DNA from: Candidatus Latescibacterota bacterium
GTDB lineage: Bacteria > Latescibacterota > UBA2968 > UBA8231
NCBI GenBank assembly: GCA_965206595.1
Contig: OZ242214.1
Span: 5,920,001 to 5,984,000, forward strand
Length of the DNA stretch: 64,000 nt
Reading direction: 5' to 3'
Shown here: in pieces, positions 1 to 64,000 of the stretch
Position numbering within the stretch: the stretch's first letter is position 1
Layout of the letters: each line of letters opens with the position of its first letter
Position numbers and translations under genes: made by a program
The notes under the pieces: model-generated
Told to the model about the DNA's origin: nothing
Databases searched by the model: none
The model's input: only the letters and a program-made list of their open reading frames with translations

Positions 1-119
1 CGGCATGCCATTGGCTGGGCAGCCCCGGGCCGCGCTTCCGGTTGGATCGAGGGGCTCCGGCGAGTAGGTTATGGGCCCACGGAGCAGCGCGGTTTCGCGC
101 TTTTTCGAAAGGATCAGCG

Positions 120-587
120 ATGACCGACCAGGTGACGGCAGAGGACATTCTCGCAGCAAAGGGAGGCGATCTCCTCAGCGTCTCGGAGGACGCGACCATC
201 GGGGAAGCGCTCGAGGTCATGGTCGGGGGCAAGGTGGGATCCATTCTGGTAAGGGAGGGCAGCCGCATCGTCGGCATCTACACGGAACGGGATCTCATGC
301 GCAACTCCATCGACGCCGGTTTCGACCCGGGGAAGTCGCGCATCGGGGATCACATGAGCCGCGGCCTCAAGTTTGCTCCCCACACCGACACCGCCTACGA
401 GCTGATGGACAAGTTCCTCGGGTTGCGGATCAGGCATCTCCTGATCGACAAGAACGACCAGTTCATCGGGCTGCTGTCGGTCGGGGACGTCATCAAGGCG
501 GCCCTGCAGGCGCGCACCGACGAACTGGAAGAGCTCGAGGCGATCGCCAAGTGGGAGTACTACGAGGAATGGAAGCCCCGCCGTTGA
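120..587 (+). CDS. CBS-domain protein (tandem CBS pair)
   Basis: MTDQVTAEDILAAKGG...GIYTERDL...IRHLLI...GLLSVGDVIK are typical CBS-pair motifs; ATG at 120 follows AAAGGA. Confidence 0.85.
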   Translation: MTDQVTAEDILAAKGGDLLSVSEDATIGEALEVMVGGKVGSILVREGSRIVGIYTERDLMRNSIDAGFDPGKSRIGDHMSRGLKFAPHTDTAYELMDKFLGLRIRHLLIDKNDQFIGLLSVGDVIKAALQARTDELEELEAIAKWEYYEEWKPRR

Positions 588-602
588 GGCCGGGCAGACT
601 TC

Positions 603-1223
603 ATGCCGAGAATTGAGGTCATCCCGGTGGAGCGCGCGACCGGCGCGCTCAAGACCGAGTACGACAAGGCGATCGGCCGCGCCGGGCGGGTGTGGAACAT
701 CGTCGGCGTCATGAGCTGCAATCCCGCGGTCCTGCGGGATTCGATCAAACTCTACGGCAGCGTGATGCACGGGCCGTCGCCGCTGACCCGCAGGCAGCGG
801 GAGATGCTGGCCGTCGTCGTCTCGGCGCGCAATCACTGTGTCTACTGAACCCGCTCCCACGCCCACGATCTCCGGGAAGAGATCGCAGCGTCCGATGACA
901 TGAGCGCCGCCGAAGCGGACGCCTTCGTTCACGCGATTGCGCGCGACTGGCGAAGCGCCGGGCTCGGCACGCAGGATCGCGAGCTGTGCGGGTTCGCCGA
1001 GCGCCTCACCGACGATTCGGAAGGGGTGGACGATGGGGGCATAGCCGCCCTGCGCCGCTGCGGCCTCGACGACCGCGCCATCCACGATGCGACGCAGGTA
1101 GTGGCGTATTTCAACTACATCAACCGCGTCGCCTCCGCCCTCGGGGTGGAGCAGGAGACCTTCGCGCGCGCCTGGGAGCAGGCGGATGCCGGGAGCGGCT
1201 CGGACGGAGAGGGAAGCGCGTGA
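603..1223 (+). CDS. AhpD/carboxymuconolactone decarboxylase-like peroxidase, probable selenoprotein (UGA 846-848 read as Sec)
   Basis: ORFs 603-848 and 900-1223 are in one frame with no other stop; read-through gives REMLAVVVSARNHCVY-U-TRSHAHDL, matching AhpD NxCxYCxxxH; C-terminal part has the AhpD tail (VVAYFNYINRVASALGV). Confidence 0.85.
849..890 (+). promoter_or_regulatory. Putative bacterial SECIS hairpin
   Basis: Perfect stem CGATCTC (866-872)/GAGATCG (879-885), loop CGGGAA with G at loop position 2, 24 nt after the UGA; lower CGC/GCG pairing possible. Confidence 0.7.
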
Positions 1224-1969
1224 GCTGGTCGCAAGAGGAGCTCCGGTCCTACCGGGACCGCGGCTACGCCCTGTGCCGCGGCCTTCTGTCTTCTGCTGAG
1301 GTGACGAATCTGCGGGAAGCGCTGCCGCGGCTGCTGAATGGCGAAGGGGACGGCATGCACCGCGAGCGGGAGCGCGGCGGTGCGGTGCGGCAGGTCTACC
1401 TCGCACACCGCCATGTCGGTGCGTTCTCCGAGGTTGTCCGCCACTCCGCGATTCTCGAACCGGTGAAACAGATCGTCGTCGGCGACGTGTACGTCTGGCA
1501 CAGCAAGCTCAACGTCAAGGAGGCGTTCGAGGGCACCGTATGGCTGTGGCACCAGGACTACGGCTACTGGATGTGGGACGGCGTCGATCCCCGCCTGGTG
1601 TCGGCGATGGTCATCCTCGACAGGTCAACGGCGAACAACGGCTGCATGATGGTGGTCGCCGGCTCTCACAAGTGGGGCCGCCAGGAGCATTTCGCCGACG
1701 AGGAGACGACGAGCTACAAGCAGTGGTGCATCGATACCGAAACCCTCAAGACCAAGCTGCGCGAGGAGCAAATCCAGCAGATCACCGGCGAACCGGGAGA
1801 CGTGCTGTTCTTCGACTGCAATCTCGTGCACGGCTCCGGGCACAACATGTCCCCCCTTCCGCGCAAGGTATTCATCATCGCCTACAACTCCGTCGACAAC
1901 AGGCCGCGGCCGGTGGAGAACCCGCGGCCCGACTGGGTGGTGTCGCGCACGTACGACCCTGTTGGATAG
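1220..1969 (+). CDS. Phytanoyl-CoA dioxygenase (PhyH) family Fe(II)/2OG oxygenase
   Basis: WHQDYGYW HxD motif, GDVLFFDCNLVHGSGHN distal His; GTG overlaps upstream stop (GTGA). Confidence 0.85.
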   Translation: MSWSQEELRSYRDRGYALCRGLLSSAEVTNLREALPRLLNGEGDGMHRERERGGAVRQVYLAHRHVGAFSEVVRHSAILEPVKQIVVGDVYVWHSKLNVKEAFEGTVWLWHQDYGYWMWDGVDPRLVSAMVILDRSTANNGCMMVVAGSHKWGRQEHFADEETTSYKQWCIDTETLKTKLREEQIQQITGEPGDVLFFDCNLVHGSGHNMSPLPRKVFIIAYNSVDNRPRPVENPRPDWVVSRTYDPVG

Positions 1970-2120
1970 GGCGGCGTCGAGAAAAGGGCAGGCCGATTCG
2001 AGGTGAGGCGGCCGCAGGGCAACCGGGAGATCCCGGAATGAGCCCTGTCCGGGCGCGGCAACCTGCGGTTTCTCCGTTCTCGAAATTCCCGATTCAGTTG
2101 ATGAAAATGGGGGCACCGAA

Positions 2121-3206
2121 ATGACGGCGTCGGGCGACTGGTCCCGGCTCGCTTCCTTCGACGTGGTGCGGCTCAACTCCGAGCTGTTCCCGGTGGGCGG
2201 CCTCGAGGCGGATCTCTACGAGCGCTTCGGGCTGCGGCCCCGGGAGGTCGAAGCCAACACCCCCGAGACGATCATCCCGCACGTAGCGGAATGCGACGCC
2301 CTGTTCGCCGTGTCGGTCGCCCTTCCCCGCGAAGTGATCGACAGCCTGCGAAACTGCCGGCTGATATCCCGCCTCGGCACCGGCACCGACAAGATCGACG
2401 TCGCCCGCGCCACCGAGCGCGGCATCGTCGTCTCCAACGTTCCGGAGTTCGGGGTCGAGGACATGGCCGACCACACCATGGCGATGGTCCTGTCGCTGCA
2501 GCGGCGGCTGCCCTGGATGCACCGCCGGATGCTGCGGGGAGAATTTTTTGCCGCCCGCAGCGAGACCCTGACCATTCGGCGGCCGGGGGAGTGCGTGCTC
2601 GGCCTGGTCGGGTTCGGGGCCAGCGCCAGGGCGGTGGTGGCGCGGGCGCTGCCGTTCGGATTCCGCCTGCTGGCGACGCGCCGGAACATGCAGGCGCCGA
2701 CGGACGAGGCGGACCGGCTGCAGGTGCGGATGGTCGATCTTCCGACACTGCTGCGGGAGTCGGATTACGTGTCGCTCCATCTGCCGCTCGATGCCGGCTC
2801 CTACCACCTCCTCAACGAGGCGGCCATCGCCCTGATGAAGCCGGGGGCCTTCCTCGTAAACACCTCGCGGGGGGCGATCGTCGACGAGCGGGCGCTCGCC
2901 GCGGCCCTGCGTGAGGGCCGCCTGGCAGGGGCAGGGATCGACACCTTCGAGGGGGTTGAAATTTTCACCCCTGACGAGCGCCCCCCCGACCACCCGCTCG
3001 TCGGGCTCGACAACGTCATCCTGAGCCCGCACGTCTCCGGTCTGTCGCGGGCAGCGGAGCGCACCTGCGCGAACAGCGGCGTGCGCAATCTCGTCTGCGC
3101 GCTGAGCGGCTGTCTTCCCCCCGCCGGCAACATCGTCAACCGGTCGGTGGTTCCCCGGGTGCCGCTGGCCCCGTACGATCCGGGCCTGTTCGACCATGTC
3201 TGGTGA
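2121..3206 (+). CDS. D-isomer-specific 2-hydroxyacid dehydrogenase
   Basis: GTGTDKID, LGLVGFG, SDYVSLHLPL, FLVNTSRG, VILSPH motifs. Confidence 0.85.
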   Translation: MTASGDWSRLASFDVVRLNSELFPVGGLEADLYERFGLRPREVEANTPETIIPHVAECDALFAVSVALPREVIDSLRNCRLISRLGTGTDKIDVARATERGIVVSNVPEFGVEDMADHTMAMVLSLQRRLPWMHRRMLRGEFFAARSETLTIRRPGECVLGLVGFGASARAVVARALPFGFRLLATRRNMQAPTDEADRLQVRMVDLPTLLRESDYVSLHLPLDAGSYHLLNEAAIALMKPGAFLVNTSRGAIVDERALAAALREGRLAGAGIDTFEGVEIFTPDERPPDHPLVGLDNVILSPHVSGLSRAAERTCANSGVRNLVCALSGCLPPAGNIVNRSVVPRVPLAPYDPGLFDHVW

Positions 3207-3512
3207 CCTCCCGGGGATTCCCCGGAATTCATCCACAGGCATACTGTCGCCCGATCCCGCGCCTTGCGAGCCGGGCGCTTCTGCGCCCCCCTTCGAACGC
3301 TTGCCTGCTGCGCAGGCCCAGTGCGTTGACGCGCGGCTTTCCCGGGATTCACTCGCGAGACATCCGACCAGCGGGGTCGCGCCCGGTTGCCCTGCGCTTG
3401 CGATGCTTCCGTCTGTTTCGGGGAAGGCACCCCTGCCCCCGGGTCTTCTTGCCGCCATGCAGGCCGGGGGATAAGTTCACCCGCTCGCAAACAGGGGGCT
3501 GGGAACGCGCAG

Positions 3513-4322
3513 ATGACCGCATCGCTTTTTGATCTCGAGGGAATGGTGGCCGCCGTGTCGGGCGGGGCCCGGGGCCTGGGACGGGCAATGGCCCTCGCCC
3601 TGGCCGGCGCGGGCGCCGACGTCGTGATCGCCGACATCGACGCCGCCGCGGCTGCCGAAACCGCCGGCGAAATCGAGAGCATGGGCCGCCGCGGCGCCGC
3701 GGTCGACTGCGACATCTCCCGCCCGGAGCAGATAGACACCTGGTTCGAGCGGATCGACGCCTTCGGAGGGATCGACTTCCTCGGCAACGTCGCCGGCGCC
3801 GGTCTGCTCAAGGCCCCGGAGGAGCTGTCGCTCGAAGAGGTCCGAAAGGTGCTCGACGAGCTGGTCGCCTGCCGTTTCTACTGCTGCCAGCAGGCGGGGC
3901 GGCGCATGCTGGCGGCCGGCAGGGGCAGCATCGTCAACATCGGCTCGCTGGCGAGCGTCACCGCCCTCGGCCGCGGGCACATCTCCTACAGCATGGCGAT
4001 GGGGGGCGTGGTGCAGATGACGAGGGAGCTGAGCACGGAATGGGCGGCGCGCGGGGTGCGCGTCAACGCCATCCTGCCGGCCCAGGTGCTCAACCCCGGG
4101 CTCCAGGAGCGCATGGAAAAGGTACCGGAGCTCAAGGCCACCTATCTCGGCGGCATCCCGAGGGCCCGCTTCGGACACCCGGACGACATCCGCGGGCTGG
4201 CGGTGTTTCTCGCTTCGGACTCCTCCGCATGGATCACCGGGGCGCTGATCCCGATGGACGGGGGCAACCTGGCGATGAACGCCGGCGGCAGTTATCCCGG
4301 CGGCCCGCGGGCGAGCGGATAA
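3513..4322 (+). CDS. SDR family oxidoreductase
   Basis: SGGARGLG, GSIVNIGS, VRVNAILP, WITGALIPMDGG; catalytic motif reads YSMAM rather than YxxxK. Confidence 0.85.
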   Translation: MTASLFDLEGMVAAVSGGARGLGRAMALALAGAGADVVIADIDAAAAAETAGEIESMGRRGAAVDCDISRPEQIDTWFERIDAFGGIDFLGNVAGAGLLKAPEELSLEEVRKVLDELVACRFYCCQQAGRRMLAAGRGSIVNIGSLASVTALGRGHISYSMAMGGVVQMTRELSTEWAARGVRVNAILPAQVLNPGLQERMEKVPELKATYLGGIPRARFGHPDDIRGLAVFLASDSSAWITGALIPMDGGNLAMNAGGSYPGGPRASG

Positions 4323-4348
4323 GGCCGCGGCGCAACCGGACACAAGAC

Positions 4349-5326
4349 TTGCAACTCTCGAAGAAAACCGCGCTGGGGCTCTACCGGCAGATGCTGGCGA
4401 TCCGCCGCACCGAGGAGCAGCACGCCCGCTCCTACGCCTCAGGGCTCATCCTCGGCGCCTGCCACACCTACATCGGCGAGGAAGCGGTGGCGGCCGGTGT
4501 CTGCGCCCACCTGCGGGACGACGACGCCGTCTTCAGCACGCACCGCGGCCACGGCCACGCCCTGGCCAAGGGGGTGCCGATCCGCGAGGTGATCGCCGAG
4601 CTGTTCGGCAAGGTCACCGGCTGTTCCCAGGGCCGCGGCGGCAGCATGCACCTGTTCTCTCCCGAGGTCGGCATGATGGGGACGAGCGGCATTGTCGGGC
4701 CCTGCATTCTGCAGGCCGCGGGCGCCGCCTACTCCTTCAAGCTTCTGGATACCGACCGCATCGGCGTCGCCTTCTTCGGGGACGGGGCCGTCAGCAACGG
4801 CGCCTTTCACGAAGGGCTGACGATGGCGGCCAGGTGGGAGCTGCCTGCCCTGTTCGTGTGCGAGAACAACCTCTTCGCCACCGAGATCGCCTTTTCCACG
4901 GCGACGAGCAATCCCGAAGTCGCCAACCGCGCCGAGGCGTACGGGTTGCCCGGGGTCGCCCTCGACGGAAACGACGCCGCCGCGGTGTACGAAGTCGCCC
5001 GGGAAGCGGTTGCCCGAGCCCGCGGCGGCGGCGGCCCCACCCTGATCGAGTGCAGGACCTACCGAACCCGGCCCCACTCCGAGGGCATGAGGGACACCGG
5101 CTACCGCACCCAGGAAGAGATCGATTCCTGGAAGAGGCGCGACCCGATTCGGGCGCTGCGTGAAAGGATCCTGGCGGCGAATCTCGCCGCGAAGGTGGAG
5201 CTCGATGCCATCGACGCCGGCATCGAGGCGGAAGTGAAGGAAGCGGCGAAGTATGCCGAAGAGTCCCCCTGGCCCGACCCGGCCACCATCTCCGACCACA
5301 TCTACAGCGGTACCCGCAATGCGTGA
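4349..5326 (+). CDS. TPP-dependent dehydrogenase E1 alpha subunit (acetoin/pyruvate type)
   Basis: STHRGHGH, GRGGSMH, FFGDGA...CENN TPP-binding motif; TTG start inferred. Confidence 0.9.
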   Translation: MQLSKKTALGLYRQMLAIRRTEEQHARSYASGLILGACHTYIGEEAVAAGVCAHLRDDDAVFSTHRGHGHALAKGVPIREVIAELFGKVTGCSQGRGGSMHLFSPEVGMMGTSGIVGPCILQAAGAAYSFKLLDTDRIGVAFFGDGAVSNGAFHEGLTMAARWELPALFVCENNLFATEIAFSTATSNPEVANRAEAYGLPGVALDGNDAAAVYEVAREAVARARGGGGPTLIECRTYRTRPHSEGMRDTGYRTQEEIDSWKRRDPIRALRERILAANLAAKVELDAIDAGIEAEVKEAAKYAEESPWPDPATISDHIYSGTRNA

Positions 5327-6296
5327 GCTCACCTACACGGAAGCGGCCCGCGAAGGCCTGAGCGAGGAGATGGCCGCCGACCCGACGGTCTTCGTGGTCG
5401 GCCAGGGGATCGGTCCTCGGGGCGGCAACTTCAACACCACCACCAGCCTGCACGAGATCTACGGCGACATGCGGCTGCGCGACACGGGGATCACCGAGCG
5501 CGGGTTCACCGGCCTGTGCACGGGGGCCGCGATGACCGGTTCGCGTCCGGTCGTCGACTACATGTTTCACGACTTCGCCCTCGACGCCCTCGGCGAGATC
5601 GTCAACCAGATCCCCAAGATCCAGTACATGAGCAGTGGCCGTCTGCGTATGCCGATCGTGCTGCGCGGCTGCATCGGCGTCGGCGGGGCCGCGGCGACCC
5701 ATCACTCCGGCAGCTACTATCCGCTGTTCGCGCACCTGCCCGGCTTCCGGGTCTGCCTGCCGAGCACGCCGTACGACGTCAAGGGGCTGCTTAAGACGTC
5801 GATCCGCAGCGACGATCCGGTAATCTTCATGGAGCACAAGTCGCTGCTCAACACCCGCGGTCCGGTTCCCGAAGAGGAGTACACCATCCCCTTCGGCGAG
5901 GCGTCGATCCGCCGCCGGGGGGAACACGCCACCGTCGTCGCCCTGACCACCATGGTGGGGCGCACCCTCGAGGTCGCCGCCGGGCTCGAGGCCGAGGGGA
6001 TCTCCCTCGAGGTCATCGATCCCCGCACCGTCGCCCCGCTCGACATCGACGCCGTGCTCGAGTCGGTGCACAAGACCGGACGTCTGCTCGTGGTCGACGA
6101 GACCTGGGCCCCTTGCGGCATAGGGGCGGAGATCGCCGCACAGGTGATCGACCGCGGCTTCGACGATCTCGACGCGCCGATCCGGCGCCTGAATGGAGCC
6201 CACACCAACATCCCCTACAGCGCCCCGCTCGAGGCGGCCGTCGTGCCGCAGAAGGGGGACATCCGCGACGCTGTCCGGGAGCTGGTCGCCGAGTAG
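5319..6296 (+). CDS. TPP-dependent dehydrogenase E1 beta subunit
   Basis: RDTGITERGF, DPVIFMEHK, EVIDPRTVAPLD, DLDAPIRRL; overlaps E1 alpha stop. Confidence 0.9.
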   Translation: MRELTYTEAAREGLSEEMAADPTVFVVGQGIGPRGGNFNTTTSLHEIYGDMRLRDTGITERGFTGLCTGAAMTGSRPVVDYMFHDFALDALGEIVNQIPKIQYMSSGRLRMPIVLRGCIGVGGAAATHHSGSYYPLFAHLPGFRVCLPSTPYDVKGLLKTSIRSDDPVIFMEHKSLLNTRGPVPEEEYTIPFGEASIRRRGEHATVVALTTMVGRTLEVAAGLEAEGISLEVIDPRTVAPLDIDAVLESVHKTGRLLVVDETWAPCGIGAEIAAQVIDRGFDDLDAPIRRLNGAHTNIPYSAPLEAAVVPQKGDIRDAVRELVAE

Positions 6297-6304
6297 GAGC
6301 AGCA

Positions 6305-7399
6305 GTGGCGGTCGACGTCGTCATGCCCCGCCTCGGGTGGACCATGGAGGAGGGCACCCTGGTGGAGTGGACGAGGAAGGACGGCGACGCGATCGCCGCG
6401 GGCGAGGTGATCATGCTGGTCGAGAGCGACAAGGCGGTCACCGAGGTAGAGTCGTTCGATGACGGCATCCTGCGCATTCCCCCTGACTCGCCCCCCCCGG
6501 GAACCACGGTGCCGATCGGTACCGTGCTCGCCTTCATCCTGCAGCCGGGCGAGGAGATGCCGGAGTCTCCGACCGGGAGCGCGCCTGAAGCCACGGCCTC
6601 GGAGTTGCCCGGACCGGTTCCGGCGGCTGCACCGGAAACCGCGCTGGCCGTCTCTCCGGTCCCGGTCCCGGTTCCGGCGCAGGCACAGGCTCCCCCGCCC
6701 CGCGGGCGCCGCGGGTCGGCGATTTCCCCGCGCGCCCGTAGGGTTGCGGTCGAGCTTGGTATCGACTGGCAGCGCCTGCGCGGCAGCGGCCGCAGCGGCC
6801 GTATTGTCGAACGCGACGTGCGCGCCGCCGCGAAAACCGCATCCGCGGTACCTGCCGCAGCGGCCGCCTCTCAGGCCGCAGAGGTGGATATGACGGCGTT
6901 CGTCAGCCACTGCGACCGGCTGGCGGAGCTGATGAAGCGGACCCCTGTCGTGCCGGGAATGTTCGACTTGGTTCTGCGCTCTGTTGGACAGGCCTTGGCA
7001 GAGGTGCCGTCCCTGTCGGGGGCGGACTCCGGTGTCCGCGTTCAGCGCGACGACTCCGCAGCGGTTCTCAAGAGCTTTCAGTCGCTCTCCGTTCTCGATA
7101 TCGGCCGGGCCATGGCTGGGGACGAAACCGCTGGCCGCGGGGCAGTCGCGGCTTCGACTCCGTTCAACGTCATTGCCCTCGAGGGTGTCGATGCGCTGGC
7201 TCCCGGGCTGCCCCCCGGCGCCGTTGGCGTGCTGGGACTGGGTTCGGTGCGGGAGAGAGAGGGCGCCGCCGGGACGAGGAAGTCCCTGAACCTGCAGTTG
7301 ACCTACGACCTCTCGGCGGTGACGGACGCCGAGGCGCAGCAGTTCATGGGGGCGTTGCGGTCGTACCTCGAAGACCCCTTCACCTGGCTCTCCTGGTGA
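6305..7399 (+). CDS. E2-like protein: lipoyl domain, E1/E3-binding domain, degenerate acyltransferase domain
   Basis: MPRLGWTMEEG, VESDKA lipoyl Lys, ISPRARR...GSGRSGRIVERDV; C-terminus LTYDLSAVTDA instead of DHRxxDG. Confidence 0.8.
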   Translation: MAVDVVMPRLGWTMEEGTLVEWTRKDGDAIAAGEVIMLVESDKAVTEVESFDDGILRIPPDSPPPGTTVPIGTVLAFILQPGEEMPESPTGSAPEATASELPGPVPAAAPETALAVSPVPVPVPAQAQAPPPRGRRGSAISPRARRVAVELGIDWQRLRGSGRSGRIVERDVRAAAKTASAVPAAAAASQAAEVDMTAFVSHCDRLAELMKRTPVVPGMFDLVLRSVGQALAEVPSLSGADSGVRVQRDDSAAVLKSFQSLSVLDIGRAMAGDETAGRGAVAASTPFNVIALEGVDALAPGLPPGAVGVLGLGSVREREGAAGTRKSLNLQLTYDLSAVTDAEAQQFMGALRSYLEDPFTWLSW

Positions 7400-7511
7400 T
7401 CTGAGCCGGGTGTTTCCTGGAATGATGGCGGCGATCGATCCGGGACAAGATGAGAATGGCGGCATGAGCGGCGCCGGGCGCTAAGAGGTGTTGCCGAGAC
7501 AGGAGAACGGA

Positions 7512-8252
7512 ATGAAGCTGGCGGGCAAGATTGTAGTTACGACCGGAGGCGCCACAGGCATCGGGGGGGCAACCGCGGAACTGGGCGCGGCCGAGGGCGC
7601 CGTGTCGATCATCCTCGACTACAACCGGAACCAAGGCCGCGTCGCCCTCGAGCGCATCGAGAAAGCCGGGGGCAGGGGCGACTTCCACGAGGTCGACGTT
7701 CGCAGCGAGGAGCAGGTCGCCGGGGTGTTCGCGAAGATCGCCGCGGCCCATGGCCGGATCGACGTGCTGATCTGCAGCGCCGGGGTTCTAACCGGGGCTC
7801 ACCAGGGAATTACGGAGCTGGCCGAAGAGGATTGGGACACCACCATCGACACCAACCTGAAGGGGACGTACCTGACAGGAAAGCACGCGGCGCCCCTGCT
7901 CAGGGCTTCCCCGTCTTCGGTGCTGTTGCTGATATCCTCGGGCGCCGGGGTGAGCGGCGGCAGCTCGTCGTACGCCTACGCGGCGAGCAAGGGGGGGATG
8001 CACGGGATGCAGTACAACTTCGGCAACGAGCTGCCCGGTACCCGGGTTCACGTCGTCTGCCCCGGCAGCATCGCCACGCCGCTCAAGCTGAAGAACATCG
8101 GGCAGGCGGCCGTAAAACGGGGGGAGGACCCCGAAGCCGCCAAGGAAGCGGCGAAGAAAACCCTGGGCGACCCGATGGGGATAGCCCGCGTTCTCGCTTT
8201 CCTCGCCTCGGACGACGCCGACTACATCAGGGGTGTGATCAGGACCCGGTAA
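7512..8252 (+). CDS. SDR family oxidoreductase
   Basis: TGGATGIG, YAASK catalytic motif, AGGAG RBS. Confidence 0.9.
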   Translation: MKLAGKIVVTTGGATGIGGATAELGAAEGAVSIILDYNRNQGRVALERIEKAGGRGDFHEVDVRSEEQVAGVFAKIAAAHGRIDVLICSAGVLTGAHQGITELAEEDWDTTIDTNLKGTYLTGKHAAPLLRASPSSVLLLISSGAGVSGGSSSYAYAASKGGMHGMQYNFGNELPGTRVHVVCPGSIATPLKLKNIGQAAVKRGEDPEAAKEAAKKTLGDPMGIARVLAFLASDDADYIRGVIRTR

Positions 8253-8273
8253 ACTTGGAGTGTCTGTGCGCTA

Positions 8274-9440
8274 GTGTCATGTCGTGTAATTAACTGTACA
8301 AACAATTGAAAGTGCCGTAGGTTTCCCTTATCCCCCTTCTGAAAGGAGAGACCTATGGTGACGGGGCGTCCATTAACGCCGTTAGAGCTGAGTCCGTCGG
8401 ACCGGGAACGACTGGAATCGATGGCCAAATCACGAAGTCTTCCCCACGGATTGGTGCGGCGAGCCGAGATGGTGCTGCTGGCCGCCGATGGCTGGCCCAA
8501 TGAAGCGGTCGCTTCCGCGGTGGGTGTGACGCGAGCTACGGTGGGCAAATGGCGCCGGCGTTTTCTCGACAACGGACTCAATGGCTTGTATGATGAACTA
8601 CGTTCAGGGGCGCCGCGATCGATCACGGACGAGCAGGTAGCCGAGGTGGTATACAAGACCCTGAAGACCAAGCCCAAAGACGAAACACAGTGGTCGGTGC
8701 GCTCCATGGGCGAAGAAACCGGCCTGACCAAGGACGCGGTTCATCGCATTTGGCGCACGTATGGTTTGCAGCCCCATCGACACAAGCGCTTCAAGCTTTC
8801 CACCGATCCTTTCTTTGTCGACAAAGTACGGGATATCGTCGGCTTGTACCTGAATCCCCCCGAGCACGCCTTGGTGCTGTGCGTGGACGAGAAGAGCCAG
8901 ATCCAGGCGTTGGAACGAAGTCAGCCCATGCTGCCCCTGGGACTGGGATACGTGGAAGGGATTACGCACGACTACAAGCGGCACGGCACCACCACCCTGT
9001 TTGCCGCCCTGGACATCGCCACCGGGGAAGTGATGACCCAGTGCAAGCCCCGTCATCGTCACCAGGAGTTCCTCCAGTTCCTGCGCCACATCGAGGCCAA
9101 CGTGCCCGCTGACCTCGATATTCATCTCGTCGTCGACAACTACGCCACGCATAAGCATGCCAAGGTCAAGCGATGGCTGGCACGGCGTCCCCGATTTCAC
9201 CTTCACTACACTCCCACGTATGCTTCGTGGCTCAATCAGGTGGAGATCTGGTTCAATATCCTCACCCGCCAGGCGGTTCGGCGCGATTCGTTCCGCAAGG
9301 TGTCGGAGCTCATCGAGCGAATCGAACGCTACACGGCCAAATGGAACGCCAACGCACACCCTTTCGTCTGGACGGCTACGGCGGATTCCATCCTCGCCAA
9401 AATCAAGAGACTTTGTGAACGAATCTCTGCGACAGGACAC
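8274..9440 (+). mobile_element. IS630-family insertion sequence, intact
   Basis: Imperfect TIRs GTGTCATGTCG / CGACAGGACAC; TA duplicated (8272-8273, 9441-9442) within CTAG at both ends. Confidence 0.9.
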
Positions 9441-9443
9441 TAG
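8355..9443 (+). CDS. IS630-family transposase
   Basis: HTH N-terminus; [37 protein letters not shown] motifs. Confidence 0.95.
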
Positions 9444-10327
9444 GGCATGATCTGCTTGCTGAGGACGGCGCGCGTCGTCACCGGAAACTCCCCCGGTTCG
9501 CAGCACTGGCAGATCTGCACGTCCGCGGCGGCGCTCATCAGCATGTAGGCCTCCTCGAAGCTCAGGCCCATCCGTTTCTGCATCAGCAGGACCATCTCTT
9601 CAGCCGCCATTCTCGCCGCGGCCCCCAGGTCCTGGTGGTCCCCGGTCGTTATCCAGGCGTCGTCCGTCTCGATAAGAGGACGGCGCAGCGGCTCCCCCTT
9701 GCGCAGCTCCACCCGGACCGTCACCTCGGCGCAGATCTCCAGGCCGATGAAGGTGATCTCGCCGTCTCCCATGGCCGCGTGGACGTCGCCGAGCGCCAGA
9801 CCCGCTCCCGGAACCGCGATCGGCAAATGGATGCGGCTGCCGGCAGCGGCGTGCTTGTTGTCCATGTTGCCGCCGTGGGGACCGGCGAAGGCCGTGCGGA
9901 TGCCGTCACCGGCTGGGGCTGTGCCGATCACTCCTATCATCGGGTGAGCGGGAAAGCGGATGTCGCCGAAACGGACGACCCCGTCCTTCACCTCGACGAT
10001 GCGCGTAGCGTACTCCTCTGCGAGATGGGCGAGCAGTCCCTCCCCCTTCTTCACCGCGAGGAAGCCATGGTCAGCAGGATCGATGGCCTCGACGTGAACG
10101 CACAGGCTGTCTCCTGGTTGGGCGCCGCGAACTTCAACGGGTCCTGTCGCCGGATTCGAGCCGTCGGGGTGGGGGCGGTCGAGCAGGTCGGCGTCAGTAC
10201 GAATCGTTCCGGTGCGGGCGTCGAAGGTCTCGAACAGGACGGTGTCGCCGCTGTCGATCATCGCGGCAGGGGGCAGCTCCTTGTCGAGGCGGTACTGGAT
10301 GTGATCGCGGGTTATGCGATGTATCAT
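9440..10327 (-). CDS. Acetamidase/formamidase family protein
   Basis: [44 protein letters not shown]. Confidence 0.9.
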
Positions 10328-10470
10328 GCCGCCCTGGCTTGTCCGGGGAAAGGTGCTTTTGCGGGGGCAAAAGGATCGCGCGGATTCCGCGTCTACCGGG
10401 CAATCCGGCATGGTTGAGGGGCTGTTCAGGCTGCGGGCAAGCAGATGATCGGGAGGACCAGGAGGCGTCC

Positions 10471-10803
10471 TCAGATCTCCGTGGCTTTGTCGCTGCCGGT
10501 TCCTTCCAGGTCGGCCCTGATCCGCCCGAGCTCCTCCTCCTTCTCCGTCAGCTCGCGCTCACAGGCCCGGATCCGGTCGCATAGTTCCTGCACCGCGGAG
10601 TCGTCCGGCGCGGGGATCCTGCCCGACTGCACGCGGCTGTAGACCTCGTTCCCCAGTTCGGCCTTGAGCCTGGAAAGGCGGGTCTTGGCAGCGGCAATGT
10701 CGAGCCGGGCACGGCCGAGAAGGGTCAGCTCCTCGGCCTTGTTGACGGCCAACTCGGCTCCGTCATGGAGCCCTCTCTTGATGCTGTTCCACATTTTTTC
10801 CAC
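10471..10803 (-). CDS. Hypothetical coiled-coil protein
   Basis: GTG start after GGAG; helical MWNSIKRGLHDGA...LGNEVY. Confidence 0.65.
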   Translation of the reverse strand: MEKMWNSIKRGLHDGAELAVNKAEELTLLGRARLDIAAAKTRLSRLKAELGNEVYSRVQSGRIPAPDDSAVQELCDRIRACERELTEKEEELGRIRADLEGTGSDKATEI

Positions 10804-10872
10804 GTCAGGTCTCCGTATTCGAGTGTCGCTTCCTGTTGCCGCGGCGCACCCCGGTCCGTGGTTTTCCGCAAT

Positions 10873-10930
10873 AAAAAAACCGCCAAACCATTTCGATGTC
10901 GGCTTGCAGCATCGAAATGGCATCGGCGGT
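10873..10930 (-). terminator. Rho-independent terminator downstream of rpsR
   Basis: Minus strand: ACCGCC..CCATTTCGATG-loop-CATCGAAATGG..GGCGGT followed by TTTTTTATT. Confidence 0.7.
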
Positions 10931-11022
10931 ATTGCGGGCGGATTCTCCGCGAGCCGGCATCCGGAAGCAACAGGTGCCTCCGGCGCTTCTTCCCGAATCC
11001 CGGGCTCGAACCCGGCGGCGGA

Positions 11023-11244
11023 CTAGCGGGTGTCGTTGATCGAGTACGGCAGCAGACCGAGGTGACGCGCCCGCTTGATGGCCTGAACGATACGCGCCTG
11101 CTGCTTGCGGTTCGCACCGGTTCGCCGCGCTGCTTCGATCTTGCCGCTGGGACCCAGGAATCTGGAAAGGACGTCGAGCTTCTTGTAGTCTATGTCTTCC
11201 AGTTTGAGCTTGGCGGTGAACTCTTTGCGGCTGGATCTGTTGAT
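11023..11244 (-). CDS. rpsR: 30S ribosomal protein S18 (Cys-free, stand-alone; probable ATC start)
   Basis: IDYKKLDVLSRFLGPSGKIEAARRTG...QQARIVQAIKRARHLGLLPY; start codon uncertain. Confidence 0.9.
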   Translation of the reverse strand: MNRSSRKEFTAKLKLEDIDYKKLDVLSRFLGPSGKIEAARRTGANRKQQARIVQAIKRARHLGLLPYSINDTR

Positions 11245-11278
11245 TTTCCAATCCCCTTGAGAGAGCGTTAAGCCGGTT

Positions 11279-11307
11279 AAACTACCGAGTTTGGGCGCCA
11301 AAGTCAA
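11279..11307 (-). promoter_or_regulatory. sigma70-type promoter for rpsR
   Basis: TTGACT (11307-11302), 17-nt spacer, TAGTTT (11284-11279). Confidence 0.65.
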
Positions 11308-11324
11308 TTTTCCATCGGGTTGCA

Positions 11325-11753
11325 GTGAACGACGTTCGCATACATTCCGGCTTCGCGATTCCCGAGCGGGAACTGCGGTTTGTTTTCACCGCCAGCCCCG
11401 GCCCGGGAGGGCAGAACGTCAACCGCGTCAACACGCGAGCGGAGCTCCGCTTTGACGTGAAGGGGAGCCCATCCCTCGACGAGGTGCAGAGAGGCCGCAT
11501 TCTCCGCGCCCTCGGCTCCCGGCTTTCCGGGGAAGGCATTCTGGCGATTCGGTCTTCCCGCTTCCGGTCCCAGTGGCGCAACAGGGCCGATTGCATCGAC
11601 CGCTTCGTCCGCCAGATCGCCGAAGCCCTGCGTCCGCCCCCGAAACCGCGCAAGCGCACCCGGCCCAGCCCGGCCTCCCAAGCCCGTCGAATCCAGCAGA
11701 AGCGCAATCAGTCGCTGAAGAAGGCGCTGCGCCGGCGTCCTCCGACGGCGTAA
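11325..11753 (+). CDS. arfB: Alternative ribosome rescue peptidyl-tRNA hydrolase ArfB
   Basis: GPGGQNVN motif, RSQWRNR, basic C-terminal tail. Confidence 0.92.
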   Translation: MNDVRIHSGFAIPERELRFVFTASPGPGGQNVNRVNTRAELRFDVKGSPSLDEVQRGRILRALGSRLSGEGILAIRSSRFRSQWRNRADCIDRFVRQIAEALRPPPKPRKRTRPSPASQARRIQQKRNQSLKKALRRRPPTA

Positions 11754-12093
11754 ACGAGTCGCCATCGTCTGGACGGGGTGGTCCGGTCTGCAGAAGGGCG
11801 TTCGGATCCGGGTTCCTGAAGTTCTGGGGGGAGATGCCAGACGGCTTCGCCCGCGCACCGCCGCCGTCATCCCCTCCGGAACCTCTCGCCGCTTCGGGGG
11901 ACCGGCCCTGCCCGGTTTCACCATTCCTAGCCTCCCCCCCCATTCCGAAATGACTTGCGAAAGTTTAATGTCATGCGTTAAGTTGACGTTAACGTAAAAG
12001 TCGTGATTGAAAATCGGCGCCACGGGAACCAGGTGTCCCGTGGCGCCGTCCATGAAGACTGAAACCCCCTTGGCGACAGTCAGGAGACAGTTG

Positions 12094-12942
12094 ATGCCTG
12101 GAACGAAGGAGCGGGACAAGGTCGAGAACCTCACCGAGATCTATTGGCGCGATATCAGGGACACCCAGCCGCTGAGCCGCTTGGAAGAGTTCGATCTGTT
12201 CACTCGCATCAAGCAGGGGGATGAAGAGGCGAGGGAAAAAGTCATTACCGCCAACCTCAGGTTCGTCGTCAGCGTCGCGCGTGAATACAAGGATTACGGG
12301 CTTTCGCTGCTCGAGCTGGTCTCCGAGGGCAACGTCGGTCTTCTCGAGGCGGTCAAGAGATTCGACGAGACTCGCGGGTTCAAGTTCATCACGTACGCCG
12401 TCTGGTGGATCCGTCAGGCGATCCTCAAGGCCCTGGCCGAGCATGGAAGGATCGCCCGCCCGCCGATGAGCCAGGTGAACGACCTGCAGAAGATCGAGAA
12501 AGAGGCGGGGGTGCTCGGCCAGCGCCTCGGCCGCGAGCCGACCGATGCCGAGCTCTGCGAGCATGTCGACATCAGCTGGGTGCGAGCTCGAAACGCCCGG
12601 CGGATATCGCAACAGGACCTCTCCTTCGACGCCCCGGTCTTCCCCGACGAAAACACGACCCTTCATGCCGTGATCGGGTCGGACCAGGAAGGTGCCGAGG
12701 ATGTCCTCCACGAGGGCGAGATGAAACGCAGGATCGCCGACTGCCTGGAGATCCTCGACGAGCGCGAGTACCGGATTGTCCGCGACTACTACGGGTTCGG
12801 CAGCCTGCCGCCGATGACCCTGGAGGAGATCGGCGGAACCCTGGGTGTCACGCGCGAACGCGTCCGGCAGCTCCGCAACCGCGCCCTGGAAAAGCTGCGC
12901 GAAAGCTGCGGGGAAACCCTCGTCCTGCTCTCGGAAAACTAG
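12094..12942 (+). CDS. RNA polymerase sigma-70 factor, RpoD/SigA-like (regions 1.2-4)
   Basis: ANLRFVVSVA, FDETRGFKFITYAVWWIRQ, TLEEIG...TRERVRQ. Confidence 0.92.
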   Translation: MPGTKERDKVENLTEIYWRDIRDTQPLSRLEEFDLFTRIKQGDEEAREKVITANLRFVVSVAREYKDYGLSLLELVSEGNVGLLEAVKRFDETRGFKFITYAVWWIRQAILKALAEHGRIARPPMSQVNDLQKIEKEAGVLGQRLGREPTDAELCEHVDISWVRARNARRISQQDLSFDAPVFPDENTTLHAVIGSDQEGAEDVLHEGEMKRRIADCLEILDEREYRIVRDYYGFGSLPPMTLEEIGGTLGVTRERVRQLRNRALEKLRESCGETLVLLSEN

Positions 12943-13083
12943 GGTCGCGTCCCCCGAAAAACCGGGAGTTGACCCGCATGGCGCAGCTTGGGGAACCCTC
13001 TTCCTGTCTGTGCATTGCGCCTTTTCCGCCCATTCGGCGCCAGCGCTCCCTGCAGGTGGGGCGTTCGGTCACCGATCCAGCCA

Positions 13084-14934
13084 TTATTCCGGCACACCCG
13101 CCGGGGGTTCCCCGGGCCGCCCGTCACCCGGCGATTTTTCCAAACCCGGCAGCAGGGCTTCGAGCTGTTCTACCGGCTCGCGCAGGGTCTCAATGGCGCC
13201 GCGCCAGAAGTCCGGGGACTCCAGCTCGCATCCGACCGTGGAGCGCGCCACCTCCTCCGCGGTAGCGCTTCCCGTCAGCCGCAGGAACTGCTCGTAGCGA
13301 GGCAGGAAGCCGGCCCCCTCCTCCCTGAAGCGGGCGAACAGACCCCGGCTGAGCAGGAATCCGTAGGTGTAGGGAAAGTTGTAGAACGTCACCCCGGTGA
13401 TGTAGAAGTGCAGCTTCGAGGCCCAGAACAGCGGGTCCTCTCCTCCCGGAATCAGCAGGTCGCCGAACAGCTCGCGCTGGGTCGAGACCATCAGCTCCTT
13501 CAGACGGCTGACCGCGACCTCCCCCTTCGAACGCTCCTCGTGAAAGCGCTTTTCGAACTCGTAGCGTACCGGGATGTCCATCAGGTAGATGGTCGCGTGA
13601 GCGGTCTCCAGGTCGAGGATGCGCGCCTTCTCCTTGTCTCCGATCCCCGGGTCGGCCAGCAGCCCCTCCGTCAGGATCATCTCGGCGAAAGTCGATGCGG
13701 ATTCGGCCAGTGTCATCGGGTACTGGTGCGCCAACGGACGCACTTCCCGCATTACGTGGCTGTGGAAGGCGTGGCCGGCCTCGTGCGCCAGCGTGCGCAC
13801 GTCGTTGGCGCTGTCGTTGAAGGTCATGTAGATCCGCGATTCCCGCGTCAGGAGCGAGCCGGCGCAGAACGCTCCCGCCCGCTTGCCCGCCCGCGGCTCC
13901 CATTCGATCCACCCTGCGTCGATCAGGCCGCGAGTGAAGCGGCCGAGCTCGGGATAGGCGCCGGAGAACGCCGCGGTGACCAGCTCTCCGGCCTCGGTCC
14001 AGGAGATTCCGGATGATTGCCTGCTCTCCAGAGGCAGGGGGGCCTCGAGATCGTACCAGGCGACGCCGTCCGTGCCCATCGCGTCCGCTTTCAGCCGCAG
14101 GATGCGCCGCGGCAGCTCGGAGGCGTCGAAAATCGCCTCGAACATCGCGTCGAGGGTCTTGCGAGAGGTGGCCGCCTGAAACAGGGCGACGTCGAGGAAG
14201 TGGTCGATGCCGCGATTGCGGTTGAGCGTGAGGCGCGTCCCGGCGATGGCGTTGAGGGCCGCCGCGGCCACGTCCTCGACTTCCGACCAGGCGCGGTTGC
14301 CTCCTGCGAAGGCAGCCTGCCGCACCGCCCGGTCCGGGTGGCCGGTCAGGGCGCGCCGCTGGGACATCGGCAGGCGCTCGCTGCGGCCGTCGGGCCAGAT
14401 CATGTCGAACTCCAGCTTCCCCGACAGGGTGTCGTAGAGACGGCCCCAGGCGTGGATCCCGTCCACTGCGAGGTCGGAGGCAACCCGTTCTTCTCCGGGC
14501 GCCATGGTGCGCCGCCCCAGCTCGCGGACGCGGATCAGGTGGTGGGCGCAACCGGCGAGTTGGGGGGCTTCGAGAAAGGCGGAGAACTCCGCTTCCCCCG
14601 CTCCCGCCAGGCCCCGCTTGAGCTCGACGTCCAGCTTTTCCGAGCGCGCTTCGATCAGGGCGAAGGCAGTTTCCTCTCCCTTGTAGGCCTCGTTGGCGGC
14701 CTCGGCCGCGGTCAGGCAGCCGAGGTAGGAGCCCAGGTGGGAAAGCCGCGCCAGCAGCTCCTCGGTGCGGACGAAGACAGCTACCCAGTCGCCGATGTTG
14801 TTGTCCTGTCCGAGCGGGGCCAGGGAAGCGGCCTCCTGTTCGACGGCATCCAGGTCGCGCTTGAGCTCCTGCTTGAAGCGGCGCATCTCCGGCCCGTCGA
14901 AAGAGGGGAAGTAGCTGCTCAGATCCCAGTTCAT
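13084..14934 (-). CDS. pepF: Oligoendopeptidase F (M3B family)
   Basis: WDLSSYF N-terminus, GKRAGAFC, TLAHEAGHAFH, LAESASTFAE, FYNFPYTYG. Confidence 0.88.
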   Translation of the reverse strand: MNWDLSSYFPSFDGPEMRRFKQELKRDLDAVEQEAASLAPLGQDNNIGDWVAVFVRTEELLARLSHLGSYLGCLTAAEAANEAYKGEETAFALIEARSEKLDVELKRGLAGAGEAEFSAFLEAPQLAGCAHHLIRVRELGRRTMAPGEERVASDLAVDGIHAWGRLYDTLSGKLEFDMIWPDGRSERLPMSQRRALTGHPDRAVRQAAFAGGNRAWSEVEDVAAAALNAIAGTRLTLNRNRGIDHFLDVALFQAATSRKTLDAMFEAIFDASELPRRILRLKADAMGTDGVAWYDLEAPLPLESRQSSGISWTEAGELVTAAFSGAYPELGRFTRGLIDAGWIEWEPRAGKRAGAFCAGSLLTRESRIYMTFNDSANDVRTLAHEAGHAFHSHVMREVRPLAHQYPMTLAESASTFAEMILTEGLLADPGIGDKEKARILDLETAHATIYLMDIPVRYEFEKRFHEERSKGEVAVSRLKELMVSTQRELFGDLLIPGGEDPLFWASKLHFYITGVTFYNFPYTYGFLLSRGLFARFREEGAGFLPRYEQFLRLTGSATAEEVARSTVGCELESPDFWRGAIETLREPVEQLEALLPGLEKSPGDGRPGEPPAGVPE

Positions 14935-15164
14935 TGGCTAATGGCCCTGGTTGCGCCGGCCAGCGAGGGCCGGCTTCAGCGAGTCCGGTACGGCGACGAG
15001 ATCGATGCGGGTCCTGTCGGCGACGAGGCCCAGCGCCCGCACCAGGTTGACGGCCGTCGGCGCGTGCCGCAGCTGTTGGCAAACGGTACGGCGAGCAACT
15101 CGCCGGGGCTGCAGGCGGGTGACCTTCGGGCCGACGGGACGGAGGGAGTTGCAGCCGGCGGAGG

Positions 15165-17051
15165 CTACAGGAATCTGCAGGACTTCAGCTCGCGGGCAGA
15201 GAGGCGGATGCCCCCCGCCTTCAGGCCGCGTACCGGGTAGTCGGACACGGCGAAGCACTCGTTAAGCACACGCAGCCTGGGCTTCGGCTTGTAGTCGACC
15301 GAAACGGTGGCGTCCGGACTGGTGGTAAGGCGCAGCAGCTTGCAGCCTTCCGGGACCAGTTCGTACGAGCGGTTGAGGATGAACTGGTCGATGACGCAGC
15401 GCTTGATGCAGGGCCGGCCCTTCGCGTCGCGGTAAACGGCGTTGAAGACCGTGTCCTTGTCGACGAAGCCGCAGTGAAGCATCCCCTTGCCGACGAAGAG
15501 CTTGTCGGGAGCGTCGATCACCGAGTAGGAGCCGCCGGCGCGGATCACCAGCACGCGGTCGTACTGGGATACGTTGAACTGCGCCTGTCCGTTCACTTCG
15601 TAGCCGAGATAGCCGCTCCCCTTGTCGTAGGCCAGTTTGAGGTCGCGCTTGGCAGCCTCGCGGACGTCGACCTTCTCGAGGGACAGGATCTCGGTGCGGC
15701 GCGGAAACAGCGGGCGCTGCTTCTCGATCAGGTTTTCGAGAAAGGCGATCGCGTACGGAATGATGTTTTCCAGGTGGTGGGCGACCTGTTTCAGCCGCTC
15801 CTCGATCTCGCGCGCTTCCTTATTGGCGCGCTCCATGTCGTAAAGCGAGATGCGGCGGATGGGGATCCTGAGCAGGGTGTCGACGTCGTCGAGGGTAACC
15901 TCTCTGCCGATCTCTGCACGGTGCGGCTCGAGGCCGGACAGTACCGCCTGCAGGACGGCGTCGGCGCTCTTCTTGTCCTCGATCTCCTGGTAGATCCGGT
16001 TTTCGATGAAGATCCGTTCGAGCGTCCGGGCGTGCAGCCTGTCCTTGAGCCGGCCCTGCTCGACCAGAAGCTCGGCCTTCAGGATGTCGACGAGCCGGTC
16101 GACGTTGTGCCGCAGGATCTCGGCGACGCCCATTACCCGCGGTTTGTCGCCATCGATCACCACCGGGTTGCAGGACAGGGACAGTTCGCAATCGGTGAAG
16201 GCGTAAAGCGCGTCGACCACCTCCTGGCCGTAGACGCCGCGCGGCAGCTTGATCTCGACCTCGACGTTCTCGGCGGTGTAGTCGTGGATGCTGGAGATCC
16301 TGACCTTGTTCTTGCGGGCGGCGTCCTCGACCGAGGCGATCAGCAGCTCCGTGGTCGTGCCGTAGGGGATCTCGGTGATGACGATCCGCTTGGGGTCGGA
16401 CAGATCCATGCGCGCCCGCACCAGCACCTTGCCCTTGCCGCCGGCGTACTGCGACACGTCGGCCATGCCCGCCGTAGGGAAGTCCGGGAGGAGCTCGAAC
16501 TCCCCATTCTTCAAGTAGGCGACCTGCGCCTCGAGCAGCTCGATCAGGTTGTGCGGCAGGATGCGCGTCGCCATGCCCACGGCGATCCCTTCAGCTCCCT
16601 GCGCCAGCAGCACCGGTAACTTCGCCGGCAGGATCACCGGCTCCTTGTTGCGGCCGTCGTACGAATCGACGTACTCGGTGATCTCGGGATCGAACAGGAC
16701 CTCGGAGGCGAGAGGGGACAGGCGGCACTCGATGTAGCGGGCGGCCGAGGCCATGTCGCCGGTGTAAATGTTGCCGAAGTTCCCCTGCCGGTCGATGAAC
16801 AGCTCCTTGTTCGCCAGCACGACGAGGGCCGAATAGATCGAGGCGTCGCCGTGCGGGTGGTATCTCATGGTGTGGCCGACGACGTTGGCGACTTTGTGAA
16901 ACTTGCCGTCGTCGAGCTCGAAGAGGGCGTGCAGGATGCGCCGCTGCACCGGTTTGAGCCCGTCGTCGACGTGGGGAATGGCGCGGTACTTGATCGCGTA
17001 CGAGGCGTACTCGACGAAGTTTTTCTCGTACAGGGTGTCTACGTAAGCCAT
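15165..17051 (-). CDS. parC: DNA topoisomerase IV subunit A
   Basis: RAIPHVDDGLKPVQRR, YHPHGD, ASAARYIE; short C-terminal domain, no GyrA box seen. Confidence 0.85.
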   Translation of the reverse strand: MAYVDTLYEKNFVEYASYAIKYRAIPHVDDGLKPVQRRILHALFELDDGKFHKVANVVGHTMRYHPHGDASIYSALVVLANKELFIDRQGNFGNIYTGDMASAARYIECRLSPLASEVLFDPEITEYVDSYDGRNKEPVILPAKLPVLLAQGAEGIAVGMATRILPHNLIELLEAQVAYLKNGEFELLPDFPTAGMADVSQYAGGKGKVLVRARMDLSDPKRIVITEIPYGTTTELLIASVEDAARKNKVRISSIHDYTAENVEVEIKLPRGVYGQEVVDALYAFTDCELSLSCNPVVIDGDKPRVMGVAEILRHNVDRLVDILKAELLVEQGRLKDRLHARTLERIFIENRIYQEIEDKKSADAVLQAVLSGLEPHRAEIGREVTLDDVDTLLRIPIRRISLYDMERANKEAREIEERLKQVAHHLENIIPYAIAFLENLIEKQRPLFPRRTEILSLEKVDVREAAKRDLKLAYDKGSGYLGYEVNGQAQFNVSQYDRVLVIRAGGSYSVIDAPDKLFVGKGMLHCGFVDKDTVFNAVYRDAKGRPCIKRCVIDQFILNRSYELVPEGCKLLRLTTSPDATVSVDYKPKPRLRVLNECFAVSDYPVRGLKAGGIRLSARELKSCRFL

Positions 17052-17063
17052 CTCTGTTCAGTG

Positions 17064-17115
17064 GGGGTGGAGGCGGAGGCCGCCCGGCTCGCCGGGCGGC
17101 CTCCGCCTCCACCCC
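17064..17115. repeat. Perfect 25-bp inverted repeat with 2-nt spacer between parE and parC
   Basis: GGGGTGGAGGCGGAGGCCGCCCGGC-TC-GCCGGGCGGCCTCCGCCTCCACCCC. Confidence 0.95.
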
Positions 17116-18999
17116 TCAGACGAGGTTCTCCATGATGAAATCGCGGCGCTCGGGGGTGTTCTTGCCCATGTAGAAGGACATGGTTCCCGGCACTTCGGCA
17201 ATCGACCGGACGCTGACTTTCACCAGCCGCATGTCGCCGCCGATGAACTGCCCGAACTCCTTCGGGGAGATCTCGCCCAGTCCCTTGAATCGCGTCACCT
17301 CGGGCTGCTGCATGCCTTGGAGCGCCCGGTCCCGCTCCTTGTCGCTGTAGCAGTAGACGGTCTCCTTCCTGGAGCGCACCCGGAACAGCGGCGTTTCCAG
17401 TATGTAGAGATGCCCGGCGATGACCAGCTCCTCGAAGAAATTGAGGAAGAACGTCATTAGCAGGTTGCGGATGTGGAAGCCGTCGACGTCGGCGTCGGTG
17501 GCGATCACGACGCGTTCGTAGCGCAGATTCTCGATTCCGTCCTCGATACCGAGGGCCATCATCAGGTTGAACAGCTCTTCGTTTTTGTAGGTGGCGGCCT
17601 TGCCGCGGCCGAACATGTTCTGCGGTTTCCCCTTGAGGGTGAAGATCGCCTGCGTATTCGGGTCGCGCGCCGACACGATCGACCCGGCCGCGGACTGCCC
17701 CTCGGTCAGGAAGATCGTCGACTCCCCGCCGTGCCTGTGGCCGCGGTTGTACTTGCAGTCGCGCAGATTCGGATTCCTGATCTGGATTTTGCGGGCCGCG
17801 TCCTTGGCCTCCTTCTTAACCGCGTTCAGCTCCTTGCGCAGCTTCTCGTTATGAACGATGCGCCTTTCCAGGGTTTCGGCGGCGTCGCGGTTCTTGTGCA
17901 GGAAGTCGACGACCGCCCCCTTGACCTCGTTGACGACCCAGCCTCGCAGGTCGGTGTTGCCGAGCTTGTTCTTGGTCTGCGACTCGAACACCGGATCCCG
18001 CAGCTTGACGGCGACGGCCCCGGCCAGTCCTTCGCGGACGTCGACGCCGCCGTAGTTCTTGCGGTAGAACTCGTTGACCCCCTTGAGAATCCCCTCGCGG
18101 AAGGCGCTCTGATGGGTGCCCCCGTCGCTGGTGAACTGGCCGTTGACGAAGGAGCGGTAGGACTCGCCGTAGCCGTCGATGTGGGTGAAGGCGAACTCGA
18201 GCGCCTGCGACCGGAAATAGGCCGGGGGGTAGGTTTCCCCGTCTCCCACCTCGCGTTTCAGCAGATCGAGCAGACCTCCTTTCGACTTGAACTTCTCGCC
18301 TTCGAGAAACAGCTGCAGGCCCCTGTTGAGGCAGGCGTAGTTCCACAGGCGCCGGGCGAGGAAATCGCGCTCGTACCGGTATTCTCCGAAGATCTCCTCG
18401 TCCGGGGTGAACTCGACCAGGGTGCCGGCCGGTTCCCCCTGGGCTTTCCCGGTTCGGGTGCGGCCGACCTGGGTACCGCGCTTGAATTCCGCCTTGGCGT
18501 ACTTCCCGTCGCGGTAGCTGACGACGCGAAACGACCTCGAGAGGGCGTTGACGGCCTTGGTGCCGACCCCGTTCAGGCCGACGCTGAACTGGAAGACGTC
18601 GTCGTTGTACTTGGCGCCCGTGTTGATGACGGATACGCACTCGACCACCTTGCCGAGCGGAATGCCGCGCCCGTAGTCGCGCACCCGCACCGCTGCGCCT
18701 TCGGTCCCGTCCTCGATTGCGATCTCGATCTTCTTTCCGAATCCCATGATGTGCTCGTCGACACCGTTGTCGATCACCTCCTTGATCAGCACGTAGATGC
18801 CGTCGTCCGGGTCGGACCCGTTGCCGAGGCGCCCGATGTACATGCCGGTGCGCAGGCGGATGTGCTCGAGAGAGCTGAGGGTCTTGATCTTGCTCTCGTC
18901 GTACGCCGAGCCGGGAGGTTGCTTGCCGTTCTTTCCGGAGCCGGTGGCGCCGGATTTGGAGAAGGATATCTCGCTCTGAAGTGCTGTCGCTGAAGTCAT
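17116..18999 (-). CDS. parE: DNA topoisomerase IV subunit B
   Basis: EHIRLRTGMYIG, EVIDNGVDE, GLNGVG, TEGQSA, ATDADVDG, RFKGLGE. Confidence 0.88.
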   Translation of the reverse strand: MTSATALQSEISFSKSGATGSGKNGKQPPGSAYDESKIKTLSSLEHIRLRTGMYIGRLGNGSDPDDGIYVLIKEVIDNGVDEHIMGFGKKIEIAIEDGTEGAAVRVRDYGRGIPLGKVVECVSVINTGAKYNDDVFQFSVGLNGVGTKAVNALSRSFRVVSYRDGKYAKAEFKRGTQVGRTRTGKAQGEPAGTLVEFTPDEEIFGEYRYERDFLARRLWNYACLNRGLQLFLEGEKFKSKGGLLDLLKREVGDGETYPPAYFRSQALEFAFTHIDGYGESYRSFVNGQFTSDGGTHQSAFREGILKGVNEFYRKNYGGVDVREGLAGAVAVKLRDPVFESQTKNKLGNTDLRGWVVNEVKGAVVDFLHKNRDAAETLERRIVHNEKLRKELNAVKKEAKDAARKIQIRNPNLRDCKYNRGHRHGGESTIFLTEGQSAAGSIVSARDPNTQAIFTLKGKPQNMFGRGKAATYKNEELFNLMMALGIEDGIENLRYERVVIATDADVDGFHIRNLLMTFFLNFFEELVIAGHLYILETPLFRVRSRKETVYCYSDKERDRALQGMQQPEVTRFKGLGEISPKEFGQFIGGDMRLVKVSVRSIAEVPGTMSFYMGKNTPERRDFIMENLV

Positions 19000-19379
19000 G
19001 GTTGCTTTTGCATCTCACTCGACCCGGCCGGGAGACTGGCGGGCAAAGCGGCCGCGGAAAACGGATGGGTTGTCCCGCGGATTATTCGTTGGACCGGGGA
19101 TGGAGAAACGGCGTCACCGGGGAGGCAGCCGACCGACTTTGCCAAGATAATCACGCTTGCGGATCGGCGCACCGGGCGCGGCGGCAGGGAGAATTCGGGC
19201 TGGTTCTGCCGGGTCGTCTTCCCGGCGTGGGGGGGGTTCGCATGCACGGGGTTTCGATCCTTCGGCCGGAAAACGCCCTTCGCCTTCAAACCTGCCGGCG
19301 GTCGGCCTCGCAACGACACCGGAACTCTTTGCCTCGAAAACGGCCGCGGGCGCGACCGTGTCAAGCCAGAGGCAAAGCT

Positions 19380-20606
19380 CTACCGTCGTTTTCCCCGGTG
19401 CTCGCGGTGAGGCGGCGGTCCGTGGTGTTCCACCCGCCCGGCGCCCCTCTCTTGCGGCCGGGGACGGCCGCGGCGACGGCCCCCGCCGGTTTGCGACAGG
19501 TCCGGCTCGTGCCCCCGCCAGGTCGGCTCGATGCTGTTGGCGTGGAGCAGGCTCTTCAGGTCTCTGAGATCGCGATCGGTCACCAGGGTCATGGCGATTC
19601 CGGTGCGGCCCATGCGGCCGGTGCGGCCGGTGCGGTGGGTGTAGGTCTCGGCGCTCCTGGGGAAATCGTAGTTGATCACGTGGCTCACGTGGGTGAAGTC
19701 GAGCCCGCGGCCGGCGACGTCGGTGGCGATCATGTACTTGATCTTGCGCTCGCGGAAGCGGGTGAAGAGAGAGGTGCGCCGGTCCTGGGTCAGGCCGCCG
19801 TGGATGATTTCCAGGGATTGCAGGCGCCGGCGAAGGTCGCGGTGCAGATCGCTTGCCTTGTCGCGGGAGTTGCAGAAGATCAGCGCCTGTCCGACTCCGT
19901 CCTCGGTGAGGAAGCTCTCGAGCGCCTTCGTGCGATCGCGGCCGGTGTGCAGGAAATGGTGTTGCAGCGATTGCGGCGCCTGCTGCTCGCGGTTGAGCTC
20001 GACGCGGACCGGATCGCGCTGAAAGCGCTTGGTCAGGGAGTCGATCTGAGGGGGCATGGTGGCCGAGAACAGCAGCGTCTGATGCTCCTGTAAAAGGCAG
20101 GAGAGGATGAAGTCGACGTCCTCGATGAACCCCATCTTCAACATTTCGTCCGCCTCGTCGAGAACGACGGTGCGGACCTGCGTCAGGTCGAGCCGGGTGT
20201 TCCAGATGAAGTCGATCAGGCGGCCGGGCGTCGCCACCAGGATGTGGACGCCGTGGTTCAACTTTGACTTCTGGATACTCATGTCGAAGCCGCCGAAGAC
20301 AGCGAAGCAGACGACGCCGGTGTGTCCGGCGAGGGAGTCGAGCTCCTGCACGTACTGGAGTGCGAGCTCCCGCGTCGGGACGAGTATGAGGTACTGTATC
20401 GCCCCGGTCTCGGGATCGGCGGCGTTGACCATCGGCACGCCGCAGGCCGCGGTCTTTCCCGAGCCGGTCTCGGCCAGTCCCAGGAGGTCACGGCCTTCGA
20501 GTATGTGGGGGATGGCTTCTTCCTGGATCGGGGTCATGTCGTCGTACCCCATTACGGCGAGGGCCTCGAGGACTTCCGGCTTTAGATCTATTTCGGTGAA
20601 TTTCAC
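19380..20606 (-). CDS. DEAD-box RNA helicase
   Basis: Q motif, AETGSGKT, PTRELA, DEAD, SAT, HRTGRTGR; GTG start after AAGGAG. Confidence 0.93.
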   Translation of the reverse strand: MKFTEIDLKPEVLEALAVMGYDDMTPIQEEAIPHILEGRDLLGLAETGSGKTAACGVPMVNAADPETGAIQYLILVPTRELALQYVQELDSLAGHTGVVCFAVFGGFDMSIQKSKLNHGVHILVATPGRLIDFIWNTRLDLTQVRTVVLDEADEMLKMGFIEDVDFILSCLLQEHQTLLFSATMPPQIDSLTKRFQRDPVRVELNREQQAPQSLQHHFLHTGRDRTKALESFLTEDGVGQALIFCNSRDKASDLHRDLRRRLQSLEIIHGGLTQDRRTSLFTRFRERKIKYMIATDVAGRGLDFTHVSHVINYDFPRSAETYTHRTGRTGRMGRTGIAMTLVTDRDLRDLKSLLHANSIEPTWRGHEPDLSQTGGGRRRGRPRPQERGAGRVEHHGPPPHREHRGKRR

Positions 20607-20937
20607 GTAGGGTTGATACTCCTTGCAGGGTGATATGCGCGTCCGCACTGTGGCGACGGACTGTTTGGTGCTTTGGGTTCGAGGAGATGGGAACTGCCGC
20701 CGGGGGCCGGCAATCAGCTGGCGTCTGCGGTGGGAGACTATAATTATAAAGGTAGGAACAGGGACCGAACCGGTAAAATCCGAGCGCGCGGATCACGCGA
20801 TCCGGCCCAGGTGAATCCGCTGCGGCTCGCCAGCGCCGCGGCCGTTTCGGCATCGGCTGCTATCCCGGAGAAGCGGTCCTCCGGCAGCCCACCATGGCCC
20901 GGATTCGGGAGTCAGTCAGGCTAACGGCGCGGGGGGA

Positions 20938-21978
20938 TCAGGTGCCTCCCAGCACCGACTGCGTCTGTTTTTCCACCTCGTCCCAGTCGAACTCGGCGCC
21001 CAGACCCGGTCCCTGCGGCACGGGGAGGTGGCCGTTCTCCACCGCGAGGGGATTGACGATCAGGGGCTCTCCCCCCTGTGACCCGGTCGCCGTGGTTTCG
21101 TAGAAGGTGCAGTTCCTGATGGCGCCGATGACGTGGGCGTGAACGAACCCGTGCATCACTCCGCGCGAGGTGATTTCGCAGCTCATGCCGAAGGCCTCGG
21201 CGAGGCGGGCGATCATGAGCATGTCGGTGATGCCGCCGCGCCAGGGGACGCTGGCGCGCACGATGTCCACCGCCTGTTGGGCTACCAGCTGCGAGGTGGA
21301 GTAGATGGTTCCAGGCAGGTACTCGGTGGCCGCGATCGGGATGTCGAGGGCCGCGGCGAGCTTCTTGAGCCCCATGAGGTCGAAGTCCCTCAGCGGCTCC
21401 TCGAACCAGAAGTACTCCTCTTCCTGCAGGACGCGGCCGACGCGCAGGGCGTCGCTGAACACGTACTGCTGCACGGCGTCGTGCATCAGGTGGAAATCAG
21501 GTCCGACGGCGCGCCGGGATTCCCGCGCCACTTCCATCATCATTTCCGGCGGATTGTCGCGGAAGTGGTCCTTGTAGCCGAAGAACCCCTCGTCCCGGGC
21601 TTGCACCGCCTCGGCGACGAAGCGCTCCACCGTGTCGAAGTTCGGGCCCATCTTGTAGGCGGGAATCGAGTCGCGGAATCCGCCGATGAGCCGGTACACC
21701 GGCAGGCCGGTCGCCTTTCCGAGCAGGTCCCAGATGGCGACGTCGACGTGCCCCCGCACCGGTTGCGGCAGGTACTGGAAGCGGTCGCGGCGGCTCAGCT
21801 CCTCCCAGATGCGCTGGCGGTCGAACGGGTCCTGGCCGATCAGGTAGTCGCGGTACGCCGACTGGATGTGCCGTGCGGTGTTCTCGTCCAGTCCCAGGCA
21901 GCAGCCCTCGATGCCCTCGTCAGTGCCGATGCGCAGGAGTCCGATCGGCAGGTGGATGCGGATGTCGGTGATTTTCAT
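20938..21978 (-). CDS. Mandelate racemase/muconate lactonizing enzyme (enolase superfamily)
   Basis: DVAIWDLLGKATGLPVYRLIGG, WFEEP, PIAATE, VPQGPGLG. Confidence 0.88.
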   Translation of the reverse strand: MKITDIRIHLPIGLLRIGTDEGIEGCCLGLDENTARHIQSAYRDYLIGQDPFDRQRIWEELSRRDRFQYLPQPVRGHVDVAIWDLLGKATGLPVYRLIGGFRDSIPAYKMGPNFDTVERFVAEAVQARDEGFFGYKDHFRDNPPEMMMEVARESRRAVGPDFHLMHDAVQQYVFSDALRVGRVLQEEEYFWFEEPLRDFDLMGLKKLAAALDIPIAATEYLPGTIYSTSQLVAQQAVDIVRASVPWRGGITDMLMIARLAEAFGMSCEITSRGVMHGFVHAHVIGAIRNCTFYETTATGSQGGEPLIVNPLAVENGHLPVPQGPGLGAEFDWDEVEKQTQSVLGGT

Positions 21979-22278
21979 GGCCTGCCTCGTCTGGTTCGTC
22001 GGAGCGGTATCCGGAAACGGGAAATACCGGCTGCTGCAGGAGCCGAGTCAACATTTGCCCGCGTGGATGCACATCCCCGACCTGATCGCACCAGGCACCC
22101 GGGCCGTTCGCCAATCTCCATCGGGGGCGCTGCGCCGCTGAGGGGACACGCAGAATCGCCCAGAATTCAGCAGGCCGCTGCGTGACAGATCATCCCGGCT
22201 GCCTTCAACCGGACAAATCGCGGTGGAGAGCATGGCTGCAGCACCTTTTATTGAGCTGTTCCAAATGAAAGGATGGAT

Positions 22279-23550
22279 ATGTCCGAAAAACTTCCCCTCG
22301 CCATCGTCGGTTGCGGCGGCATGGGTCACCGCCATCTCTACGGCCTCGCCGAGCTGCAAAGCGCCGGCCTGTCCCCCTTTGAGCTGGTGGGTGCCTGCGA
22401 CCCCAACCTCGACAACGCCCACTCGCTCGCCGACCAGGCAGAAGAGCGGCTGGGCACGCGACCCCACCCCGTCAAAGACCTCGCCCAACTGGCTTCCGTC
22501 GGCCCGGTCCAGGCCGTCGATATCACCACCCTGCCGGCCCATCATCACACCGTGGCCGTCGCGGCCATGGAGCGAGGCTGGCACGCGATGTGCGAAAAAC
22601 CGATGGGGCTTACGGTCCGCGCCTGCAAGCAGATGATCGCCAAAGCCCAGGAGACCGGGTGCCTCCTCTCAGTGGCGGAAAATTACCGGCGCGACCCGGT
22701 GAACCGCCTCGCCAAGGCCCTGCTCGATGCCGGCGTCATCGGGCCTCCTCGCCTGATGCAGCAAATGACCATGGGCAGCGGCGACCGCATGGTCATTTCG
22801 GTGTGGCGGCACCAGAAGAACTCGAGCGGCATCCTCCTCGACGCGGGGGTTCACTATGCCGACATCATGGAGTACTTCCTCGGGGAGGCCGACACGGCCT
22901 ACGCGCAAACCCGCCTGCACGAGCCGACCCGCAAGAACCCGGTAGCCGGACGCACCGACGTAAGCAGCGGCTCGCCGGGGGGCGTCTACGAGCGCTGGCA
23001 GAAAGACATGCCCGCCGAGTTTACGGCCACCGCGGACGATGCGGCCTACGCCACCATCCTCTTCAAAAGCGGCGCGGTCGCCCAGTACATCGAAGACCAC
23101 GCGGCCCACGGCCAGAACCTGCGGCGGCGATCCATCCACGGCAGCCGCGGCTCGCTGGAGCTGCCCGGCGATCGCTCGGGCAACCGCCTCACGCTCCACC
23201 TCGACGGCGCGGACCCCATGGACGGCGAGGACCTGCTCGACCTCGTGCCCGACCACCGCCTCGACGAGGCCACGTCCGCGCTCTTCGGCGGCGACCGGTT
23301 GTTCGAGTACCCCTTCCCCTTTCCCGAGACCGACCGCAAGCTGATCGCCGTCGAATACCACGAGCTCGGCATCTGCATTCAACAGGGGCGACAGCCCGAA
23401 GTCGATGCCCGGCAGGGCGCCCGTTCCGTGGGCCTGTCCTACAGCCTGATGGAGTCGCAGGTCGCCGCCGGCGCGCTCTCCGTCGATGCCGTCTGCGACG
23501 ACCGGATCAACGCCTACCAGGCCGAGATCAACGAGCACCTGGGGCTTTGA
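22279..23550 (+). CDS. Gfo/Idh/MocA family oxidoreductase
   Basis: IVGCGGMG, CEKPMG, AENYR, GILLDAGVHYAD. Confidence 0.9.
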   Translation: MSEKLPLAIVGCGGMGHRHLYGLAELQSAGLSPFELVGACDPNLDNAHSLADQAEERLGTRPHPVKDLAQLASVGPVQAVDITTLPAHHHTVAVAAMERGWHAMCEKPMGLTVRACKQMIAKAQETGCLLSVAENYRRDPVNRLAKALLDAGVIGPPRLMQQMTMGSGDRMVISVWRHQKNSSGILLDAGVHYADIMEYFLGEADTAYAQTRLHEPTRKNPVAGRTDVSSGSPGGVYERWQKDMPAEFTATADDAAYATILFKSGAVAQYIEDHAAHGQNLRRRSIHGSRGSLELPGDRSGNRLTLHLDGADPMDGEDLLDLVPDHRLDEATSALFGGDRLFEYPFPFPETDRKLIAVEYHELGICIQQGRQPEVDARQGARSVGLSYSLMESQVAAGALSVDAVCDDRINAYQAEINEHLGL

Positions 23551-23750
23551 ACGATGGTCCAAAGCGAACCTGGCTTCCCGTGGCCCGGGTTGGCCGATGC
23601 CGGAGAAAGGGTCCTGCGAGGCGATAGGGCTCGGTCCCTTGACCATCAAAGGCCGGTGATCAAAGTCCCGCCTCCGCTTGTTGACCCCGCTGCAGGAGGC
23701 CGATTCCTTTTGTCTCCGATCCCGATCCCGATCCCGATCTGGAGCCCGAC

Positions 23751-24110
23751 ATGCACGAAGCTGCAAGAGACTGGCTGGCACAGTGCCGGAACAAGCTCGG
23801 CGCCGAGGCGATAACCGCCGCGGATCTCGACCGTCTCGGCGACCTGCTCGCCGAACCCCGCCAGCAGGTCCTCTACCTCTACGGCAAATCGACCAACATG
23901 CGCTCGCCGCTGGCCAGCTGGGCCCTGTACGACCCTACCCAGCCGCAAACGCCGACTCTGCCCAGCGACGAACCACCCTACGAATCGGTGCTCGCGGCCG
24001 TGGCCGATGGCTGGCGCGTGGTGCAGTTTCCCATCGCCAAGCTCTACGCGTACGAGGGCCAGGACAACGACTACCTCGGTTACGAGTTCGTGCTCGAGAA
24101 ATTCGTTTAG
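23751..24110 (+). CDS. Hypothetical protein
   Basis: 119-aa ORF with genomic codon usage, 9 nt upstream of next gene. Confidence 0.7.
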   Translation: MHEAARDWLAQCRNKLGAEAITAADLDRLGDLLAEPRQQVLYLYGKSTNMRSPLASWALYDPTQPQTPTLPSDEPPYESVLAAVADGWRVVQFPIAKLYAYEGQDNDYLGYEFVLEKFV

Positions 24111-24119
24111 GAGGAGCGG

Positions 24120-24914
24120 ATGTTTTCAGTTGAACCGACGCTGAACGACGACGGCGTCATGGACTTCGTCGCCTCCGGTCTGGTCGTCCTCGAAGGGGTC
24201 ATCGAAGAGAGCTTCAATCGCCGCTGCGACGACCTCGCCGCGGGCAACTGCGACGCCTTGATCGCTTCGGACGACTTCACTCACCAGGTGCTCCTGCATC
24301 CCCGGGTCGCCGGGGTCGCGCGCTCGCTCCTGGGCGAGGAATTCCTGGTTCCCCGGGGCGGGCACCACCACTATTTCAAGGAGCCGCACCTCGGCCAAAC
24401 CTGGCATTCGGACGGGCTTTCGGGCAGCGGCTACGATGTCGTCGAGCTCCAGTGCTACTACTACCCTCACAGCGTCGGGCTGGCCGACGGGCCGACCATG
24501 GTTCTGCCCGGCTCGCATTGCCGCGCCGTCGACCGCGAGGCCATCGCCCACTACGGCGATATCCGCGGCCAGGTTTCGCTGACGGTGCAGGCCGGCACCG
24601 TGGCGATGACCCGCTATGGCATCTGGCACAAGGCCGGCCCCAAGACCAACGACCGCGCCCGCAGCATGATTAAGTTTTCCTACCACCGGACGGCGGAACC
24701 CCGGAGGGACTGGCTCTGCGATACGCCGGATATTCCCGCCTACCGCGACCGCCCGCGCCTGCCGTATGTCACCGAAGTCGAATCCTACCGCGACCGGGTG
24801 CGGCGCATCCGCACCTGGAACTGGCTTTGCGGCATTGACCAGGAGGTCGAGCTGCGCTGGGAACCCTCGAGGCGTGTCTCGGAACTGACAGGCGAAGGCG
24901 CTCCAGCGTCATAG
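24120..24914 (+). CDS. PhyH-family Fe(II)/2OG dioxygenase
   Basis: QTWHSD, GPTMVLPGSH, AGTVAMTRYGIWH; AGGAG RBS. Confidence 0.8.
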   Translation: MFSVEPTLNDDGVMDFVASGLVVLEGVIEESFNRRCDDLAAGNCDALIASDDFTHQVLLHPRVAGVARSLLGEEFLVPRGGHHHYFKEPHLGQTWHSDGLSGSGYDVVELQCYYYPHSVGLADGPTMVLPGSHCRAVDREAIAHYGDIRGQVSLTVQAGTVAMTRYGIWHKAGPKTNDRARSMIKFSYHRTAEPRRDWLCDTPDIPAYRDRPRLPYVTEVESYRDRVRRIRTWNWLCGIDQEVELRWEPSRRVSELTGEGAPAS

Positions 24915-25145
24915 GATCCTGGGCGCTGTTCCGGCCTGGAGCTCAGGGCTGACATAGCCATCTTCATCACCCCGGTGCCGCGTCTCCCTCCGCGGCCTCG
25001 CCATCGAGGCCATCGGCTGCCTCGCCACCGCCGCGAGCCATTTTGCCGTCCAGCCGTCCGGGGCGGTGCGAAAGTCCAGCAGCGGACCCCGGCGAGCCGT
25101 CGATGGATGAACATCTCGATGGCCATATCGATGCTCCTTTTTCTT

Positions 25146-25922
25146 TCAGGGATGTTCGAAAACGGTCTGGCGCATGCTCCAAACAACCGGTTGCTGTCCG
25201 TCAAGTTGAGATCTGTAATGGAGCGCGTCGGCCAATGCGGCAAGTTCCGGGGGGCTGGCGGAAGCCTGCACTGCGGGGTTCTCACGGAGGGTTACGAAGG
25301 TCATCCCGAACATGGCGGCGGCGTCCTTCGCGGCAACGGTGTGCGGCGCGACGCGGTTTGAGCGGACTCGCAGGCCGTTCAGTTCCCTGATCGCGCCCAG
25401 CCTCCGCCCGACGTAGAGCTCGCCACCCCTGCCGCGGATGGCTGCTTCCACCAGGGCCAGATACTTCACGAACACCGGGTCACTTGTGTGAATGGATTCC
25501 ACCTCGTCCACCAGAATTGTCCCCGCGGGCGCCAAGCATCCCTTCCATGCCTCGATGGCGATGGCCGGATCCGGGAGGTGGGAGAGCAGCAGATGGCAGA
25601 AGACAACGTCCGCGGGCTCGATTGACGGAGGGCCTTCAGTCAGATCGTGGCGGACGAACCGCAGCGTTGGCGCAGACTCGGCGGCGAGACGCAGGAAGTG
25701 TTCCGACCGGTCGACGCCCATAGTCAGGGCAGCGCCCGACGTCTGCTGCAAGAGCCGGGTGGTGTAACCGGGGCCGCAGCCCAGGTCTGCCGCAACCTCG
25801 GGATGAGGGGGCGCGTCATCCCGGATGAACCTCTTCATCTCGGGCTCGAAGAGCCGCGCGGCGACCTTCAGCCGTTCGGCGGCCTGCTCGGAGTCCCCTA
25901 ATGCGTACGCCTCGTCGCTCAT
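25146..25922 (-). CDS. Class I SAM-dependent methyltransferase
   Basis: YALGDS...ERL, DLGCGPG motif I. Confidence 0.85.
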   Translation of the reverse strand: MSDEAYALGDSEQAAERLKVAARLFEPEMKRFIRDDAPPHPEVAADLGCGPGYTTRLLQQTSGAALTMGVDRSEHFLRLAAESAPTLRFVRHDLTEGPPSIEPADVVFCHLLLSHLPDPAIAIEAWKGCLAPAGTILVDEVESIHTSDPVFVKYLALVEAAIRGRGGELYVGRRLGAIRELNGLRVRSNRVAPHTVAAKDAAAMFGMTFVTLRENPAVQASASPPELAALADALHYRSQLDGQQPVVWSMRQTVFEHP

Positions 25923-26971
25923 CGACCATCCAAAGTCTTGCCGGTGTATCGCAAAATGTGGTGCCGGGGAGGATGGTAGAAGCGGCCCACCTCCTCCAGG
26001 ATTTCGCGTTTGCGCCGCATACGTTCCCTTGCCGGGAGAGTCAGCGCGATATCCTCGACATCGTGCGGCCCTATGCGCCAGTGGCCACACACAGCTCCGG
26101 TCAACTCTCCGTCAATGAGCAGGTAAGCAAGCACCTCCAGCCCTTCGAAGCGCTCCCTGAGCTCGACCGCATGGGGGATGACCAGAGGATCTCCCGGGTG
26201 AAGCATGAATACGTCTGCGACTGTTCGAGCCGGATCCAGGTTGCGGTCTTCAACGCAGGTCCATCCTGCTCCCAGGCCTGCCACCTTAACGGTCGCGATC
26301 CCTGCGTTTTCCAACTGGGTCAGAACGCCCGTCAGCCCTCGTTCAGTGAATCCCGACCAGCTTTTGAGCTCCTGGAAGGTTGCAAACACGTGGCTTTGTA
26401 GGAAGCGTTTGATAACGGCCATGGTCGCTTCCTCCCACGACAGGCGACCCGGGTCAACCTCCGGAAGGGCCGAACTCAGCAGGGACCAGGGCCGGTCCCA
26501 ACTGGCATCGCTTTGATCTTCGAACACCAGAAACGCCTCCTGCAGACGATGCAGCACGGGCATCAGCTTCTTGTGTTGAATGTCCATCTCCAGCCGCAGC
26601 TGGCGCGGGGACAATCCGTCGTGGTAGCCCAAAACCTGAAGGACTCGGTCCTGTACGCTGTTGAGGGACTTCAGCGGCCGGCGAAACGCGGTGGCATAGA
26701 GTTCGAAATCCGCGGCCAGCACATAGCCGATTCTGCCGCCGGAGAACCGGCCTTTCAGCAGGTCGTGACGGGCGCGCAACGCGTCGGCCAGGGCCCGATC
26801 GTCCCCGTGACAGCGGTGCATGAGGCGGGGAGGCGAGCCGGGCATGTCGCGAGCTACGGGAGTCACGGGCTGCAGTCTCCTCACGAGCTCGAGGTGTTCC
26901 CCCTCGTCGCGGGCAGGCGATACCAGTCGGTGGCGCCCGAGGCGGTGGGCGAGGATGGATTCCTTTCTCAT
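25919..26971 (-). CDS. Winged-helix DNA-binding protein, AlkZ/YcaQ (HTH_42)-like
   Basis: RFSGGRIGYV, ATFQELKSWSG, LLIDGELTG resemble HTH_42 family; no clear catalytic QxQ/QxD. Confidence 0.55.
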   Translation of the reverse strand: MRKESILAHRLGRHRLVSPARDEGEHLELVRRLQPVTPVARDMPGSPPRLMHRCHGDDRALADALRARHDLLKGRFSGGRIGYVLAADFELYATAFRRPLKSLNSVQDRVLQVLGYHDGLSPRQLRLEMDIQHKKLMPVLHRLQEAFLVFEDQSDASWDRPWSLLSSALPEVDPGRLSWEEATMAVIKRFLQSHVFATFQELKSWSGFTERGLTGVLTQLENAGIATVKVAGLGAGWTCVEDRNLDPARTVADVFMLHPGDPLVIPHAVELRERFEGLEVLAYLLIDGELTGAVCGHWRIGPHDVEDIALTLPARERMRRKREILEEVGRFYHPPRHHILRYTGKTLDGR

Positions 26972-26979
26972 TGCCGGGG

Positions 26980-27615
26980 CTATTTGTCGGGGCGGGCTTC
27001 CGTACTCGGCCCTGGCGCCAACATACCGCGCGCTTCGGGATGTGCGGCTTTGAGGTTTTTTTCGGCCAGCCGTACGGTTTCGCTGACGCGTCTGGCGCGA
27101 GTTTCTTCGCGCTTCGCCGTCTTGATCCAGAGCAGGATGACTTTCTTTGCCGCCTTGTTGAACGCTTCGAAGTTGCTTTTCGCTGGTTTGTTCCGGGCGA
27201 GCGCCTGTGCAAGATCTTTCGGGATAAAGAGCTTCTCGACGTCGTCGAGAAACGCCCATGAGCCCTCTTTCTTTGCCGCGTCGATTTTCGCCTGCCCGGC
27301 GGGCTGCATGAGGCCGGCTCTGGCAAGCCGCCTGACGCGTTTCTTGTTCGATTCCGACCATGTACTTCCGGGTTTCCTCGGTGCAACGAGCAGCATCGTG
27401 CGATCGTCGTCGAGGCGGTTGGTACGGGCATCCACCCAGCCGAAACAAAGCAACTCCTCGACCACGTGGTCGTACGGCAGGTATTCCCCGATCACATGTT
27501 TTTTGTAAGTAACCAGCCAGAACGTGTCTGCGGTTTCATGATGGGTCCGCAGCCATTTGCGCAGGGCAGCCCGCGATGCGAATTCAATCCTTGGGAAGTC
27601 TCGTAACTTGCTCAT
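26980..27615 (-). CDS. YdeI/OmpD-associated family protein
   Basis: LCFGWVD, PRKPGSTWSESNK, WIKTAKREETRARR. Confidence 0.88.
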   Translation of the reverse strand: MSKLRDFPRIEFASRAALRKWLRTHHETADTFWLVTYKKHVIGEYLPYDHVVEELLCFGWVDARTNRLDDDRTMLLVAPRKPGSTWSESNKKRVRRLARAGLMQPAGQAKIDAAKKEGSWAFLDDVEKLFIPKDLAQALARNKPAKSNFEAFNKAAKKVILLWIKTAKREETRARRVSETVRLAEKNLKAAHPEARGMLAPGPSTEARPDK

Positions 27616-27684
27616 GCGCAATCTGGCTTGCCGCGTAGCCGTCGCATCGCCGGTCGCATCTCGCGAATACAGTCCGACTGCGGG

Positions 27685-28515
27685 CTACCGCTTCTCCGCG
27701 ATGATCCCGAGCATCGGCGGCGCCGACAGGAACGCGCCGGGATCCTGCTCGCGCTCACGCCACTCGGCCTCGAACGCACGGCGTTCCGCTCCCGTCAGCA
27801 GCCCGGCTTCCACCAGCCTCGGCACGTAACCGAAGAAGAACCCCGCCGGCCACTGCCAAAACTCCGTCCCGGGTCGGGCGAAACGCAATATCGGGACGAG
27901 GTCAAGCACACGGCATCCGGCTCTTGCTAACAATCCCGGAAGCCGCTCGCCGACGTTGAGATCTCCTCCGGTGCGCCGCCAGCTCTCGTACACCGCCGCG
28001 AGCACGCGATCGAACGCAGGGGTTGGCGGATACAGCTTCGTCGCGTGGTAGTTCAGGTAATCCCAAACCACGAACCGGCCTCCCGGCCGCAGCCCCGACA
28101 CCACCCTTTCGATGACCGGCGCCGGGTCGGGGAGAAAACAGAAAAGCCAGCGCGCGAAGGCGCCGTCGAGGGAGCCGGGTTCGAACTGCAGGGCCTCAAC
28201 CCGCTCCACGCGCGCCGCGAGCTGCGTGAGTCCGCGCCGCTTCGATTCCTGGACCAGCTTTTCGATGAAGCGTGGCGACTCGTCTACCGCGAGCACGTGT
28301 CCGCTGGCGCCGACCCGGTGCGCCAGCTCGAGAGCGGCGAACCCCGGACCGCAGCCGAGATCGAGCAAACGGTCGCCCGGGCCGAAACCGGCGCGGTCCC
28401 AGAGGTCGTGCGCTTCCTGCGACCACAGGCGATGCTGCGTCTCAAGCCGCCGCCCTTCCTCGGGATCTGTGCCGAGGAGATACGGTTTCTCCGGGGAGGG
28501 TTCGGCGTCTGTCAC
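27685..28515 (-). CDS. Class I SAM-dependent methyltransferase
   Basis: YLLG...RLETQH, LDLGCGPG, DGAFARW, LRPGG. Confidence 0.88.
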   Translation of the reverse strand: MTDAEPSPEKPYLLGTDPEEGRRLETQHRLWSQEAHDLWDRAGFGPGDRLLDLGCGPGFAALELAHRVGASGHVLAVDESPRFIEKLVQESKRRGLTQLAARVERVEALQFEPGSLDGAFARWLFCFLPDPAPVIERVVSGLRPGGRFVVWDYLNYHATKLYPPTPAFDRVLAAVYESWRRTGGDLNVGERLPGLLARAGCRVLDLVPILRFARPGTEFWQWPAGFFFGYVPRLVEAGLLTGAERRAFEAEWREREQDPGAFLSAPPMLGIIAEKR

Positions 28516-28609
28516 TGACTGCGGTCGGGGTGGTGGAACGGCGCGTCTCGCGACACCTCACTCCTTCGTCCCGCGGTTCCCGCCCAGCCAACATTGGGCG
28601 GGCGGAGGA

Positions 28610-28995
28610 TCATCTGTCGCGGAAGCCTTTGCCGTCCAGGATCTTCCGGGTGTACTTCCCGACTCGTGCGGCGCGGGTCTTGGCTTGCCTGGCACCTGAG
28701 AAGTACAGGTTGTACTCCCGCTGGCGACCAGGGGTCAGCGACTCGAACGCAGCCTTCAACGCCGGGTCCTGGTCCAGGCGACTCTGGAGCTCCTCGACCA
28801 GGAGGAGCTCGGGTGGCGAGCCCACCTTTTTGCCCGCCTCCTCGACATCGATGGCCTCGTCGATGTATGCCTTGACCGTGTCGGCCAGCCGGGCAACGTC
28901 CTCAACCGAGGTGAACCGGATACGGCGAGCCGACCGTGAGTTCGGCCCTTGCTCCTCGAGGACGCCTTCAGAATCATTCAACAGGGCACCTTCCG
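28610..28995 (-). pseudogene. 5'-truncated YdeI/OmpD-associated (DUF1801-type) gene
   Basis: GALLNDSEGVL...FESLTPGRQREY...AKTRAAR is the C-terminal half of the family; similarity stops near 28995. Confidence 0.65.
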
Positions 28996-29401
28996 ATTTT
29001 CCGTCGACATCAGCAATGCGCGGCCTGTGGTGGTCGTCGGAGAATCACCGTCCATCTGGCAATCGGCGATGCTTCTGTCCCTGTGCGTCAAAGATGAAGG
29101 TCTGGTGCTCGTTATAGCGGTTCCGACACCTTTCCTTTCATCCCGTCTAACGGGATTGCGAATTCGGCATTCTTGAATGTACCCGCGCCGTCCTCTAGAG
29201 TTCAACCATCCGCATCAGTACCAAGCCGTTCGCTGAAACCGTACGCAAGGGTCCAGCAGGGGCCCTGATGAATCGATGGTCGTGGCACCGAATCGTTCGC
29301 GACTGCACTCAGTACCGTTGTAAAGGATTTCGGCAGGGCGCTCCTGCCCGCCGCGTCCAGGCAGGGTGAGCGGAGGGCTCGAGCCAGCGGGACTGCGGAA
29401 T

Positions 29402-30344
29402 ATGTCCATTCGCCTCAGGAAGCTGCATCCATTAATCGGGGCTGAAGTCACCGGGGTCGATCTGGCCGGCCCCCTCGACCGGGCCACCGTGGAAGCCATC
29501 AAGAGCGCCTGGAGCCGGTACGGCGTGCTCCTCTTCCCGCAACAACCGATTACCGATGAGCAGCAGGTGGCCTTCAGCCGCCATTTCGGGTCGCTGGAGA
29601 TCTTCCCCCAGGCGGCAAACCGTTCCCGGACAGTACCGGAGATCTTTCGCGTCGCCAATGTGGGCGATGACGACCGCATCCGGCCGGTCGACTCACCCGG
29701 CGCCCGTTACAGCACGCTGATTTGTGTCTGGCACACCGACAGCAGTTACCGTCGAGTGCCCAGCAAGGGGGCGGTGCTGCATGCCATCGAGGTGGTCGGC
29801 AAAGGCGGCGACACCCTGTTTGCCAACATGTGCCACGCCTACCAGCAGATGCCGGGGGAGCTGAAAGAGAGGATCGCGGGGCTGAAGGCGCGCCACAGTT
29901 TTGAATACTCCCGCCAGCTGCGCCAGCTCCCTCCCATGGATCCGGCCGAAGCCGCCCAGGTGCCGGCGGTGGACCATCCCCTGGTCCGCCGGCACCGGGA
30001 CGGGCGCCTCTCGCTCTACGTCAGCGCCACCTACATGGAAGCGCATCCCGGGGCTGAGCGAAGCCGACAGCAGGGGGCTCATCGACGAGTTGATGACCTG
30101 GGCCACACAGGACCGGTTCGTCTACCGGCATCGCTGGCGTCGCCACGACGTCCTGATGTGGGACAACCGCTGGTGCCTCCACGTGGTGACCCCCTTCGAC
30201 CACGGCGCCGAACGCCGGGTGATGCATCGCACCACCATCGCCGGCACCGAACCGGTGGAAGGGGAGCGGCATACAGCCGCTCGCCAGTGCAGTTCTCCAA
30301 AGCTGGTCGAGGGTTACGAGCGCGACGGTTTTGAGCTTGACTGA
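29402..30344 (+). pseudogene. TauD/TfdA dioxygenase with a frameshift near 30040 (real or sequencing error)
   Basis: IGAEVTGVDL, WHTDSS, GGDTLFAN in one frame; YRHRW...MWDNR...H, MHRTT in the next. Confidence 0.8.
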
Positions 30345-30371
30345 GGGGGTTGAGATCCGTACGGTCTGAGC

Positions 30372-31436
30372 ATGACAGAACCCAGGAAAACGGTCGAGAC
30401 CGCCGCCGCCATCGACGACGGATCCACGACGCGCGCCGCCAAAGGCGAGTGGGCTCCTCGAATTCTGGGGAAAGCACAGCCTTTCGTCTGGCCGATCCAG
30501 CCCAAAAAGCTCCTCCAGTTTCTGCTCGGTTTCCCCGGTTTCCTTTGGCCGTTCGGCGCCGTCGCCTTCTACGGCCTCGCGGCCGTAACGTGGCACTATC
30601 TCCAGCCGGGGGCCGACGAGTTGAGCAACTTCAGCGAGCTGCGCGCCTCCTGGATCCTGCCGATGTTCGCCCGCAACGTCGCCTTGCTGGTGTTCGTCGC
30701 CGGCTCTCTGCACCTGATCCTCTACTGGCGCCGCGTCCAGGGGACCCGCTTCAAATACAATTCGCGGTGGCCCAGCACCAACAGCAAAGCGTTCCTGTTC
30801 AACGACCAGGTCAAGGACAACATTTTCTGGAGCGTCGTCAGCGGCGGTACGGTCTGGACCCTGTACGAAGTGCTCATGTTGTGGGCGTATGGCAACGGCT
30901 GGGCGCCTTACATTTCGTGGCGGGACAACCCCGTCTGGTTCATCGCGCTGGCCGCGGCTCTTCCGTTCTGGCAGGACCTGCACTTCTACGTCATACACCG
31001 CATTTCGCACTGGAAACCGCTCTACAAGTGCTCCCACTACCTGCATCACCGCAACACGAACGTGGGGCCTTGGTCCGGCCTGTCGATGCACCCGATCGAG
31101 CACCTGCTCTATTTCACCCGCTGGATCATCCTGTTCCTGGTGCCGTCGCACCCGATCCACATGCTCTTCCTGATGCAGCGTCCGGCGCTCAACCCCGCCC
31201 TGGGTCACACTGGCTTCGACAGGATCGTCCTGAAAGAGGAGAGCGAGGGCATGTCCATCGACTCCTATTTCCACTACCTGCACCACCGCTACTTCGAGTG
31301 CAATTACGGCACCGTCACGGTGCCTTTTGACCGCTGGTTCCGTTCGCTGCACGACGGCTCTCCAGAGTCGTACGAGCGCATGCGACGCAAGCAGCGGGTC
31401 CCGGAAAAAACGGACGCAGAGGCGGTCAGCGCGTAA
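30372..31436 (+). CDS. Sterol desaturase/fatty acid hydroxylase family
   Basis: His boxes HFYVIHRISH, HYLHH, GHTG, HYLHH; hydrophobic segments. Confidence 0.88.
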   Translation: MTEPRKTVETAAAIDDGSTTRAAKGEWAPRILGKAQPFVWPIQPKKLLQFLLGFPGFLWPFGAVAFYGLAAVTWHYLQPGADELSNFSELRASWILPMFARNVALLVFVAGSLHLILYWRRVQGTRFKYNSRWPSTNSKAFLFNDQVKDNIFWSVVSGGTVWTLYEVLMLWAYGNGWAPYISWRDNPVWFIALAAALPFWQDLHFYVIHRISHWKPLYKCSHYLHHRNTNVGPWSGLSMHPIEHLLYFTRWIILFLVPSHPIHMLFLMQRPALNPALGHTGFDRIVLKEESEGMSIDSYFHYLHHRYFECNYGTVTVPFDRWFRSLHDGSPESYERMRRKQRVPEKTDAEAVSA

Positions 31437-31654
31437 GGGAGCCCTGCTCCCGGGTCCGCTGCGACGACGCTGCGTCTGACCTTCTCCTCTGCCCTGGCCG
31501 AACCACCCCTCGACTTATCTGCATACGCCGTCCGATCGGTATGTTTTCGCGCCGCGATCGGATGGATGCCTCTACCAGTGCCGCTGATCCTGTCGGTGGC
31601 CGCTCAGCAGACGCGGTCTTTCGACGCGCCCCAGCGAGCGAAATCACCAACGCC

Positions 31655-31690
31655 TTGATGTCCTGACGTTATAACGCTACGTTCATCGTT
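31655..31690 (+). promoter_or_regulatory. TA promoter/operator (probably leaderless)
   Basis: TTGATG-17-TACGTT ending 7 nt before ATG; palindrome CGTTATAACG in the spacer. Confidence 0.6.
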
Positions 31691-31924
31691 ATGACGGATA
31701 CTACGAAGAGAAGCACGGTGTATTTCGATCGATTGATTCACCGGGCGCTGCGGTTGAAGGCGGCTGAAACGGATCGGTCGATTTCTGATCTGGTCAACGA
31801 CGCCGTGCGCCTGTCACTGGCGGAAGATGCAGAGGATCTGGCGGCATTCGAAGATCGTGCTGCGGAGACCGATCTCGCATTCGAGGATGTGCTGAAGTCT
31901 CTGAAGCGCAGTGGCAAGATATAA
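31691..31924 (+). CDS. CopG/RHH-type antitoxin
   Basis: RSTVYF...LRLKAAETDRSISDLVNDAV...EDAEDL. Confidence 0.8.
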   Translation: MTDTTKRSTVYFDRLIHRALRLKAAETDRSISDLVNDAVRLSLAEDAEDLAAFEDRAAETDLAFEDVLKSLKRSGKI

Positions 31925-32171
31925 CCTTCGGATCAAGCCCTCTGCGGTCCGAGAAATTGAGGCGATCCCCCTGAAAAGGGTGCGTCAGCGGATCGTCCAG
32001 CGAATCCGCTCATTAGCCGATGACCCGCGCCCTGCGGGTTGTGAAAAACTATCTGGCAAGGAGCGTTACCGGGTCCGGCAGGGTCAGTATCGCATCGTCT
32101 ACTCGATCGATGATCGAGAGCTTGTCATCTACGTCGTAAAGGCAGGTCACCGTTCGAGTCTCTACCGGTAA
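31911..32171 (+). CDS. RelE/ParE family toxin
   Basis: PRPAGCEKLSG, YRVRQGQYRIVYSIDD, GHR; overlaps antitoxin. Confidence 0.9.
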   Translation: MARYNLRIKPSAVREIEAIPLKRVRQRIVQRIRSLADDPRPAGCEKLSGKERYRVRQGQYRIVYSIDDRELVIYVVKAGHRSSLYR

Positions 32172-32316
32172 CCGGAAAGCTCCTTCCCGCCGGGTGAGTC
32201 ACCTCACCTTTTTTCCGCCGGCGATGGCATCGCCTGCTTCAGCAAACGGTCCATGAAGTTCGTGAAGCAGATAAGCCCACCGGAAACAGGGCACTCAACT
32301 GGGGCGACTCCGCGCC

Positions 32317-33744
32317 ATGACGGACATCCTTCATACTACCGGATTCACTGAGGCCAGCGCCGCCTGGGATCTCTCTCCAGGGGCGATGCGGGGTGTCGAC
32401 GTCGGTCCCGATGGCGCGGTGCTGTCACCGCCCGAGGGGGAAACCGCCTCGCTGCCGGGCAGCGGCGTGCACACCCGAAATGGCGACAGCATCGAGGTGC
32501 GTTTCCGCGTGCTGGAGGGAAGCGGCTGGCTGCGTTTCGGGTTCGACGCGGAGCTGCACGAGCACGCCCGTGTCGAAGTCTGTATGAAGACGGGAACGGT
32601 TTCGCTGTTCACGAGCGATTGGCGGCGCGAGCAGCCGGTTGCCGCGGTTCGAGGGGAGGTGGCAGCGGATCGATCGCACCACCTCCTCATCGAGAAGACG
32701 GAGGGCGCGGGGGCACTGATCAAGAACGCCCATGTGACCGTCTATCTGGACGGGGCGCGGATCCTGCACCTCGAGAACCTGGACCTGCTGCCGGAAATGG
32801 GTGTGCTCGTGGAAGCGAGCGGGGCCCGGGTTCTCGTCGAGGAGTTCGTGCACCGGGGCCGGCCATCGGAGATACCGGAATACCTGCATCTGGGCGGCTG
32901 CCAGGTGCTCAACGTCGACAACATCGAAGAGAACCTGGCGTCGATTTGCCGCGGGCTGGAAATGGCTGCCGAGGCCGGCGTCGAGCTGCTGGTTACGCCG
33001 GAGATGTCTCTTACTGGACTGTATCCCACGAGTCCACGCACGCGGGAACCAGAGCCGGTAGCCGCCGCCGAAGCGCAGCTGCGGCAGTTCATCCGCGAGC
33101 TGCCGGACGCCCCGCACGTCATTGTCGGTCTGCCGGTCTGGGAAGCGGTGACGGAGCACGATCTGCCAGAGACGAGGTACATCGCCTCACGCGTGTACGA
33201 TCCCGACGGCGAGGTTCTGTACACAGCGCGCAAAGTCCATTCGGCGGAACAGGAGATGTGGCACGGGTACCGGCTCAACGAGTTCGACATCCAGGGCGTG
33301 CCCGTTTCGCTCTACATCTGCCACGATAACCGCTATCCGGAGCTACAGACCCTGCCGGTGATGTTCGGGGCTCGCCTCCTCCTGCATCCCTCGAATGGCG
33401 GTGTCGTCAGTGGCACCATCAGCGCGTTCGAGGCGAGCGCCAGGGCAGCGAGCAGACAGACACACGCCTTTCACATGCACGTGAATGCCGGCGGCGGCAG
33501 CTATATCGTCGGTCCGGAACGGGAGGCGGAGCTGCTGGCTGCGAGTGAAGAATCGCGGAGCGACAACCCCGGTAGCCCGACAGTTGGAGAGCCGGCAGAG
33601 TGCTTCTTCCACGCCAACGTGCGCATCCACGACGCCTTCGGATACTGGCCGACACGCGCCCTCCGTGCCTCCGAGTCCATCGCGCGCGCGTACGCGGACC
33701 TGTACCGGGAGATTGGCGGCATGAGGCAGATACCGCCATGCTGA
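32317..33744 (+). CDS. Carbon-nitrogen hydrolase (nitrilase superfamily) with beta-rich N-terminal domain
   Basis: TPEMS, RKVH, ICHD catalytic E-K-C triad. Confidence 0.8.
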   Translation: MTDILHTTGFTEASAAWDLSPGAMRGVDVGPDGAVLSPPEGETASLPGSGVHTRNGDSIEVRFRVLEGSGWLRFGFDAELHEHARVEVCMKTGTVSLFTSDWRREQPVAAVRGEVAADRSHHLLIEKTEGAGALIKNAHVTVYLDGARILHLENLDLLPEMGVLVEASGARVLVEEFVHRGRPSEIPEYLHLGGCQVLNVDNIEENLASICRGLEMAAEAGVELLVTPEMSLTGLYPTSPRTREPEPVAAAEAQLRQFIRELPDAPHVIVGLPVWEAVTEHDLPETRYIASRVYDPDGEVLYTARKVHSAEQEMWHGYRLNEFDIQGVPVSLYICHDNRYPELQTLPVMFGARLLLHPSNGGVVSGTISAFEASARAASRQTHAFHMHVNAGGGSYIVGPEREAELLAASEESRSDNPGSPTVGEPAECFFHANVRIHDAFGYWPTRALRASESIARAYADLYREIGGMRQIPPC

Positions 33745-33814
33745 CAAACAGCGACAAGGCGAAACCAATCGGGCGGCAGGAGGAGAGAACGGCACAGCTC
33801 GGTGGTTCAGCGAC

Positions 33815-34070
33815 TCACTCCCGCTCGAACTTACCGGAGCCGTGAAGTTCGCCGCGAGGCGCCAGTCTGGCTGCTACCCCAACTGCGCAAGACCTGCCCG
33901 GTCGTCGAAGTCGTCGATGGCGCTGTTGACGCGAATCCGCTTCCAGTCCTTGCCCTGCCGTTCCTCGACGTAGCTGATCGGAATCGACATTTCGTAAACA
34001 TGGCCCTGCTGCTAGGAATGCCAATGCGCTCGACGCCGAGCGAATCCTACTCGGCCTGCCAGTACATCGT
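33815..34070 (-). pseudogene. Decayed 3' gene remnant
   Basis: GHVYEMSIPISYVEERQGKDWKRIRVNSAIDDFDD...*QPDWR with in-frame stops and coding-like codon usage. Confidence 0.35.
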
Positions 34071-34232
34071 CATGTCTCGAGCTATTCGTTGAGGCTGGTA
34101 GTGATAAAATTGCAGGTATCCGTGGATCGGAGTATAGTGAAGGTCTTCGCCCAAATTTTCCCAATGAGCAAGGTCCCGCAGCAGTTTCGGTTTATGGATG
34201 TGGAATCATAAAGGAGGAAGATTCCTTATTTT

Positions 34233-34884
34233 ATGGCCGCTAATATAGAGCATGAAGCAGTGAAGAGATTTCAGCCTCGTTACGAGAGTATGAAGATATG
34301 GCGCTATATTGATCCGCCGAAATTGATCGACTTATTGGAGACGCGAAGTCTCCATTTTGCACGAGCCGAAACACTAGGAGATCCCTTCGAAGGAACATTG
34401 ACAAAGCTCAATATTGCGGCTAGAGAACAGCAGATTCAAGAAATCAAGTCTACGTTAGAGGTAAAGCAGACAGAAGAGGAATTACGACAGCAATTCAAGT
34501 ATGGAACGATCTTCGGAAGACAAACAATCTATATCAACTGCTGGCACGGTGGGGAAACTGAGAGTGGTGCGATGTGGCGGCTATACGGAACAACGGAAGG
34601 GTCCATTGTAATTCAAAGTACTTACAGTAAACTTGCGAATGCGCTTCCAGACGAGGCTTACATGGGGATGGTACAGTACAAGAACTACAGCAACCTAGAA
34701 GATTGGGTTCCTGGTAGCAACCTGTTATCTCGGTTTATACACAAACGCAAAGAGTTCGAATATGAAAAAGAAGTGCGTGCGTTTATTTGGGAGCTTCCAG
34801 ACCGGCACGGCATTAACAACATGCCCAATGGAATCAAGGTTGAGATTGATATCGATAAGGTTGTCGAGACAATTAGAGTTCAAC
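34233..34884 (+). pseudogene. DUF2971-like gene, 5' part, split by composite transposon
   Basis: IWRY, DPFEG, INCWH...ESGAMWRLY, KRKEFEYEKEVR; low GC; frame resumes at 40236. Confidence 0.75.
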
Positions 34885-36264
34885 CTGGACTTTTGCAAAA
34901 GGCAGAATTCCTGAATAATCGGCAAGGATAGAGGGTAGCGCGAATTCGATGGAACTCGGTATTTTTGGTAGGACGAAGGCATCCCCCGCCTTCGTTTCCC
35001 CTGGCCATGTGAGAGGTTGTTCATGCCAGGTATTGTTGATTTTCCCACGGTGGTTGAAGACGCGGTGGCAGAGTTCGGCGGCCTCTTCGCCAACGCCCCG
35101 GAGCGCCGTCACTTTGGCGAGTATCTGACCGGGTTGATGGTGGCCGAACGCAAACATGTATCGGCGATCAACGCCGAGTTCGTCGAGACCACCGATCAGT
35201 CCTGCCTGAACCGCTGGATTACGCAGGTGCGATGGGCACGGGAAATGGCTCAACGAACACCGCCTGGAATGGTTGCAGGAGCGTCCCTCGACGCGCTATT
35301 CGGGGCGCGGAGTGATCGCCATCGACAACACCTTGGTCGGCCACAGCGGAGAAAAGATCGAGGACGTGGGTTGGTTCTGGGATCACTCCGACCAGCGCCA
35401 TAGGATTGCCCACGACTACGTCATCGCCAACTACGTGTGCACCTCGGGGAAATACTATCCGTTGGAATTCCGTCGCTTTCGCAAGCGCCGGGAAGGGGAG
35501 ACGGACACCTCCTTCAAGAGCCATACCGAGCTGTTCAAAGAGCTCGTGGACTGGGTCGTTTTCCGACAGATCCCGGGCGATTTCGCCTTCGACTGCTACT
35601 TCAGCAGTGTCGAGTGTCTCGATCACATCCATAGTCATGAGCGCGGCTACGTAGGAGCCCTGAAGAGCAACCGCAAGGTCGAGTTCAAGGGCGGCCTGAT
35701 GAAGGCCGCCGAAGTGGCTGCGAATATCCCAGCCGAGGATCGCAAACAGGTCAGCATCGGCAAGCGCAAACAATGGTATTTCACCAAAACCCTGAGTCTG
35801 CCCAAGCTCAAGCACCGGGTTCGCCTGGTGATCCTGTGGGATCGCAAGAACGGCAGGGAAGCGGTCAAGTTTCTACTGACCCATCGCGTGCACTGGGAGA
35901 TCAGTCGTATTCTGAATGTTTATCGCAAACGCTGGACGGGCACCGAGACCTTTCATCGGGACGGCAAGCACCATCTGGGCATGGGAGACTGTCAGTTACA
36001 AAAGCGGCGAGGGCCAGACTCGGCATAGGTACCTCGTGATGCTGACGCACAGTCTGCTCATGGCACGGATGCGGCAGGGCCGTGCGCGTGACTGGGCTCA
36101 TAGCGTGCTGACGACCATTGGCGAAGCCTGTCGAGCCGTGTCGCGAGAAACGCTCAGTAAGACCATCTCCTGGGTAGTGGACCAAGCCGCAATAGGGTGG
36201 ACAGAGCAGCGAATTGTCGCACATCTCAAACTTTAGTAAAAAAGCGGAGTTTGCAAAAGTCCAG
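34885..36264 (+). mobile_element. IS701-family element copy 1 (transposase about 35023-36236, two frameshifts)
   Basis: TIR CTGGACTTTTGCAAA / TTTGCAAAAGTCCAG; IAIDNT, FAFDCYF, YRKRWTGTETFHRDGK motifs. Confidence 0.85.
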
Positions 36265-37149
36265 TTCTACTTGGAGGATGACCCCTTCGTGATCCGATTT
36301 CGTGTAAAACCGCAGGTTTGGCTGCCCAAGGAGAAGGCTGTCCCGATTCACGAGGACCACGTTTGGGAGGCTCTTTCATTCACTCAGAGCTACCAAAAGA
36401 ACAGCTCGCATTGGACCGGCAAGATGCGAAACAGCCTTAATCTTCTATCCGAGGAAGATGGTCAGTTCTTGGAAGAGTTGCTGGAACGCCAGAAGATAGG
36501 TGGACACACATACGAATTGGACGAGGACCACTACCGGAAGCTTGTTGGACAGAGAATTCGGCGGGAAGACAAGGTGGTTTCTGTATCCGTACCTCAGGAG
36601 GATGAGTCGGAGGTAGAAGCTCGAGATGAACAGACTATTCGCGAATCCTATCAGATACAGGCACTCCTAGCTCGGATTGGGGAGGCCATGGGATTTACTG
36701 TCTGGCTTCCACCTAGCGATCGCTCCAATATAATTCGGGAGTGGGCGCCAGATGACGGAGTGTTGTTGAATGCACTGCCACTGAATTATGACGAAACTAC
36801 CTTGAAGACAATTGAACAAATTGATGTACTCTGGTTGCGACGTAGATCAATTGTCAGAGCCTTCGAAGTTGAACACTCGACAGCGATCTATTCCGGAATA
36901 CTCCGAATGGCCGACTTGCTGGCGCTTCAGCCAAACATGGACATCCGTCTTCACATTGTTGCCCCGTACGGTCGAAGGGAGAAAGTTCTCCAAGAAATTC
37001 AGCGGCCGGTCTTTTCGTTGCTGGAACGCGCTCCGCTGTCGGAGATCTGTTCTTTTATCTCTTACGATAGCGTGAGAGAGGTATCTGACGAGCAGCACCT
37101 CTCCTATCTGTCGGACGCAGTGCTTGAGGAATATGCAGAGGAAGCCTAA
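36265..37149 (+). pseudogene. 5'-truncated EVE-like/PD-(D/E)xK endonuclease gene (restriction-like)
   Basis: IDVLWL...AFEVEHSTAIYSGILRMADL nuclease-like motif; N-terminus cut at the IS end; EVE assignment is from recall. Confidence 0.6.
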
Positions 37150-37188
37150 GAAACCGGACTGATTGTACCGAGAGGGCAAGCAACGGGC

Positions 37189-37271
37189 ACATAACACGTC
37201 CGTGCCCGGCTTCGGCGCTGAGGCGCCTTCGCGCAACCGTTGCGCGGTTCGGGCACTTTCCGACGTTAGAC
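37189..37271 (+). other. attC-like integron cassette recombination site
   Basis: ACATAAC ... GTTAGAC with internal arms GTGCCCG/CGGGCAC, 40 nt after a stop codon; spacing slightly non-canonical. Confidence 0.55.
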
Positions 37272-37329
37272 GAAAAGGAGCAAGGGCGTAGGGCTCAGGC
37301 CAGTGGATATGGTTTGCGGGACAGGCCAT

Positions 37330-37364
37330 TTGCAATATATCGCACATTGCGATACATTATATGG
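37330..37364 (+). promoter_or_regulatory. higBA promoter/operator (probably leaderless)
   Basis: TTGCAA-17-TACATT, inverted repeat TATCGCA-CAT-TGCGATA, ATG 6 nt after -10. Confidence 0.65.
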
Positions 37365-37652
37365 ATGCACGTAATCTCACGCAAAGCCCTCCGAGCGTTT
37401 TGGGCACAGCATCCCGACAGTGAGGAGCCTCTGAGTCGCTGGTTCAAGATCATGCGGCAGACTCAGTTTAAGAGTTTTGCGGCATTGCGCCACACCTTTC
37501 CTTCGGCCGACAAGGTCGGCGAATTCGTCGTGTTCAACATTGCCGGCAACAAGTACCGCCTGATTGTCTCTATTCACTTCAATCGGGGCAAAGCATACAT
37601 CCGTCATGTGCTTACACACCAAGCCTACGACCGTGGAGGATGGAGGATATGA
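37365..37652 (+). CDS. higB: HigB-family toxin
   Basis: MHVISRKAL...FPSADKVG...VFNIAGNKYRLI...LTHQAYD. Confidence 0.9.
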   Translation: MHVISRKALRAFWAQHPDSEEPLSRWFKIMRQTQFKSFAALRHTFPSADKVGEFVVFNIAGNKYRLIVSIHFNRGKAYIRHVLTHQAYDRGGWRI

Positions 37653-38047
37653 GTGTCATTACGCCGCAGCTTCAGCGATCCTGGACGCAAGTGAGTGCGT
37701 TACTCAAGATTCAGAACGAGCAGGAGTACGACTTGGCCTTGGAGCGGCTCAACAGCCTGATCGATGAAGTGGGAACGGATGATCGGCATCCGCTTTACTC
37801 TCTGCTCGATACAATGGGCACCGTTGTCCACGCTTGGGAAGAACAACACCATTCCATGCCCAACTTGAAGGGTGCGGATGCACTGCGCTTTCTCATGGAA
37901 GAGCATGAATTGACCCAGTCGGATTTGCCGGAGGTGGGTTCGCAAGGGGTGGTTTCTGAGATTCTGAGCGGCAAGCGAGAGCTAAACGTCCGGCAGATAC
38001 GAGCATTGTCCAAGCGATTTGGGGTCTCGGCCTCAGTATTCGTATAG
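37649..38047 (+). CDS. higA: HigA-family antitoxin (HTH)
   Basis: LRFLMEEHELTQSDL...GSQGVVSEILSGKRELN; ATGA overlap with toxin. Confidence 0.9.
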   Translation: MSVITPQLQRSWTQVSALLKIQNEQEYDLALERLNSLIDEVGTDDRHPLYSLLDTMGTVVHAWEEQHHSMPNLKGADALRFLMEEHELTQSDLPEVGSQGVVSEILSGKRELNVRQIRALSKRFGVSASVFV

Positions 38048-38151
38048 GCCAAGGCGTAGGGACATTCTCGCAAATGCCCTTCGTCTAAAATCAGTTAAGC
38101 GCCGACAGAAAGACTTTTTTTAGGCAATTGAATTCACACAAGGGCCACCGC

Positions 38152-38412
38152 ATGCAGCTGCGCGAATTTCAGAAACACCCAGGAACGAGAATAACTGCTA
38201 TCCTTTTCGCCCTCTGGTTTCTTTTCAACCAGGGCAAAATGACCGCTCCTGGATTATTTGGTGGCAAACCCGGGCACATGTTCACCTGTGCAAGTGTGGT
38301 AGACATCGAGGCTGGAATATTCGTTCATGGTGTAATTCTTTTCATTTGTGCTGGAGTAGGCTTTAGCATTTCGAGCATCGCGGGGTGGATTCTGAAGAAA
38401 CTCAAGACCTAG
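38152..38412 (+). CDS. Small membrane protein
   Basis: Two hydrophobic segments, low GC. Confidence 0.5.
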   Translation: MQLREFQKHPGTRITAILFALWFLFNQGKMTAPGLFGGKPGHMFTCASVVDIEAGIFVHGVILFICAGVGFSISSIAGWILKKLKT

Positions 38413-38484
38413 TTTTCGAGCGGAATGTGCTGGAACGTTAAGTGACATGCGCACGATAAGTCTGACCTTGTTTAGAGGTCACGG

Positions 38485-38847
38485 ATGAATCGGAACTTTG
38501 TTGTCTCGATAAACTCGGTCTCGGGAGGAGGGAAAACTGCTCTGGCGACCGCCTTGCATCGCTCACTGCCGCAATCGGCTCTGTTTTGCTTCGACGATTT
38601 CGATGAGTCCAACGTTTATCCAGATGACTTCTATGAGTGGAGTCGTCGTGGGGCCGATATAACGGAATTTGACTGTCCTGGGATGAGAAACGCGGTCGAC
38701 GAAGAAATTCAAAGGGGTAAGGCGAAACAGATAATACTTGATTTTCCGTTTGGACGTCGCCACCCTCGGTTCGCTGACATCATCGATCTCGACGTGTTCA
38801 TCGATACTCCCCTCGACGTAGCTATGGCACGTCGAATTTTGAGAGAC
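38485..38847 (+). pseudogene. 3'-truncated P-loop kinase (uridine kinase-like)
   Basis: SVSGGGKT, IILDFPFG, FIDTPLDVAMARRILRD then IS end. Confidence 0.7.
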
Positions 38848-40229
38848 CTGAACTTTTGCAAACTCCGCTTTTTTACTAAAGTTTGAGATGTGCGACAATT
38901 CGCTGCTCTGTCCACCCTATTGCGGCTTGGTCCACTACCCAGGAGATGGTCTTACTGAGCGTTTCTCGCGACACGGCTCGACAGGCTTCGCCAATGGTCG
39001 TCAGCACGCTATGAGCCCAGTCACGCGCACGGCCCTGCCGCATCCGTGCCATGAGCAGACTGTGCGTCAGCATCACGAGGTACCTATGCCGAGTCTGGCC
39101 CTCGCCGCTTTTGTAACTGACAGTCTCCCATGCCCAGATGGTGCTTGCCGTCCCGATGAAAGGTCTCGGTGCCCGTCCAGCGTTTGCGATAAACATTCAG
39201 AATACGACTGATCTCCCAGTGCACGCGATGGGTCAGTAGAAACTTGACCGCTTCCCTGCCGTTCTTGCGATCCCACAGGATCACCAGGCGAACCCGGTGC
39301 TTGAGCTTGGGCAGACTCAGGGTTTTGGTGAAATACCATTGTTTGCGCTTGCCGATGCTGACCTGTTTGCGATCCTCGGCTGGGATATTCGCAGCCACTT
39401 CGGCGGCCTTCATCAGGCCGCCCTTGAACTCGACCTTGCGGTTGCTCTTCAGGGCTCCTACGTAGCCGCGCTCATGACTATGGATGTGATCGAGACACTC
39501 GACACTGCTGAAGTAGCAGTCGAAGGCGAAATCGCCCGGGATCTGTCGGAAAACGACCCAGTCCACGAGCTCTTTGAACAGCTCGGTATGGCTCTTGAAG
39601 GAGGTGTCCGTCTCCCCTTCCCGGCGCTTGCGAAAGCGACGGAATTCCAACGGATAGTATTTCCCCGAGGTGCACACGTAGTTGGCGATGACGTAGTCGT
39701 GGGCAATCCTATGGCGCTGGTCGGAGTGATCCCAGAACCAACCCACGTCCTCGATCTTTTCTCCGCTGTGGCCGACCAAGGTGTTGTCGATGGCGATCAC
39801 TCCGCGCCCCGAATAGCGCGTCGAGGGACGCTCCTGCAACCATTCCAGGCGGTGTTCGTTGAGCCATTTCCCGTGCCCATCGCACCTGCGTAATCCAGCG
39901 GTTCAGGCAGGACTGATCGGTGGTCTCGACGAACTCGGCGTTGATCGCCGATACATGTTTGCGTTCGGCCACCATCAACCCGGTCAGATACTCCGCAAAG
40001 TGACGGCGCTCCGGGGCGTTGGCGAAGAGGCCGCCGAACTCTGCCACCGCGTCTTCAACCACCGTGGGAAAGTCAACAATACCTGGCATGAACAACCTCT
40101 CTCATGGCCAGGGGAAACGAAGGCGGGGGATGCCTTCGTTCTACCAAACATACCAAGTTCCATCGAATTCGCGCTACCTTCTATCCTTGACCGATTATCC
40201 CAGGAATTCTGCCTTTTGCAAAAGTCCAG
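38848..40229 (-). mobile_element. IS701-family element copy 2 (inverted, near-identical to copy 1)
   Basis: Reverse complement of 34885-36264 with the same ORF fragments; differences mostly near the outer end. Confidence 0.88.
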
Positions 40230-40235
40230 TTCAAC

Positions 40236-40342
40236 CGACAACACCGCCTTGGGTAAAGGGCGCGATTGAACTGTTACTGGAAAGATATAGTTTGAAAGTT
40301 AAGGTGATGCCATCCCAGATTGACCTTGATCCCATGTACTAA
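40236..40342 (+). pseudogene. DUF2971-like gene, 3' part
   Basis: Joined sequence reads IRVQP-TTPPWVKGAIELLLERYSLKVKVMPSQIDLDPMY*. Confidence 0.8.
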
Positions 40343-41992
40343 GGCTTTATTCCGAAATAAATGAGTCATAAGTTGGGGCGGTACAGGCTAGGATAGCGCC
40401 ACCGCAGTAGTCCAGTTAATTCGTGCCAAGGCCTAAATTTTCCTGGTTAGTCTATCAGTCCTTTTGTCTTAGGTCCTTTACCAGCAATCCAAAAACACTT
40501 TTCCATGATGGGTGTCAAGGCGCTGAGCGCTCCGCTGAAGCTCAGGATACTTCCGGTTCCACTGCGGTTCTCGAAATCCGGGCGATCAGCCATCCAAGGA
40601 AGCGAGCGATTGCGCGTTGGACTAGTGGATTGGAAAACTTCCATCGACCCTAACGTTGCATAAACCTGTCTGATGGTGGCCGTTTATATCAGGCCGCATC
40701 TTTTAGCATTTCGAGGAAATGCAACAGTTCCTCCTTAGCTTGCGGGTTTGAATTCATCGTCAGGGTCAACTCGCCCTTGGGCTGAGTCAGGCGGCCGGCG
40801 CGTTGGATGAAACGATGTCGCAAGGTGTCCAGGGTCTGGAATAGTCCACGCGGCGGGCCGTTTGGCGCGCGAATAGGTTGCTGACGAATGGGCGATCATC
40901 TGCATTTCGCGACCCAGATTGTGCGCCATCATGGCGCACAAGGTGACCATCTGGTTGGCGAGCAAGCGCCGGGTGGGGATCAGGTCCAGCCCGGCCTGTT
41001 GCTTGGCCTCCCCGAAGACCCCTTCCTGAGCGCCGCGCCCCCCGTGAAAGAGGACGACGTTACCTGCCGAGGTCGTTTTGTTGGTCACCACGACCCGGTA
41101 GTCATGGTCGAATTGTCGAGGTTGAAACAGATCCAGCTGCAACGGTTGCTTGGTCTGTCGTTTGACCCTGCGGCGCACGAAGACAAACCGATACGAGGCC
41201 GCCCAGCTTGCCGGTTTCCACGCACTTTCGAAATAGGACCGTTCCTTGTCCAGATAGCGCCAGCGTTTTCGTGACTCGACCTTGTGCTTGAGCTCGGGGA
41301 AGCGTTCGAAGGGCACGCTGAGGGTGTACTCGGCGCCATACAAATCCAGGAGGGTGAGGGTGTGTTGGCTGAAGAAGGCGCTGTCCAGACGGGCCTCGAG
41401 CACGGGGTGGGTACCCAGGGCGCCGACCCGGTCGAAGGTGTCCATCATGAACTCATGACCCCCCTTGCTGTCATGGACATTGCCGGGACGGTGCAGGACA
41501 TCGAGAAATTGCCCGGTTTGGGCCACGGTGCAAAACAGGTTGTAGTAACTGCGGGCCCCCTTCCTTTTGGGGTTGTAGCCGACGGCGGTACCTTCGGCAT
41601 GAGCGCGCGTGGATACCACCGACCCGTCGAAGTCGAGGGTCAGACGAGGCAACTGCTCACGCTGGAGCGCATGTATCACCAGGGTCGAGGACACAGCTGG
41701 CGCACGTGGGCCCCATTCGAGGGGCTCAGGGACGCCAGGGTGCGACTGATGGTGGCCACGTCCGGTAGCCGACGCAATCCCAACAAGCGCTGCACCACCG
41801 GATCGTCCCGGTAGTAGTCCACGTCTCGCAAGCGCCGGAAACCTAATAGTAGATGTACGACGAGCAGCAACACAACGACATGGGGACCGAAGATCGCCGA
41901 GCCCTTGGCGGGACGGAAGCAGTGCTTCAATCGGGCTTTCAGGTTAAGCCGCTGAAACAGCAGCAAAAAGACGATCGCTCCGGCAAAGGAAG

Positions 41993-43549
41993 GGGTGTAG
42001 CCGCGTTTTTACGCAGCCATGGTGTAGGGTTGCGAGGTGGTCTTTTTTAGGTACCAGCTCCAGAAGGCCTCCCATCGTTTCGATTGCACGTGGACTCGTA
42101 GGTTGAGAATCTGCTGTCCGCCTTCGCGCGTCCAGCGCATGCCGCTTCGTTTGAGTCGATGACCGACCAGGGTTTTGGCGGCCGCCTCCACGGGACCACT
42201 GGAGAGGATCAAGCCCGAAGCGTGATAGCCGGCGTAGTCCATTTTATCCCGGTTGTTGCGGAAGTAGCCCAGTTCGGTGGTCGCCTGACGATGGCGTGCT
42301 GATCCTTTTGGGAGTTGGCGCCGATGGTAGGCCAGGGAACGGATCAGACCCTGAACGGCACCCGGCTCATGGCGCAGTTTGTGGCGCCATCGTCGATACC
42401 AGCGAAAAGCTTTTCCCGACCGCTTGCCGAAGAGGTGCTCGGCGGCCTTCGACAGGTGCTGGGCGGCGTGGTAGAAGTCGAGAATGCGGGTGAAGCCGTC
42501 GAACACCCTGAGCCCATCCACGGTACGCCAGATCTCGCGCTTGCCGTCGGCCAACACCACCCGGTGCTCGTAGCTCCCTTGCTGCAGGGCCCGATCCGTC
42601 TGGTTCACCAGGCCGTTGACCAAAGTTTCCATTTTTGCCTCCGGCATGCGCGCGGCATAGCGCACGTCGACGCGTTGGGGCTCTTCCCTGTCGGGATCCA
42701 GCGGCGTCAGGTAGGTGGCGACTATGCCCACCCCCGCCTCTTTCCAGGCCGTGGGGGCGCTGTCGGTTTCGCTGTCCATCGGTCGTTCGGCGGGCCGTCC
42801 GCGCTTGGGTGCCGGTTCCCGCAGGGGCACGGTAACTCCGTCCCAACTAACCACCAGGGTGTCGCCCTCGGGATCCAGCGGCGCCGCTGCTTGCAAGGCC
42901 AACTCGAGTTGTTCGGCGTGGTCCTCGGCATACTGGCCGACCCGGGTCAACAGCTGCTGAATGGCCGTGCGCGAGGGCGGCTCGGGCAGCAGCTCCCCCA
43001 AGCAGTCCCGGACCTCGGCAGGGACCATGCCGGCGCCCAGAAACGCCGTCAGGCGCTCCCGTTCCGGCACCATGAATCGCTTGACCATGCCGCAGCGCTC
43101 ATCCAAAGGCACCCGGCTCGGTCCGCCGCGATCGGGCTGATACAGCCGCCGCGCCACCACAACCTTGCCCCACAGGGTCATCCACTCCTTGTCGACCACC
43201 TGCTTGAATCGGTACACCTTCCCCTGGTGTACCACGGTGTCGTCGTCCAATTCACAAGCTTGAGCCAAGCGTTGGAAACCGCTTCGACCGATGTCGTCCA
43301 AACACGATCGAAACTCCCCCAGCATCTGGCGAAAGGCATCCGGTCCTGCTTGCCCGGACTGCAGGCGATGTTCCCACTGCCGGACATTTTCCTGCAGGTT
43401 GGTCAGGCGAGCGCTCCAATCTTGCGTATCTTCCATCCGGGACCCCTTTCCGGTTTTTGGGCGTAAGTGCATATACCCAAAAGTACAACTCGTCCCCGGA
43501 ATTGGGGTCCCACTCTTGTTAAGAAATGCGTAAAATGGAGGCTACACCC
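41993..43549 (-). mobile_element. ISKra4-like element nested in IS1380
   Basis: TIR GGGTGTAGCC / GGCTACACCC; 8-bp TSD AAAGGAAG (41985-41992, 43550-43557). Confidence 0.88.
42009..43472 (-). CDS. ISKra4-family transposase (intact)
   Basis: SWDG, LADG, LDFYHAAQHL, SGPVEAAAK, RLKRSGMRW. Confidence 0.85.
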   Translation of the reverse strand: MHLRPKTGKGSRMEDTQDWSARLTNLQENVRQWEHRLQSGQAGPDAFRQMLGEFRSCLDDIGRSGFQRLAQACELDDDTVVHQGKVYRFKQVVDKEWMTLWGKVVVARRLYQPDRGGPSRVPLDERCGMVKRFMVPERERLTAFLGAGMVPAEVRDCLGELLPEPPSRTAIQQLLTRVGQYAEDHAEQLELALQAAAPLDPEGDTLVVSWDGVTVPLREPAPKRGRPAERPMDSETDSAPTAWKEAGVGIVATYLTPLDPDREEPQRVDVRYAARMPEAKMETLVNGLVNQTDRALQQGSYEHRVVLADGKREIWRTVDGLRVFDGFTRILDFYHAAQHLSKAAEHLFGKRSGKAFRWYRRWRHKLRHEPGAVQGLIRSLAYHRRQLPKGSARHRQATTELGYFRNNRDKMDYAGYHASGLILSSGPVEAAAKTLVGHRLKRSGMRWTREGGQQILNLRVHVQSKRWEAFWSWYLKKTTSQPYTMAA

Positions 43550-43935
43550 AAAGGAAGTAAGTTGTTGATCTTCGAAACGAAGTCGGGGAAGCTTGTAAAA
43601 ACGGGCAAAAACCGCTTGTTTGCTGTACTTCACTTGCGGTGTCCTCCAGGAATGGGGTCGATAATGTTTTGGTCAATATCATCGATACCCAATTCCCAGA
43701 GGCGCCGCAAGTGACTATGTGCTCAAGCAGCAGGGGAAATAGCCCACTTTTATGCAACCAGAGGGTCGATGTAGGTATCGAGGTTCGGGTCGGTTGTTCT
43801 AATCGTGTTTCGCACCTCTTTTCAGCACCCGGGGCGGAGCCAAACACTCGATGTCGAGTAAACTTTTCAGCTGCGACTGGCTGGTGTTTGGCGAGCTTCG
43901 AATGAACCCCTACCTCCCGAAATAGGAGAACAACG

Positions 43936-46900
43936 ATGCCGATGCTCAATATTGGATCGAGCAAGCAGCTCTTCTTCGATGATTACCTGATTGAGAGCCT
44001 GGTCAACGCAAAACGGGGACTTAACCCCGCCGTAGAAGTGGACGACAATCCCGTCCTCCGGCCTGAGCGTCCGTGGGAAGGAAACTTCATGCGGCCCGCC
44101 AAGGTGATCTTTGACGGGCGCCTTAGCCAATTGTTACAGCGTAATACAGGTGCGTATATGTATATTTTACAATACGTTGCCTTCTGTTGCCGCATCCCCT
44201 GCGGCGCGCTCCCCTGATTTCAGAAAGAAGGGGAGCGATGAGTGCCATTCTTTCTCTGGAAGTCTTTCAGGAGCGGCAGTGTCAGGAGCGCTTTCGAAGC
44301 CGAGCGCATGCCGCCTTGGACCGGTTCCTGGATCGGCTGGAGACCCCAATGAGCGAGCCCGGATCTTGTGCGCCGACGTTGATGGAGATCACCGAGGCGG
44401 TGTCCCAAGAGCGCTGCGGGTTCACCGCGGCGTTGGTGGAAGCCTTCATCGAACGCCGCCACGGACCGTTCTTGGCGCAAGAAGAGGCGGCCTGCCCCAA
44501 GTGTGAGCGCCTCCTGCAGGCTAAGGCCGTCGCGTTCGCGCACGGTGGAAACGCTGCTGGGTGCGGTGACCTTGGAGCGGCCCTATTTCTACTGCGCGGC
44601 CTGTCACCACGGGTTCTATCCGCTGGACGAAGCCCTGGGTCTGTCGGGGCAGTGCAAGCAGTGGGACGTGCAGCAGGCCGGGGTCAAGCTGGCGCTGGAG
44701 ATGCCCCACGAGCTTAGCCTCGAAGCTGCTGGACGAGCTCACCGACGCGTCGATGAGCGATTGCGCGATCCACGACGTGCTGCACCGGACCGGGTCGTTG
44801 CAGGTGCTGCATGTCTGTCCGGATGCGGCCGATATCCAGGATCGCATTGCCCAGGCGGCCGCCGGGCGCAAGTGGCGGCCCATCGTGGTGTTGGCCATCG
44901 ATGCGGCGGTCGTGCTCAGTCGCCCGGAGACGGCCAAAGGCACCCGGCCGGGCCGCAAGAAGAGCCGGGCTCGGCGCCGGCGCTGGCAGGGCGAGTATCG
45001 CGAGGCCAAGGGGTTCCGTTTCTACCTGATAGATGACGAACGCATCGTGCACTTGATCTCCTGGCACCAGATGGGCGACGAACAGGCCTTCGGCGCGGCC
45101 TTGCGCCAGGTCAAGGAGGCCGGCCGTGATCCCGGAGGACCAGGTGCGCCTGTGTGCCGTCGCCGATGGCGCCCCGTGGATCTGGAAGTGGGTGGAAGAG
45201 CTGTTCCCCAGCGCCCGTCAGATCCTCGACTACTATCACTGCAGCAGCTACCTGCACGCGGTGGCCGAGGCCCAGTACGGCGCCGATCCGGAAGGCGCCA
45301 CCCAGTGGCTGGAAGCGAGTCTGGCGCGCCTGTTCTGCGGCGAGGGCGCCGGCGTAGTCTGGGGGCTGCAGCGCATGAAGCCGGCCGGGGAAGAAGCCGG
45401 CGAGGCGATCACTTCGGCCCTGAGCTACTTGCAGAAGCGCCTGCACCAGGTGGATTTCGGCAGTCACCGCAAGGGCGGATACCCGATCGGCTCGGGTGCG
45501 ATCGAATCGGCGCATCGCTTCATCGGCCAGGTTCGTCTGAAACGATCCGGCGCCTGGTGGTATAAGGAAAACAGCAACGCCATTCTTGCCTTGCGTTGCG
45601 CCTTATACAATGGAACCCTTGATCGGGTCTTTCAGCAGCACCGCGATACCCTCGAACGACCACCGTAATCGCAACAATCAGCTAAGGCTCCCTCTTTGAC
45701 CCGATAGACCAGATCTTCAGGATGTGGTATACCTCCGCAACCATAACTGTGCGCCTGGAAAACGGGAAACCGGTTCCCGGCGGTGCCGCGGGGCTTGTCC
45801 TTGACCAGCGGGGCGATGCGACGTGCCTGGCGACCTCCGAGGATGGAATTCACTGGGAGCGGCCATCACTGGGACTGGTTGAATTCGACGGCTCGACGGA
45901 CAACAACATCCTCCCCGAAAAGGAGGGGCTGCCCACGGCACCGGCGTTCCAAGATCTGCACGAGAAAGATCCTGCCAAACGCTACAAGGCAATGCGGCTG
46001 ACCGGGGGCACGCAGACACGGGGGATGCAATACGATCTCTTCTATTCCCCGGATGCAATCGAATGGACTCCCTGCGAAGGCAACCCCGTCATCGATACCG
46101 GCAAGGAGCTGGGGCGTTGGTCGGGTCGTTTCCAGGGATGGGACCCGATACGCGAGACTTACTACGTCACCATGGAAGCCGGCCACCACTGGCGGGGACC
46201 TTACGGCAAACGGCTGATCGGCAGAGCGGAAAGCCCGGACATGATTCACTGGAGCGAGCCGGAGATCATCCTTGTGCCAGACGAGGACGACTACCCCGAC
46301 ACCGAGTTCTACAGCCTGCCGGTCATCCCCTACGAAGGTATCTATGTCGGGTTGCTGTGGATCTTCCGCACCACCAACGTGACCCATCATCCGGAGGTCA
46401 TCTTCAGTCGGGCTGGATTTTACTTTCAGCGGAACTACCGGGAACCCTACATCCCGCGTGGCGGCTCGCGAGCGGACTTCGACTTCAGCAGCGTCTACGC
46501 TCAAGACACCATCGTTCACGGGGACCGCATCTTCACCTACTACATCGGCACCAACAGCCGGTCTCCTGAAATCGCCCTGGAGCTGGGCGACAAGTCCGCG
46601 GAGGGCATCGGACTGGCGGTCTCACGCCTTGACGGGTTTGTCTCTCTCGACAGCGGGAAGGGCTGGGTGGTAAAGGACAGGTCCGAGGAGGAACTACAGC
46701 ACATCTATGGCGAGCGGGAAATCTTCCAGGAGCCTGAGTCCTTCGGCCAGATGACGACCCGCCCGTTCGGGTTCTCCGGATCGCGCTTGTACCTGAACAC
46801 AAGCATGGCACCGATGGCGGCTGGACCGGGTCCCGGCGAAGTCAAGGTGGAAATTTCAAGGGCGAATCATAAGAAGTTGCCCGGATTCAGCTTCGACGAT

Positions 46901-47086
46901 GCCGATCCAATCACGGAAACAAGCACTGCCCACCCTGTCTCGTGGAACGGGAATTCCGATTTAAGTGCACTGGCCGGAAAGCCGATTAAGCTGCGTTTCT
47001 ATTTCAAGAACGCCAAGCTTTACTCTTTTCAATTCAAGAAATACGGTTCGCCGCGGCGGCACGCGGGCGCTTCGGCGGGAGCGTGA
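43936..47086 (+). pseudogene. Beta-propeller glycoside hydrolase-like gene (GH32/43-like) split by IS: parts 43936-44115 and 45701-47086
   Basis: KQLFFDDYLI, NPVLRPERPWEG | FRMWY, ATSEDGIHWERP, RLDGFVSL; halves join in frame after removing IS and one TSD. Confidence 0.75.
44116..45692 (+). mobile_element. ISKra4-like element (transposase 44238-45668, several frameshifts)
   Basis: TIR GGGCGCCTTAGC / GCTAAGGCTCCC; 8-bp TSD TCTTTGAC (44108-44115, 45693-45700); ADGAPWIW, LDYYH, GSGAIES. Confidence 0.88.
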
Positions 47087-47171
47087 CGAGTCGGCCGCAC
47101 CTCTTCTGCCAGTTCGGCGCCAGCTCGGCCAGCGCAGTCCGTCATGATCTCATGCCGGGGATTTCGCTATA

Positions 47172-47953
47172 ATGGGAAATTTAAACCCGATGACACGGGA
47201 GCACCTTGAAATGGGAGACGATGCCCGCGGCTTCTTCAAAGAAAACGGATACTACCTGGCGCGTGGCGTCTATTCACCACGGGAAATTTGCCTGCTCCGG
47301 GAGGAGTTCGACCGCATTGTTCATCAGGTTACCGAAAGCGGCGGGCCCGGTGCAGGGCCCAATGCGGCAGAGGACAACGGCATCGTCTCGACTTATAACG
47401 TCCAGAAATACTCGGCCTACTGGCTGACCCACGGGTTGCTGCACAGGCCGTTCCTCGATCTCGCAGAACAGTTCATCGGGTCGGCGTCCTGCAGCGAACG
47501 AGCCTGTACGAAAAGAGAAAAGCCGATGTCGTCGGTCCGTTCCGAATGCACCAGGACTGGATTTACGGACCGATGGAGAAGGACTCCATGGTCGCGGGGA
47601 TGATCCACGTCGCCAGGGGCACCGCGCCCATGGGCGCGGTGCGTATCTACCCGGGCAGTAATCGCACGCGGATGGAGAACGCCCGAACCTCGGACGAAGA
47701 CTTCGACCGGAGATTCCCTCTCGAAGACGCCTTGGTGATCGAAGGAGAGGCCGGCGACGTCCTCTTTTTCCACTACCGCCTGGTCCACGGCTCGAAGTCC
47801 AACGAAATCGACGAGCCCAGGAAAATCGTGCACGTCAGGATGTTCTCGGGCGGCGACCGCCGTGAGAACCACAACCAGCCTTTCGAAAACCTCGTGCTGC
47901 GCGGCTGGAATTCCCACGCAAACGCTGCCAACGCCACGTCCGACAACCCGTGA
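47172..47953 (+). pseudogene. PhyH-family dioxygenase with frameshift near 47480
   Basis: FFKENGYYLAR N-terminal part; MHQDW, AGDVLFFHYRLVHGS in another frame. Confidence 0.7.
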
Positions 47954-48069
47954 TGCCGGTCCGGTGCCCGGATCTGATGGCTGGGCGGCCGGCACGATGC
48001 CGGCGGGGCTGGCGCGGGGCGAGAAAGCAGGTCAGGCGGCGAACTCGAGCTGCCGCTGCCGCCTGCATC

Positions 48070-49050
48070 CTACGCGGTTGGCAGCACCTCCGGGTTGACG
48101 CAGTACTCCGGAGCCTCCCCGTTCAGCACCTTCACCATGCTCGTCGCCATGGAGTGGTAGATCCGCGCCATGGCCACCTCGCTCGTACCGACGGTGTGGG
48201 GGGAGAACAGACAGCGCCGGTCGCGGAACAGCCGGTGGCTCGCGTCGGGCGGCTCTTCCTCGAACACGTCGAGGCCCACTGCACTCAGCTGCCCGGACTC
48301 CAGACCGTCGGCGAGGACATCGTAGCTCTCGACGACTCCACCGCGTGCGGTGTTGATGAAGACGGCGCCCGGTTTCATGCGGGCCACGGCCGCTGCGTCA
48401 ATCAGTCCTCGCGTGTCGTCGTTCAGCGGAACGTGCATCGATATGTAGTCACTGCGCGCCAGAAGCTCGTCGAGCGCCACGACGGTGACGCCGATTTCGC
48501 TCACACTTTCCTGCCCTACGACGGGATCGTACCCGAGTATCTCCATCTCGAAAGGCTGCAGAAGCCGGGCGAGCCGGGCCCCGATGCGGCCGAGACCGAT
48601 GATGCCGAGGGTTCGGGTGGTCATATCGCCGGTGAGAAAGTGGAAACGCTCATGCCAGCGACCTGCGCGAACCATCGCGTCTGCCTGCGGCAGGCGCTTG
48701 ACCAGGGACAGCAGGATGGCCAGCGCGCCCTCGGCCACGGCAAACCCGCCTACCGGCGCATACACGAGGGGAATCTCGCGGGCCGTCGCAGCTTCGACGT
48801 CGACGGTGTCGTAGCCGGCGCCGGGCCGCCCGATCACGCGCAGCTGGGGAGCGGCCTGTATGATCCCGGCCGAGATGCGGATCTCCATTCCCCTGCTGAC
48901 GATGCCGATGGCGTCGCCAAGCGAGGAGACCAGGGTCTCCTCGTCGGGAGCGCTTTCCACGGGAGCGACTGTTTGCAAGACCTCGATCGCCTCGGGGCCG
49001 ATCGCGCCGGTGGTCAGGATGCGTTTTCCTGAATAGTCGGTTCCGTTCAT
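48070..49050 (-). CDS. D-3-phosphoglycerate dehydrogenase-like hydroxyacid dehydrogenase
   Basis: GAGYDTVD, GIIGLGRIG, FINTARG, GLDVFEEEP, SPH. Confidence 0.88.
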   Translation of the reverse strand: MNGTDYSGKRILTTGAIGPEAIEVLQTVAPVESAPDEETLVSSLGDAIGIVSRGMEIRISAGIIQAAPQLRVIGRPGAGYDTVDVEAATAREIPLVYAPVGGFAVAEGALAILLSLVKRLPQADAMVRAGRWHERFHFLTGDMTTRTLGIIGLGRIGARLARLLQPFEMEILGYDPVVGQESVSEIGVTVVALDELLARSDYISMHVPLNDDTRGLIDAAAVARMKPGAVFINTARGGVVESYDVLADGLESGQLSAVGLDVFEEEPPDASHRLFRDRRCLFSPHTVGTSEVAMARIYHSMATSMVKVLNGEAPEYCVNPEVLPTA

Positions 49051-49268
49051 GTCAGGGCTGAGCCTCCTTTGTGGGAGCCTGACGGGTCGCGGGCGTCAAG
49101 CCGAACCTGCTCTCGCTCGAACGTGCCGGAGCCCGAGCCTGATCTCGGAGATGCCTATCTCAAAACGACCGTCTCACCCAGGATCGGACTGAGAATGACA
49201 AACTGAAGTGCCTTGGGATCGTCGGCGAGACCGAGATGGGTCCAGCCCCGTCAGCAGGTGGCCGTCGA

Positions 49269-51161
49269 TCAACGCAGTAAGGTCAATTTGCGGCTCAGAC
49301 GGATGGAGCCGGCATCCAACTGGTAGAAGTAGGTCCCGCTGGAAACGGGCGTTCCGCTTTCATCCAGACCGTCCCAGTTCACTTGGATGGCCCCCGTCCC
49401 CGCCTTCCCTTTCCACACCATGCGCACCGGTTGTCCGAGGGCATTGAAGATGCGCAGGGTTGCATCCACCTGCTTCCCATAGGGGATGGAGATGGTGAAG
49501 GGTATGACCGTTCTGGAGTTGAAGGGGTTCGGGAAGTTCTCCTGCAGGGAGAAACGGGGCGGTCCGCTTGAGGAACCAGTCTCCTCCACGAGGGTTGGCC
49601 GCCGGATGATCTCGGGCGGCCCCGAGGTGTCCAGTTGCTCGATCAGGGCGGCAGCCGGTGCCGACCGGGGGGAATCCACCCAGGGCTGGGTGCGAACCAC
49701 CCGCCCATCGGACAACTCGAGAACCAGGGTCCACTCGGTCCATTCCCTCTGGCTCCCCCCATCCTCCACATAGCAGTCGATGTTGCCCGTTGCCCGGCGC
49801 TCCCGGAGCACGCCAGGTAGATCCGGGTTGAAGTCGAACATGGGGTCCAGGGTCATTTCCTCGGCCGACAAGGTTGTGTAAAGCCGGGTGAGATAGGGAT
49901 ACTCCTCGAACAACTCCTGGGCGGCCCTCAGGGGCTCGACCACGACCGCTTCCAGTTCGTCGAGTAAGGCCTTCAGATCGTATTCGTCTCCTTTCATGTA
50001 CTCGGCGAAGTCCCGCATGTTGCCGTAGAACCAGGACTCCGCCCTGGAGAGGAGCCATCCTTCCTCCGCCGCCTGGTCATAGGCCTGCCGGTCGCCCTTG
50101 AAAATCACCTGCAGCACCCCTTCTTCCAGGACGCGTTTCGACATGGGAAGGTGCCGGCGCAGCAGGGCCTGCATCTGGTTGTCCCGAGGGAACCTCTGGC
50201 TCCGCAGGGCATCGAGCAGTTCCGGCGCCTCCTCGATGCCGCGCAGCCCGTCGATGTCGTAGAGGCCTTCGGGGTACAGACGCTGGTCCATGACCTCACT
50301 GGATCCGGCGAAGTCGGTGACAAAAGCGCGGCCCCCGGCCTCGTCGGCGGCTGCGGTCACCAACTGGGAATAGTTCGATCCCGAGAAGATCCAGTCGAGC
50401 AGGGCTTCATTTATATGGACGTGGCGGTAGTTGACGGGGACGGCCCTGTGATCACCCAGAATCCAGACAAAGACGGGCATGTCCGGCTGTACAGCGACGG
50501 CAGTCAGGCGGATGGGGATCCCCGGGCGTTCGGCCTTGTAGGTCAGGGCGATGGGCAGCAGATCGCCTACTCCGCGATCCGGCGCCAGGCGAAGGGCCAG
50601 GAAGTAGTATCCCCCTTCGACGTATGGGGACAACAGTTCCGGTCCGGTGTCCCCTAGCTGATAGTTGTTGTCGGTGAGCCAGTCCACCACCGCCTGGGGG
50701 TCGTCCGCGGTTATCACCACACTCTCGTAGGGGCCGACGCGATCCTCGAAAACGACCTCCACGGGAGGGCCACCGCCGGTGTCAGCGCAGACGCTGCATC
50801 CGCCCAGGAAGTCTTCCATTCCGTAACCGCACGCTTCTTCAAACTCCCAGTCGAGATCGAGGAAAAAGGTTGGACTGGTGGCGGAACCCAGCTGGCGGAA
50901 GAGTTCGTTGTGGCTGACCCGGATCTCGGGAAGGGAGGGAACCGGCAGGATCCAGGCGAAGTCGGCGGCCTCGCCGGTGTACTGGATCTGCACGTGGGTC
51001 GTCACAACGCCGTCCCTGGCAGCGAAGAGGATGCGTTCCCCCGCCTGGTCCATCGGGGCGGTCGTGCAGAAGAAACCTCCGCACGCCCGGACGGCTTCGG
51101 GTCCGGCGAGCAACGACAGTTCCAATCCTGCCAGGATCGGCAACAGAAGCATGTACTTCAT
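49269..51161 (-). CDS. Secreted DUF2330-like protein with C-terminal FlgD-Ig/Por-type sorting domain
   Basis: Signal peptide then ACGGFFC, FAWILPVP, PIRLTAVA; C-terminal LQENFPNPFN...WDGLDESGTPVSSGTYFYQL. Confidence 0.8.
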   Translation of the reverse strand: MKYMLLLPILAGLELSLLAGPEAVRACGGFFCTTAPMDQAGERILFAARDGVVTTHVQIQYTGEAADFAWILPVPSLPEIRVSHNELFRQLGSATSPTFFLDLDWEFEEACGYGMEDFLGGCSVCADTGGGPPVEVVFEDRVGPYESVVITADDPQAVVDWLTDNNYQLGDTGPELLSPYVEGGYYFLALRLAPDRGVGDLLPIALTYKAERPGIPIRLTAVAVQPDMPVFVWILGDHRAVPVNYRHVHINEALLDWIFSGSNYSQLVTAAADEAGGRAFVTDFAGSSEVMDQRLYPEGLYDIDGLRGIEEAPELLDALRSQRFPRDNQMQALLRRHLPMSKRVLEEGVLQVIFKGDRQAYDQAAEEGWLLSRAESWFYGNMRDFAEYMKGDEYDLKALLDELEAVVVEPLRAAQELFEEYPYLTRLYTTLSAEEMTLDPMFDFNPDLPGVLRERRATGNIDCYVEDGGSQREWTEWTLVLELSDGRVVRTQPWVDSPRSAPAAALIEQLDTSGPPEIIRRPTLVEETGSSSGPPRFSLQENFPNPFNSRTVIPFTISIPYGKQVDATLRIFNALGQPVRMVWKGKAGTGAIQVNWDGLDESGTPVSSGTYFYQLDAGSIRLSRKLTLLR

Positions 51162-51642
51162 ATGGCCTCCTCGCGCTGGGAACGTTGCGCTCACGGCTGG
51201 ATATTCACTTGTCTCGAAACCTCCGTACCTGATATACGAGGCAAATGGGCAACTATGTGAATCCTCAGTCAAGGGGCTGAGGGCATCGCAAGGGCAGGCA
51301 GCTCCGGTCGTGATCACGCCGTTAACGGCGTGATCACGACCATGTGTGATGATCGAGTCTATGACCAGTTCGCGCGTTACGACATCTTTCATTGCCATGA
51401 GCGCATTGCGCATCGCTTCTTTGCCGCGGAGTTCTCCAGGATGCAGTCAACATCAGCGCGGGCAAAGGCGAAATTCAGCTCTTATAGCAGCTGCTTCCTG
51501 GGCGCATCTCCACAATCGGGGTGTACCGTGATCCTGGTCTCCTCGGCAGTCCGGTTCAAGGAGTCATTCTCGTTCTATTGGTGTTTTACGGTATCAAACG
51601 GGTCCTTTTAGGACCTTCAAGTAAATAAATCTTCCTGCTTGA

Positions 51643-51939
51643 CTACCCGCTAAAATAACCACTGCCTCCACCAATCCGTTTTTGATTCCATTGCCAAAAA
51701 GCCCAACCGACAAAACAGAATTGGATATATAGGGAAAACCCTGCGAATGCTTGTATCAAATGACCCTTGGAACCGTAGCGACACCAAGCGGCGAAACCGG
51801 CGATGACCGAGAAGAGTTAGGTAGGAACAATAAAAGCCCTAGGAATTGCTGTGCCGTCTATAAAAAGCTCCCACGCCGCCCAGACATATACGGCCAAAAT
51901 CAAGATTGATTGAATCAATAGGAAAACAATTCGGGCCAC
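51643..51939 (-). pseudogene. Low-GC small membrane protein with in-frame TAA (51817-51819)
   Basis: Hydrophobic reading continues past the stop: ...IVPT*LFSVIAGFAAW...FWQWNQKR. Confidence 0.45.
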
Positions 51940-51986
51940 GGTTTCACCATTCTGCTCCAGGTTGAAGGGACCGGATACGTGCGATA

Positions 51987-52970
51987 TCAAGATGCACCGC
52001 GCTCTTTCAGGAGCGCTGCCGCCCGGGTCGCGCCGCCGAACTCCGCCCAACCCCGCGGTGTGCCGCCGTGGGCTCCGTCGACGACGGTGGGGTCCGCACC
52101 GCGGTCCAACAGCAGCTTCACGCAGCCCACCGCGTCGTGCTGGGCGGCCAGGTGCATGGCGACAGCGCGCACGCCGTGTCCTTCGCCGCCCCAGTCGTGG
52201 CGCAGATCCGGATCCGCGCCGTGATCGAGCAGCCAGACCGCGGCTTCCACCTTGTCGCTGTAGCAGGCCCACAGCAGCGGCGTGCCGCGGAACGGGTTGG
52301 CGTTGACGTTGGCGCCACGGGCTACGAGTTCTGCCATCGTGTCGCATTGGTTGTTCCGCGCCGCCCAAGACAGCGCCTCGTCGACGACCTCCTGGCGCTC
52401 GAGCGTCCTGTTCCAGGTGGGGAAGAACACCGGGGCGTAGAAGCCGAGGCCTTCCCGCGCGGCAGGCGTCGGATCGCTCCCTTCGAAGAACCTGCTGACG
52501 TCGGCGCCAAGGGCCGCAGCGGCGCGCAGGTTGTCCGGGTACACGGGCGTGAGCACGCCGCCCATGTAAGCCTTGGCATAGAACAGGGCGTACGACAGGG
52601 GCGAACCGCCCTCTCTCCCGTAAGCCTCGTCACGAACGGAGGCCCCGGCCTGCACCAGACGCGCGCCGAGGTCGGTGTGTCCCGCCATGCCGGCGGTGTG
52701 CAGCGGCGTCCAACCGTCGTTGTCGGCCGCGGAAGGGTCCGCGCCTGCGGCCAGGATCATGTCCACCGCCGCGTGCTGCTGCCGAGTGCCGGGATCGAGA
52801 GGAATGGCGATGTCGCCAGTGGCCGCGCGGCAGGCCAGATCGAGCAGGGTGCGCCCGTCGGCATCGGCGGCGGCGGTTACGGAAGGAGAATCGGCAAGGA
52901 TGGCCGCGAGGGACTCGAGATCGCCCGCACGGGCGGCCGTTGCCGCCTGCGTCAGTGCGTCTTCAGCCAC
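51987..52970 (-). CDS. Ankyrin-repeat protein
   Basis: GRTLLDLA, GWTPLHTA, GSPLSYA, GTPLLWA, LLDHGADP repeats; start uncertain (TTG 53024 alternative). Confidence 0.88.
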   Translation of the reverse strand: MAEDALTQAATAARAGDLESLAAILADSPSVTAAADADGRTLLDLACRAATGDIAIPLDPGTRQQHAAVDMILAAGADPSAADNDGWTPLHTAGMAGHTDLGARLVQAGASVRDEAYGREGGSPLSYALFYAKAYMGGVLTPVYPDNLRAAAALGADVSRFFEGSDPTPAAREGLGFYAPVFFPTWNRTLERQEVVDEALSWAARNNQCDTMAELVARGANVNANPFRGTPLLWACYSDKVEAAVWLLDHGADPDLRHDWGGEGHGVRAVAMHLAAQHDAVGCVKLLLDRGADPTVVDGAHGGTPRGWAEFGGATRAAALLKERGAS

Positions 52971-53094
52971 GCCGGTCTCCCTGGTCGGGGGGGCGGTCGC
53001 ATCACCTTGGGAAATCCTTGCCAAAAAGGGGATGAAGCGCCGGGCACGAGCTCGAATGCTTCGAGTTCCACGTCCGGCAAAAGCGGAGCCGCGT

Positions 53095-53391
53095 TCAGTT
53101 CCGCCCTTGCCGAACTTCCCGCCAAAGCCTCACGGCCAGCGGGAAGTCGCCGTCCCTGAGAGCGACCAGAGCCAGCACCTTGAGGGAATCGCGGGATCGG
53201 TGGAGGGCGCAGGCGCGCTGAGCGCAGGCGCGGGCTCGCGTGCTGCAACCGCGTTCAAGCGCCGCACGTGCGGATCGCCGTTGGCGGTCTGCGGCCTGTT
53301 CGACCGCCAGCACCTGGCGCAAATCGGTCTGGCAGCGATGGCAGCAAAGGCCCCCCTGGTACCGGGCCCTGCAGGTCGGACAGCATTCCAC
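53095..53391 (-). CDS. Small CxxC-CxxC zinc-ribbon plus TPR-like protein
   Basis: CPTC...CHRCQTDL then helical repeat; 5 nt downstream of Hsp70 stop. Confidence 0.7.
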   Translation of the reverse strand: MECCPTCRARYQGGLCCHRCQTDLRQVLAVEQAADRQRRSARAALERGCSTRARACAQRACALHRSRDSLKVLALVALRDGDFPLAVRLWREVRQGRN

Positions 53392-53396
53392 GCAGG

Positions 53397-55136
53397 CTAT
53401 TCCAGATAGAAGAGAATCTCGTCGAGTTCCTGCCTGCAGGCAGCGACCTTTTCCGCCTGCCCTTCCCTCAGGGCATCGCGCAGATCCTCCATGAGATTGA
53501 CGATCTCTTCGCGATCCTGGGCCGGGGAGGTATCGAGCACTTTTTCAGCTCGTTCCAGGGTGTCCTTGACCTCATCGGGCACCTCGACGCCGGCCTCCTC
53601 CCCGGGTGTGGCTTCCTCTACCCCCCAGAGTGCCTCGACCCGCTTCCTGGACGCGCTGAGTTCTTCTTCAGTGGAACGCCCCATGGCGTCTTCCACTACA
53701 CCGTGGATTTCCCGGCCGGTCGCCCGTTCGACGGCGTGAATTTCCAGGAGGCCGTCGAGATCCAGACTGTAGGTAAAGAGAATCCCCTGCTCCTGGGCGC
53801 CTTTCTGCTGGTTCAAATCGCCAAAGTGGAAGGTGCCGATCTCCACGTTCTTCAAGGCGTCCGGATCTTCTCCCTGGTAGACCTTGATCTCCACGTTTTC
53901 CTGATGTTCGTGCATGGTGAAGAATACTTCCGTCCGGGTAGCCGGGAGTCTGGCGTTGCGCCGGATGAGGGGAATGAACTGGTGAGCGTAAGGCATACCG
54001 TAGAGTTCCCCGACGGCACTGGTGCCGAAAGTATAGGGCGTGATATCGACGAGGACGGCCTGCACCTCCTGCCCCATCTCGATCCCCGCCTGCACCGCAG
54101 CCCCCAGCGCCACGCACAGATCCGGGTCCACGCCGCCGTGCGGCTCCTGCCCGAGTCGCTCCGAAAGGAGTTGGACAATGCGCGGAATGCGGGTCGAACC
54201 TCCCACCAGCAGAATGCGGTCGAGCTGGCTCGGGCGCACATCGGCGTCGTTGAGCGCCGTAGTAACAGCCTGCATGGTGCGGGCCAGCGGTTCTTCCAGC
54301 GCGCGTTCAAAGTCGTCGCGGCTCAGTTCGCAGGAAAGATGCAGGGCCTCGCCGTCGACCGAAGCGACGTGGTCTTCCTCCACGCAGGCGTACGGCTGAT
54401 GGGAGAGTTCGATTTTGGCTCTTTCCGCCGCCTGCCGCAGCCGCGCCTGCAAAAGCCGGTTCCGGCGGCTGTCCGCAAGGCCCAGTTCGGTTTCGACGTG
54501 GGTGTTGAGGCGCTCGAGGAGGACCTGGTCGAAATCGTCCCCCCCCAGGTGGTTGTCCCCGGTGGAAGCCAAGACCTCAACCACCCCTGCTTCCATGCTA
54601 ACCACCGAGACGTCGAAGGTGCCCCCGCCCAGATCGTACACGAGGATTTTGCGGTGTCCCTCGCTGCTGCTTTCGTAACTTAGCGCAGCGGCCGTAGGCT
54701 CGTTGATAATCCGCACCACCTCCAGGCCGGCGAGATCGCCGGCTTCCCGGGTGGCCTGCCGCTGGGCATCGGTGAAATAGGCCGGTACCGTGATGACGGC
54801 CTTGGACACGGGCCGGCCCAGGGCCGAGCTCGCCCGCTCTTTGAGCGCCTTGAGGATAAAGGCGGAAATCTCCTGCGGCCTGTATTCCTCCGCTCCCATC
54901 GGCACCTTGGTCTCGGAACCCATGAGGCGCTTGATGGAAAGCACCGTGCGCTCAGGGGCGACCGCGTACTGATTGCGGGCCTGGTGCCCGATGACGACCT
55001 GCCCCGTCTCATCGAGCCCCACACAGGAAGGGAGAATCGCTTCATCTCCCTCCCGGACGATCCGGGGCGTCCCCCCGGAAATAATCGCCACTTCCGAGTT
55101 GGTCGTGCCCAGGTCGATACCGATGACCGGTTCCAT
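53397..55136 (-). CDS. Hsp70-family protein (DnaK paralog, non-canonical)
   Basis: GIDLGTTNS, VITVPAYF, INEPTAAA, YDLGGGTFD, LVGGSTRIP; linker VLVDITPYTFG; short C-terminus. Confidence 0.92.
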   Translation of the reverse strand: MEPVIGIDLGTTNSEVAIISGGTPRIVREGDEAILPSCVGLDETGQVVIGHQARNQYAVAPERTVLSIKRLMGSETKVPMGAEEYRPQEISAFILKALKERASSALGRPVSKAVITVPAYFTDAQRQATREAGDLAGLEVVRIINEPTAAALSYESSSEGHRKILVYDLGGGTFDVSVVSMEAGVVEVLASTGDNHLGGDDFDQVLLERLNTHVETELGLADSRRNRLLQARLRQAAERAKIELSHQPYACVEEDHVASVDGEALHLSCELSRDDFERALEEPLARTMQAVTTALNDADVRPSQLDRILLVGGSTRIPRIVQLLSERLGQEPHGGVDPDLCVALGAAVQAGIEMGQEVQAVLVDITPYTFGTSAVGELYGMPYAHQFIPLIRRNARLPATRTEVFFTMHEHQENVEIKVYQGEDPDALKNVEIGTFHFGDLNQQKGAQEQGILFTYSLDLDGLLEIHAVERATGREIHGVVEDAMGRSTEEELSASRKRVEALWGVEEATPGEEAGVEVPDEVKDTLERAEKVLDTSPAQDREEIVNLMEDLRDALREGQAEKVAACRQELDEILFYLE

Positions 55137-55141
55137 GGAAA

Positions 55142-55807
55142 TCACTCCTTCGGGTCGAGACGGTTGACGGCTACCTCGGCCAGGCGAAGCACCTGGCCGT
55201 CTCGCGTAAAACCGCTGAGAAACTCCTCGACGACCACCTTGTCGGCGAGTTGCGCGACCCGGCGCGTCTCCACCGACCGCATGGTGCGGGCATCGAAGGG
55301 ATTCCCTACGGTCGGCAAGAGCTGGACGCCGAAACCGCCCAGCATCCGGTCGAAGCGTCTGAGAGCCAATTCATATCCTTGCACCACCCCGGCAATCCCC
55401 GATGCGCGGCGCCGGAACAGCAGCGGCGGTCGACGCAGTTCGCCTGCCGCCGCCCGGCCTCGCACCAAAGCGTCGCGCACCTCTAAAAAGGGCCGCAGGC
55501 AGCGATCCTCGGCCGCCCTGGCGACGCGCTGCTCGAAGGATGCCAGATCCTCTTCCCGGTGCTGCGCCCAGTCCGCGACCGTTCCGTATAGAGCGCCCGC
55601 CCTGGCCAACTCCCGGCCAACTCTGGCCTGCTCCCGGTTCTGCAGGCGGGTCTCCTGCCGCAGGGCGGCAATTTCTGCGAACAGGTCGCGCAGGTCGCAC
55701 TCGGCGGTTTCCCCGGCAGCCGCTGGAGGGTCCCCGGTCCACTCCTCCAGCCACTGCCCGAAATCCGCCAGCGCCTGTTGCTTCCAGTCGTCGCCCGGCC
55801 TACCCAT
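55142..55807 (-). CDS. GrpE-like nucleotide exchange factor
   Basis: Coiled coil then GNPFDARTM...VVEEFLSGF...VLRLAEVAV. Confidence 0.85.
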   Translation of the reverse strand: MGRPGDDWKQQALADFGQWLEEWTGDPPAAAGETAECDLRDLFAEIAALRQETRLQNREQARVGRELARAGALYGTVADWAQHREEDLASFEQRVARAAEDRCLRPFLEVRDALVRGRAAAGELRRPPLLFRRRASGIAGVVQGYELALRRFDRMLGGFGVQLLPTVGNPFDARTMRSVETRRVAQLADKVVVEEFLSGFTRDGQVLRLAEVAVNRLDPKE

Positions 55808-56126
55808 CGTTGCCGTTGCCTTTCACCGAAGCCTTGCCCTCCGCCGCAAGGAGCGTTTTCAAGCCCGGTGTCTTGCGCCCGCCCGCCCGCGCCTGGACCA
55901 ATGCCTCGAGAGCGAGTTCAAATTCGCCGTACCGGGCCATCCCGAAGATGGCGGTTTCCACTCGCGAGCGGTCGTCCTTCAAGGCGTCGTATGCGGCGGC
56001 AATTTGCTGGAAGCGCTGCGGATTCCGACCGGGTGGATGGGTGCGGACCAGCTGCAAATAGCGCTGGCGAATCTCTGCCTGGGAGGCGGTCGGAGAAAGC
56101 CCCAGGACCAGGTAATGAGCCAGCAT
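55800..56126 (-). CDS. Small J-domain protein with HPP variant motif
   Basis: YLVLGL...EIRQRY...THPPGRNP.RFQQIAAAYDAL. Confidence 0.85.
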   Translation of the reverse strand: MLAHYLVLGLSPTASQAEIRQRYLQLVRTHPPGRNPQRFQQIAAAYDALKDDRSRVETAIFGMARYGEFELALEALVQARAGGRKTPGLKTLLAAEGKASVKGNGNDG

Positions 56127-56146
56127 GTCTCAGCTCCTCAACGAGG

Positions 56147-58780
56147 TCACTTCTTTTTTCGGGCGAAGAGCAGAAAGTACACTTCCGGCGACAGCGAGTC
56201 GCTCAGATTCTCTGCCTCGCACTCGCCGGCTATCCGTTCCAGGTCTCGCCGCGTCTCAGGACTGGATCTGAAGTCGCCGGCAAATTCCTTGAGTGCGGAC
56301 AGGGGGGCTCCTCGCAGGTTGTTTTCCTCGATGATGTCTTCCAGCTCGAACAGTTCTTCTTCTATACGGCGGCCGCCCGGATCCGGAAACGCCGGAGCCC
56401 CGGCCCCGTCGCTGAGCGGCCCGCCGAGGAGGTCCAGCGGAAACCCACCCCCGAACAGGGCCAGGGGCAAGTCGAGCAGGTCAAAGCGGAACTCCTGCAG
56501 GGCCTTCCGCAAGGGGGCGTCCACGTGGCCGGCGAGCCGCGCCGCAGCCGCCCGCAGCCGCGTCTGGTCGGCGGCGTCGGCCGCGTCGAGGACTTCCTTA
56601 AAGCGCCTCGAATCGCAGTCCTGGCCCTCCTGGTAGCGAATTACCGCCAGGTAGAACAGCAGCAGCCGGTCGCGCCGGCCCTTTTTGCGGCCCCGCAGGC
56701 GGCGGTCTATTTCGGCGCGGACCGGAGCGAGCTCGTCGCAGGCCATCAGGATATCGAAAAAGGCCAGCAGGACCTCCCCTTCGAGGCGCTCCATGAGTGC
56801 CGGCCACCAGTCGGCGAGGACCGGAGCCGTCTGCAGGCGTTCGTAGAGGATGCGGAAGTCAGCCGGCAAAGGGGCGATGAGCTCGAGAATCTCGTCGGGG
56901 CCGAGTTGATCAAAGGCGGTTGCTTGCCGGCCGAGCAACGGTTTAAGGGCACCCTCCATCTCGGGCCGGACGTTTTTGGTATGGCTGTTTTCCGCCAGAT
57001 CGTGGAGCAGCAGGGCCAACGTTCTGAGCCGGGCACCGGGCGGCAGGCACTCCAGGCGGGGAGCGACGACCTCGGCGGCGTCCCGGCCGGCCGATACGAC
57101 CGCCAGAAGAAGACCCTTCACCCGCAAGACCAACGCCAGCCGCGGACGCTCCAGGTGCTCAGCGCGCTGGAGGTCCCGGGCGGCCAACTCAAACCTTCCG
57201 CGCTTGCGGCTCTGATCGGCGGATTTGAGGAAGCCGATGGCCTGCATATCCAGAAGACGCTCGTCGTGGGGAGCGCGCCTGAGGCCCTCGGCAAGGGCCT
57301 TTTCGGCGCGCCGGTACGCGTTCCTGGCATAGTGGAGGGCAGCCAGTTCCAGGTAGGGGTCCGGATCGTCCGGGAAGCGGGCGGCCATGTCGCCCAAGGT
57401 CTTTTCGAACCTGGACCGGTACTCGGGGTGGCCCCGCAGCAGACCGAGGAGAAAGCGATAGCCTTCGCGGTTGCCGGGATCGGCCGCAAGACTGGCCGTC
57501 ATCAACTGGGCCAACAACATCCGGGGATCTTCGAGCGGTTCGTCCAGCAAGGCCGCGAGACACTCTACCGCTTCCGAACGCAGGCGGTGTGGCTGAAGAC
57601 CGACCTTGTGAGCGGTCCGGGCGAGGACCTCCAGCACGCGGCCCCGGGCAAGGGCCCGGTCCGGAGCATGGGGAAACTCCACCAGCAGCTGGTCGAGATA
57701 CACGGCAGCCGGCGCCGGATCCCACAAGTGGGGTTCCATCTGCTGGATCAGCAAGCCAATCTGGGCGGTGACCCCAGCCGCCCGCTCATCCGAAAGGAGC
57801 CGGCTGGCCAGGCCGGAGAAGATCCTGACGGGCACTTTGTTCTGCGGAACGGCCAGACCAACGACCTGCAGCAGGGCAATCCGAGCCTGGAGAGGCTCTT
57901 CGGGGTAAAGGGCAGCGGCCAGACCGGGAATAATCCGTTCTATCTCGCGCAGACGCCCTTTGTGAATCGCCTGGCCCAGTTGGTCGGCAAGGGCCGCGCT
58001 GTCCGTCCCCAGGGCATGCTGCACTGCCGCCGGCCCGCCGACGCCTTCGCCGGTACAAAGACGTCTCCATTCGGCGACTGTGTGCGGCAGGGCAAAATCG
58101 GCCGGCAAAAGGTCGAGAATCCGGCGCAACCCCTCGTTGTCGCCGTTGCCGAAACAGACCATGGCCTTGCAGAACAGACGCCAGGCAGCAAACGGGGAGC
58201 GCCGGCTGATTCCTTGCAGCAGGCCGCCGGCCCGCTCCCAGTCCCCGGCGTCCATGGCTTCAAGGCTCTCCTGGACTGGAGCGGTGTCCCGCCGCAGGGG
58301 GTGATCCGCGGCAAGGACTTCGAGGCCCTGCCAGCACCGTTGGATCACGAGCAGATCCGCCAGCATCCGCTCGACCTGGAGAATGGGCGGCAATGGGGTC
58401 TGCAGATAGTCCGCATAATCCGCCAGTACTTCCGCCCCGTCTGCGTGGCGGAAGTACTGCACCAAGTCTTCTTCGGCCAGCTGCTGGAAGGAAATGGAGG
58501 TTCGGTACTGGGCAGCACCTGCCCGCATCGCACCGGCTTCCTTGGCCAGGCCCTTTTGCGCCAACTGACGGGCGCGTTGCTTGCAGGCGCAAAAAAGCAA
58601 CAGCGGCAGTTCCTCCATCGCAGGGTCGCCGTGCTGGGCATGCCTGAGCAGGTCGAGGGCTCTGCGTCCATCCCCCTCGGTCAAAGTCTGCCGGGCCTGC
58701 GCCAACAGATCCCTGGGCGGAACGCGCCTTTGTTTCAGCCGTTTCCGCTTTCGATCTCTGCGGCTGTGCATACCGGGCAT
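56147..58780 (-). CDS. Large alpha-helical/TPR-like hypothetical protein (877 aa), first gene of Hsp70 operon
   Basis: Long ORF, FPDDPDPYLELA...ALAEGLRRAPHD TPR-like segment, basic N-terminus. Confidence 0.75.
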   Translation of the reverse strand: MPGMHSRRDRKRKRLKQRRVPPRDLLAQARQTLTEGDGRRALDLLRHAQHGDPAMEELPLLLFCACKQRARQLAQKGLAKEAGAMRAGAAQYRTSISFQQLAEEDLVQYFRHADGAEVLADYADYLQTPLPPILQVERMLADLLVIQRCWQGLEVLAADHPLRRDTAPVQESLEAMDAGDWERAGGLLQGISRRSPFAAWRLFCKAMVCFGNGDNEGLRRILDLLPADFALPHTVAEWRRLCTGEGVGGPAAVQHALGTDSAALADQLGQAIHKGRLREIERIIPGLAAALYPEEPLQARIALLQVVGLAVPQNKVPVRIFSGLASRLLSDERAAGVTAQIGLLIQQMEPHLWDPAPAAVYLDQLLVEFPHAPDRALARGRVLEVLARTAHKVGLQPHRLRSEAVECLAALLDEPLEDPRMLLAQLMTASLAADPGNREGYRFLLGLLRGHPEYRSRFEKTLGDMAARFPDDPDPYLELAALHYARNAYRRAEKALAEGLRRAPHDERLLDMQAIGFLKSADQSRKRGRFELAARDLQRAEHLERPRLALVLRVKGLLLAVVSAGRDAAEVVAPRLECLPPGARLRTLALLLHDLAENSHTKNVRPEMEGALKPLLGRQATAFDQLGPDEILELIAPLPADFRILYERLQTAPVLADWWPALMERLEGEVLLAFFDILMACDELAPVRAEIDRRLRGRKKGRRDRLLLFYLAVIRYQEGQDCDSRRFKEVLDAADAADQTRLRAAAARLAGHVDAPLRKALQEFRFDLLDLPLALFGGGFPLDLLGGPLSDGAGAPAFPDPGGRRIEEELFELEDIIEENNLRGAPLSALKEFAGDFRSSPETRRDLERIAGECEAENLSDSLSPEVYFLLFARKKK

Positions 58781-59075
58781 TTTACCTCGTCCGCTGGCCG
58801 ATCCGGCTCTCCCTGGGCCGCTCGCGATGCACCATCCCGGCCAGCTGGGGCGCTGCTCGTAGAGACTGGAGGGCCACGGTCGGCATCACCGCACTCGGCT
58901 CCGGGTCCATTGATCAACTCTGTTGTCGAGCAGTCCAGAGAATGGGGTCCACCTCGATCAGGATATCGTACCACTTGCCAGGTTCCATCTCAAGCCCGGT
59001 CCCTGTCCTCCATCCGCCACCGGCCACAGGGCAGTAACGGACCGCATGACGCGAGTGTCGATTACACGGATATCC

Positions 59076-60317
59076 TCATCGGGCGGCCTCCGCCAGGTTC
59101 AGGCAGGCGATTTCCTGTTCGTCGCGGAGGTAGAGACGGCCGCCGGCGAGTGTGGGTACCGTCCAACAGCGGCCGTTGAAAGCGGGATAGCCGGCCTTTT
59201 CGACGAAGCCTTCGGGCGTGGCCTCGGCCAGGCCGAGATTGCCGCCTTCACCCAGGATGACGAGGTGGCCGTCGGCGACGATCAAAGTGCCCTTGCCGTA
59301 GCCCCGGGTCTTCCACTTTTCCGCGCCGGTCCCGGCGTCGATGCACTTGAGGATCGAGCCGTCAAAACCGTAGAGGTGGCCCTGGTAGTAGATGGAGGTG
59401 GCGAAGTGATTTTTCATTTCCGTATTGCGCCAGATCTCCTTCACACTATAGCCGCTGTCTGCGACGGAGACCTCCACCACGGTGCCGCCCGTGCCGTAGC
59501 CGGAGGAGATAAAGAAGCGGTTGGGTGGTATGAAAACCGGGGTGGCGGCGTTGACGTCGTGGCTGGTCGTCCAGGGGTGGTTCCACAGCACCTGGCCGTT
59601 TTGCGGCGCGACCGAGAGCAGCCCGGAGCCGGTGAAAAACACCGCCTGGCGCGTTTGGCCGACGGTGACGGCGATGGGAGAGGAGTAGCCCAGCTTGTCG
59701 CTGCCGGTGGTCCAGGCGACGTCGCCGCTTGTTTTGTCAAAGGCTATCAGCGAATGACCGCCATTACCGCCGGCTTCGATCAGGACCAGGTTTCCGGCGA
59801 CCAGAGGCGACGGGCAAAAGCCCCAGCGGGCCCTCTTGCTGCCGTATTCGCGCACCAGGTCGCGGCTCCATTTTTGAGAACCGGTCCGGCTGTCGAGGGC
59901 GTAGAGCTTGCCGTAGGCGCTGGAGACATAGACCGTCCCGTCGTCCACGGTGGGGGTGGCACGAGGACCGTCGCCGCCCTGCCGTTCCATTAACAAACTG
60001 TCGGTGCGGGTGCGCCACAGCACTGCGCCGTTGCCGGCGTCGAGACAGGCCGCGTATTCATCCCCGCCGTGGATGTACATCGTATAGATGCGATTGCCGG
60101 CTACGGAAAGCCCGGAAAAACCCTTCCCCCCTTGAACGCGCCAGGCCTGATTCAACGACAGCTTGTCGCCGAACAGGCCGGTCTCCGGCGAAATGCCGTT
60201 GCGGTCGGGGCCGAGCCATTGCGGCCAGCCTGCCGATTGCCAGCGCGACCAATCCTGGGCCAAGGTTGGAAAGGCGCATAAAAAGAGGGTCAGGGCCACT
60301 CCCAAAATCTTCTTCAT
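59076..60317 (-). CDS. PQQ-binding-like beta-propeller repeat protein (secreted)
   Basis: WPQWLGPDRNG, GPRATPTV, ALDSRTG..KW repeats; signal peptide. Confidence 0.88.
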   Translation of the reverse strand: MKKILGVALTLFLCAFPTLAQDWSRWQSAGWPQWLGPDRNGISPETGLFGDKLSLNQAWRVQGGKGFSGLSVAGNRIYTMYIHGGDEYAACLDAGNGAVLWRTRTDSLLMERQGGDGPRATPTVDDGTVYVSSAYGKLYALDSRTGSQKWSRDLVREYGSKRARWGFCPSPLVAGNLVLIEAGGNGGHSLIAFDKTSGDVAWTTGSDKLGYSSPIAVTVGQTRQAVFFTGSGLLSVAPQNGQVLWNHPWTTSHDVNAATPVFIPPNRFFISSGYGTGGTVVEVSVADSGYSVKEIWRNTEMKNHFATSIYYQGHLYGFDGSILKCIDAGTGAEKWKTRGYGKGTLIVADGHLVILGEGGNLGLAEATPEGFVEKAGYPAFNGRCWTVPTLAGGRLYLRDEQEIACLNLAEAAR

Positions 60318-60514
60318 TGGGCAGCTCCTTTGCCGTTGCGGATGGAGGTTGAAATTCGGTCGGGCGCGATGAACAGGAGTCGCCGCGCTGATGTACAGGT
60401 AAAATAAGGCACCTTTTCGGGCTCTCTGCTCCTCGCGCATAGCCTTGACGGGACGCAAAAAAACGCGGAGCAGACGAGCTGCTCCGCGTCGTGAAGGAAA
60501 ACAGGAATCGGTGC

Positions 60515-61089
60515 TTACCCCCGGCCGCGCCAGCCTTTGCCGCCGCCGTAGAAGGCATCGTCCTTCATCTCTTCGAGCTTTTCGCGCTGTTCATCGGTCA
60601 AGACGTTTTCCAGGGCCGTGCGTTGCTTTTGGCGCGTTTCGCGTATCTCTGCGCGGTGCTCTGTGCGCAATTCCTCGAGCTGTTCCTTCTGCTCGTCGGT
60701 CAGGTCCAGCTTTGAAAACGCGCCCTTACCGTCGCGCTCTGCGCGGTAACGACCCTTACCGCCGCGCCGGTCGAAAAACTTGCCACGCTTGCCGCGCATT
60801 TCTTTCAGGGTTTCCTGCTGCTCCTCGGTCAAAAGGTTCATAACCGCTTGGCGCTGCTCCTTGCCCATGGTGGCCATGGTCTCGCGCTGCCCGCGCATGG
60901 CTTCGCGGTGCTCCTTGCGCAACGCTTGCAACTGCTCCTTCTGCGCGTCGGTCAGGTCGAGACGCCCCAGCATCCACGGCGGGGCTGCCTGTGCTCCCGC
61001 ATCTTTCCTCCGTGTTCGGCTACGGCCACGGTGCCCAGCGCCCCGAGTGCCAGCGCGACGCCGGCTGAGATGATCCATTTCCTTTTCAC
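60515..61089 (-). CDS. Spy/CpxP-family periplasmic chaperone (frameshift near 60975)
   Basis: LDLTDAQKEQL, LTEEQ, LDLTDEQ, LTDEQ motifs; signal peptide VKRKWIISAGVALALGALGTVAVA in adjacent frame. Confidence 0.75.
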
Positions 61090-61200
61090 TTTTCTTTCTC
61101 CGCGTCAAGCGTCAGTTGGGTTTACCGCCTTGGTCGGCGGCTCGTGAGAGATGGCCATTTCTCTTCTCCACGCCCTATTAGACAACCGATTGATGCAATT

Positions 61201-61249
61201 CATTACAACGCAGCTTCATTACAACGCAGCTTCATTTTTGCAGCTTCAT
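61201..61249. repeat. Tandem repeat upstream of spy-like gene
   Basis: CATTACAACGCAGCTT x2 plus partial CATTTTTGCAGCTTCAT. Confidence 0.85.
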
Positions 61250-61579
61250 TTTTTTTGTGGTGCCGTCGATTGAGGCTGACCCGGCCATGTCCTTCGTCAC
61301 CCGCCCGGCTCTGGAGCCCGTCCTTCGCCCCGCCCGACGGCTCGACTTCCTCCGCCCACGCCGACAGCCCGCTCGTGCCGTGCCGCAGGTCTTCAGCGTT
61401 GGCCCGGCATCTCCGACCCCGAACTCTCGCCCGACAGCAAGGCCACCGCCCACTCGAGAGCCTTGCCCGCGACCTGGACGTCGTCGACGGCTTCGGGCGG
61501 CGGCTCGCTCCGCCGCGGAAGGTCTTGGTCTGCCGGGTGCTTCCCCGTCTGGTCGATGGAGCTCACGTCGAGTCCGCAC

Positions 61580-61736
61580 AGATTCATTTCCGATGCACCT
61601 CGTGGCTGGCGTGTCCATCGGCTCTCAGGTGACCGGCAGGACGAATGGAGCATTTCGGTATCCGGCTAATTGGCGGATTACCTTCGCAGAAGAGGACGGC
61701 TACATCGACCGCTTGAACTTGGAGGACTACCAATAA
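61580..61736 (+). pseudogene. HigB/RelE-type toxin remnant (5'-truncated, frameshift at 61667)
   Basis: WRVHRLSGDRQDEWSISVSG/NWRITF...LNLEDY. Confidence 0.75.
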
Positions 61737-62041
61737 TGGCCACCGACGGCATCACAGTTAACATGACTCCTTCGCATCCAGGTGATTTCATTCGCACGGA
61801 GATCATCGAGGAGTTGGGTCTGAACGTGACAAGGGCAGCCGAGATTCTGGGGGTTCGGCGGGCAACGCTTTCGGATTTACTGAACGGCCACGCCGCGCTG
61901 TCGCCTGAGATGGCACTGCGTATCGAGAAAGCCTTCGGCGTGGGTATGGACATGCTACTGAGGATGCAGGCCTGGTATGAGGCCTCGCAGATGCGCGCTC
62001 GTGAAAGCGAGATCAGCGTCCAGCGCTATGAACCTGTCTGA
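61736..62041 (+). CDS. higA: HigA-family addiction antidote (HTH)
   Basis: HPGDFIR, AAEILGV, LSPEMALRIEKAFG, MQAWY. Confidence 0.9.
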   Translation: MATDGITVNMTPSHPGDFIRTEIIEELGLNVTRAAEILGVRRATLSDLLNGHAALSPEMALRIEKAFGVGMDMLLRMQAWYEASQMRARESEISVQRYEPV

Positions 62042-62146
62042 CCGACCTAAGCACCGCATCGCAAAGTAGCACGTTCCGTATAGATCCGATACAGGATTCG
62101 CACCGAGAGGGTCGATTACAGGCAGCGGCCGGGTCGAGGGGTTTGC

Positions 62147-63046
62147 TCACGACGTCAGCGTCCTGACGAAACGGTCCAGGAAGCGCGGCGCATCCACGGC
62201 CACGCACACGTCGGCGTTGGGCTCGGCATCGCTTGCTCGGGCGGGAACCGTCGCCCCGTTGAGGCGCTCGGGTCTCGTCTCCACCCCGATCCGCATGCGC
62301 CGCGTCTCGCAGAAGGTGGGATCGAACACCATGGCGACGGCCAGCGGATCGTGCAGGAGCGGCCGGGGCTCGGGATCGTCACCGCCCCAGAGCTGGATCA
62401 GCTCGAGGCACAGCCGGTTGATCGGGCGGTCGACCGCGCCGATGGCGCGTACCTGGTCGAAGTTCATGCGGCACCGCTCGGTCACGTCCAGGCCGACCAT
62501 CGTGATCGGCACGCCGGCCCCGAACACGATGCGCGCCGCTTCCGGGTCGCACAGCACGTTCCACTCCGGGCGGACGCGATTCGTGCACCCGCCCATGAGG
62601 CAGATCCTGGCCTTGTCGGCCATGCGGGGTTCCAGCGCAAAGGCGCACGCGATGTTCGTCAGCGCGCCGATCGGCACCAGAGTGACGTCGCCGTCGCCGC
62701 TCATGACCGTGTCGACGATGAAGTCGACGGCGCGCGTGTCGGCGGGCGGCGTCGAGGCCGGATACCGTTCGATCGCCTGCATCTGGTGGGGCCGATGCGC
62801 CGCGATCGCTGCCCGGCCCTCGGCGACCGGGTCGAGCAGGGGCTTCCCCAGGCCGGCGTAGACGCCGACGTCGCTGCGCCCCAGCGCCTCCAGCACGGAG
62901 CAGGCAAGCTCGGCCCGGCGGACCGTATCGCGGAACACGGTGGTGACGCCGAGCAGCTCGATCTCCCCGCACATGAGCGCGTACGCCAGTGCCAGCGCGT
63001 CGTCGATGTCGTCCCCGATGTCGGTGTCCAGGATGATCTTGTGCAC
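62147..63046 (-). CDS. Nucleoside hydrolase
   Basis: LDTDIGDDIDD, IGALTNIA, EWNVLCDPEAA, LHDPLA. Confidence 0.92.
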   Translation of the reverse strand: MHKIILDTDIGDDIDDALALAYALMCGEIELLGVTTVFRDTVRRAELACSVLEALGRSDVGVYAGLGKPLLDPVAEGRAAIAAHRPHQMQAIERYPASTPPADTRAVDFIVDTVMSGDGDVTLVPIGALTNIACAFALEPRMADKARICLMGGCTNRVRPEWNVLCDPEAARIVFGAGVPITMVGLDVTERCRMNFDQVRAIGAVDRPINRLCLELIQLWGGDDPEPRPLLHDPLAVAMVFDPTFCETRRMRIGVETRPERLNGATVPARASDAEPNADVCVAVDAPRFLDRFVRTLTS

Positions 63047-63169
63047 TGCGTGCTCCTCTCCGGCGGGCAAACGTCCAAGGATGGAACTATGTATCAGGTA
63101 AAATAAGGCACCGGTCTTGGACTCTCGGCCAAGGCGCTGAGCGCGCCCCCCTGCGTTTCTAAAACACCT

Positions 63170-63205
63170 TTGACATACAACAGGACCGTCGTATGTTTGT
63201 TGTAT
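63170..63205 (+). promoter_or_regulatory. sigma70 promoter with overlapping inverted repeat
   Basis: TTGACA-16-TATGTT; ATACAACA (63175-63182)/TGTTGTAT (63198-63205). Confidence 0.55.
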
Positions 63206-63241
63206 AAAACAATTCTGCTTTACAACTGGAATGACGTGAAA

Positions 63242-64000
63242 ATGGAAGGCACCCCCGAATTCTACACCGGCGCTCCCGTCGACCCGGTGGACCTGCGATT
63301 CCGCGAGACGTTTCTGGCGGATCTGTGGCAAACGCTGCGCACCGGGCATGTGGTGCTCACGGCGCCTCGACGAACCGGCAAGACGAGCGTCATGGATTAC
63401 CTGCGCGACCATCCCGAGAACGGATTCTCGGTGGTGTCGATCAACGTTCAGGACCTGACCCATCCGGCCGACTTCTTCCAGGTGCTGCTCGATGGATTCC
63501 ATGATGCGCATCCGGATTTCGTGCGCGACCGGCTTGCCGCAGGTTGGGAACTCGTCAGCGGCGTGCTCGGAAAGGTCGACGAGATCGGTGTCGGCGGCTT
63601 CAAGCTTGCGCTGCGCCGGAGCGATCCCGACTGGCGCGAGAACTGGCGCCAGCACGGCGACACGTTTCTCGCCCAGGCCCGCAATACCGGCGTCCCGATT
63701 CTCTTCATCATCGACGAGTTTCCCGACATGCTGCTCAACCTGTCCCGTGAAGATGCAGGGTTGCTGCGCCAGTTCCTCGCCTGGTTTCGCACCCAGCGAC
63801 AGAATCCGGCACCGGCAAGAGATTCGGTCCGCTGGCTGGTCGGCGGGTCGGTCAATCTGGCCGGCACCCTCGACGCCCTCGGGCTGGTCGATCTCATCAA
63901 CGACCTCGAAGACGTTTCCCTGCCGCCGCTCACCGGTAGCGACATCGAGACCTTCGTGAAGGAGATGCTGAGCGGACGAGGCGTCCCCTTCGACGACGAC
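63242..64000 (+). CDS. P-loop ATPase, STAND/ATPase_2-like (partial, runs off window)
   Basis: Own translation: MEGTPEFYTGAPV...TAPRRTGKTS Walker A, LFIIDEFP Walker B, LVGGS. Confidence 0.8.
   Translation, partial: MEGTPEFYTGAPVDPVDLRFRETFLADLWQTLRTGHVVLTAPRRTGKTSVMDYLRDHPENGFSVVSINVQDLTHPADFFQVLLDGFHDAHPDFVRDRLAAGWELVSGVLGKVDEIGVGGFKLALRRSDPDWRENWRQHGDTFLAQARNTGVPILFIIDEFPDMLLNLSREDAGLLRQFLAWFRTQRQNPAPARDSVRWLVGGSVNLAGTLDALGLVDLINDLEDVSLPPLTGSDIETFVKEMLSGRGVPFDDD

Follow-up and report, generated by a model that had tools for sequence, protein, structure and literature searches.

A gene for a predicted CxxU AhpD-like selenoprotein, split at its UGA codon by standard gene calling, in Candidatus Latescibacterota

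We describe a single gene of Candidatus Latescibacterota that encodes an AhpD-like selenoprotein of the CxxU type with 206 residues, and we are highly confident that the UGA at 846–848, within this gene, is decoded as selenocysteine (Sec). All positions refer to the window, i.e. the whole stretch of 64,000 nucleotides of DNA that was analysed. The gene is one unit and a member of a described protein family, its UGA is conserved, a hairpin in its coding sequence is under selection as RNA, and the machinery for Sec decoding is present in the same genome. A preliminary description of the locus had proposed one CxxU AhpD-like selenoprotein gene with an in-gene SECIS element, and this is supported by the family match, the conserved UGA, the hairpin, and the Sec machinery. 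The features of the locus are as follows.

117–587, plus strand: upstream gene, coding for a protein with paired CBS domains and separated from the selenoprotein gene by 15 nt.
603–1223, plus strand: complete AhpD-like selenoprotein gene, 206 residues by read-through translation, including the terminal TGA at 1221–1223.
801–860, plus strand: active-site segment, with E67 at 801–803, C79 at 837–839, Y81 at 843–845, U82 at 846–848, and H86 at 858–860.
846–848, plus strand: in-frame UGA, predicted Sec, U82 at the second position of the redox motif C79-V-Y-U82.
866–885, plus strand: core of a predicted bacterial SECIS element, a 7-bp stem (866–872 with 879–885) and a 6-nt apical loop (873–878).
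1220–1969, plus strand: PhyH-family Fe(II)/2-oxoglutarate dioxygenase, separate from the selenoprotein (Pfam PhyH, 132.5 bits).
2121–3206, plus strand: downstream gene for a D-isomer-specific 2-hydroxyacid dehydrogenase.

The reading frame from 603 to 1223 comprises 206 codons and its sole interruption is the TGA at 846–848. An ORF listing with translation table 11 consequently contains two entries in the same frame, 603–848 (81 aa) and 900–1223 (107 aa). This bears out two earlier statements: that the two ORFs are one frame split by this TGA only, with read-through giving 206 residues, and that automated annotation would split the gene. The codon is found in the context AAT CAC TGT GTC TAC TGA ACC CGC TCC CAC, corresponding to N-H-C-V-Y-*-T-R-S-H, and the N-terminus of the read-through protein, MP.I, is conserved among homologs.

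The read-through protein scores 122 bits against the NCBIfam model TIGR01926 (peroxid_rel, “peroxidase-related enzyme”, AhpD-like), the cut-off of which is 81.8. Because the match runs over residues 3–184 (positions 2–175 of the 178 positions of the model), the residues on both flanks of the UGA are TIGR01926 protein. The Pfam match is to CMD (carboxymuconolactone decarboxylase fold). The closest PDB chain is the AhpD of 6k40 (E 5.5e-24, residues 7–182 aligned), which we take to be the AhpD-like protein DR_1765 of Deinococcus radiodurans, and the AhpD-like chains of 6k40, 2oyo, and 3c1l align over almost the full length, so that the fold is already fixed by homology to solved structures. The CVYU of the read-through protein is matched by CVYC, CLYC, and CYYC in 6k40, 2oyo, and 3c1l; since the CxYC of these chains and the Cys of the Cys-form homologs align with it, the TGA does fall on the second Cys of the AhpD motif, as had been claimed. 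E67, C79, Y81, and H86 are invariant in an alignment of 24 sequences, and F170, N171, and R175, which are encoded 3´ of the UGA, are invariant across the family.

The proton-relay set of AhpD proteins (Glu, Cys, His or Tyr, Cys, His) is present in the read-through protein. Its residues are spaced as E-x11-C-x-Y-C-x3-H, identical to the relay Glu36, Cys48, Tyr50, Cys51, and His55 of PA0269, and the relay of Mycobacterium tuberculosis AhpD is the same except that His replaces Tyr, as given in the PA0269 literature (PMC3141380). The five-residue relay is thus common to these proteins and the gene described here, which belongs to another subfamily and has no adjacent ahpC that we could see. Canonical AhpD (TIGR00777) was rejected as an assignment, the score of 21.4 bits being far under the cut-off of 191.95. 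A second candidate, NF041238 (AhpD_rel_CFYUT), has a C-x-Y-U-T motif (CVYUT here) and the AhpD core in common with the read-through protein; it was likewise rejected, the match being partial, restricted to the C-terminal part of a model of 357 positions, and below the cut-off (66.8 versus 175 bits).

Codon 82 is TGA in 11 of 11 loci from the own genome and 10 relatives, at 53–100% identity. The same is true for 80 out of 80 loci in species-representative genomes (L046 and L112 among these), a sample biased toward the Sec-form clade because it was chosen as the best-scoring 80 of 590 relatives. In the 91-row alignment of orthologous loci, the columns T, G, and A are invariant (91/91), a count that inflates the number of independent events because some loci come from close kin and a few are duplicates, leaving 87 distinct rows. 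TGA is also present in two loci of a more distant subfamily (L035 and L036), and three distant homologs (L034, L038, and L041) have TGC or TGT. Among the best 120 database matches, position 82 is occupied by Cys in 44, Trp in 18, and Gly in one, the Trp and Gly entries being gene calls in which TGA was translated as a sense codon; in a further 46, which are fragments, the match only sets in at query residues 83–85, and the rest begin later (7), stop just before position 82 (1), or are odd (3; L, D, or a gap). The Cys that the preliminary description expected at the UGA position in AhpD/CMD homologs is accordingly found, both in the 44 matches and in PDB 6k40, 2oyo, and 3c1l. A decayed copy was observed in one relative (G031:C1:4191748–4192238), where the gene lies in pieces (L037, L042, and L043) with a TAA and frame changes, and where CVY-TGA-IRAH is still visible; this genome retains selA.

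Downstream of the UGA, CGATCTC (866–872) pairs perfectly with GAGATCG (879–885) around the loop CGGGAA (873–878), in a stretch that codes for H88-D-L-R-E-E-I-A95. The stem begins 17 nt and the apical loop 24 nt past the TGA; the earlier account of a perfect 7-bp hairpin with this loop is correct, and the distance of 24 nt that it gave applies to the loop and not to the stem. Published rules for bacterial SECIS elements, as they appear in a recent review, are a loop of 3–9 nt with an upper stem of 4–16 bp, a G at loop position 1 or 2, with G or U as the usual next base, a spacing of 16–37 nt from the UGA to the apical loop, and a minimum free energy not above -7.5 kcal/mol (PMC13188914). The hairpin agrees with all four, having a 6-nt loop on a 7-bp stem, a loop that starts C-G-G, a spacing of 24 nt (849–872), and a folding energy of -8.4 kcal/mol when the 20 nt of the hairpin are folded on their own and of -14.5 kcal/mol over 846–900.

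By itself, the hairpin is weak evidence. The fold of 840–910 is not distinctive when compared with shuffled sequences (z = -0.15) in this G+C-rich DNA, and an equally good SECIS-like hairpin, meaning one of at least 7 bp that lies at SECIS distance and has a G near the start of its loop, follows 22 of the 1493 TGA trinucleotides of the window (1.5%). An Rfam scan of 780–980 gave no match at E <= 10, which may be because the bacterial SECIS of the AhpD-like family is without an Rfam model. The case for it rests on conservation, on covariation, and on synonymous sites that are frozen. Across the 87 distinct rows, 97.5% of the cells in the hairpin are paired. Pair 869–882 is CG in 72 rows, UA in 12, UG in three, and unpaired in none, pair 870–881 is CG in 86 and UA in one, and the outermost pair, 866–885, is weaker, with 12 rows unpaired. 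The covariation score was matched in none of 500 shuffles, and slid controls reach only 21–44% pairing. The 12 rows with U-A at 869–882 carry record titles from several lineages, which suggests that this state arose repeatedly.

Codon usage was compared in 90 genes, 88 of them distinct. Leu90 is encoded by CTC in 85 of 87, whereas other conserved Leu codons have a normalised entropy of 0.71–0.83, and Glu93 is GAG in 87 of 88; by contrast, Glu67 is split 51/37 and Glu185 48/40. Arg91 is exclusively CGT (48) or CGG (40) and never CGC or CGA in the 88 genes, whereas CGC is the commonest Arg codon at other conserved Arg sites. Since loop positions 1–3 come from the Arg91 codon, the loop invariably opens with C-G-(G/U), which is the published bSECIS pattern. 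The six conserved codons within 88–95 have a mean normalised entropy of 0.41, compared with 0.80 for the 81 other conserved codons, and only two of 84 six-codon windows are equally low. Nucleotide conservation in this region is partly protein-driven because the downstream peptide HDLRxEV is itself conserved. As judged from this comparison of sequences, the hairpin at 866–885 is selected as RNA and is a predicted SECIS element. An 18-nt core, GAYCUC-CGK...-GAGRUY, is shared by records labelled Latescibacterota, Chloroflexota, Gemmatimonadota, Planctomycetota, Actinomycetota, and Acidobacteriota.

A hairpin of different sequence was observed in the more distant subfamily. The Cys-form locus L034 (genome G040; TGC) keeps the hairpin ACGCAGA / GTT / TCTGCGT of the TGA-form loci L035 (G038) and L036 (G034). 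This suggests that Sec was recently exchanged for Cys or, alternatively, that the hairpin is a consequence of the peptide HAEFLRR.

The full Sec machinery, for which the preliminary description had advised a search of the genome, was found in the same 7.05-Mb genome: selA (539 bits), selB (338 bits), and selD (368 bits), all above their cut-offs, together with a tRNA-Sec (71.6 bits) that ARAGORN calls as tRNA-SeC(tca), i.e. tRNA-Sec(UCA). A selA above the cut-off is present in each of the 13 genomes that carry an intact TGA form, but also in 55 of the 61 genomes searched, and the presence of selA is therefore uninformative on whether a genome carries the TGA form. The selD gene of the own genome lies outside the window (G000:C1:6566458–6567381, minus strand) and itself contains a TGA in frame (TCG-U-AAK); a 7-bp hairpin, CGAGCCC / GGTC / GGGCTCG, lies 17 nt past this TGA. 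This gene is an internal positive control.

The UGA could conceivably be read through without Sec, either in a code that assigns it to Trp or Gly (codes 4 or 25) or by a near-cognate tRNA inserting Cys or Trp, and the W or G at position 82 in public calls of the nearest homologs (18 and one, respectively) is what such a reading would predict. These calls come from contigs of about 1 kb, however, where the caller may choose the wrong code. In the window itself, TGA closes both the upstream CBS gene (585–587) and the selenoprotein gene (1221–1223), and by a crude count more of the long open frames (at least 250 codons) end in TGA than in either of the other stop codons (43 of 87). With tRNA-Sec, selA, selB, and selD in the genome and a structured element under selection at SECIS distance from the codon, we consider this explanation very improbable.

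A Sec codon is also favoured over a dead gene, in which a Cys codon (TGC or TGT) has been mutated or mis-sequenced to TGA. Such a change requires one base only, and a degraded copy of the gene is found in one relative. However, none of the 91 loci, which extend to protein identities as low as about 50%, departs from TGA at this codon, and the frame downstream of it is open and conserved; past the UGA, F170, N171, and R175 do not vary within the family. Contigs from three other studies span 846–848 without any difference, so the TGA is not an assembly error. On the sequence evidence, the reading as a pseudogene or an error is already contradicted, and we regard it as less probable still than decoding as another amino acid. 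The last alternative, that two small genes of 81 and 107 aa act as a split AhpD-like protein, could appeal to the table-11 calls and to the 46 database entries that are C-terminal fragments, but can be dismissed as the least probable of all because these fragments begin directly after the UGA (query residues 83–85) without a conserved start, 849–899 between the ORFs is conserved coding sequence with H86 and the hairpin, and no Cys-form or solved homolog is split.

The intact selenoprotein gene may also be transcribed. A 188-nt contig from an RNA (metatranscriptome) library of a sponge metagenome spans 770–957 and has no difference at 846–848; its three differences (827, 830, and 839) are all at third codon positions and all synonymous. 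Cover from this library is absent at 468–535 and beyond 977, and since RNA libraries can contain DNA, the contig is not proof of transcription but a weak hint of it. In contigs from other metagenome runs, we observed a jump in depth at 1110–1144 on the plus strand of the window, 35 nt that encode the conserved segment YFNYINR. The contigs stacked here stem from other organisms and are unlike the window on either side beyond this segment; because homologs cross-map, the peak is not a feature of the own genome.

AhpD-like selenoproteins are catalogued since 2005. CxxU proteins of COG2128 were first described in the Sargasso Sea selenoproteome (27 sequences; PMC1088965), the GOS study lists 299 sequences under “AhpD-like 1” (PMC2398784), and the family serves as the browsing example of a 2026 database paper (PMC13326102). 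The earlier statement that such proteins are known from marine metagenomes is in line with the first two of these. The term “hidden selenoprotein” is appropriate with respect to gene callers but not to the family, as a table in a 2026 review already has an entry “AhpD-like protein, TIGR01926, CxxU” (PMC13188914). The gene described here is a further member of this known family (COG2128/TIGR01926). It has the same model above cut-off, CxxU with Sec as the second residue, an in-gene SECIS just downstream, and Cys-form homologs that are widespread. Nothing essential differs; here, the gene is found in a 7-Mb genome with relatives of the same family in Candidatus Latescibacterota, and the overlap with the PhyH gene is a local peculiarity. 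The AhpD-like protein of D. radiodurans differs in having Cys instead of Sec (NRCVYC...SH in 6k40 compared with NHCVYU...SH here) and no SECIS. A mutant of D. radiodurans without its AhpD-like protein is H2O2-sensitive, according to a review (PMC8945050).

The gene product is probably a thiol/selenol oxidoreductase of the AhpD-like, TIGR01926 “peroxidase-related” family. In the proposed mechanism, the hairpin at 866–885 would recruit SelB carrying Sec-tRNA(UCA), such that the UGA at 846–848 is decoded as Sec. We infer the actual insertion of Sec, as well as the substrate and the reductant, from the features described above. Sec82 would then replace the second Cys of the CxxC within the relay of Glu67, Cys79, Tyr81, and His86. 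In M. tuberculosis AhpD, the nucleophile is the second Cys. By the chemistry proposed here, the Sec82 selenolate would attack a peroxide or an oxidised cysteine of a partner, Cys79 would resolve the adduct to give an intramolecular selenenylsulfide, and a cellular dithiol reductant, of the lipoamide or thioredoxin type, would reduce the latter.

The GTGA overlap between the selenoprotein and PhyH genes is present as claimed, with the GTG start of PhyH (1220–1222) placed on the TGA stop of the selenoprotein (1221–1223). The PhyH gene resembles ectoine hydroxylase (TIGR02408) at 153 bits, below the cut-off of 336.5. In the genus, the selenoprotein might be translationally coupled to the dioxygenase and form a new pair with it, removing peroxide by-products or keeping the dioxygenase reduced. 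We consider this improbable. The proposed functional link, in which the selenoprotein protects PhyH from peroxide, is unsupported because adjacency to PhyH is confined to one of the 90 other loci, the nearest genome, which has the same overlap; the genus has a third genome, and neither there nor at the remaining 88 loci is PhyH next to the gene. Two of the three genomes in the genus thus have the pairing, which is absent from all other loci compared. The 2-hydroxyacid dehydrogenase is a neighbour in the nearest genome only, and CBS in five of the 90 loci. To find operon partners, all ORFs of at least 90 aa from the 90 loci were clustered, disregarding clusters made up of parts of the selenoprotein gene or of frames antisense to it. 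No widely conserved neighbour was found among these loci. The largest cluster, an Ada-like AraC/methyltransferase, is confined to a single clade, in which it covers 12 loci. The remaining ones correspond to a Vut_1 transporter, an ABC ATPase, an MmeI-type enzyme, and a ParA-like ATPase, and none of the neighbour clusters from the 90 loci is a redox-related gene.

In conclusion, the gene carries a practical lesson for annotation, as standard ORF calling splits it at the Sec codon. In public protein collections, its relatives are misrepresented in three ways: some entries have Trp or Gly at the UGA, others are fragments starting directly behind it, and others again are N-terminal stubs. The entries P0002–P0010, P0017, P0019–P0021, P0023–P0027, and P0030 in our set of matches, together with the 46 short entries, are systematically wrong gene calls at this codon. 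For a lineage that uses Sec, the gene adds one further predicted redox selenoprotein. The comparative data also provide a clear view of how an in-gene SECIS constrains a protein, the 18-nt core fixing the peptide H-D-L-R-x-E-V/I and, in addition, the synonymous codons by which it is encoded.

Follow-up and report, generated by a model that had tools for sequence, protein, structure and literature searches.

Does this locus encode an Hsp70 machine of its own, apart from the housekeeping chaperones of the cell, and what part does its largest protein play? The genes in question lie in a window of 64,000 nucleotides, by which we mean the whole stretch of DNA analysed here, from a Candidatus Latescibacterota bacterium. 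A first-pass annotation had seen in them a self-contained, non-canonical Hsp70 system, with an 877-aa protein as its client or sensor and a possible role in anti-phage or conflict activity.

A compact locus and its five proteins

According to the ORF calls, five closely packed genes on the minus strand at 53095-58780 encode five proteins in 5.7 kb (Table 1); we refer to them as the cassette and to the gene of the 877-aa protein as the scaffold gene. The tight coupling claimed earlier, with spacings of 20 nt or less, is confirmed by the coordinates: a 20-nt gap separates the scaffold and J-domain genes, the J-domain and GrpE-like genes overlap by 8 nt and the GrpE-like and Hsp70 genes by 4 nt, and 5 nt lie between the Hsp70 and zinc-ribbon genes. 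The ankyrin gene listed after these five does adjoin them, 70 nt beyond the zinc-ribbon gene. As a sixth conserved gene it was ruled out, since it follows the cassette elsewhere only in the closest locus, L008; it is a local neighbour and not a member of the set. A sigma-70-like promoter match, the sole one in the region, agrees with the consensus at 9 of 12 positions and has TG in front of its second hexamer; one such site was found against 0.4 expected in shuffles, and it is to be read as a consensus match that does not imply function. We found no CIRCE element with up to three mismatches anywhere in the window, which agrees with the earlier reading. Upstream of the scaffold gene no 9-mer was common to more than six of 32 loci, and the 9-mers that are shared fall in the coding start. 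Twenty sequencing runs from seven studies contain this DNA wholly or partly, and among the runs listed there were no RNA data with the locus.

Table 1. Positions of the cassette genes, the neighbouring ankyrin gene and the promoter match in the window.
Feature	Position	Strand	Details
Promoter match, sigma-70-like	58965-58993	-	TTGAGA-17-TACGAT; ~185 nt upstream of scaffold gene
Scaffold gene	56147-58780	-	877 aa, ATG start
J-domain gene	55800-56126	-	108 aa, ATG start
GrpE-like gene	55142-55807	-	221 aa, ATG start
Hsp70 gene	53397-55145	-	582 aa, GTG start
Zinc-ribbon/TPR gene	53095-53391	-	98 aa, GTG start
Ankyrin gene (sixth, neighbour)	51987-53024	-	345 aa, TTG start; Pfam Ank repeats

The Hsp70 is far above the Pfam HSP70 cut-off (471.5 bits vs 20.6) but falls below the NCBIfam equivalog cut-offs both for DnaK (NF001413, 495.2 vs 648; TIGR02350, 482.8 vs 822.55) and for HscA (TIGR01991, 390.4 vs 708.55), and Pfam found no HscB or IscU homologue among the five cassette proteins. 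A FastTree phylogeny sets the cassette Hsp70s off from DnaK, HscA and HscC as a clade of their own (support 0.95-1.0) and does not group them with housekeeping DnaK; the tree holds a single HscC sequence, that of E. coli, and its three long branches (cassette, DnaK plus HscA, HscC) make rooting impossible. The ATPase motifs are intact, as had been recognized: all 16 sequences sampled have the catalytic and J-contact residues D8, K70, E171, D194, T199, D201, R167 and N170, eight in number. Two further peculiarities ascribed to this protein did not survive alignment. Its linker, described as divergent, reads VLVDITP and is a conservative variant of the VLLLDVTP of DnaK, with D393 and the hydrophobic positions retained, while the supposedly short lid can be aligned with that of DnaK as far as about residue 597; what the protein lacks by comparison is the disordered tail at the C-terminus of DnaK and some 22 residues in the ATPase domain. 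The alignment to E. coli DnaK also revealed indels of the HscC type and no deletion at DnaK 285-296, so that the GrpE-signature loop is retained. The C-terminus, LDEILFYLE, is near-invariant, its columns being conserved in 54-59 of 60 sequences.

The GrpE-like protein was correctly named, as its residues 93-215 match Pfam GrpE with 55.1 bits (cut-off 25.8); residues 139-215 weakly match the solved GrpE structure 4ani. It stays below every NCBIfam GrpE equivalog cut-off and is thus a divergent paralogue of the housekeeping grpE. The housekeeping genes themselves are located elsewhere in the genome: dnaK (909 bits), and grpE (148 bits) with an adjoining 384-aa dnaJ frame, the full-length dnaJ whose absence from this locus had been pointed out. 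Five other carrier genomes each have one canonical DnaK plus one to three cassette Hsp70s, and the cassette Hsp70s are 39% identical to the DnaK of the same genome. The equivalog scores, the separate clade and the housekeeping dnaK, grpE and dnaJ elsewhere together establish a separate, non-housekeeping Hsp70 set.

The 108-aa protein is a J protein, as had been proposed, with 43 bits to Pfam DnaJ (PF00226; cut-off 27.8), and it also matches J domains of known structure, the best at E = 7e-7. What had gone unremarked is the loss of its HPD motif. The HPD of DNAJA1 aligns to HPP, and across the family the loop has H at position 1 in 66 of 71 members, P or R at position 2 and P at position 3 in 68 of 71; Asp occupies the third position in none of the 71, and HPD was never found. 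In canonical systems the loss of this Asp abolishes Hsp70 activation, and the protein may therefore be a non-stimulating tether. Given the H-[P/R]-P loop throughout the family, the Hsp70 must be activated in some way other than by the canonical HPD mechanism. The J protein, about 100 aa long in the family and soluble by sequence, has a conserved C-terminal tail (residues 52-98) and no client-binding domain of its own.

For the smallest protein, the description as a CxxC-CxxC/TPR protein holds. A zinc ribbon, CPxC-x9-CxRC, whose four Cys occur without exception in the 33 sequences aligned, is followed in the AF2 model (pLDDT 93.2) by four helices forming two TPR-like repeats. Pfam TPR matches are weak; about 63 residues superpose on TPR repeats with an rmsd of 1.1-1.3 Å, all E-values being above 0.04. 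The 877-aa scaffold is likewise helical and TPR-like, as suggested before: AF2 modelled it as an all-helical solenoid (pLDDT 83.7), and residues 462-514 match Pfam TPR_19 with 24.4 bits, slightly below the cut-off of 25. Its N-terminus is basic, residues 772-804 are disordered, and residues 805-872 form a C-terminal four-helix module ending in [LF]LF-[PA]-R and a basic tail (L871 in 71 of 72 sequences, F872 in 63 of 72). The sliding-clamp-binding motif is QL[SD]LF; at the position equivalent to its Q the scaffolds have H, R, Y, D or A. A segment AL-x-x-F-x-F-x-x-L-D, which precedes the disordered linker, is strongly conserved, with A760, L761 and F766 each present in 72 of 72. None of the 245 relatives of the scaffold is informatively named (215 cluster representatives were found at E ≤ 1e-30), the protein atlas placed it in generic TPR clusters only, and a Foldseek search of the PDB returned just generic TPR solenoids (Ctr9, Naa15, Ski3, IFT-A, APC/C; TM ≤ 0.22).

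Conservation and spread of the cassette

All five genes are present in the same order and on one strand in 63 of 74 related loci; the large and the zinc-ribbon genes are thus kept beside the Hsp70, as the earlier reading requires. Eight of the remaining loci end at a contig edge, with the expected genes present up to the cut, and three are exceptions; the GrpE-like gene is found in the cassette of every complete locus. The loci come from MAGs titled as at least seven phyla. Two distant relatives (scaffold 23-30% and Hsp70 51% identical) retain the gene order, have the HPD-less J loops YSP and YPP, and end their Hsp70 in DILFYLE. The cassette ORFs of the window recur in 63-73 loci and its flanking ORFs in one to three; flank families reach ten loci at most, and the five genes, no more and no fewer, make up the conserved unit. 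In one multi-copy MAG the ORF that follows the zinc-ribbon gene was considered as a sixth member and rejected, as it recurs only in that MAG.

The cassette has been transferred whole among distant bacteria. Between phyla its Hsp70s are 70-78% identical vs 61-70% for the DnaKs of the same genomes, the Hsp70 identity being the higher in 15 of 15 genome pairs. One MAG carries seven copies whose DNA is 84-99.8% identical over about 6.2 kb, with edges near the five-gene limits, and in a genome of the same genus the slot is occupied by a 347-aa ORF with GNHD-type phosphoesterase motifs (read by eye); these two observations mark the cassette as a mobile accessory. Within the phylum, 9 of 168 genomes have the scaffold; a distant relative of it is named in a cultured Desulfobotulus isolate, and distant members occur in other lineages too. 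A search for inverted or direct repeats at the ends of the repeated unit gave only weak, chance-level pairs, and no recombinase was found among the neighbours examined.

Could a cassette that spreads in this way be an anti-phage or conflict system, in which the TPR solenoid senses a foreign protein and the Hsp70 cycle executes or gates the response? A patchy, horizontally spread and multi-copy distribution would fit, and 6 of 63 downstream neighbours are AAA_21/AAA_15 ATPases matching AriA, PtuA or AbiLi models; one Cas1 and one MmeI also lie downstream, and one SoFic and one Uma2 upstream. Similar Hsp70/GrpE/DnaJ-TPR themes appear in the GAP1-N2 GTPase conflict systems (Kaur et al. 2020, PMC7159879). 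The cassette, however, has no GTPase, and no effector domain was recognized in any of the five proteins by Pfam or in the AF2 models of the scaffold and the 98-aa protein. PADLOC 2.0 left four of the five unmatched and gave the Hsp70 one marginal match (PDC-M61B, E = 0.001, 15.9 bits), and no scaffold relative was found in IMG/VR viral contigs, a phage collection or a plasmid collection. Four of the ATPase neighbours share one orthologous Spirochaetia context in which the ATPase is itself an insertion, and the nearest neighbours are mostly metabolic or envelope genes, the defence-like ones being a minority in raw counts. The anti-phage proposal is thus not upheld, and we regard a role of this kind as quite unlikely.

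The scaffold–J pair and a proposed machine

More can be said about the large protein from its predicted complex with the J protein. The ipSAE was 0.79 (0.79-0.80 in three runs) vs 0.00 for the best control, a score that states the confidence of the model, is not a measurement, and was obtained for the scaffold–J pair only. In a calibration that is rough because our own alignments were used, 58 of 80 solved complexes scored this high, as did 2 of 110 mismatched pairs. The runs agreed in at least 89% of contacts with a partner pLDDT of at least 83, and in the predicted interface J residues 52-98 touch scaffold residues 145-437. We also found one natural fusion, a 1031-aa protein with the scaffold followed by the J protein, which could be the result of a lost stop codon or a sequencing error. 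The physical link of the 877-aa protein to the chaperones, implied when it was called their client or sensor, is thereby supported; as to its role, this evidence points to a platform carrying the J protein more than to a client or sensor.

We consider it probable that the cassette encodes an accessory Hsp70 machine that is complete in itself and spreads horizontally, and that the scaffold and the mini-J protein form its two-piece targeting co-chaperone. The conserved tail at the C-terminus of the J protein would dock in the N-terminal half of the TPR solenoid, as predicted, and the two proteins would act together as a TPR-plus-J co-chaperone with the helix II/III face of the J domain left free. 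This face may recruit the cassette's own ATPase-competent Hsp70, which the private GrpE-like factor would reset through nucleotide exchange. The ILFYLE end of the Hsp70 may serve as a docking peptide for the 98-aa protein or the scaffold, perhaps in the manner of eukaryotic EEVD tails on TPR co-chaperones. The substrate remodelled by such a machine might be a protein bound to the C-terminal half of the solenoid or, alternatively, the scaffold's own AL-x-x-F-x-F-x-x-L-D segment by the disordered linker. No published description of the cassette, or of a machine of this type, was found in a full-text search of the main texts of mostly open-access papers.

Another reading is that the 877-aa protein is an obligate client and forms an assembly which the Hsp70 dismantles or switches. 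Clathrin is uncoated in such a way by Hsc70 and auxilin, which grip a motif in its disordered C-terminal tail. In favour of this, no gene that could encode a client is conserved beside the autonomous cassette, the scaffold itself is where the J protein is predicted to bind, and the conserved segment just ahead of the disordered linker is kept even in a 23%-identical relative. However, oligomerisation of the scaffold is without support, the segment is helical in the AF2 model (pLDDT 78-82) and not an exposed strand, and it is flanked by acidic residues, which binding sites of the DnaK type disfavour. We therefore think it unlikely that the scaffold is the client.

Is it possible that the cassette is simply a second general chaperone system for a repeat-rich or difficult proteome, selected in host-associated bacteria? 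An ankyrin gene adjoins the cassette here and in L008, ankyrin matches lie within a few kb of it in L009, L013 and L042, and one study connects the duplication of DnaK with the complexity of the proteome (PMC11019930). For such a system, however, an 877-aa partner conserved alongside in 63 of 74 loci would be needless, and the J protein lacks a client-binding domain and has a tail that is predicted to be occupied by the scaffold. The distant members in the Desulfobotulus isolate and other lineages also speak against this reading, which we find very improbable.

Our preferred reading of an accessory machine with a two-piece co-chaperone could be taken further. Bacterial Hsp70 biology recognises three types, DnaK, HscA and HscC, and holds that a J domain can switch on its Hsp70 only with HPD; the cassette is a natural, conserved exception. 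It is conceivable, though we would give this only a small chance, that it represents a fourth kind of bacterial Hsp70 machine, with a J protein that works without the supposedly essential HPD and rides on a 900-residue TPR platform, and an Hsp70 wired to TPR partners by a C-terminal peptide in the eukaryotic manner, a plug-in cassette that crosses phyla and has a universal or foreign target. As the cassette travels between phyla whole, it would on this reading act on something universal or foreign, for instance the proteins of an invader, and not on a lineage-specific client. If true, it would be a bacterial case of TPR-based Hsp70 wiring. The Hsp70 keeps its catalytic and J-contact residues while the J loop has no HPD, and the cassette thus offers a direct test of how an Hsp70 can be driven, or only tethered, without this motif. 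With five proteins in 5.7 kb the cassette is small enough to be expressed whole, and genetics may be possible in the cultured Desulfobotulus isolate that has a scaffold relative. Given its spread between phyla and its multiplication within genomes, the identity of its client could reveal a function in conflict or maintenance or a portable folding aid.

Comparison with known chaperone systems

The GAP1-N2 conflict systems, which occur mainly in actinobacteria and firmicutes and have GAP1-N2 GTPases together with FNIII-repeat proteins at their core, encode Hsp70 and GrpE with a DnaJ-domain or TPR protein (Kaur, Burroughs, Iyer, Aravind 2020, PMC7159879). In contrast, the cassette has neither a GTPase nor an FNIII protein, and one EF-Tu/BipA-type gene is the only GTPase among its nearest neighbours. 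The GrpS-SglK (MxDnaK2) pair of Myxococcus xanthus, compared here by description, resembles it in that a second Hsp70 with a specialised role is co-transcribed with its own GrpE paralogue (bioRxiv 10.64898/2026.08.28.747804; PMC11019930). It differs in that the proposed J partner, SgmC, is encoded elsewhere; a TPR scaffold or zinc-ribbon gene is not described in the parts of these sources available to us.

HscC (Hsc62), the 'third' bacterial Hsp70 system of E. coli, is likewise a non-housekeeping Hsp70 with private J proteins, DjlB and DjlC, encoded beside it. Its listed features, namely about 550-580 aa, loss of about DnaK 76-101, a deletion at the D211 loop and an insertion of 4-8 aa in SBD loop L1,2 (Mayer 2021, PMC8215388), are also found in the 582-aa cassette Hsp70. 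The same review describes the GrpE signature as missing from HscC, which is believed to work without GrpE (PMC8215388), whereas the cassette Hsp70 retains the signature loop and has a private GrpE-like gene in every complete locus. The HscC locus of E. coli also contains a Sel1 (TPR-like) repeat gene, ybeT, but no 900-aa scaffold, zinc-ribbon partner or ILFYLE tail, all three of which the cassette has. DjlB and DjlC are large, tail-anchored J proteins and are assumed to carry HPD, unlike the small, apparently soluble J protein of the cassette. In sequence the cassette Hsp70 is 35% identical to E. coli HscC (299 bits) vs 36% for E. coli DnaK (343 bits).

In eukaryotes Hop, Tah1, RPAP3 and the TPR-J proteins DNAJC3/DNAJC7 act as TPR co-chaperones of Hsp70/Hsp90. 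The cassette resembles these systems in joining TPR modules to a J domain and in having an Hsp70 with a conserved C-terminal peptide, and the two TPR repeats of the 98-aa protein superpose on such domains, as on those of many other TPR proteins. The likeness is one of possible working only: there is no sequence kinship beyond the TPR fold, and where the eukaryotic tail ends in EEVD, that of the cassette Hsp70 ends in ILFYLE.

The cassette and its conservation

The five minus-strand genes encode, in order, the large TPR-like scaffold, a J protein, a GrpE-like factor, an Hsp70 and a zinc-ribbon/TPR protein. The first two genes are 20 nt apart, the second and third overlap by 8 nt, the third and fourth by 4 nt, and 5 nt separate the fourth from the fifth. 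Five coupled genes had been described here in the first-pass annotation, and they were found where it placed them, with small corrections only. Pfam assigns four of the five products, the TPR_19 match covering a single stretch of the scaffold. No CIRCE element was found at up to 3 mismatches across the whole window. Because a canonical dnaK, a grpE and a dnaJ frame sit elsewhere in the genome, the cassette is a second, separate set; its Hsp70 falls below all NCBIfam equivalog cut-offs for DnaK and HscA, and its GrpE-like protein below all those for GrpE.

Genes of the cassette, its surroundings and the canonical chaperone genes of the same genome
Feature	Position	Strand	Details
Scaffold ORF	56147-58780	minus	877 aa; TPR_19 24.4 bits (Pfam), slightly below cut-off
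J-domain ORF	55800-56126	minus	108 aa; DnaJ 43 bits (Pfam)
GrpE-like ORF	55142-55807	minus	221 aa; GrpE 55.1 bits (Pfam)
Hsp70 ORF	53397-55145	minus	582 aa; HSP70 471.5 bits (Pfam)
Zinc-ribbon/TPR ORF	53095-53391	minus	98 aa; weak TPR matches only (Pfam)
Ankyrin-repeat ORF	51987-53024	minus	345 aa; 70 nt beyond the fifth gene of the cassette
Sigma-70-like site	~185 nt upstream of the scaffold gene		one site, consensus match
Canonical dnaK	1.46 Mb of the same 7.05-Mb genome		909 bits
grpE	2.05 Mb, same genome		148 bits; adjoins a 384-aa dnaJ frame

When one genome per species was scanned, 74 loci were recovered from MAGs titled Latescibacterota, Vicinamibacterales/Acidobacteria, Spirochaetia, Binatia, Alpha- and Gammaproteobacteria, Dehalococcoidia and Syntrophobacterales. 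At 63 of these all five genes share a strand and keep their order, which upholds the earlier proposal that the large and zinc-ribbon genes belong beside this Hsp70. Eight more end at a contig edge within 3.4 kb, with the expected genes up to that edge, and three deviate. The large gene of L035 is intact and stands alone, the J, GrpE, Hsp70 and zinc-ribbon genes all being missing downstream; that of L079 is truncated, a common element of ~1.5 kb interrupting the large genes of both L079 and L080; and L081 holds small remnants, only pieces of the large and GrpE genes being left. These three and L080 are regarded as decayed or partial copies. The ankyrin gene was found behind the cassette only in the closest locus (L008) and is therefore placed outside the unit. 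It is kept in both same-genus genomes, cassette present or absent, and its product matches the PADLOC candidate model PDC-M72A (E = 2e-18), its matches to Legionella Ank effector models being far under the cut-offs.

A collection of 5.8 billion proteins contains 245 relatives of the large protein, ~900 aa long and none with an informative name, and the profile of the large protein gave 1157 matches at E ≤ 0.001 among 1.84 billion cluster representatives (450 at ≤ 1e-10, 215 at ≤ 1e-30). The named members that we looked up are one from Desulfobotulus mexicanus, annotated as a "tetratricopeptide repeat protein", and one from a Desulfobacterales MAG, annotated as hypothetical. Two distant relatives, in genomes G382 and G159 (scaffolds 23% and 30% identical), have the five genes in unchanged order, which makes this arrangement far older and more widespread than the close group of the window.

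Several other features were observed in this genome. A 1049-aa open frame at G000:C1:3574223-3574585 (L004) has a partial match to the Hsp70 ATPase domain (46 bits, profile positions 133-238) and may be another Hsp70-like fusion protein. In the window, 49269-51413 (minus) encodes a protein of 714 aa that combines DUF2330 with a C-terminal FlgD_ig/CHU_C domain resembling a type IX secretion signal. The stretch at 34000-42000 has a lower G+C content (0.52-0.57 vs ~0.65 elsewhere), contains a DDE transposase ORF (40735-41694, minus) and several ORFs without a Pfam match, and may be an inserted island. Segments of ~50-60 nt at ~48011-48058 and 63091-63151 are 80-90% identical to dozens of sites in two same-genus genomes, where they often come in pairs ~200 bp apart and reappear at intervals of a few kb, a pattern suggestive of a family of short dispersed repeats.

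Copies and distribution of the unit

Relatives of the cassette ORFs occur in 63-73 loci, against 1-3 for the flanking ORFs of the window, and no flank family was seen in more than 10. One Vicinamibacterales MAG carries the unit at seven sites on two contigs, five copies being intact and two disrupted by a common insertion; their DNA is 84-99.8% identical across ~6.2 kb, a repeat whose start lies ~350 bp ahead of the first gene and which stops shortly past the fifth. Further MAGs hold two to four copies each. In a comparison of six genomes (15 pairs, 14 of them across differently titled phyla), the cassette Hsp70s were 70-89% identical whereas the DnaKs of the same genomes were 61-77% identical, the cassette value being the higher in every pair; each of the five carrier genomes other than that of the window has one canonical DnaK and one to three cassette Hsp70s. 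The large protein is present in 9 of 168 genomes of the window's phylum (its own genome counted), all of one family, and in 2 of a 401-genome sample from the phylum of another genome, G173.

Within the genus, G108 has the cassette at 95% identity. In G109 (96% complete) the ankyrin gene and a BamB-like gene are 92% and 86% identical in DNA to those of the window, with ~1.5 kb between them as against the 6-kb cassette; this slot is occupied by a 347-aa ORF (L103:296-1339) with GNHD-type phosphoesterase motifs read by eye. As to how the unit moves, terminal repeats were not found at its edges, nor a recombinase travelling with it among the nearest upstream and downstream neighbours, and the large protein was absent from the viral contigs, phage records and plasmids searched.

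Predicted contacts and a proposed machine

The scaffold is predicted (pLDDT 83.7) to be an all-helical solenoid in which residues 772-804 are disordered and the C-terminus forms a module of four helices, and Foldseek returned generic TPR scaffolds only (TM ≤ 0.22). Directly before the disordered linker lies an AL-x-x-F-x-F-x-x-L-D segment in which A760, L761 and F766 are kept in 72 of 72 sequences, and which is also found in the 23%-identical relative. The 98-aa protein, with four invariant cysteines (33/33), is predicted (pLDDT 93.2) to form zinc knuckles followed by four helices; ~63 residues superpose on TPR repeats at 1.1-1.3 Å, every E-value being above 0.04. An enzymatic domain was visible in none of the five proteins.

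For complex prediction, scaffold and J protein were each supplied as an alignment of 32 rows drawn from a common set of loci, in three runs with three controls. The pair reached an ipSAE of 0.79 (0.79-0.80 over the runs) and each control 0.00; the runs share at least 89% of contacts, with partner pLDDT of at least 83. Of 80 solved complexes 58 attain a value of 0.79, as do 2 of 110 mismatched pairs; these counts are only roughly valid here because custom alignments were supplied. The model, which supports scaffold–J binding, sets J residues 1-3, 6, 11-12 and 52-98 against scaffold residues 75 and 145-437 and leaves helices II and III of the J domain and the HPP loop outside the predicted interface. 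A natural 1031-aa protein, in which a scaffold (44% identical) is followed in one frame by a J protein (67% identical), is consistent with this arrangement; it could alternatively have arisen from a lost stop codon.

The loop that carries HPD in canonical J domains has H at position 1 in 66 of 71 cassette J proteins, P or R at position 2 and P at position 3 in 68 of 71; Asp is found at the third position in none of the 71. When the solved J domain of human DNAJA1 is aligned, its HPD falls opposite HPP of the window protein, and the loops of the two distant relatives read YSP and YPP. This family-wide loss of the Asp means either that activation works in a different way or that the J protein tethers without stimulation.

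The Hsp70 had been described as having a short lid and a divergent linker. Aligned to E. coli DnaK, it has the lid helices and lacks the disordered C-terminal tail, and its linker is a conservative variant, so that neither description holds. All 16 cassette Hsp70s sampled retain the catalytic residues D8, K70, E171, D194, T199 and D201 (DnaK numbering), as well as R167 and N170, which are J-contact residues. Relative to DnaK, ~22 residues are missing around 76-101, the D211 loop is shorter by 4 and loop L1,2 of the substrate-binding domain has 8 added. Each column of the last nine residues, LDEILFYLE, is conserved in 54-59 of 60 sequences, and the end is DILFYLE in G382 and G159, at an overall Hsp70 identity of only 51%.

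The best-supported reading is that the cassette would act as a private Hsp70 machine, in which the scaffold–J link is predicted and the remaining contacts are those that we infer. Scaffold and mini-J would jointly form a TPR-plus-J targeting factor, the J protein would contact the Hsp70, the GrpE-like protein would reset it, and its ILFYLE end might serve as a peptide that docks onto one of the two TPR proteins. The scaffold itself, with its conserved AL-x-x-F-x-F-x-x-L-D segment, is one possible client; the other is whatever is held by the C-terminal half of the solenoid.

Defence and comparison with known Hsp70 systems

Could the cassette serve in anti-phage defence or conflict, as the first-pass annotation suggested? 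PADLOC gave no match for four of the proteins and one marginal match for the Hsp70. Among the 63 nearest downstream neighbours there are six AAA_21/AAA_15 ATPases (AriA, PtuA or AbiLi models), one Cas1 and one MmeI, and among 67 upstream neighbours one SoFic, one Uma2 and two transposase-family matches (IS66, DDE_Tnp_1); the other family-matched neighbours are metabolic, envelope or housekeeping genes. Four of the six ATPases (~373 aa, AAA_15/AAA_21) lie directly behind the cassette in L040, L055, L066 and L073 (about 15.0-16.2 kb), which share a single orthologous context in Spirochaetia. Their sister loci L041 and L076 lack the ATPase, and the following gene lies directly against the cassette; the ATPase is therefore an insertion beside the cassette and not a companion, and the site behind the cassette in these loci is a variable insertion point. 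A defence role is possible but weak. Of the orthogonal machine first proposed, the separate machine with the large protein as partner stands, whereas defence or signalling would be no more than a possible role.

The cassette is a specialised Hsp70 system, with features that would surprise a chaperone specialist. We found no description of it in the full-text literature, subscription journals and supplementary files aside. The Hsp70 is distinct from housekeeping DnaK, as had been supposed: in a FastTree phylogeny of 16 cassette Hsp70s, six carrier-genome DnaKs and E. coli DnaK, HscA and a single HscC, the cassette proteins group as a single clade (support 0.95-1.0), apart from DnaK plus HscA and from HscC; with one HscC in the tree, the clade might still be an offshoot of the HscC type. 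The window Hsp70 is 39% identical to the DnaK of its own genome, 37% to E. coli DnaK, 34% to HscA and 33% to HscC, with BLASTP scores of 343 bits (DnaK) and 299 bits (HscC). Comparable themes in the literature are HscC with DjlB/DjlC (PMC8215388), GrpS–SglK of Myxococcus, the Hsp70/GrpE theme in GAP1-N2 GTPase systems (PMC7159879) and CnuD of CoCoNuT systems (PMC11090510). The indels of the cassette Hsp70 (the loss at 76-101, the D211 loop and L1,2) are the same as those listed for HscC in the 2021 review by Mayer (PMC8215388). Unlike HscC, however, it retains the loop at DnaK 285-296 and always has a GrpE-like partner. At the hscC locus of E. coli K-12 (L096, 677-684 kb), ybeT (Sel1, TPR-like repeats) and ybeU (DUF1266) lie between djlB and djlC, and ybeT offers a loose parallel to the TPR partners of the cassette.
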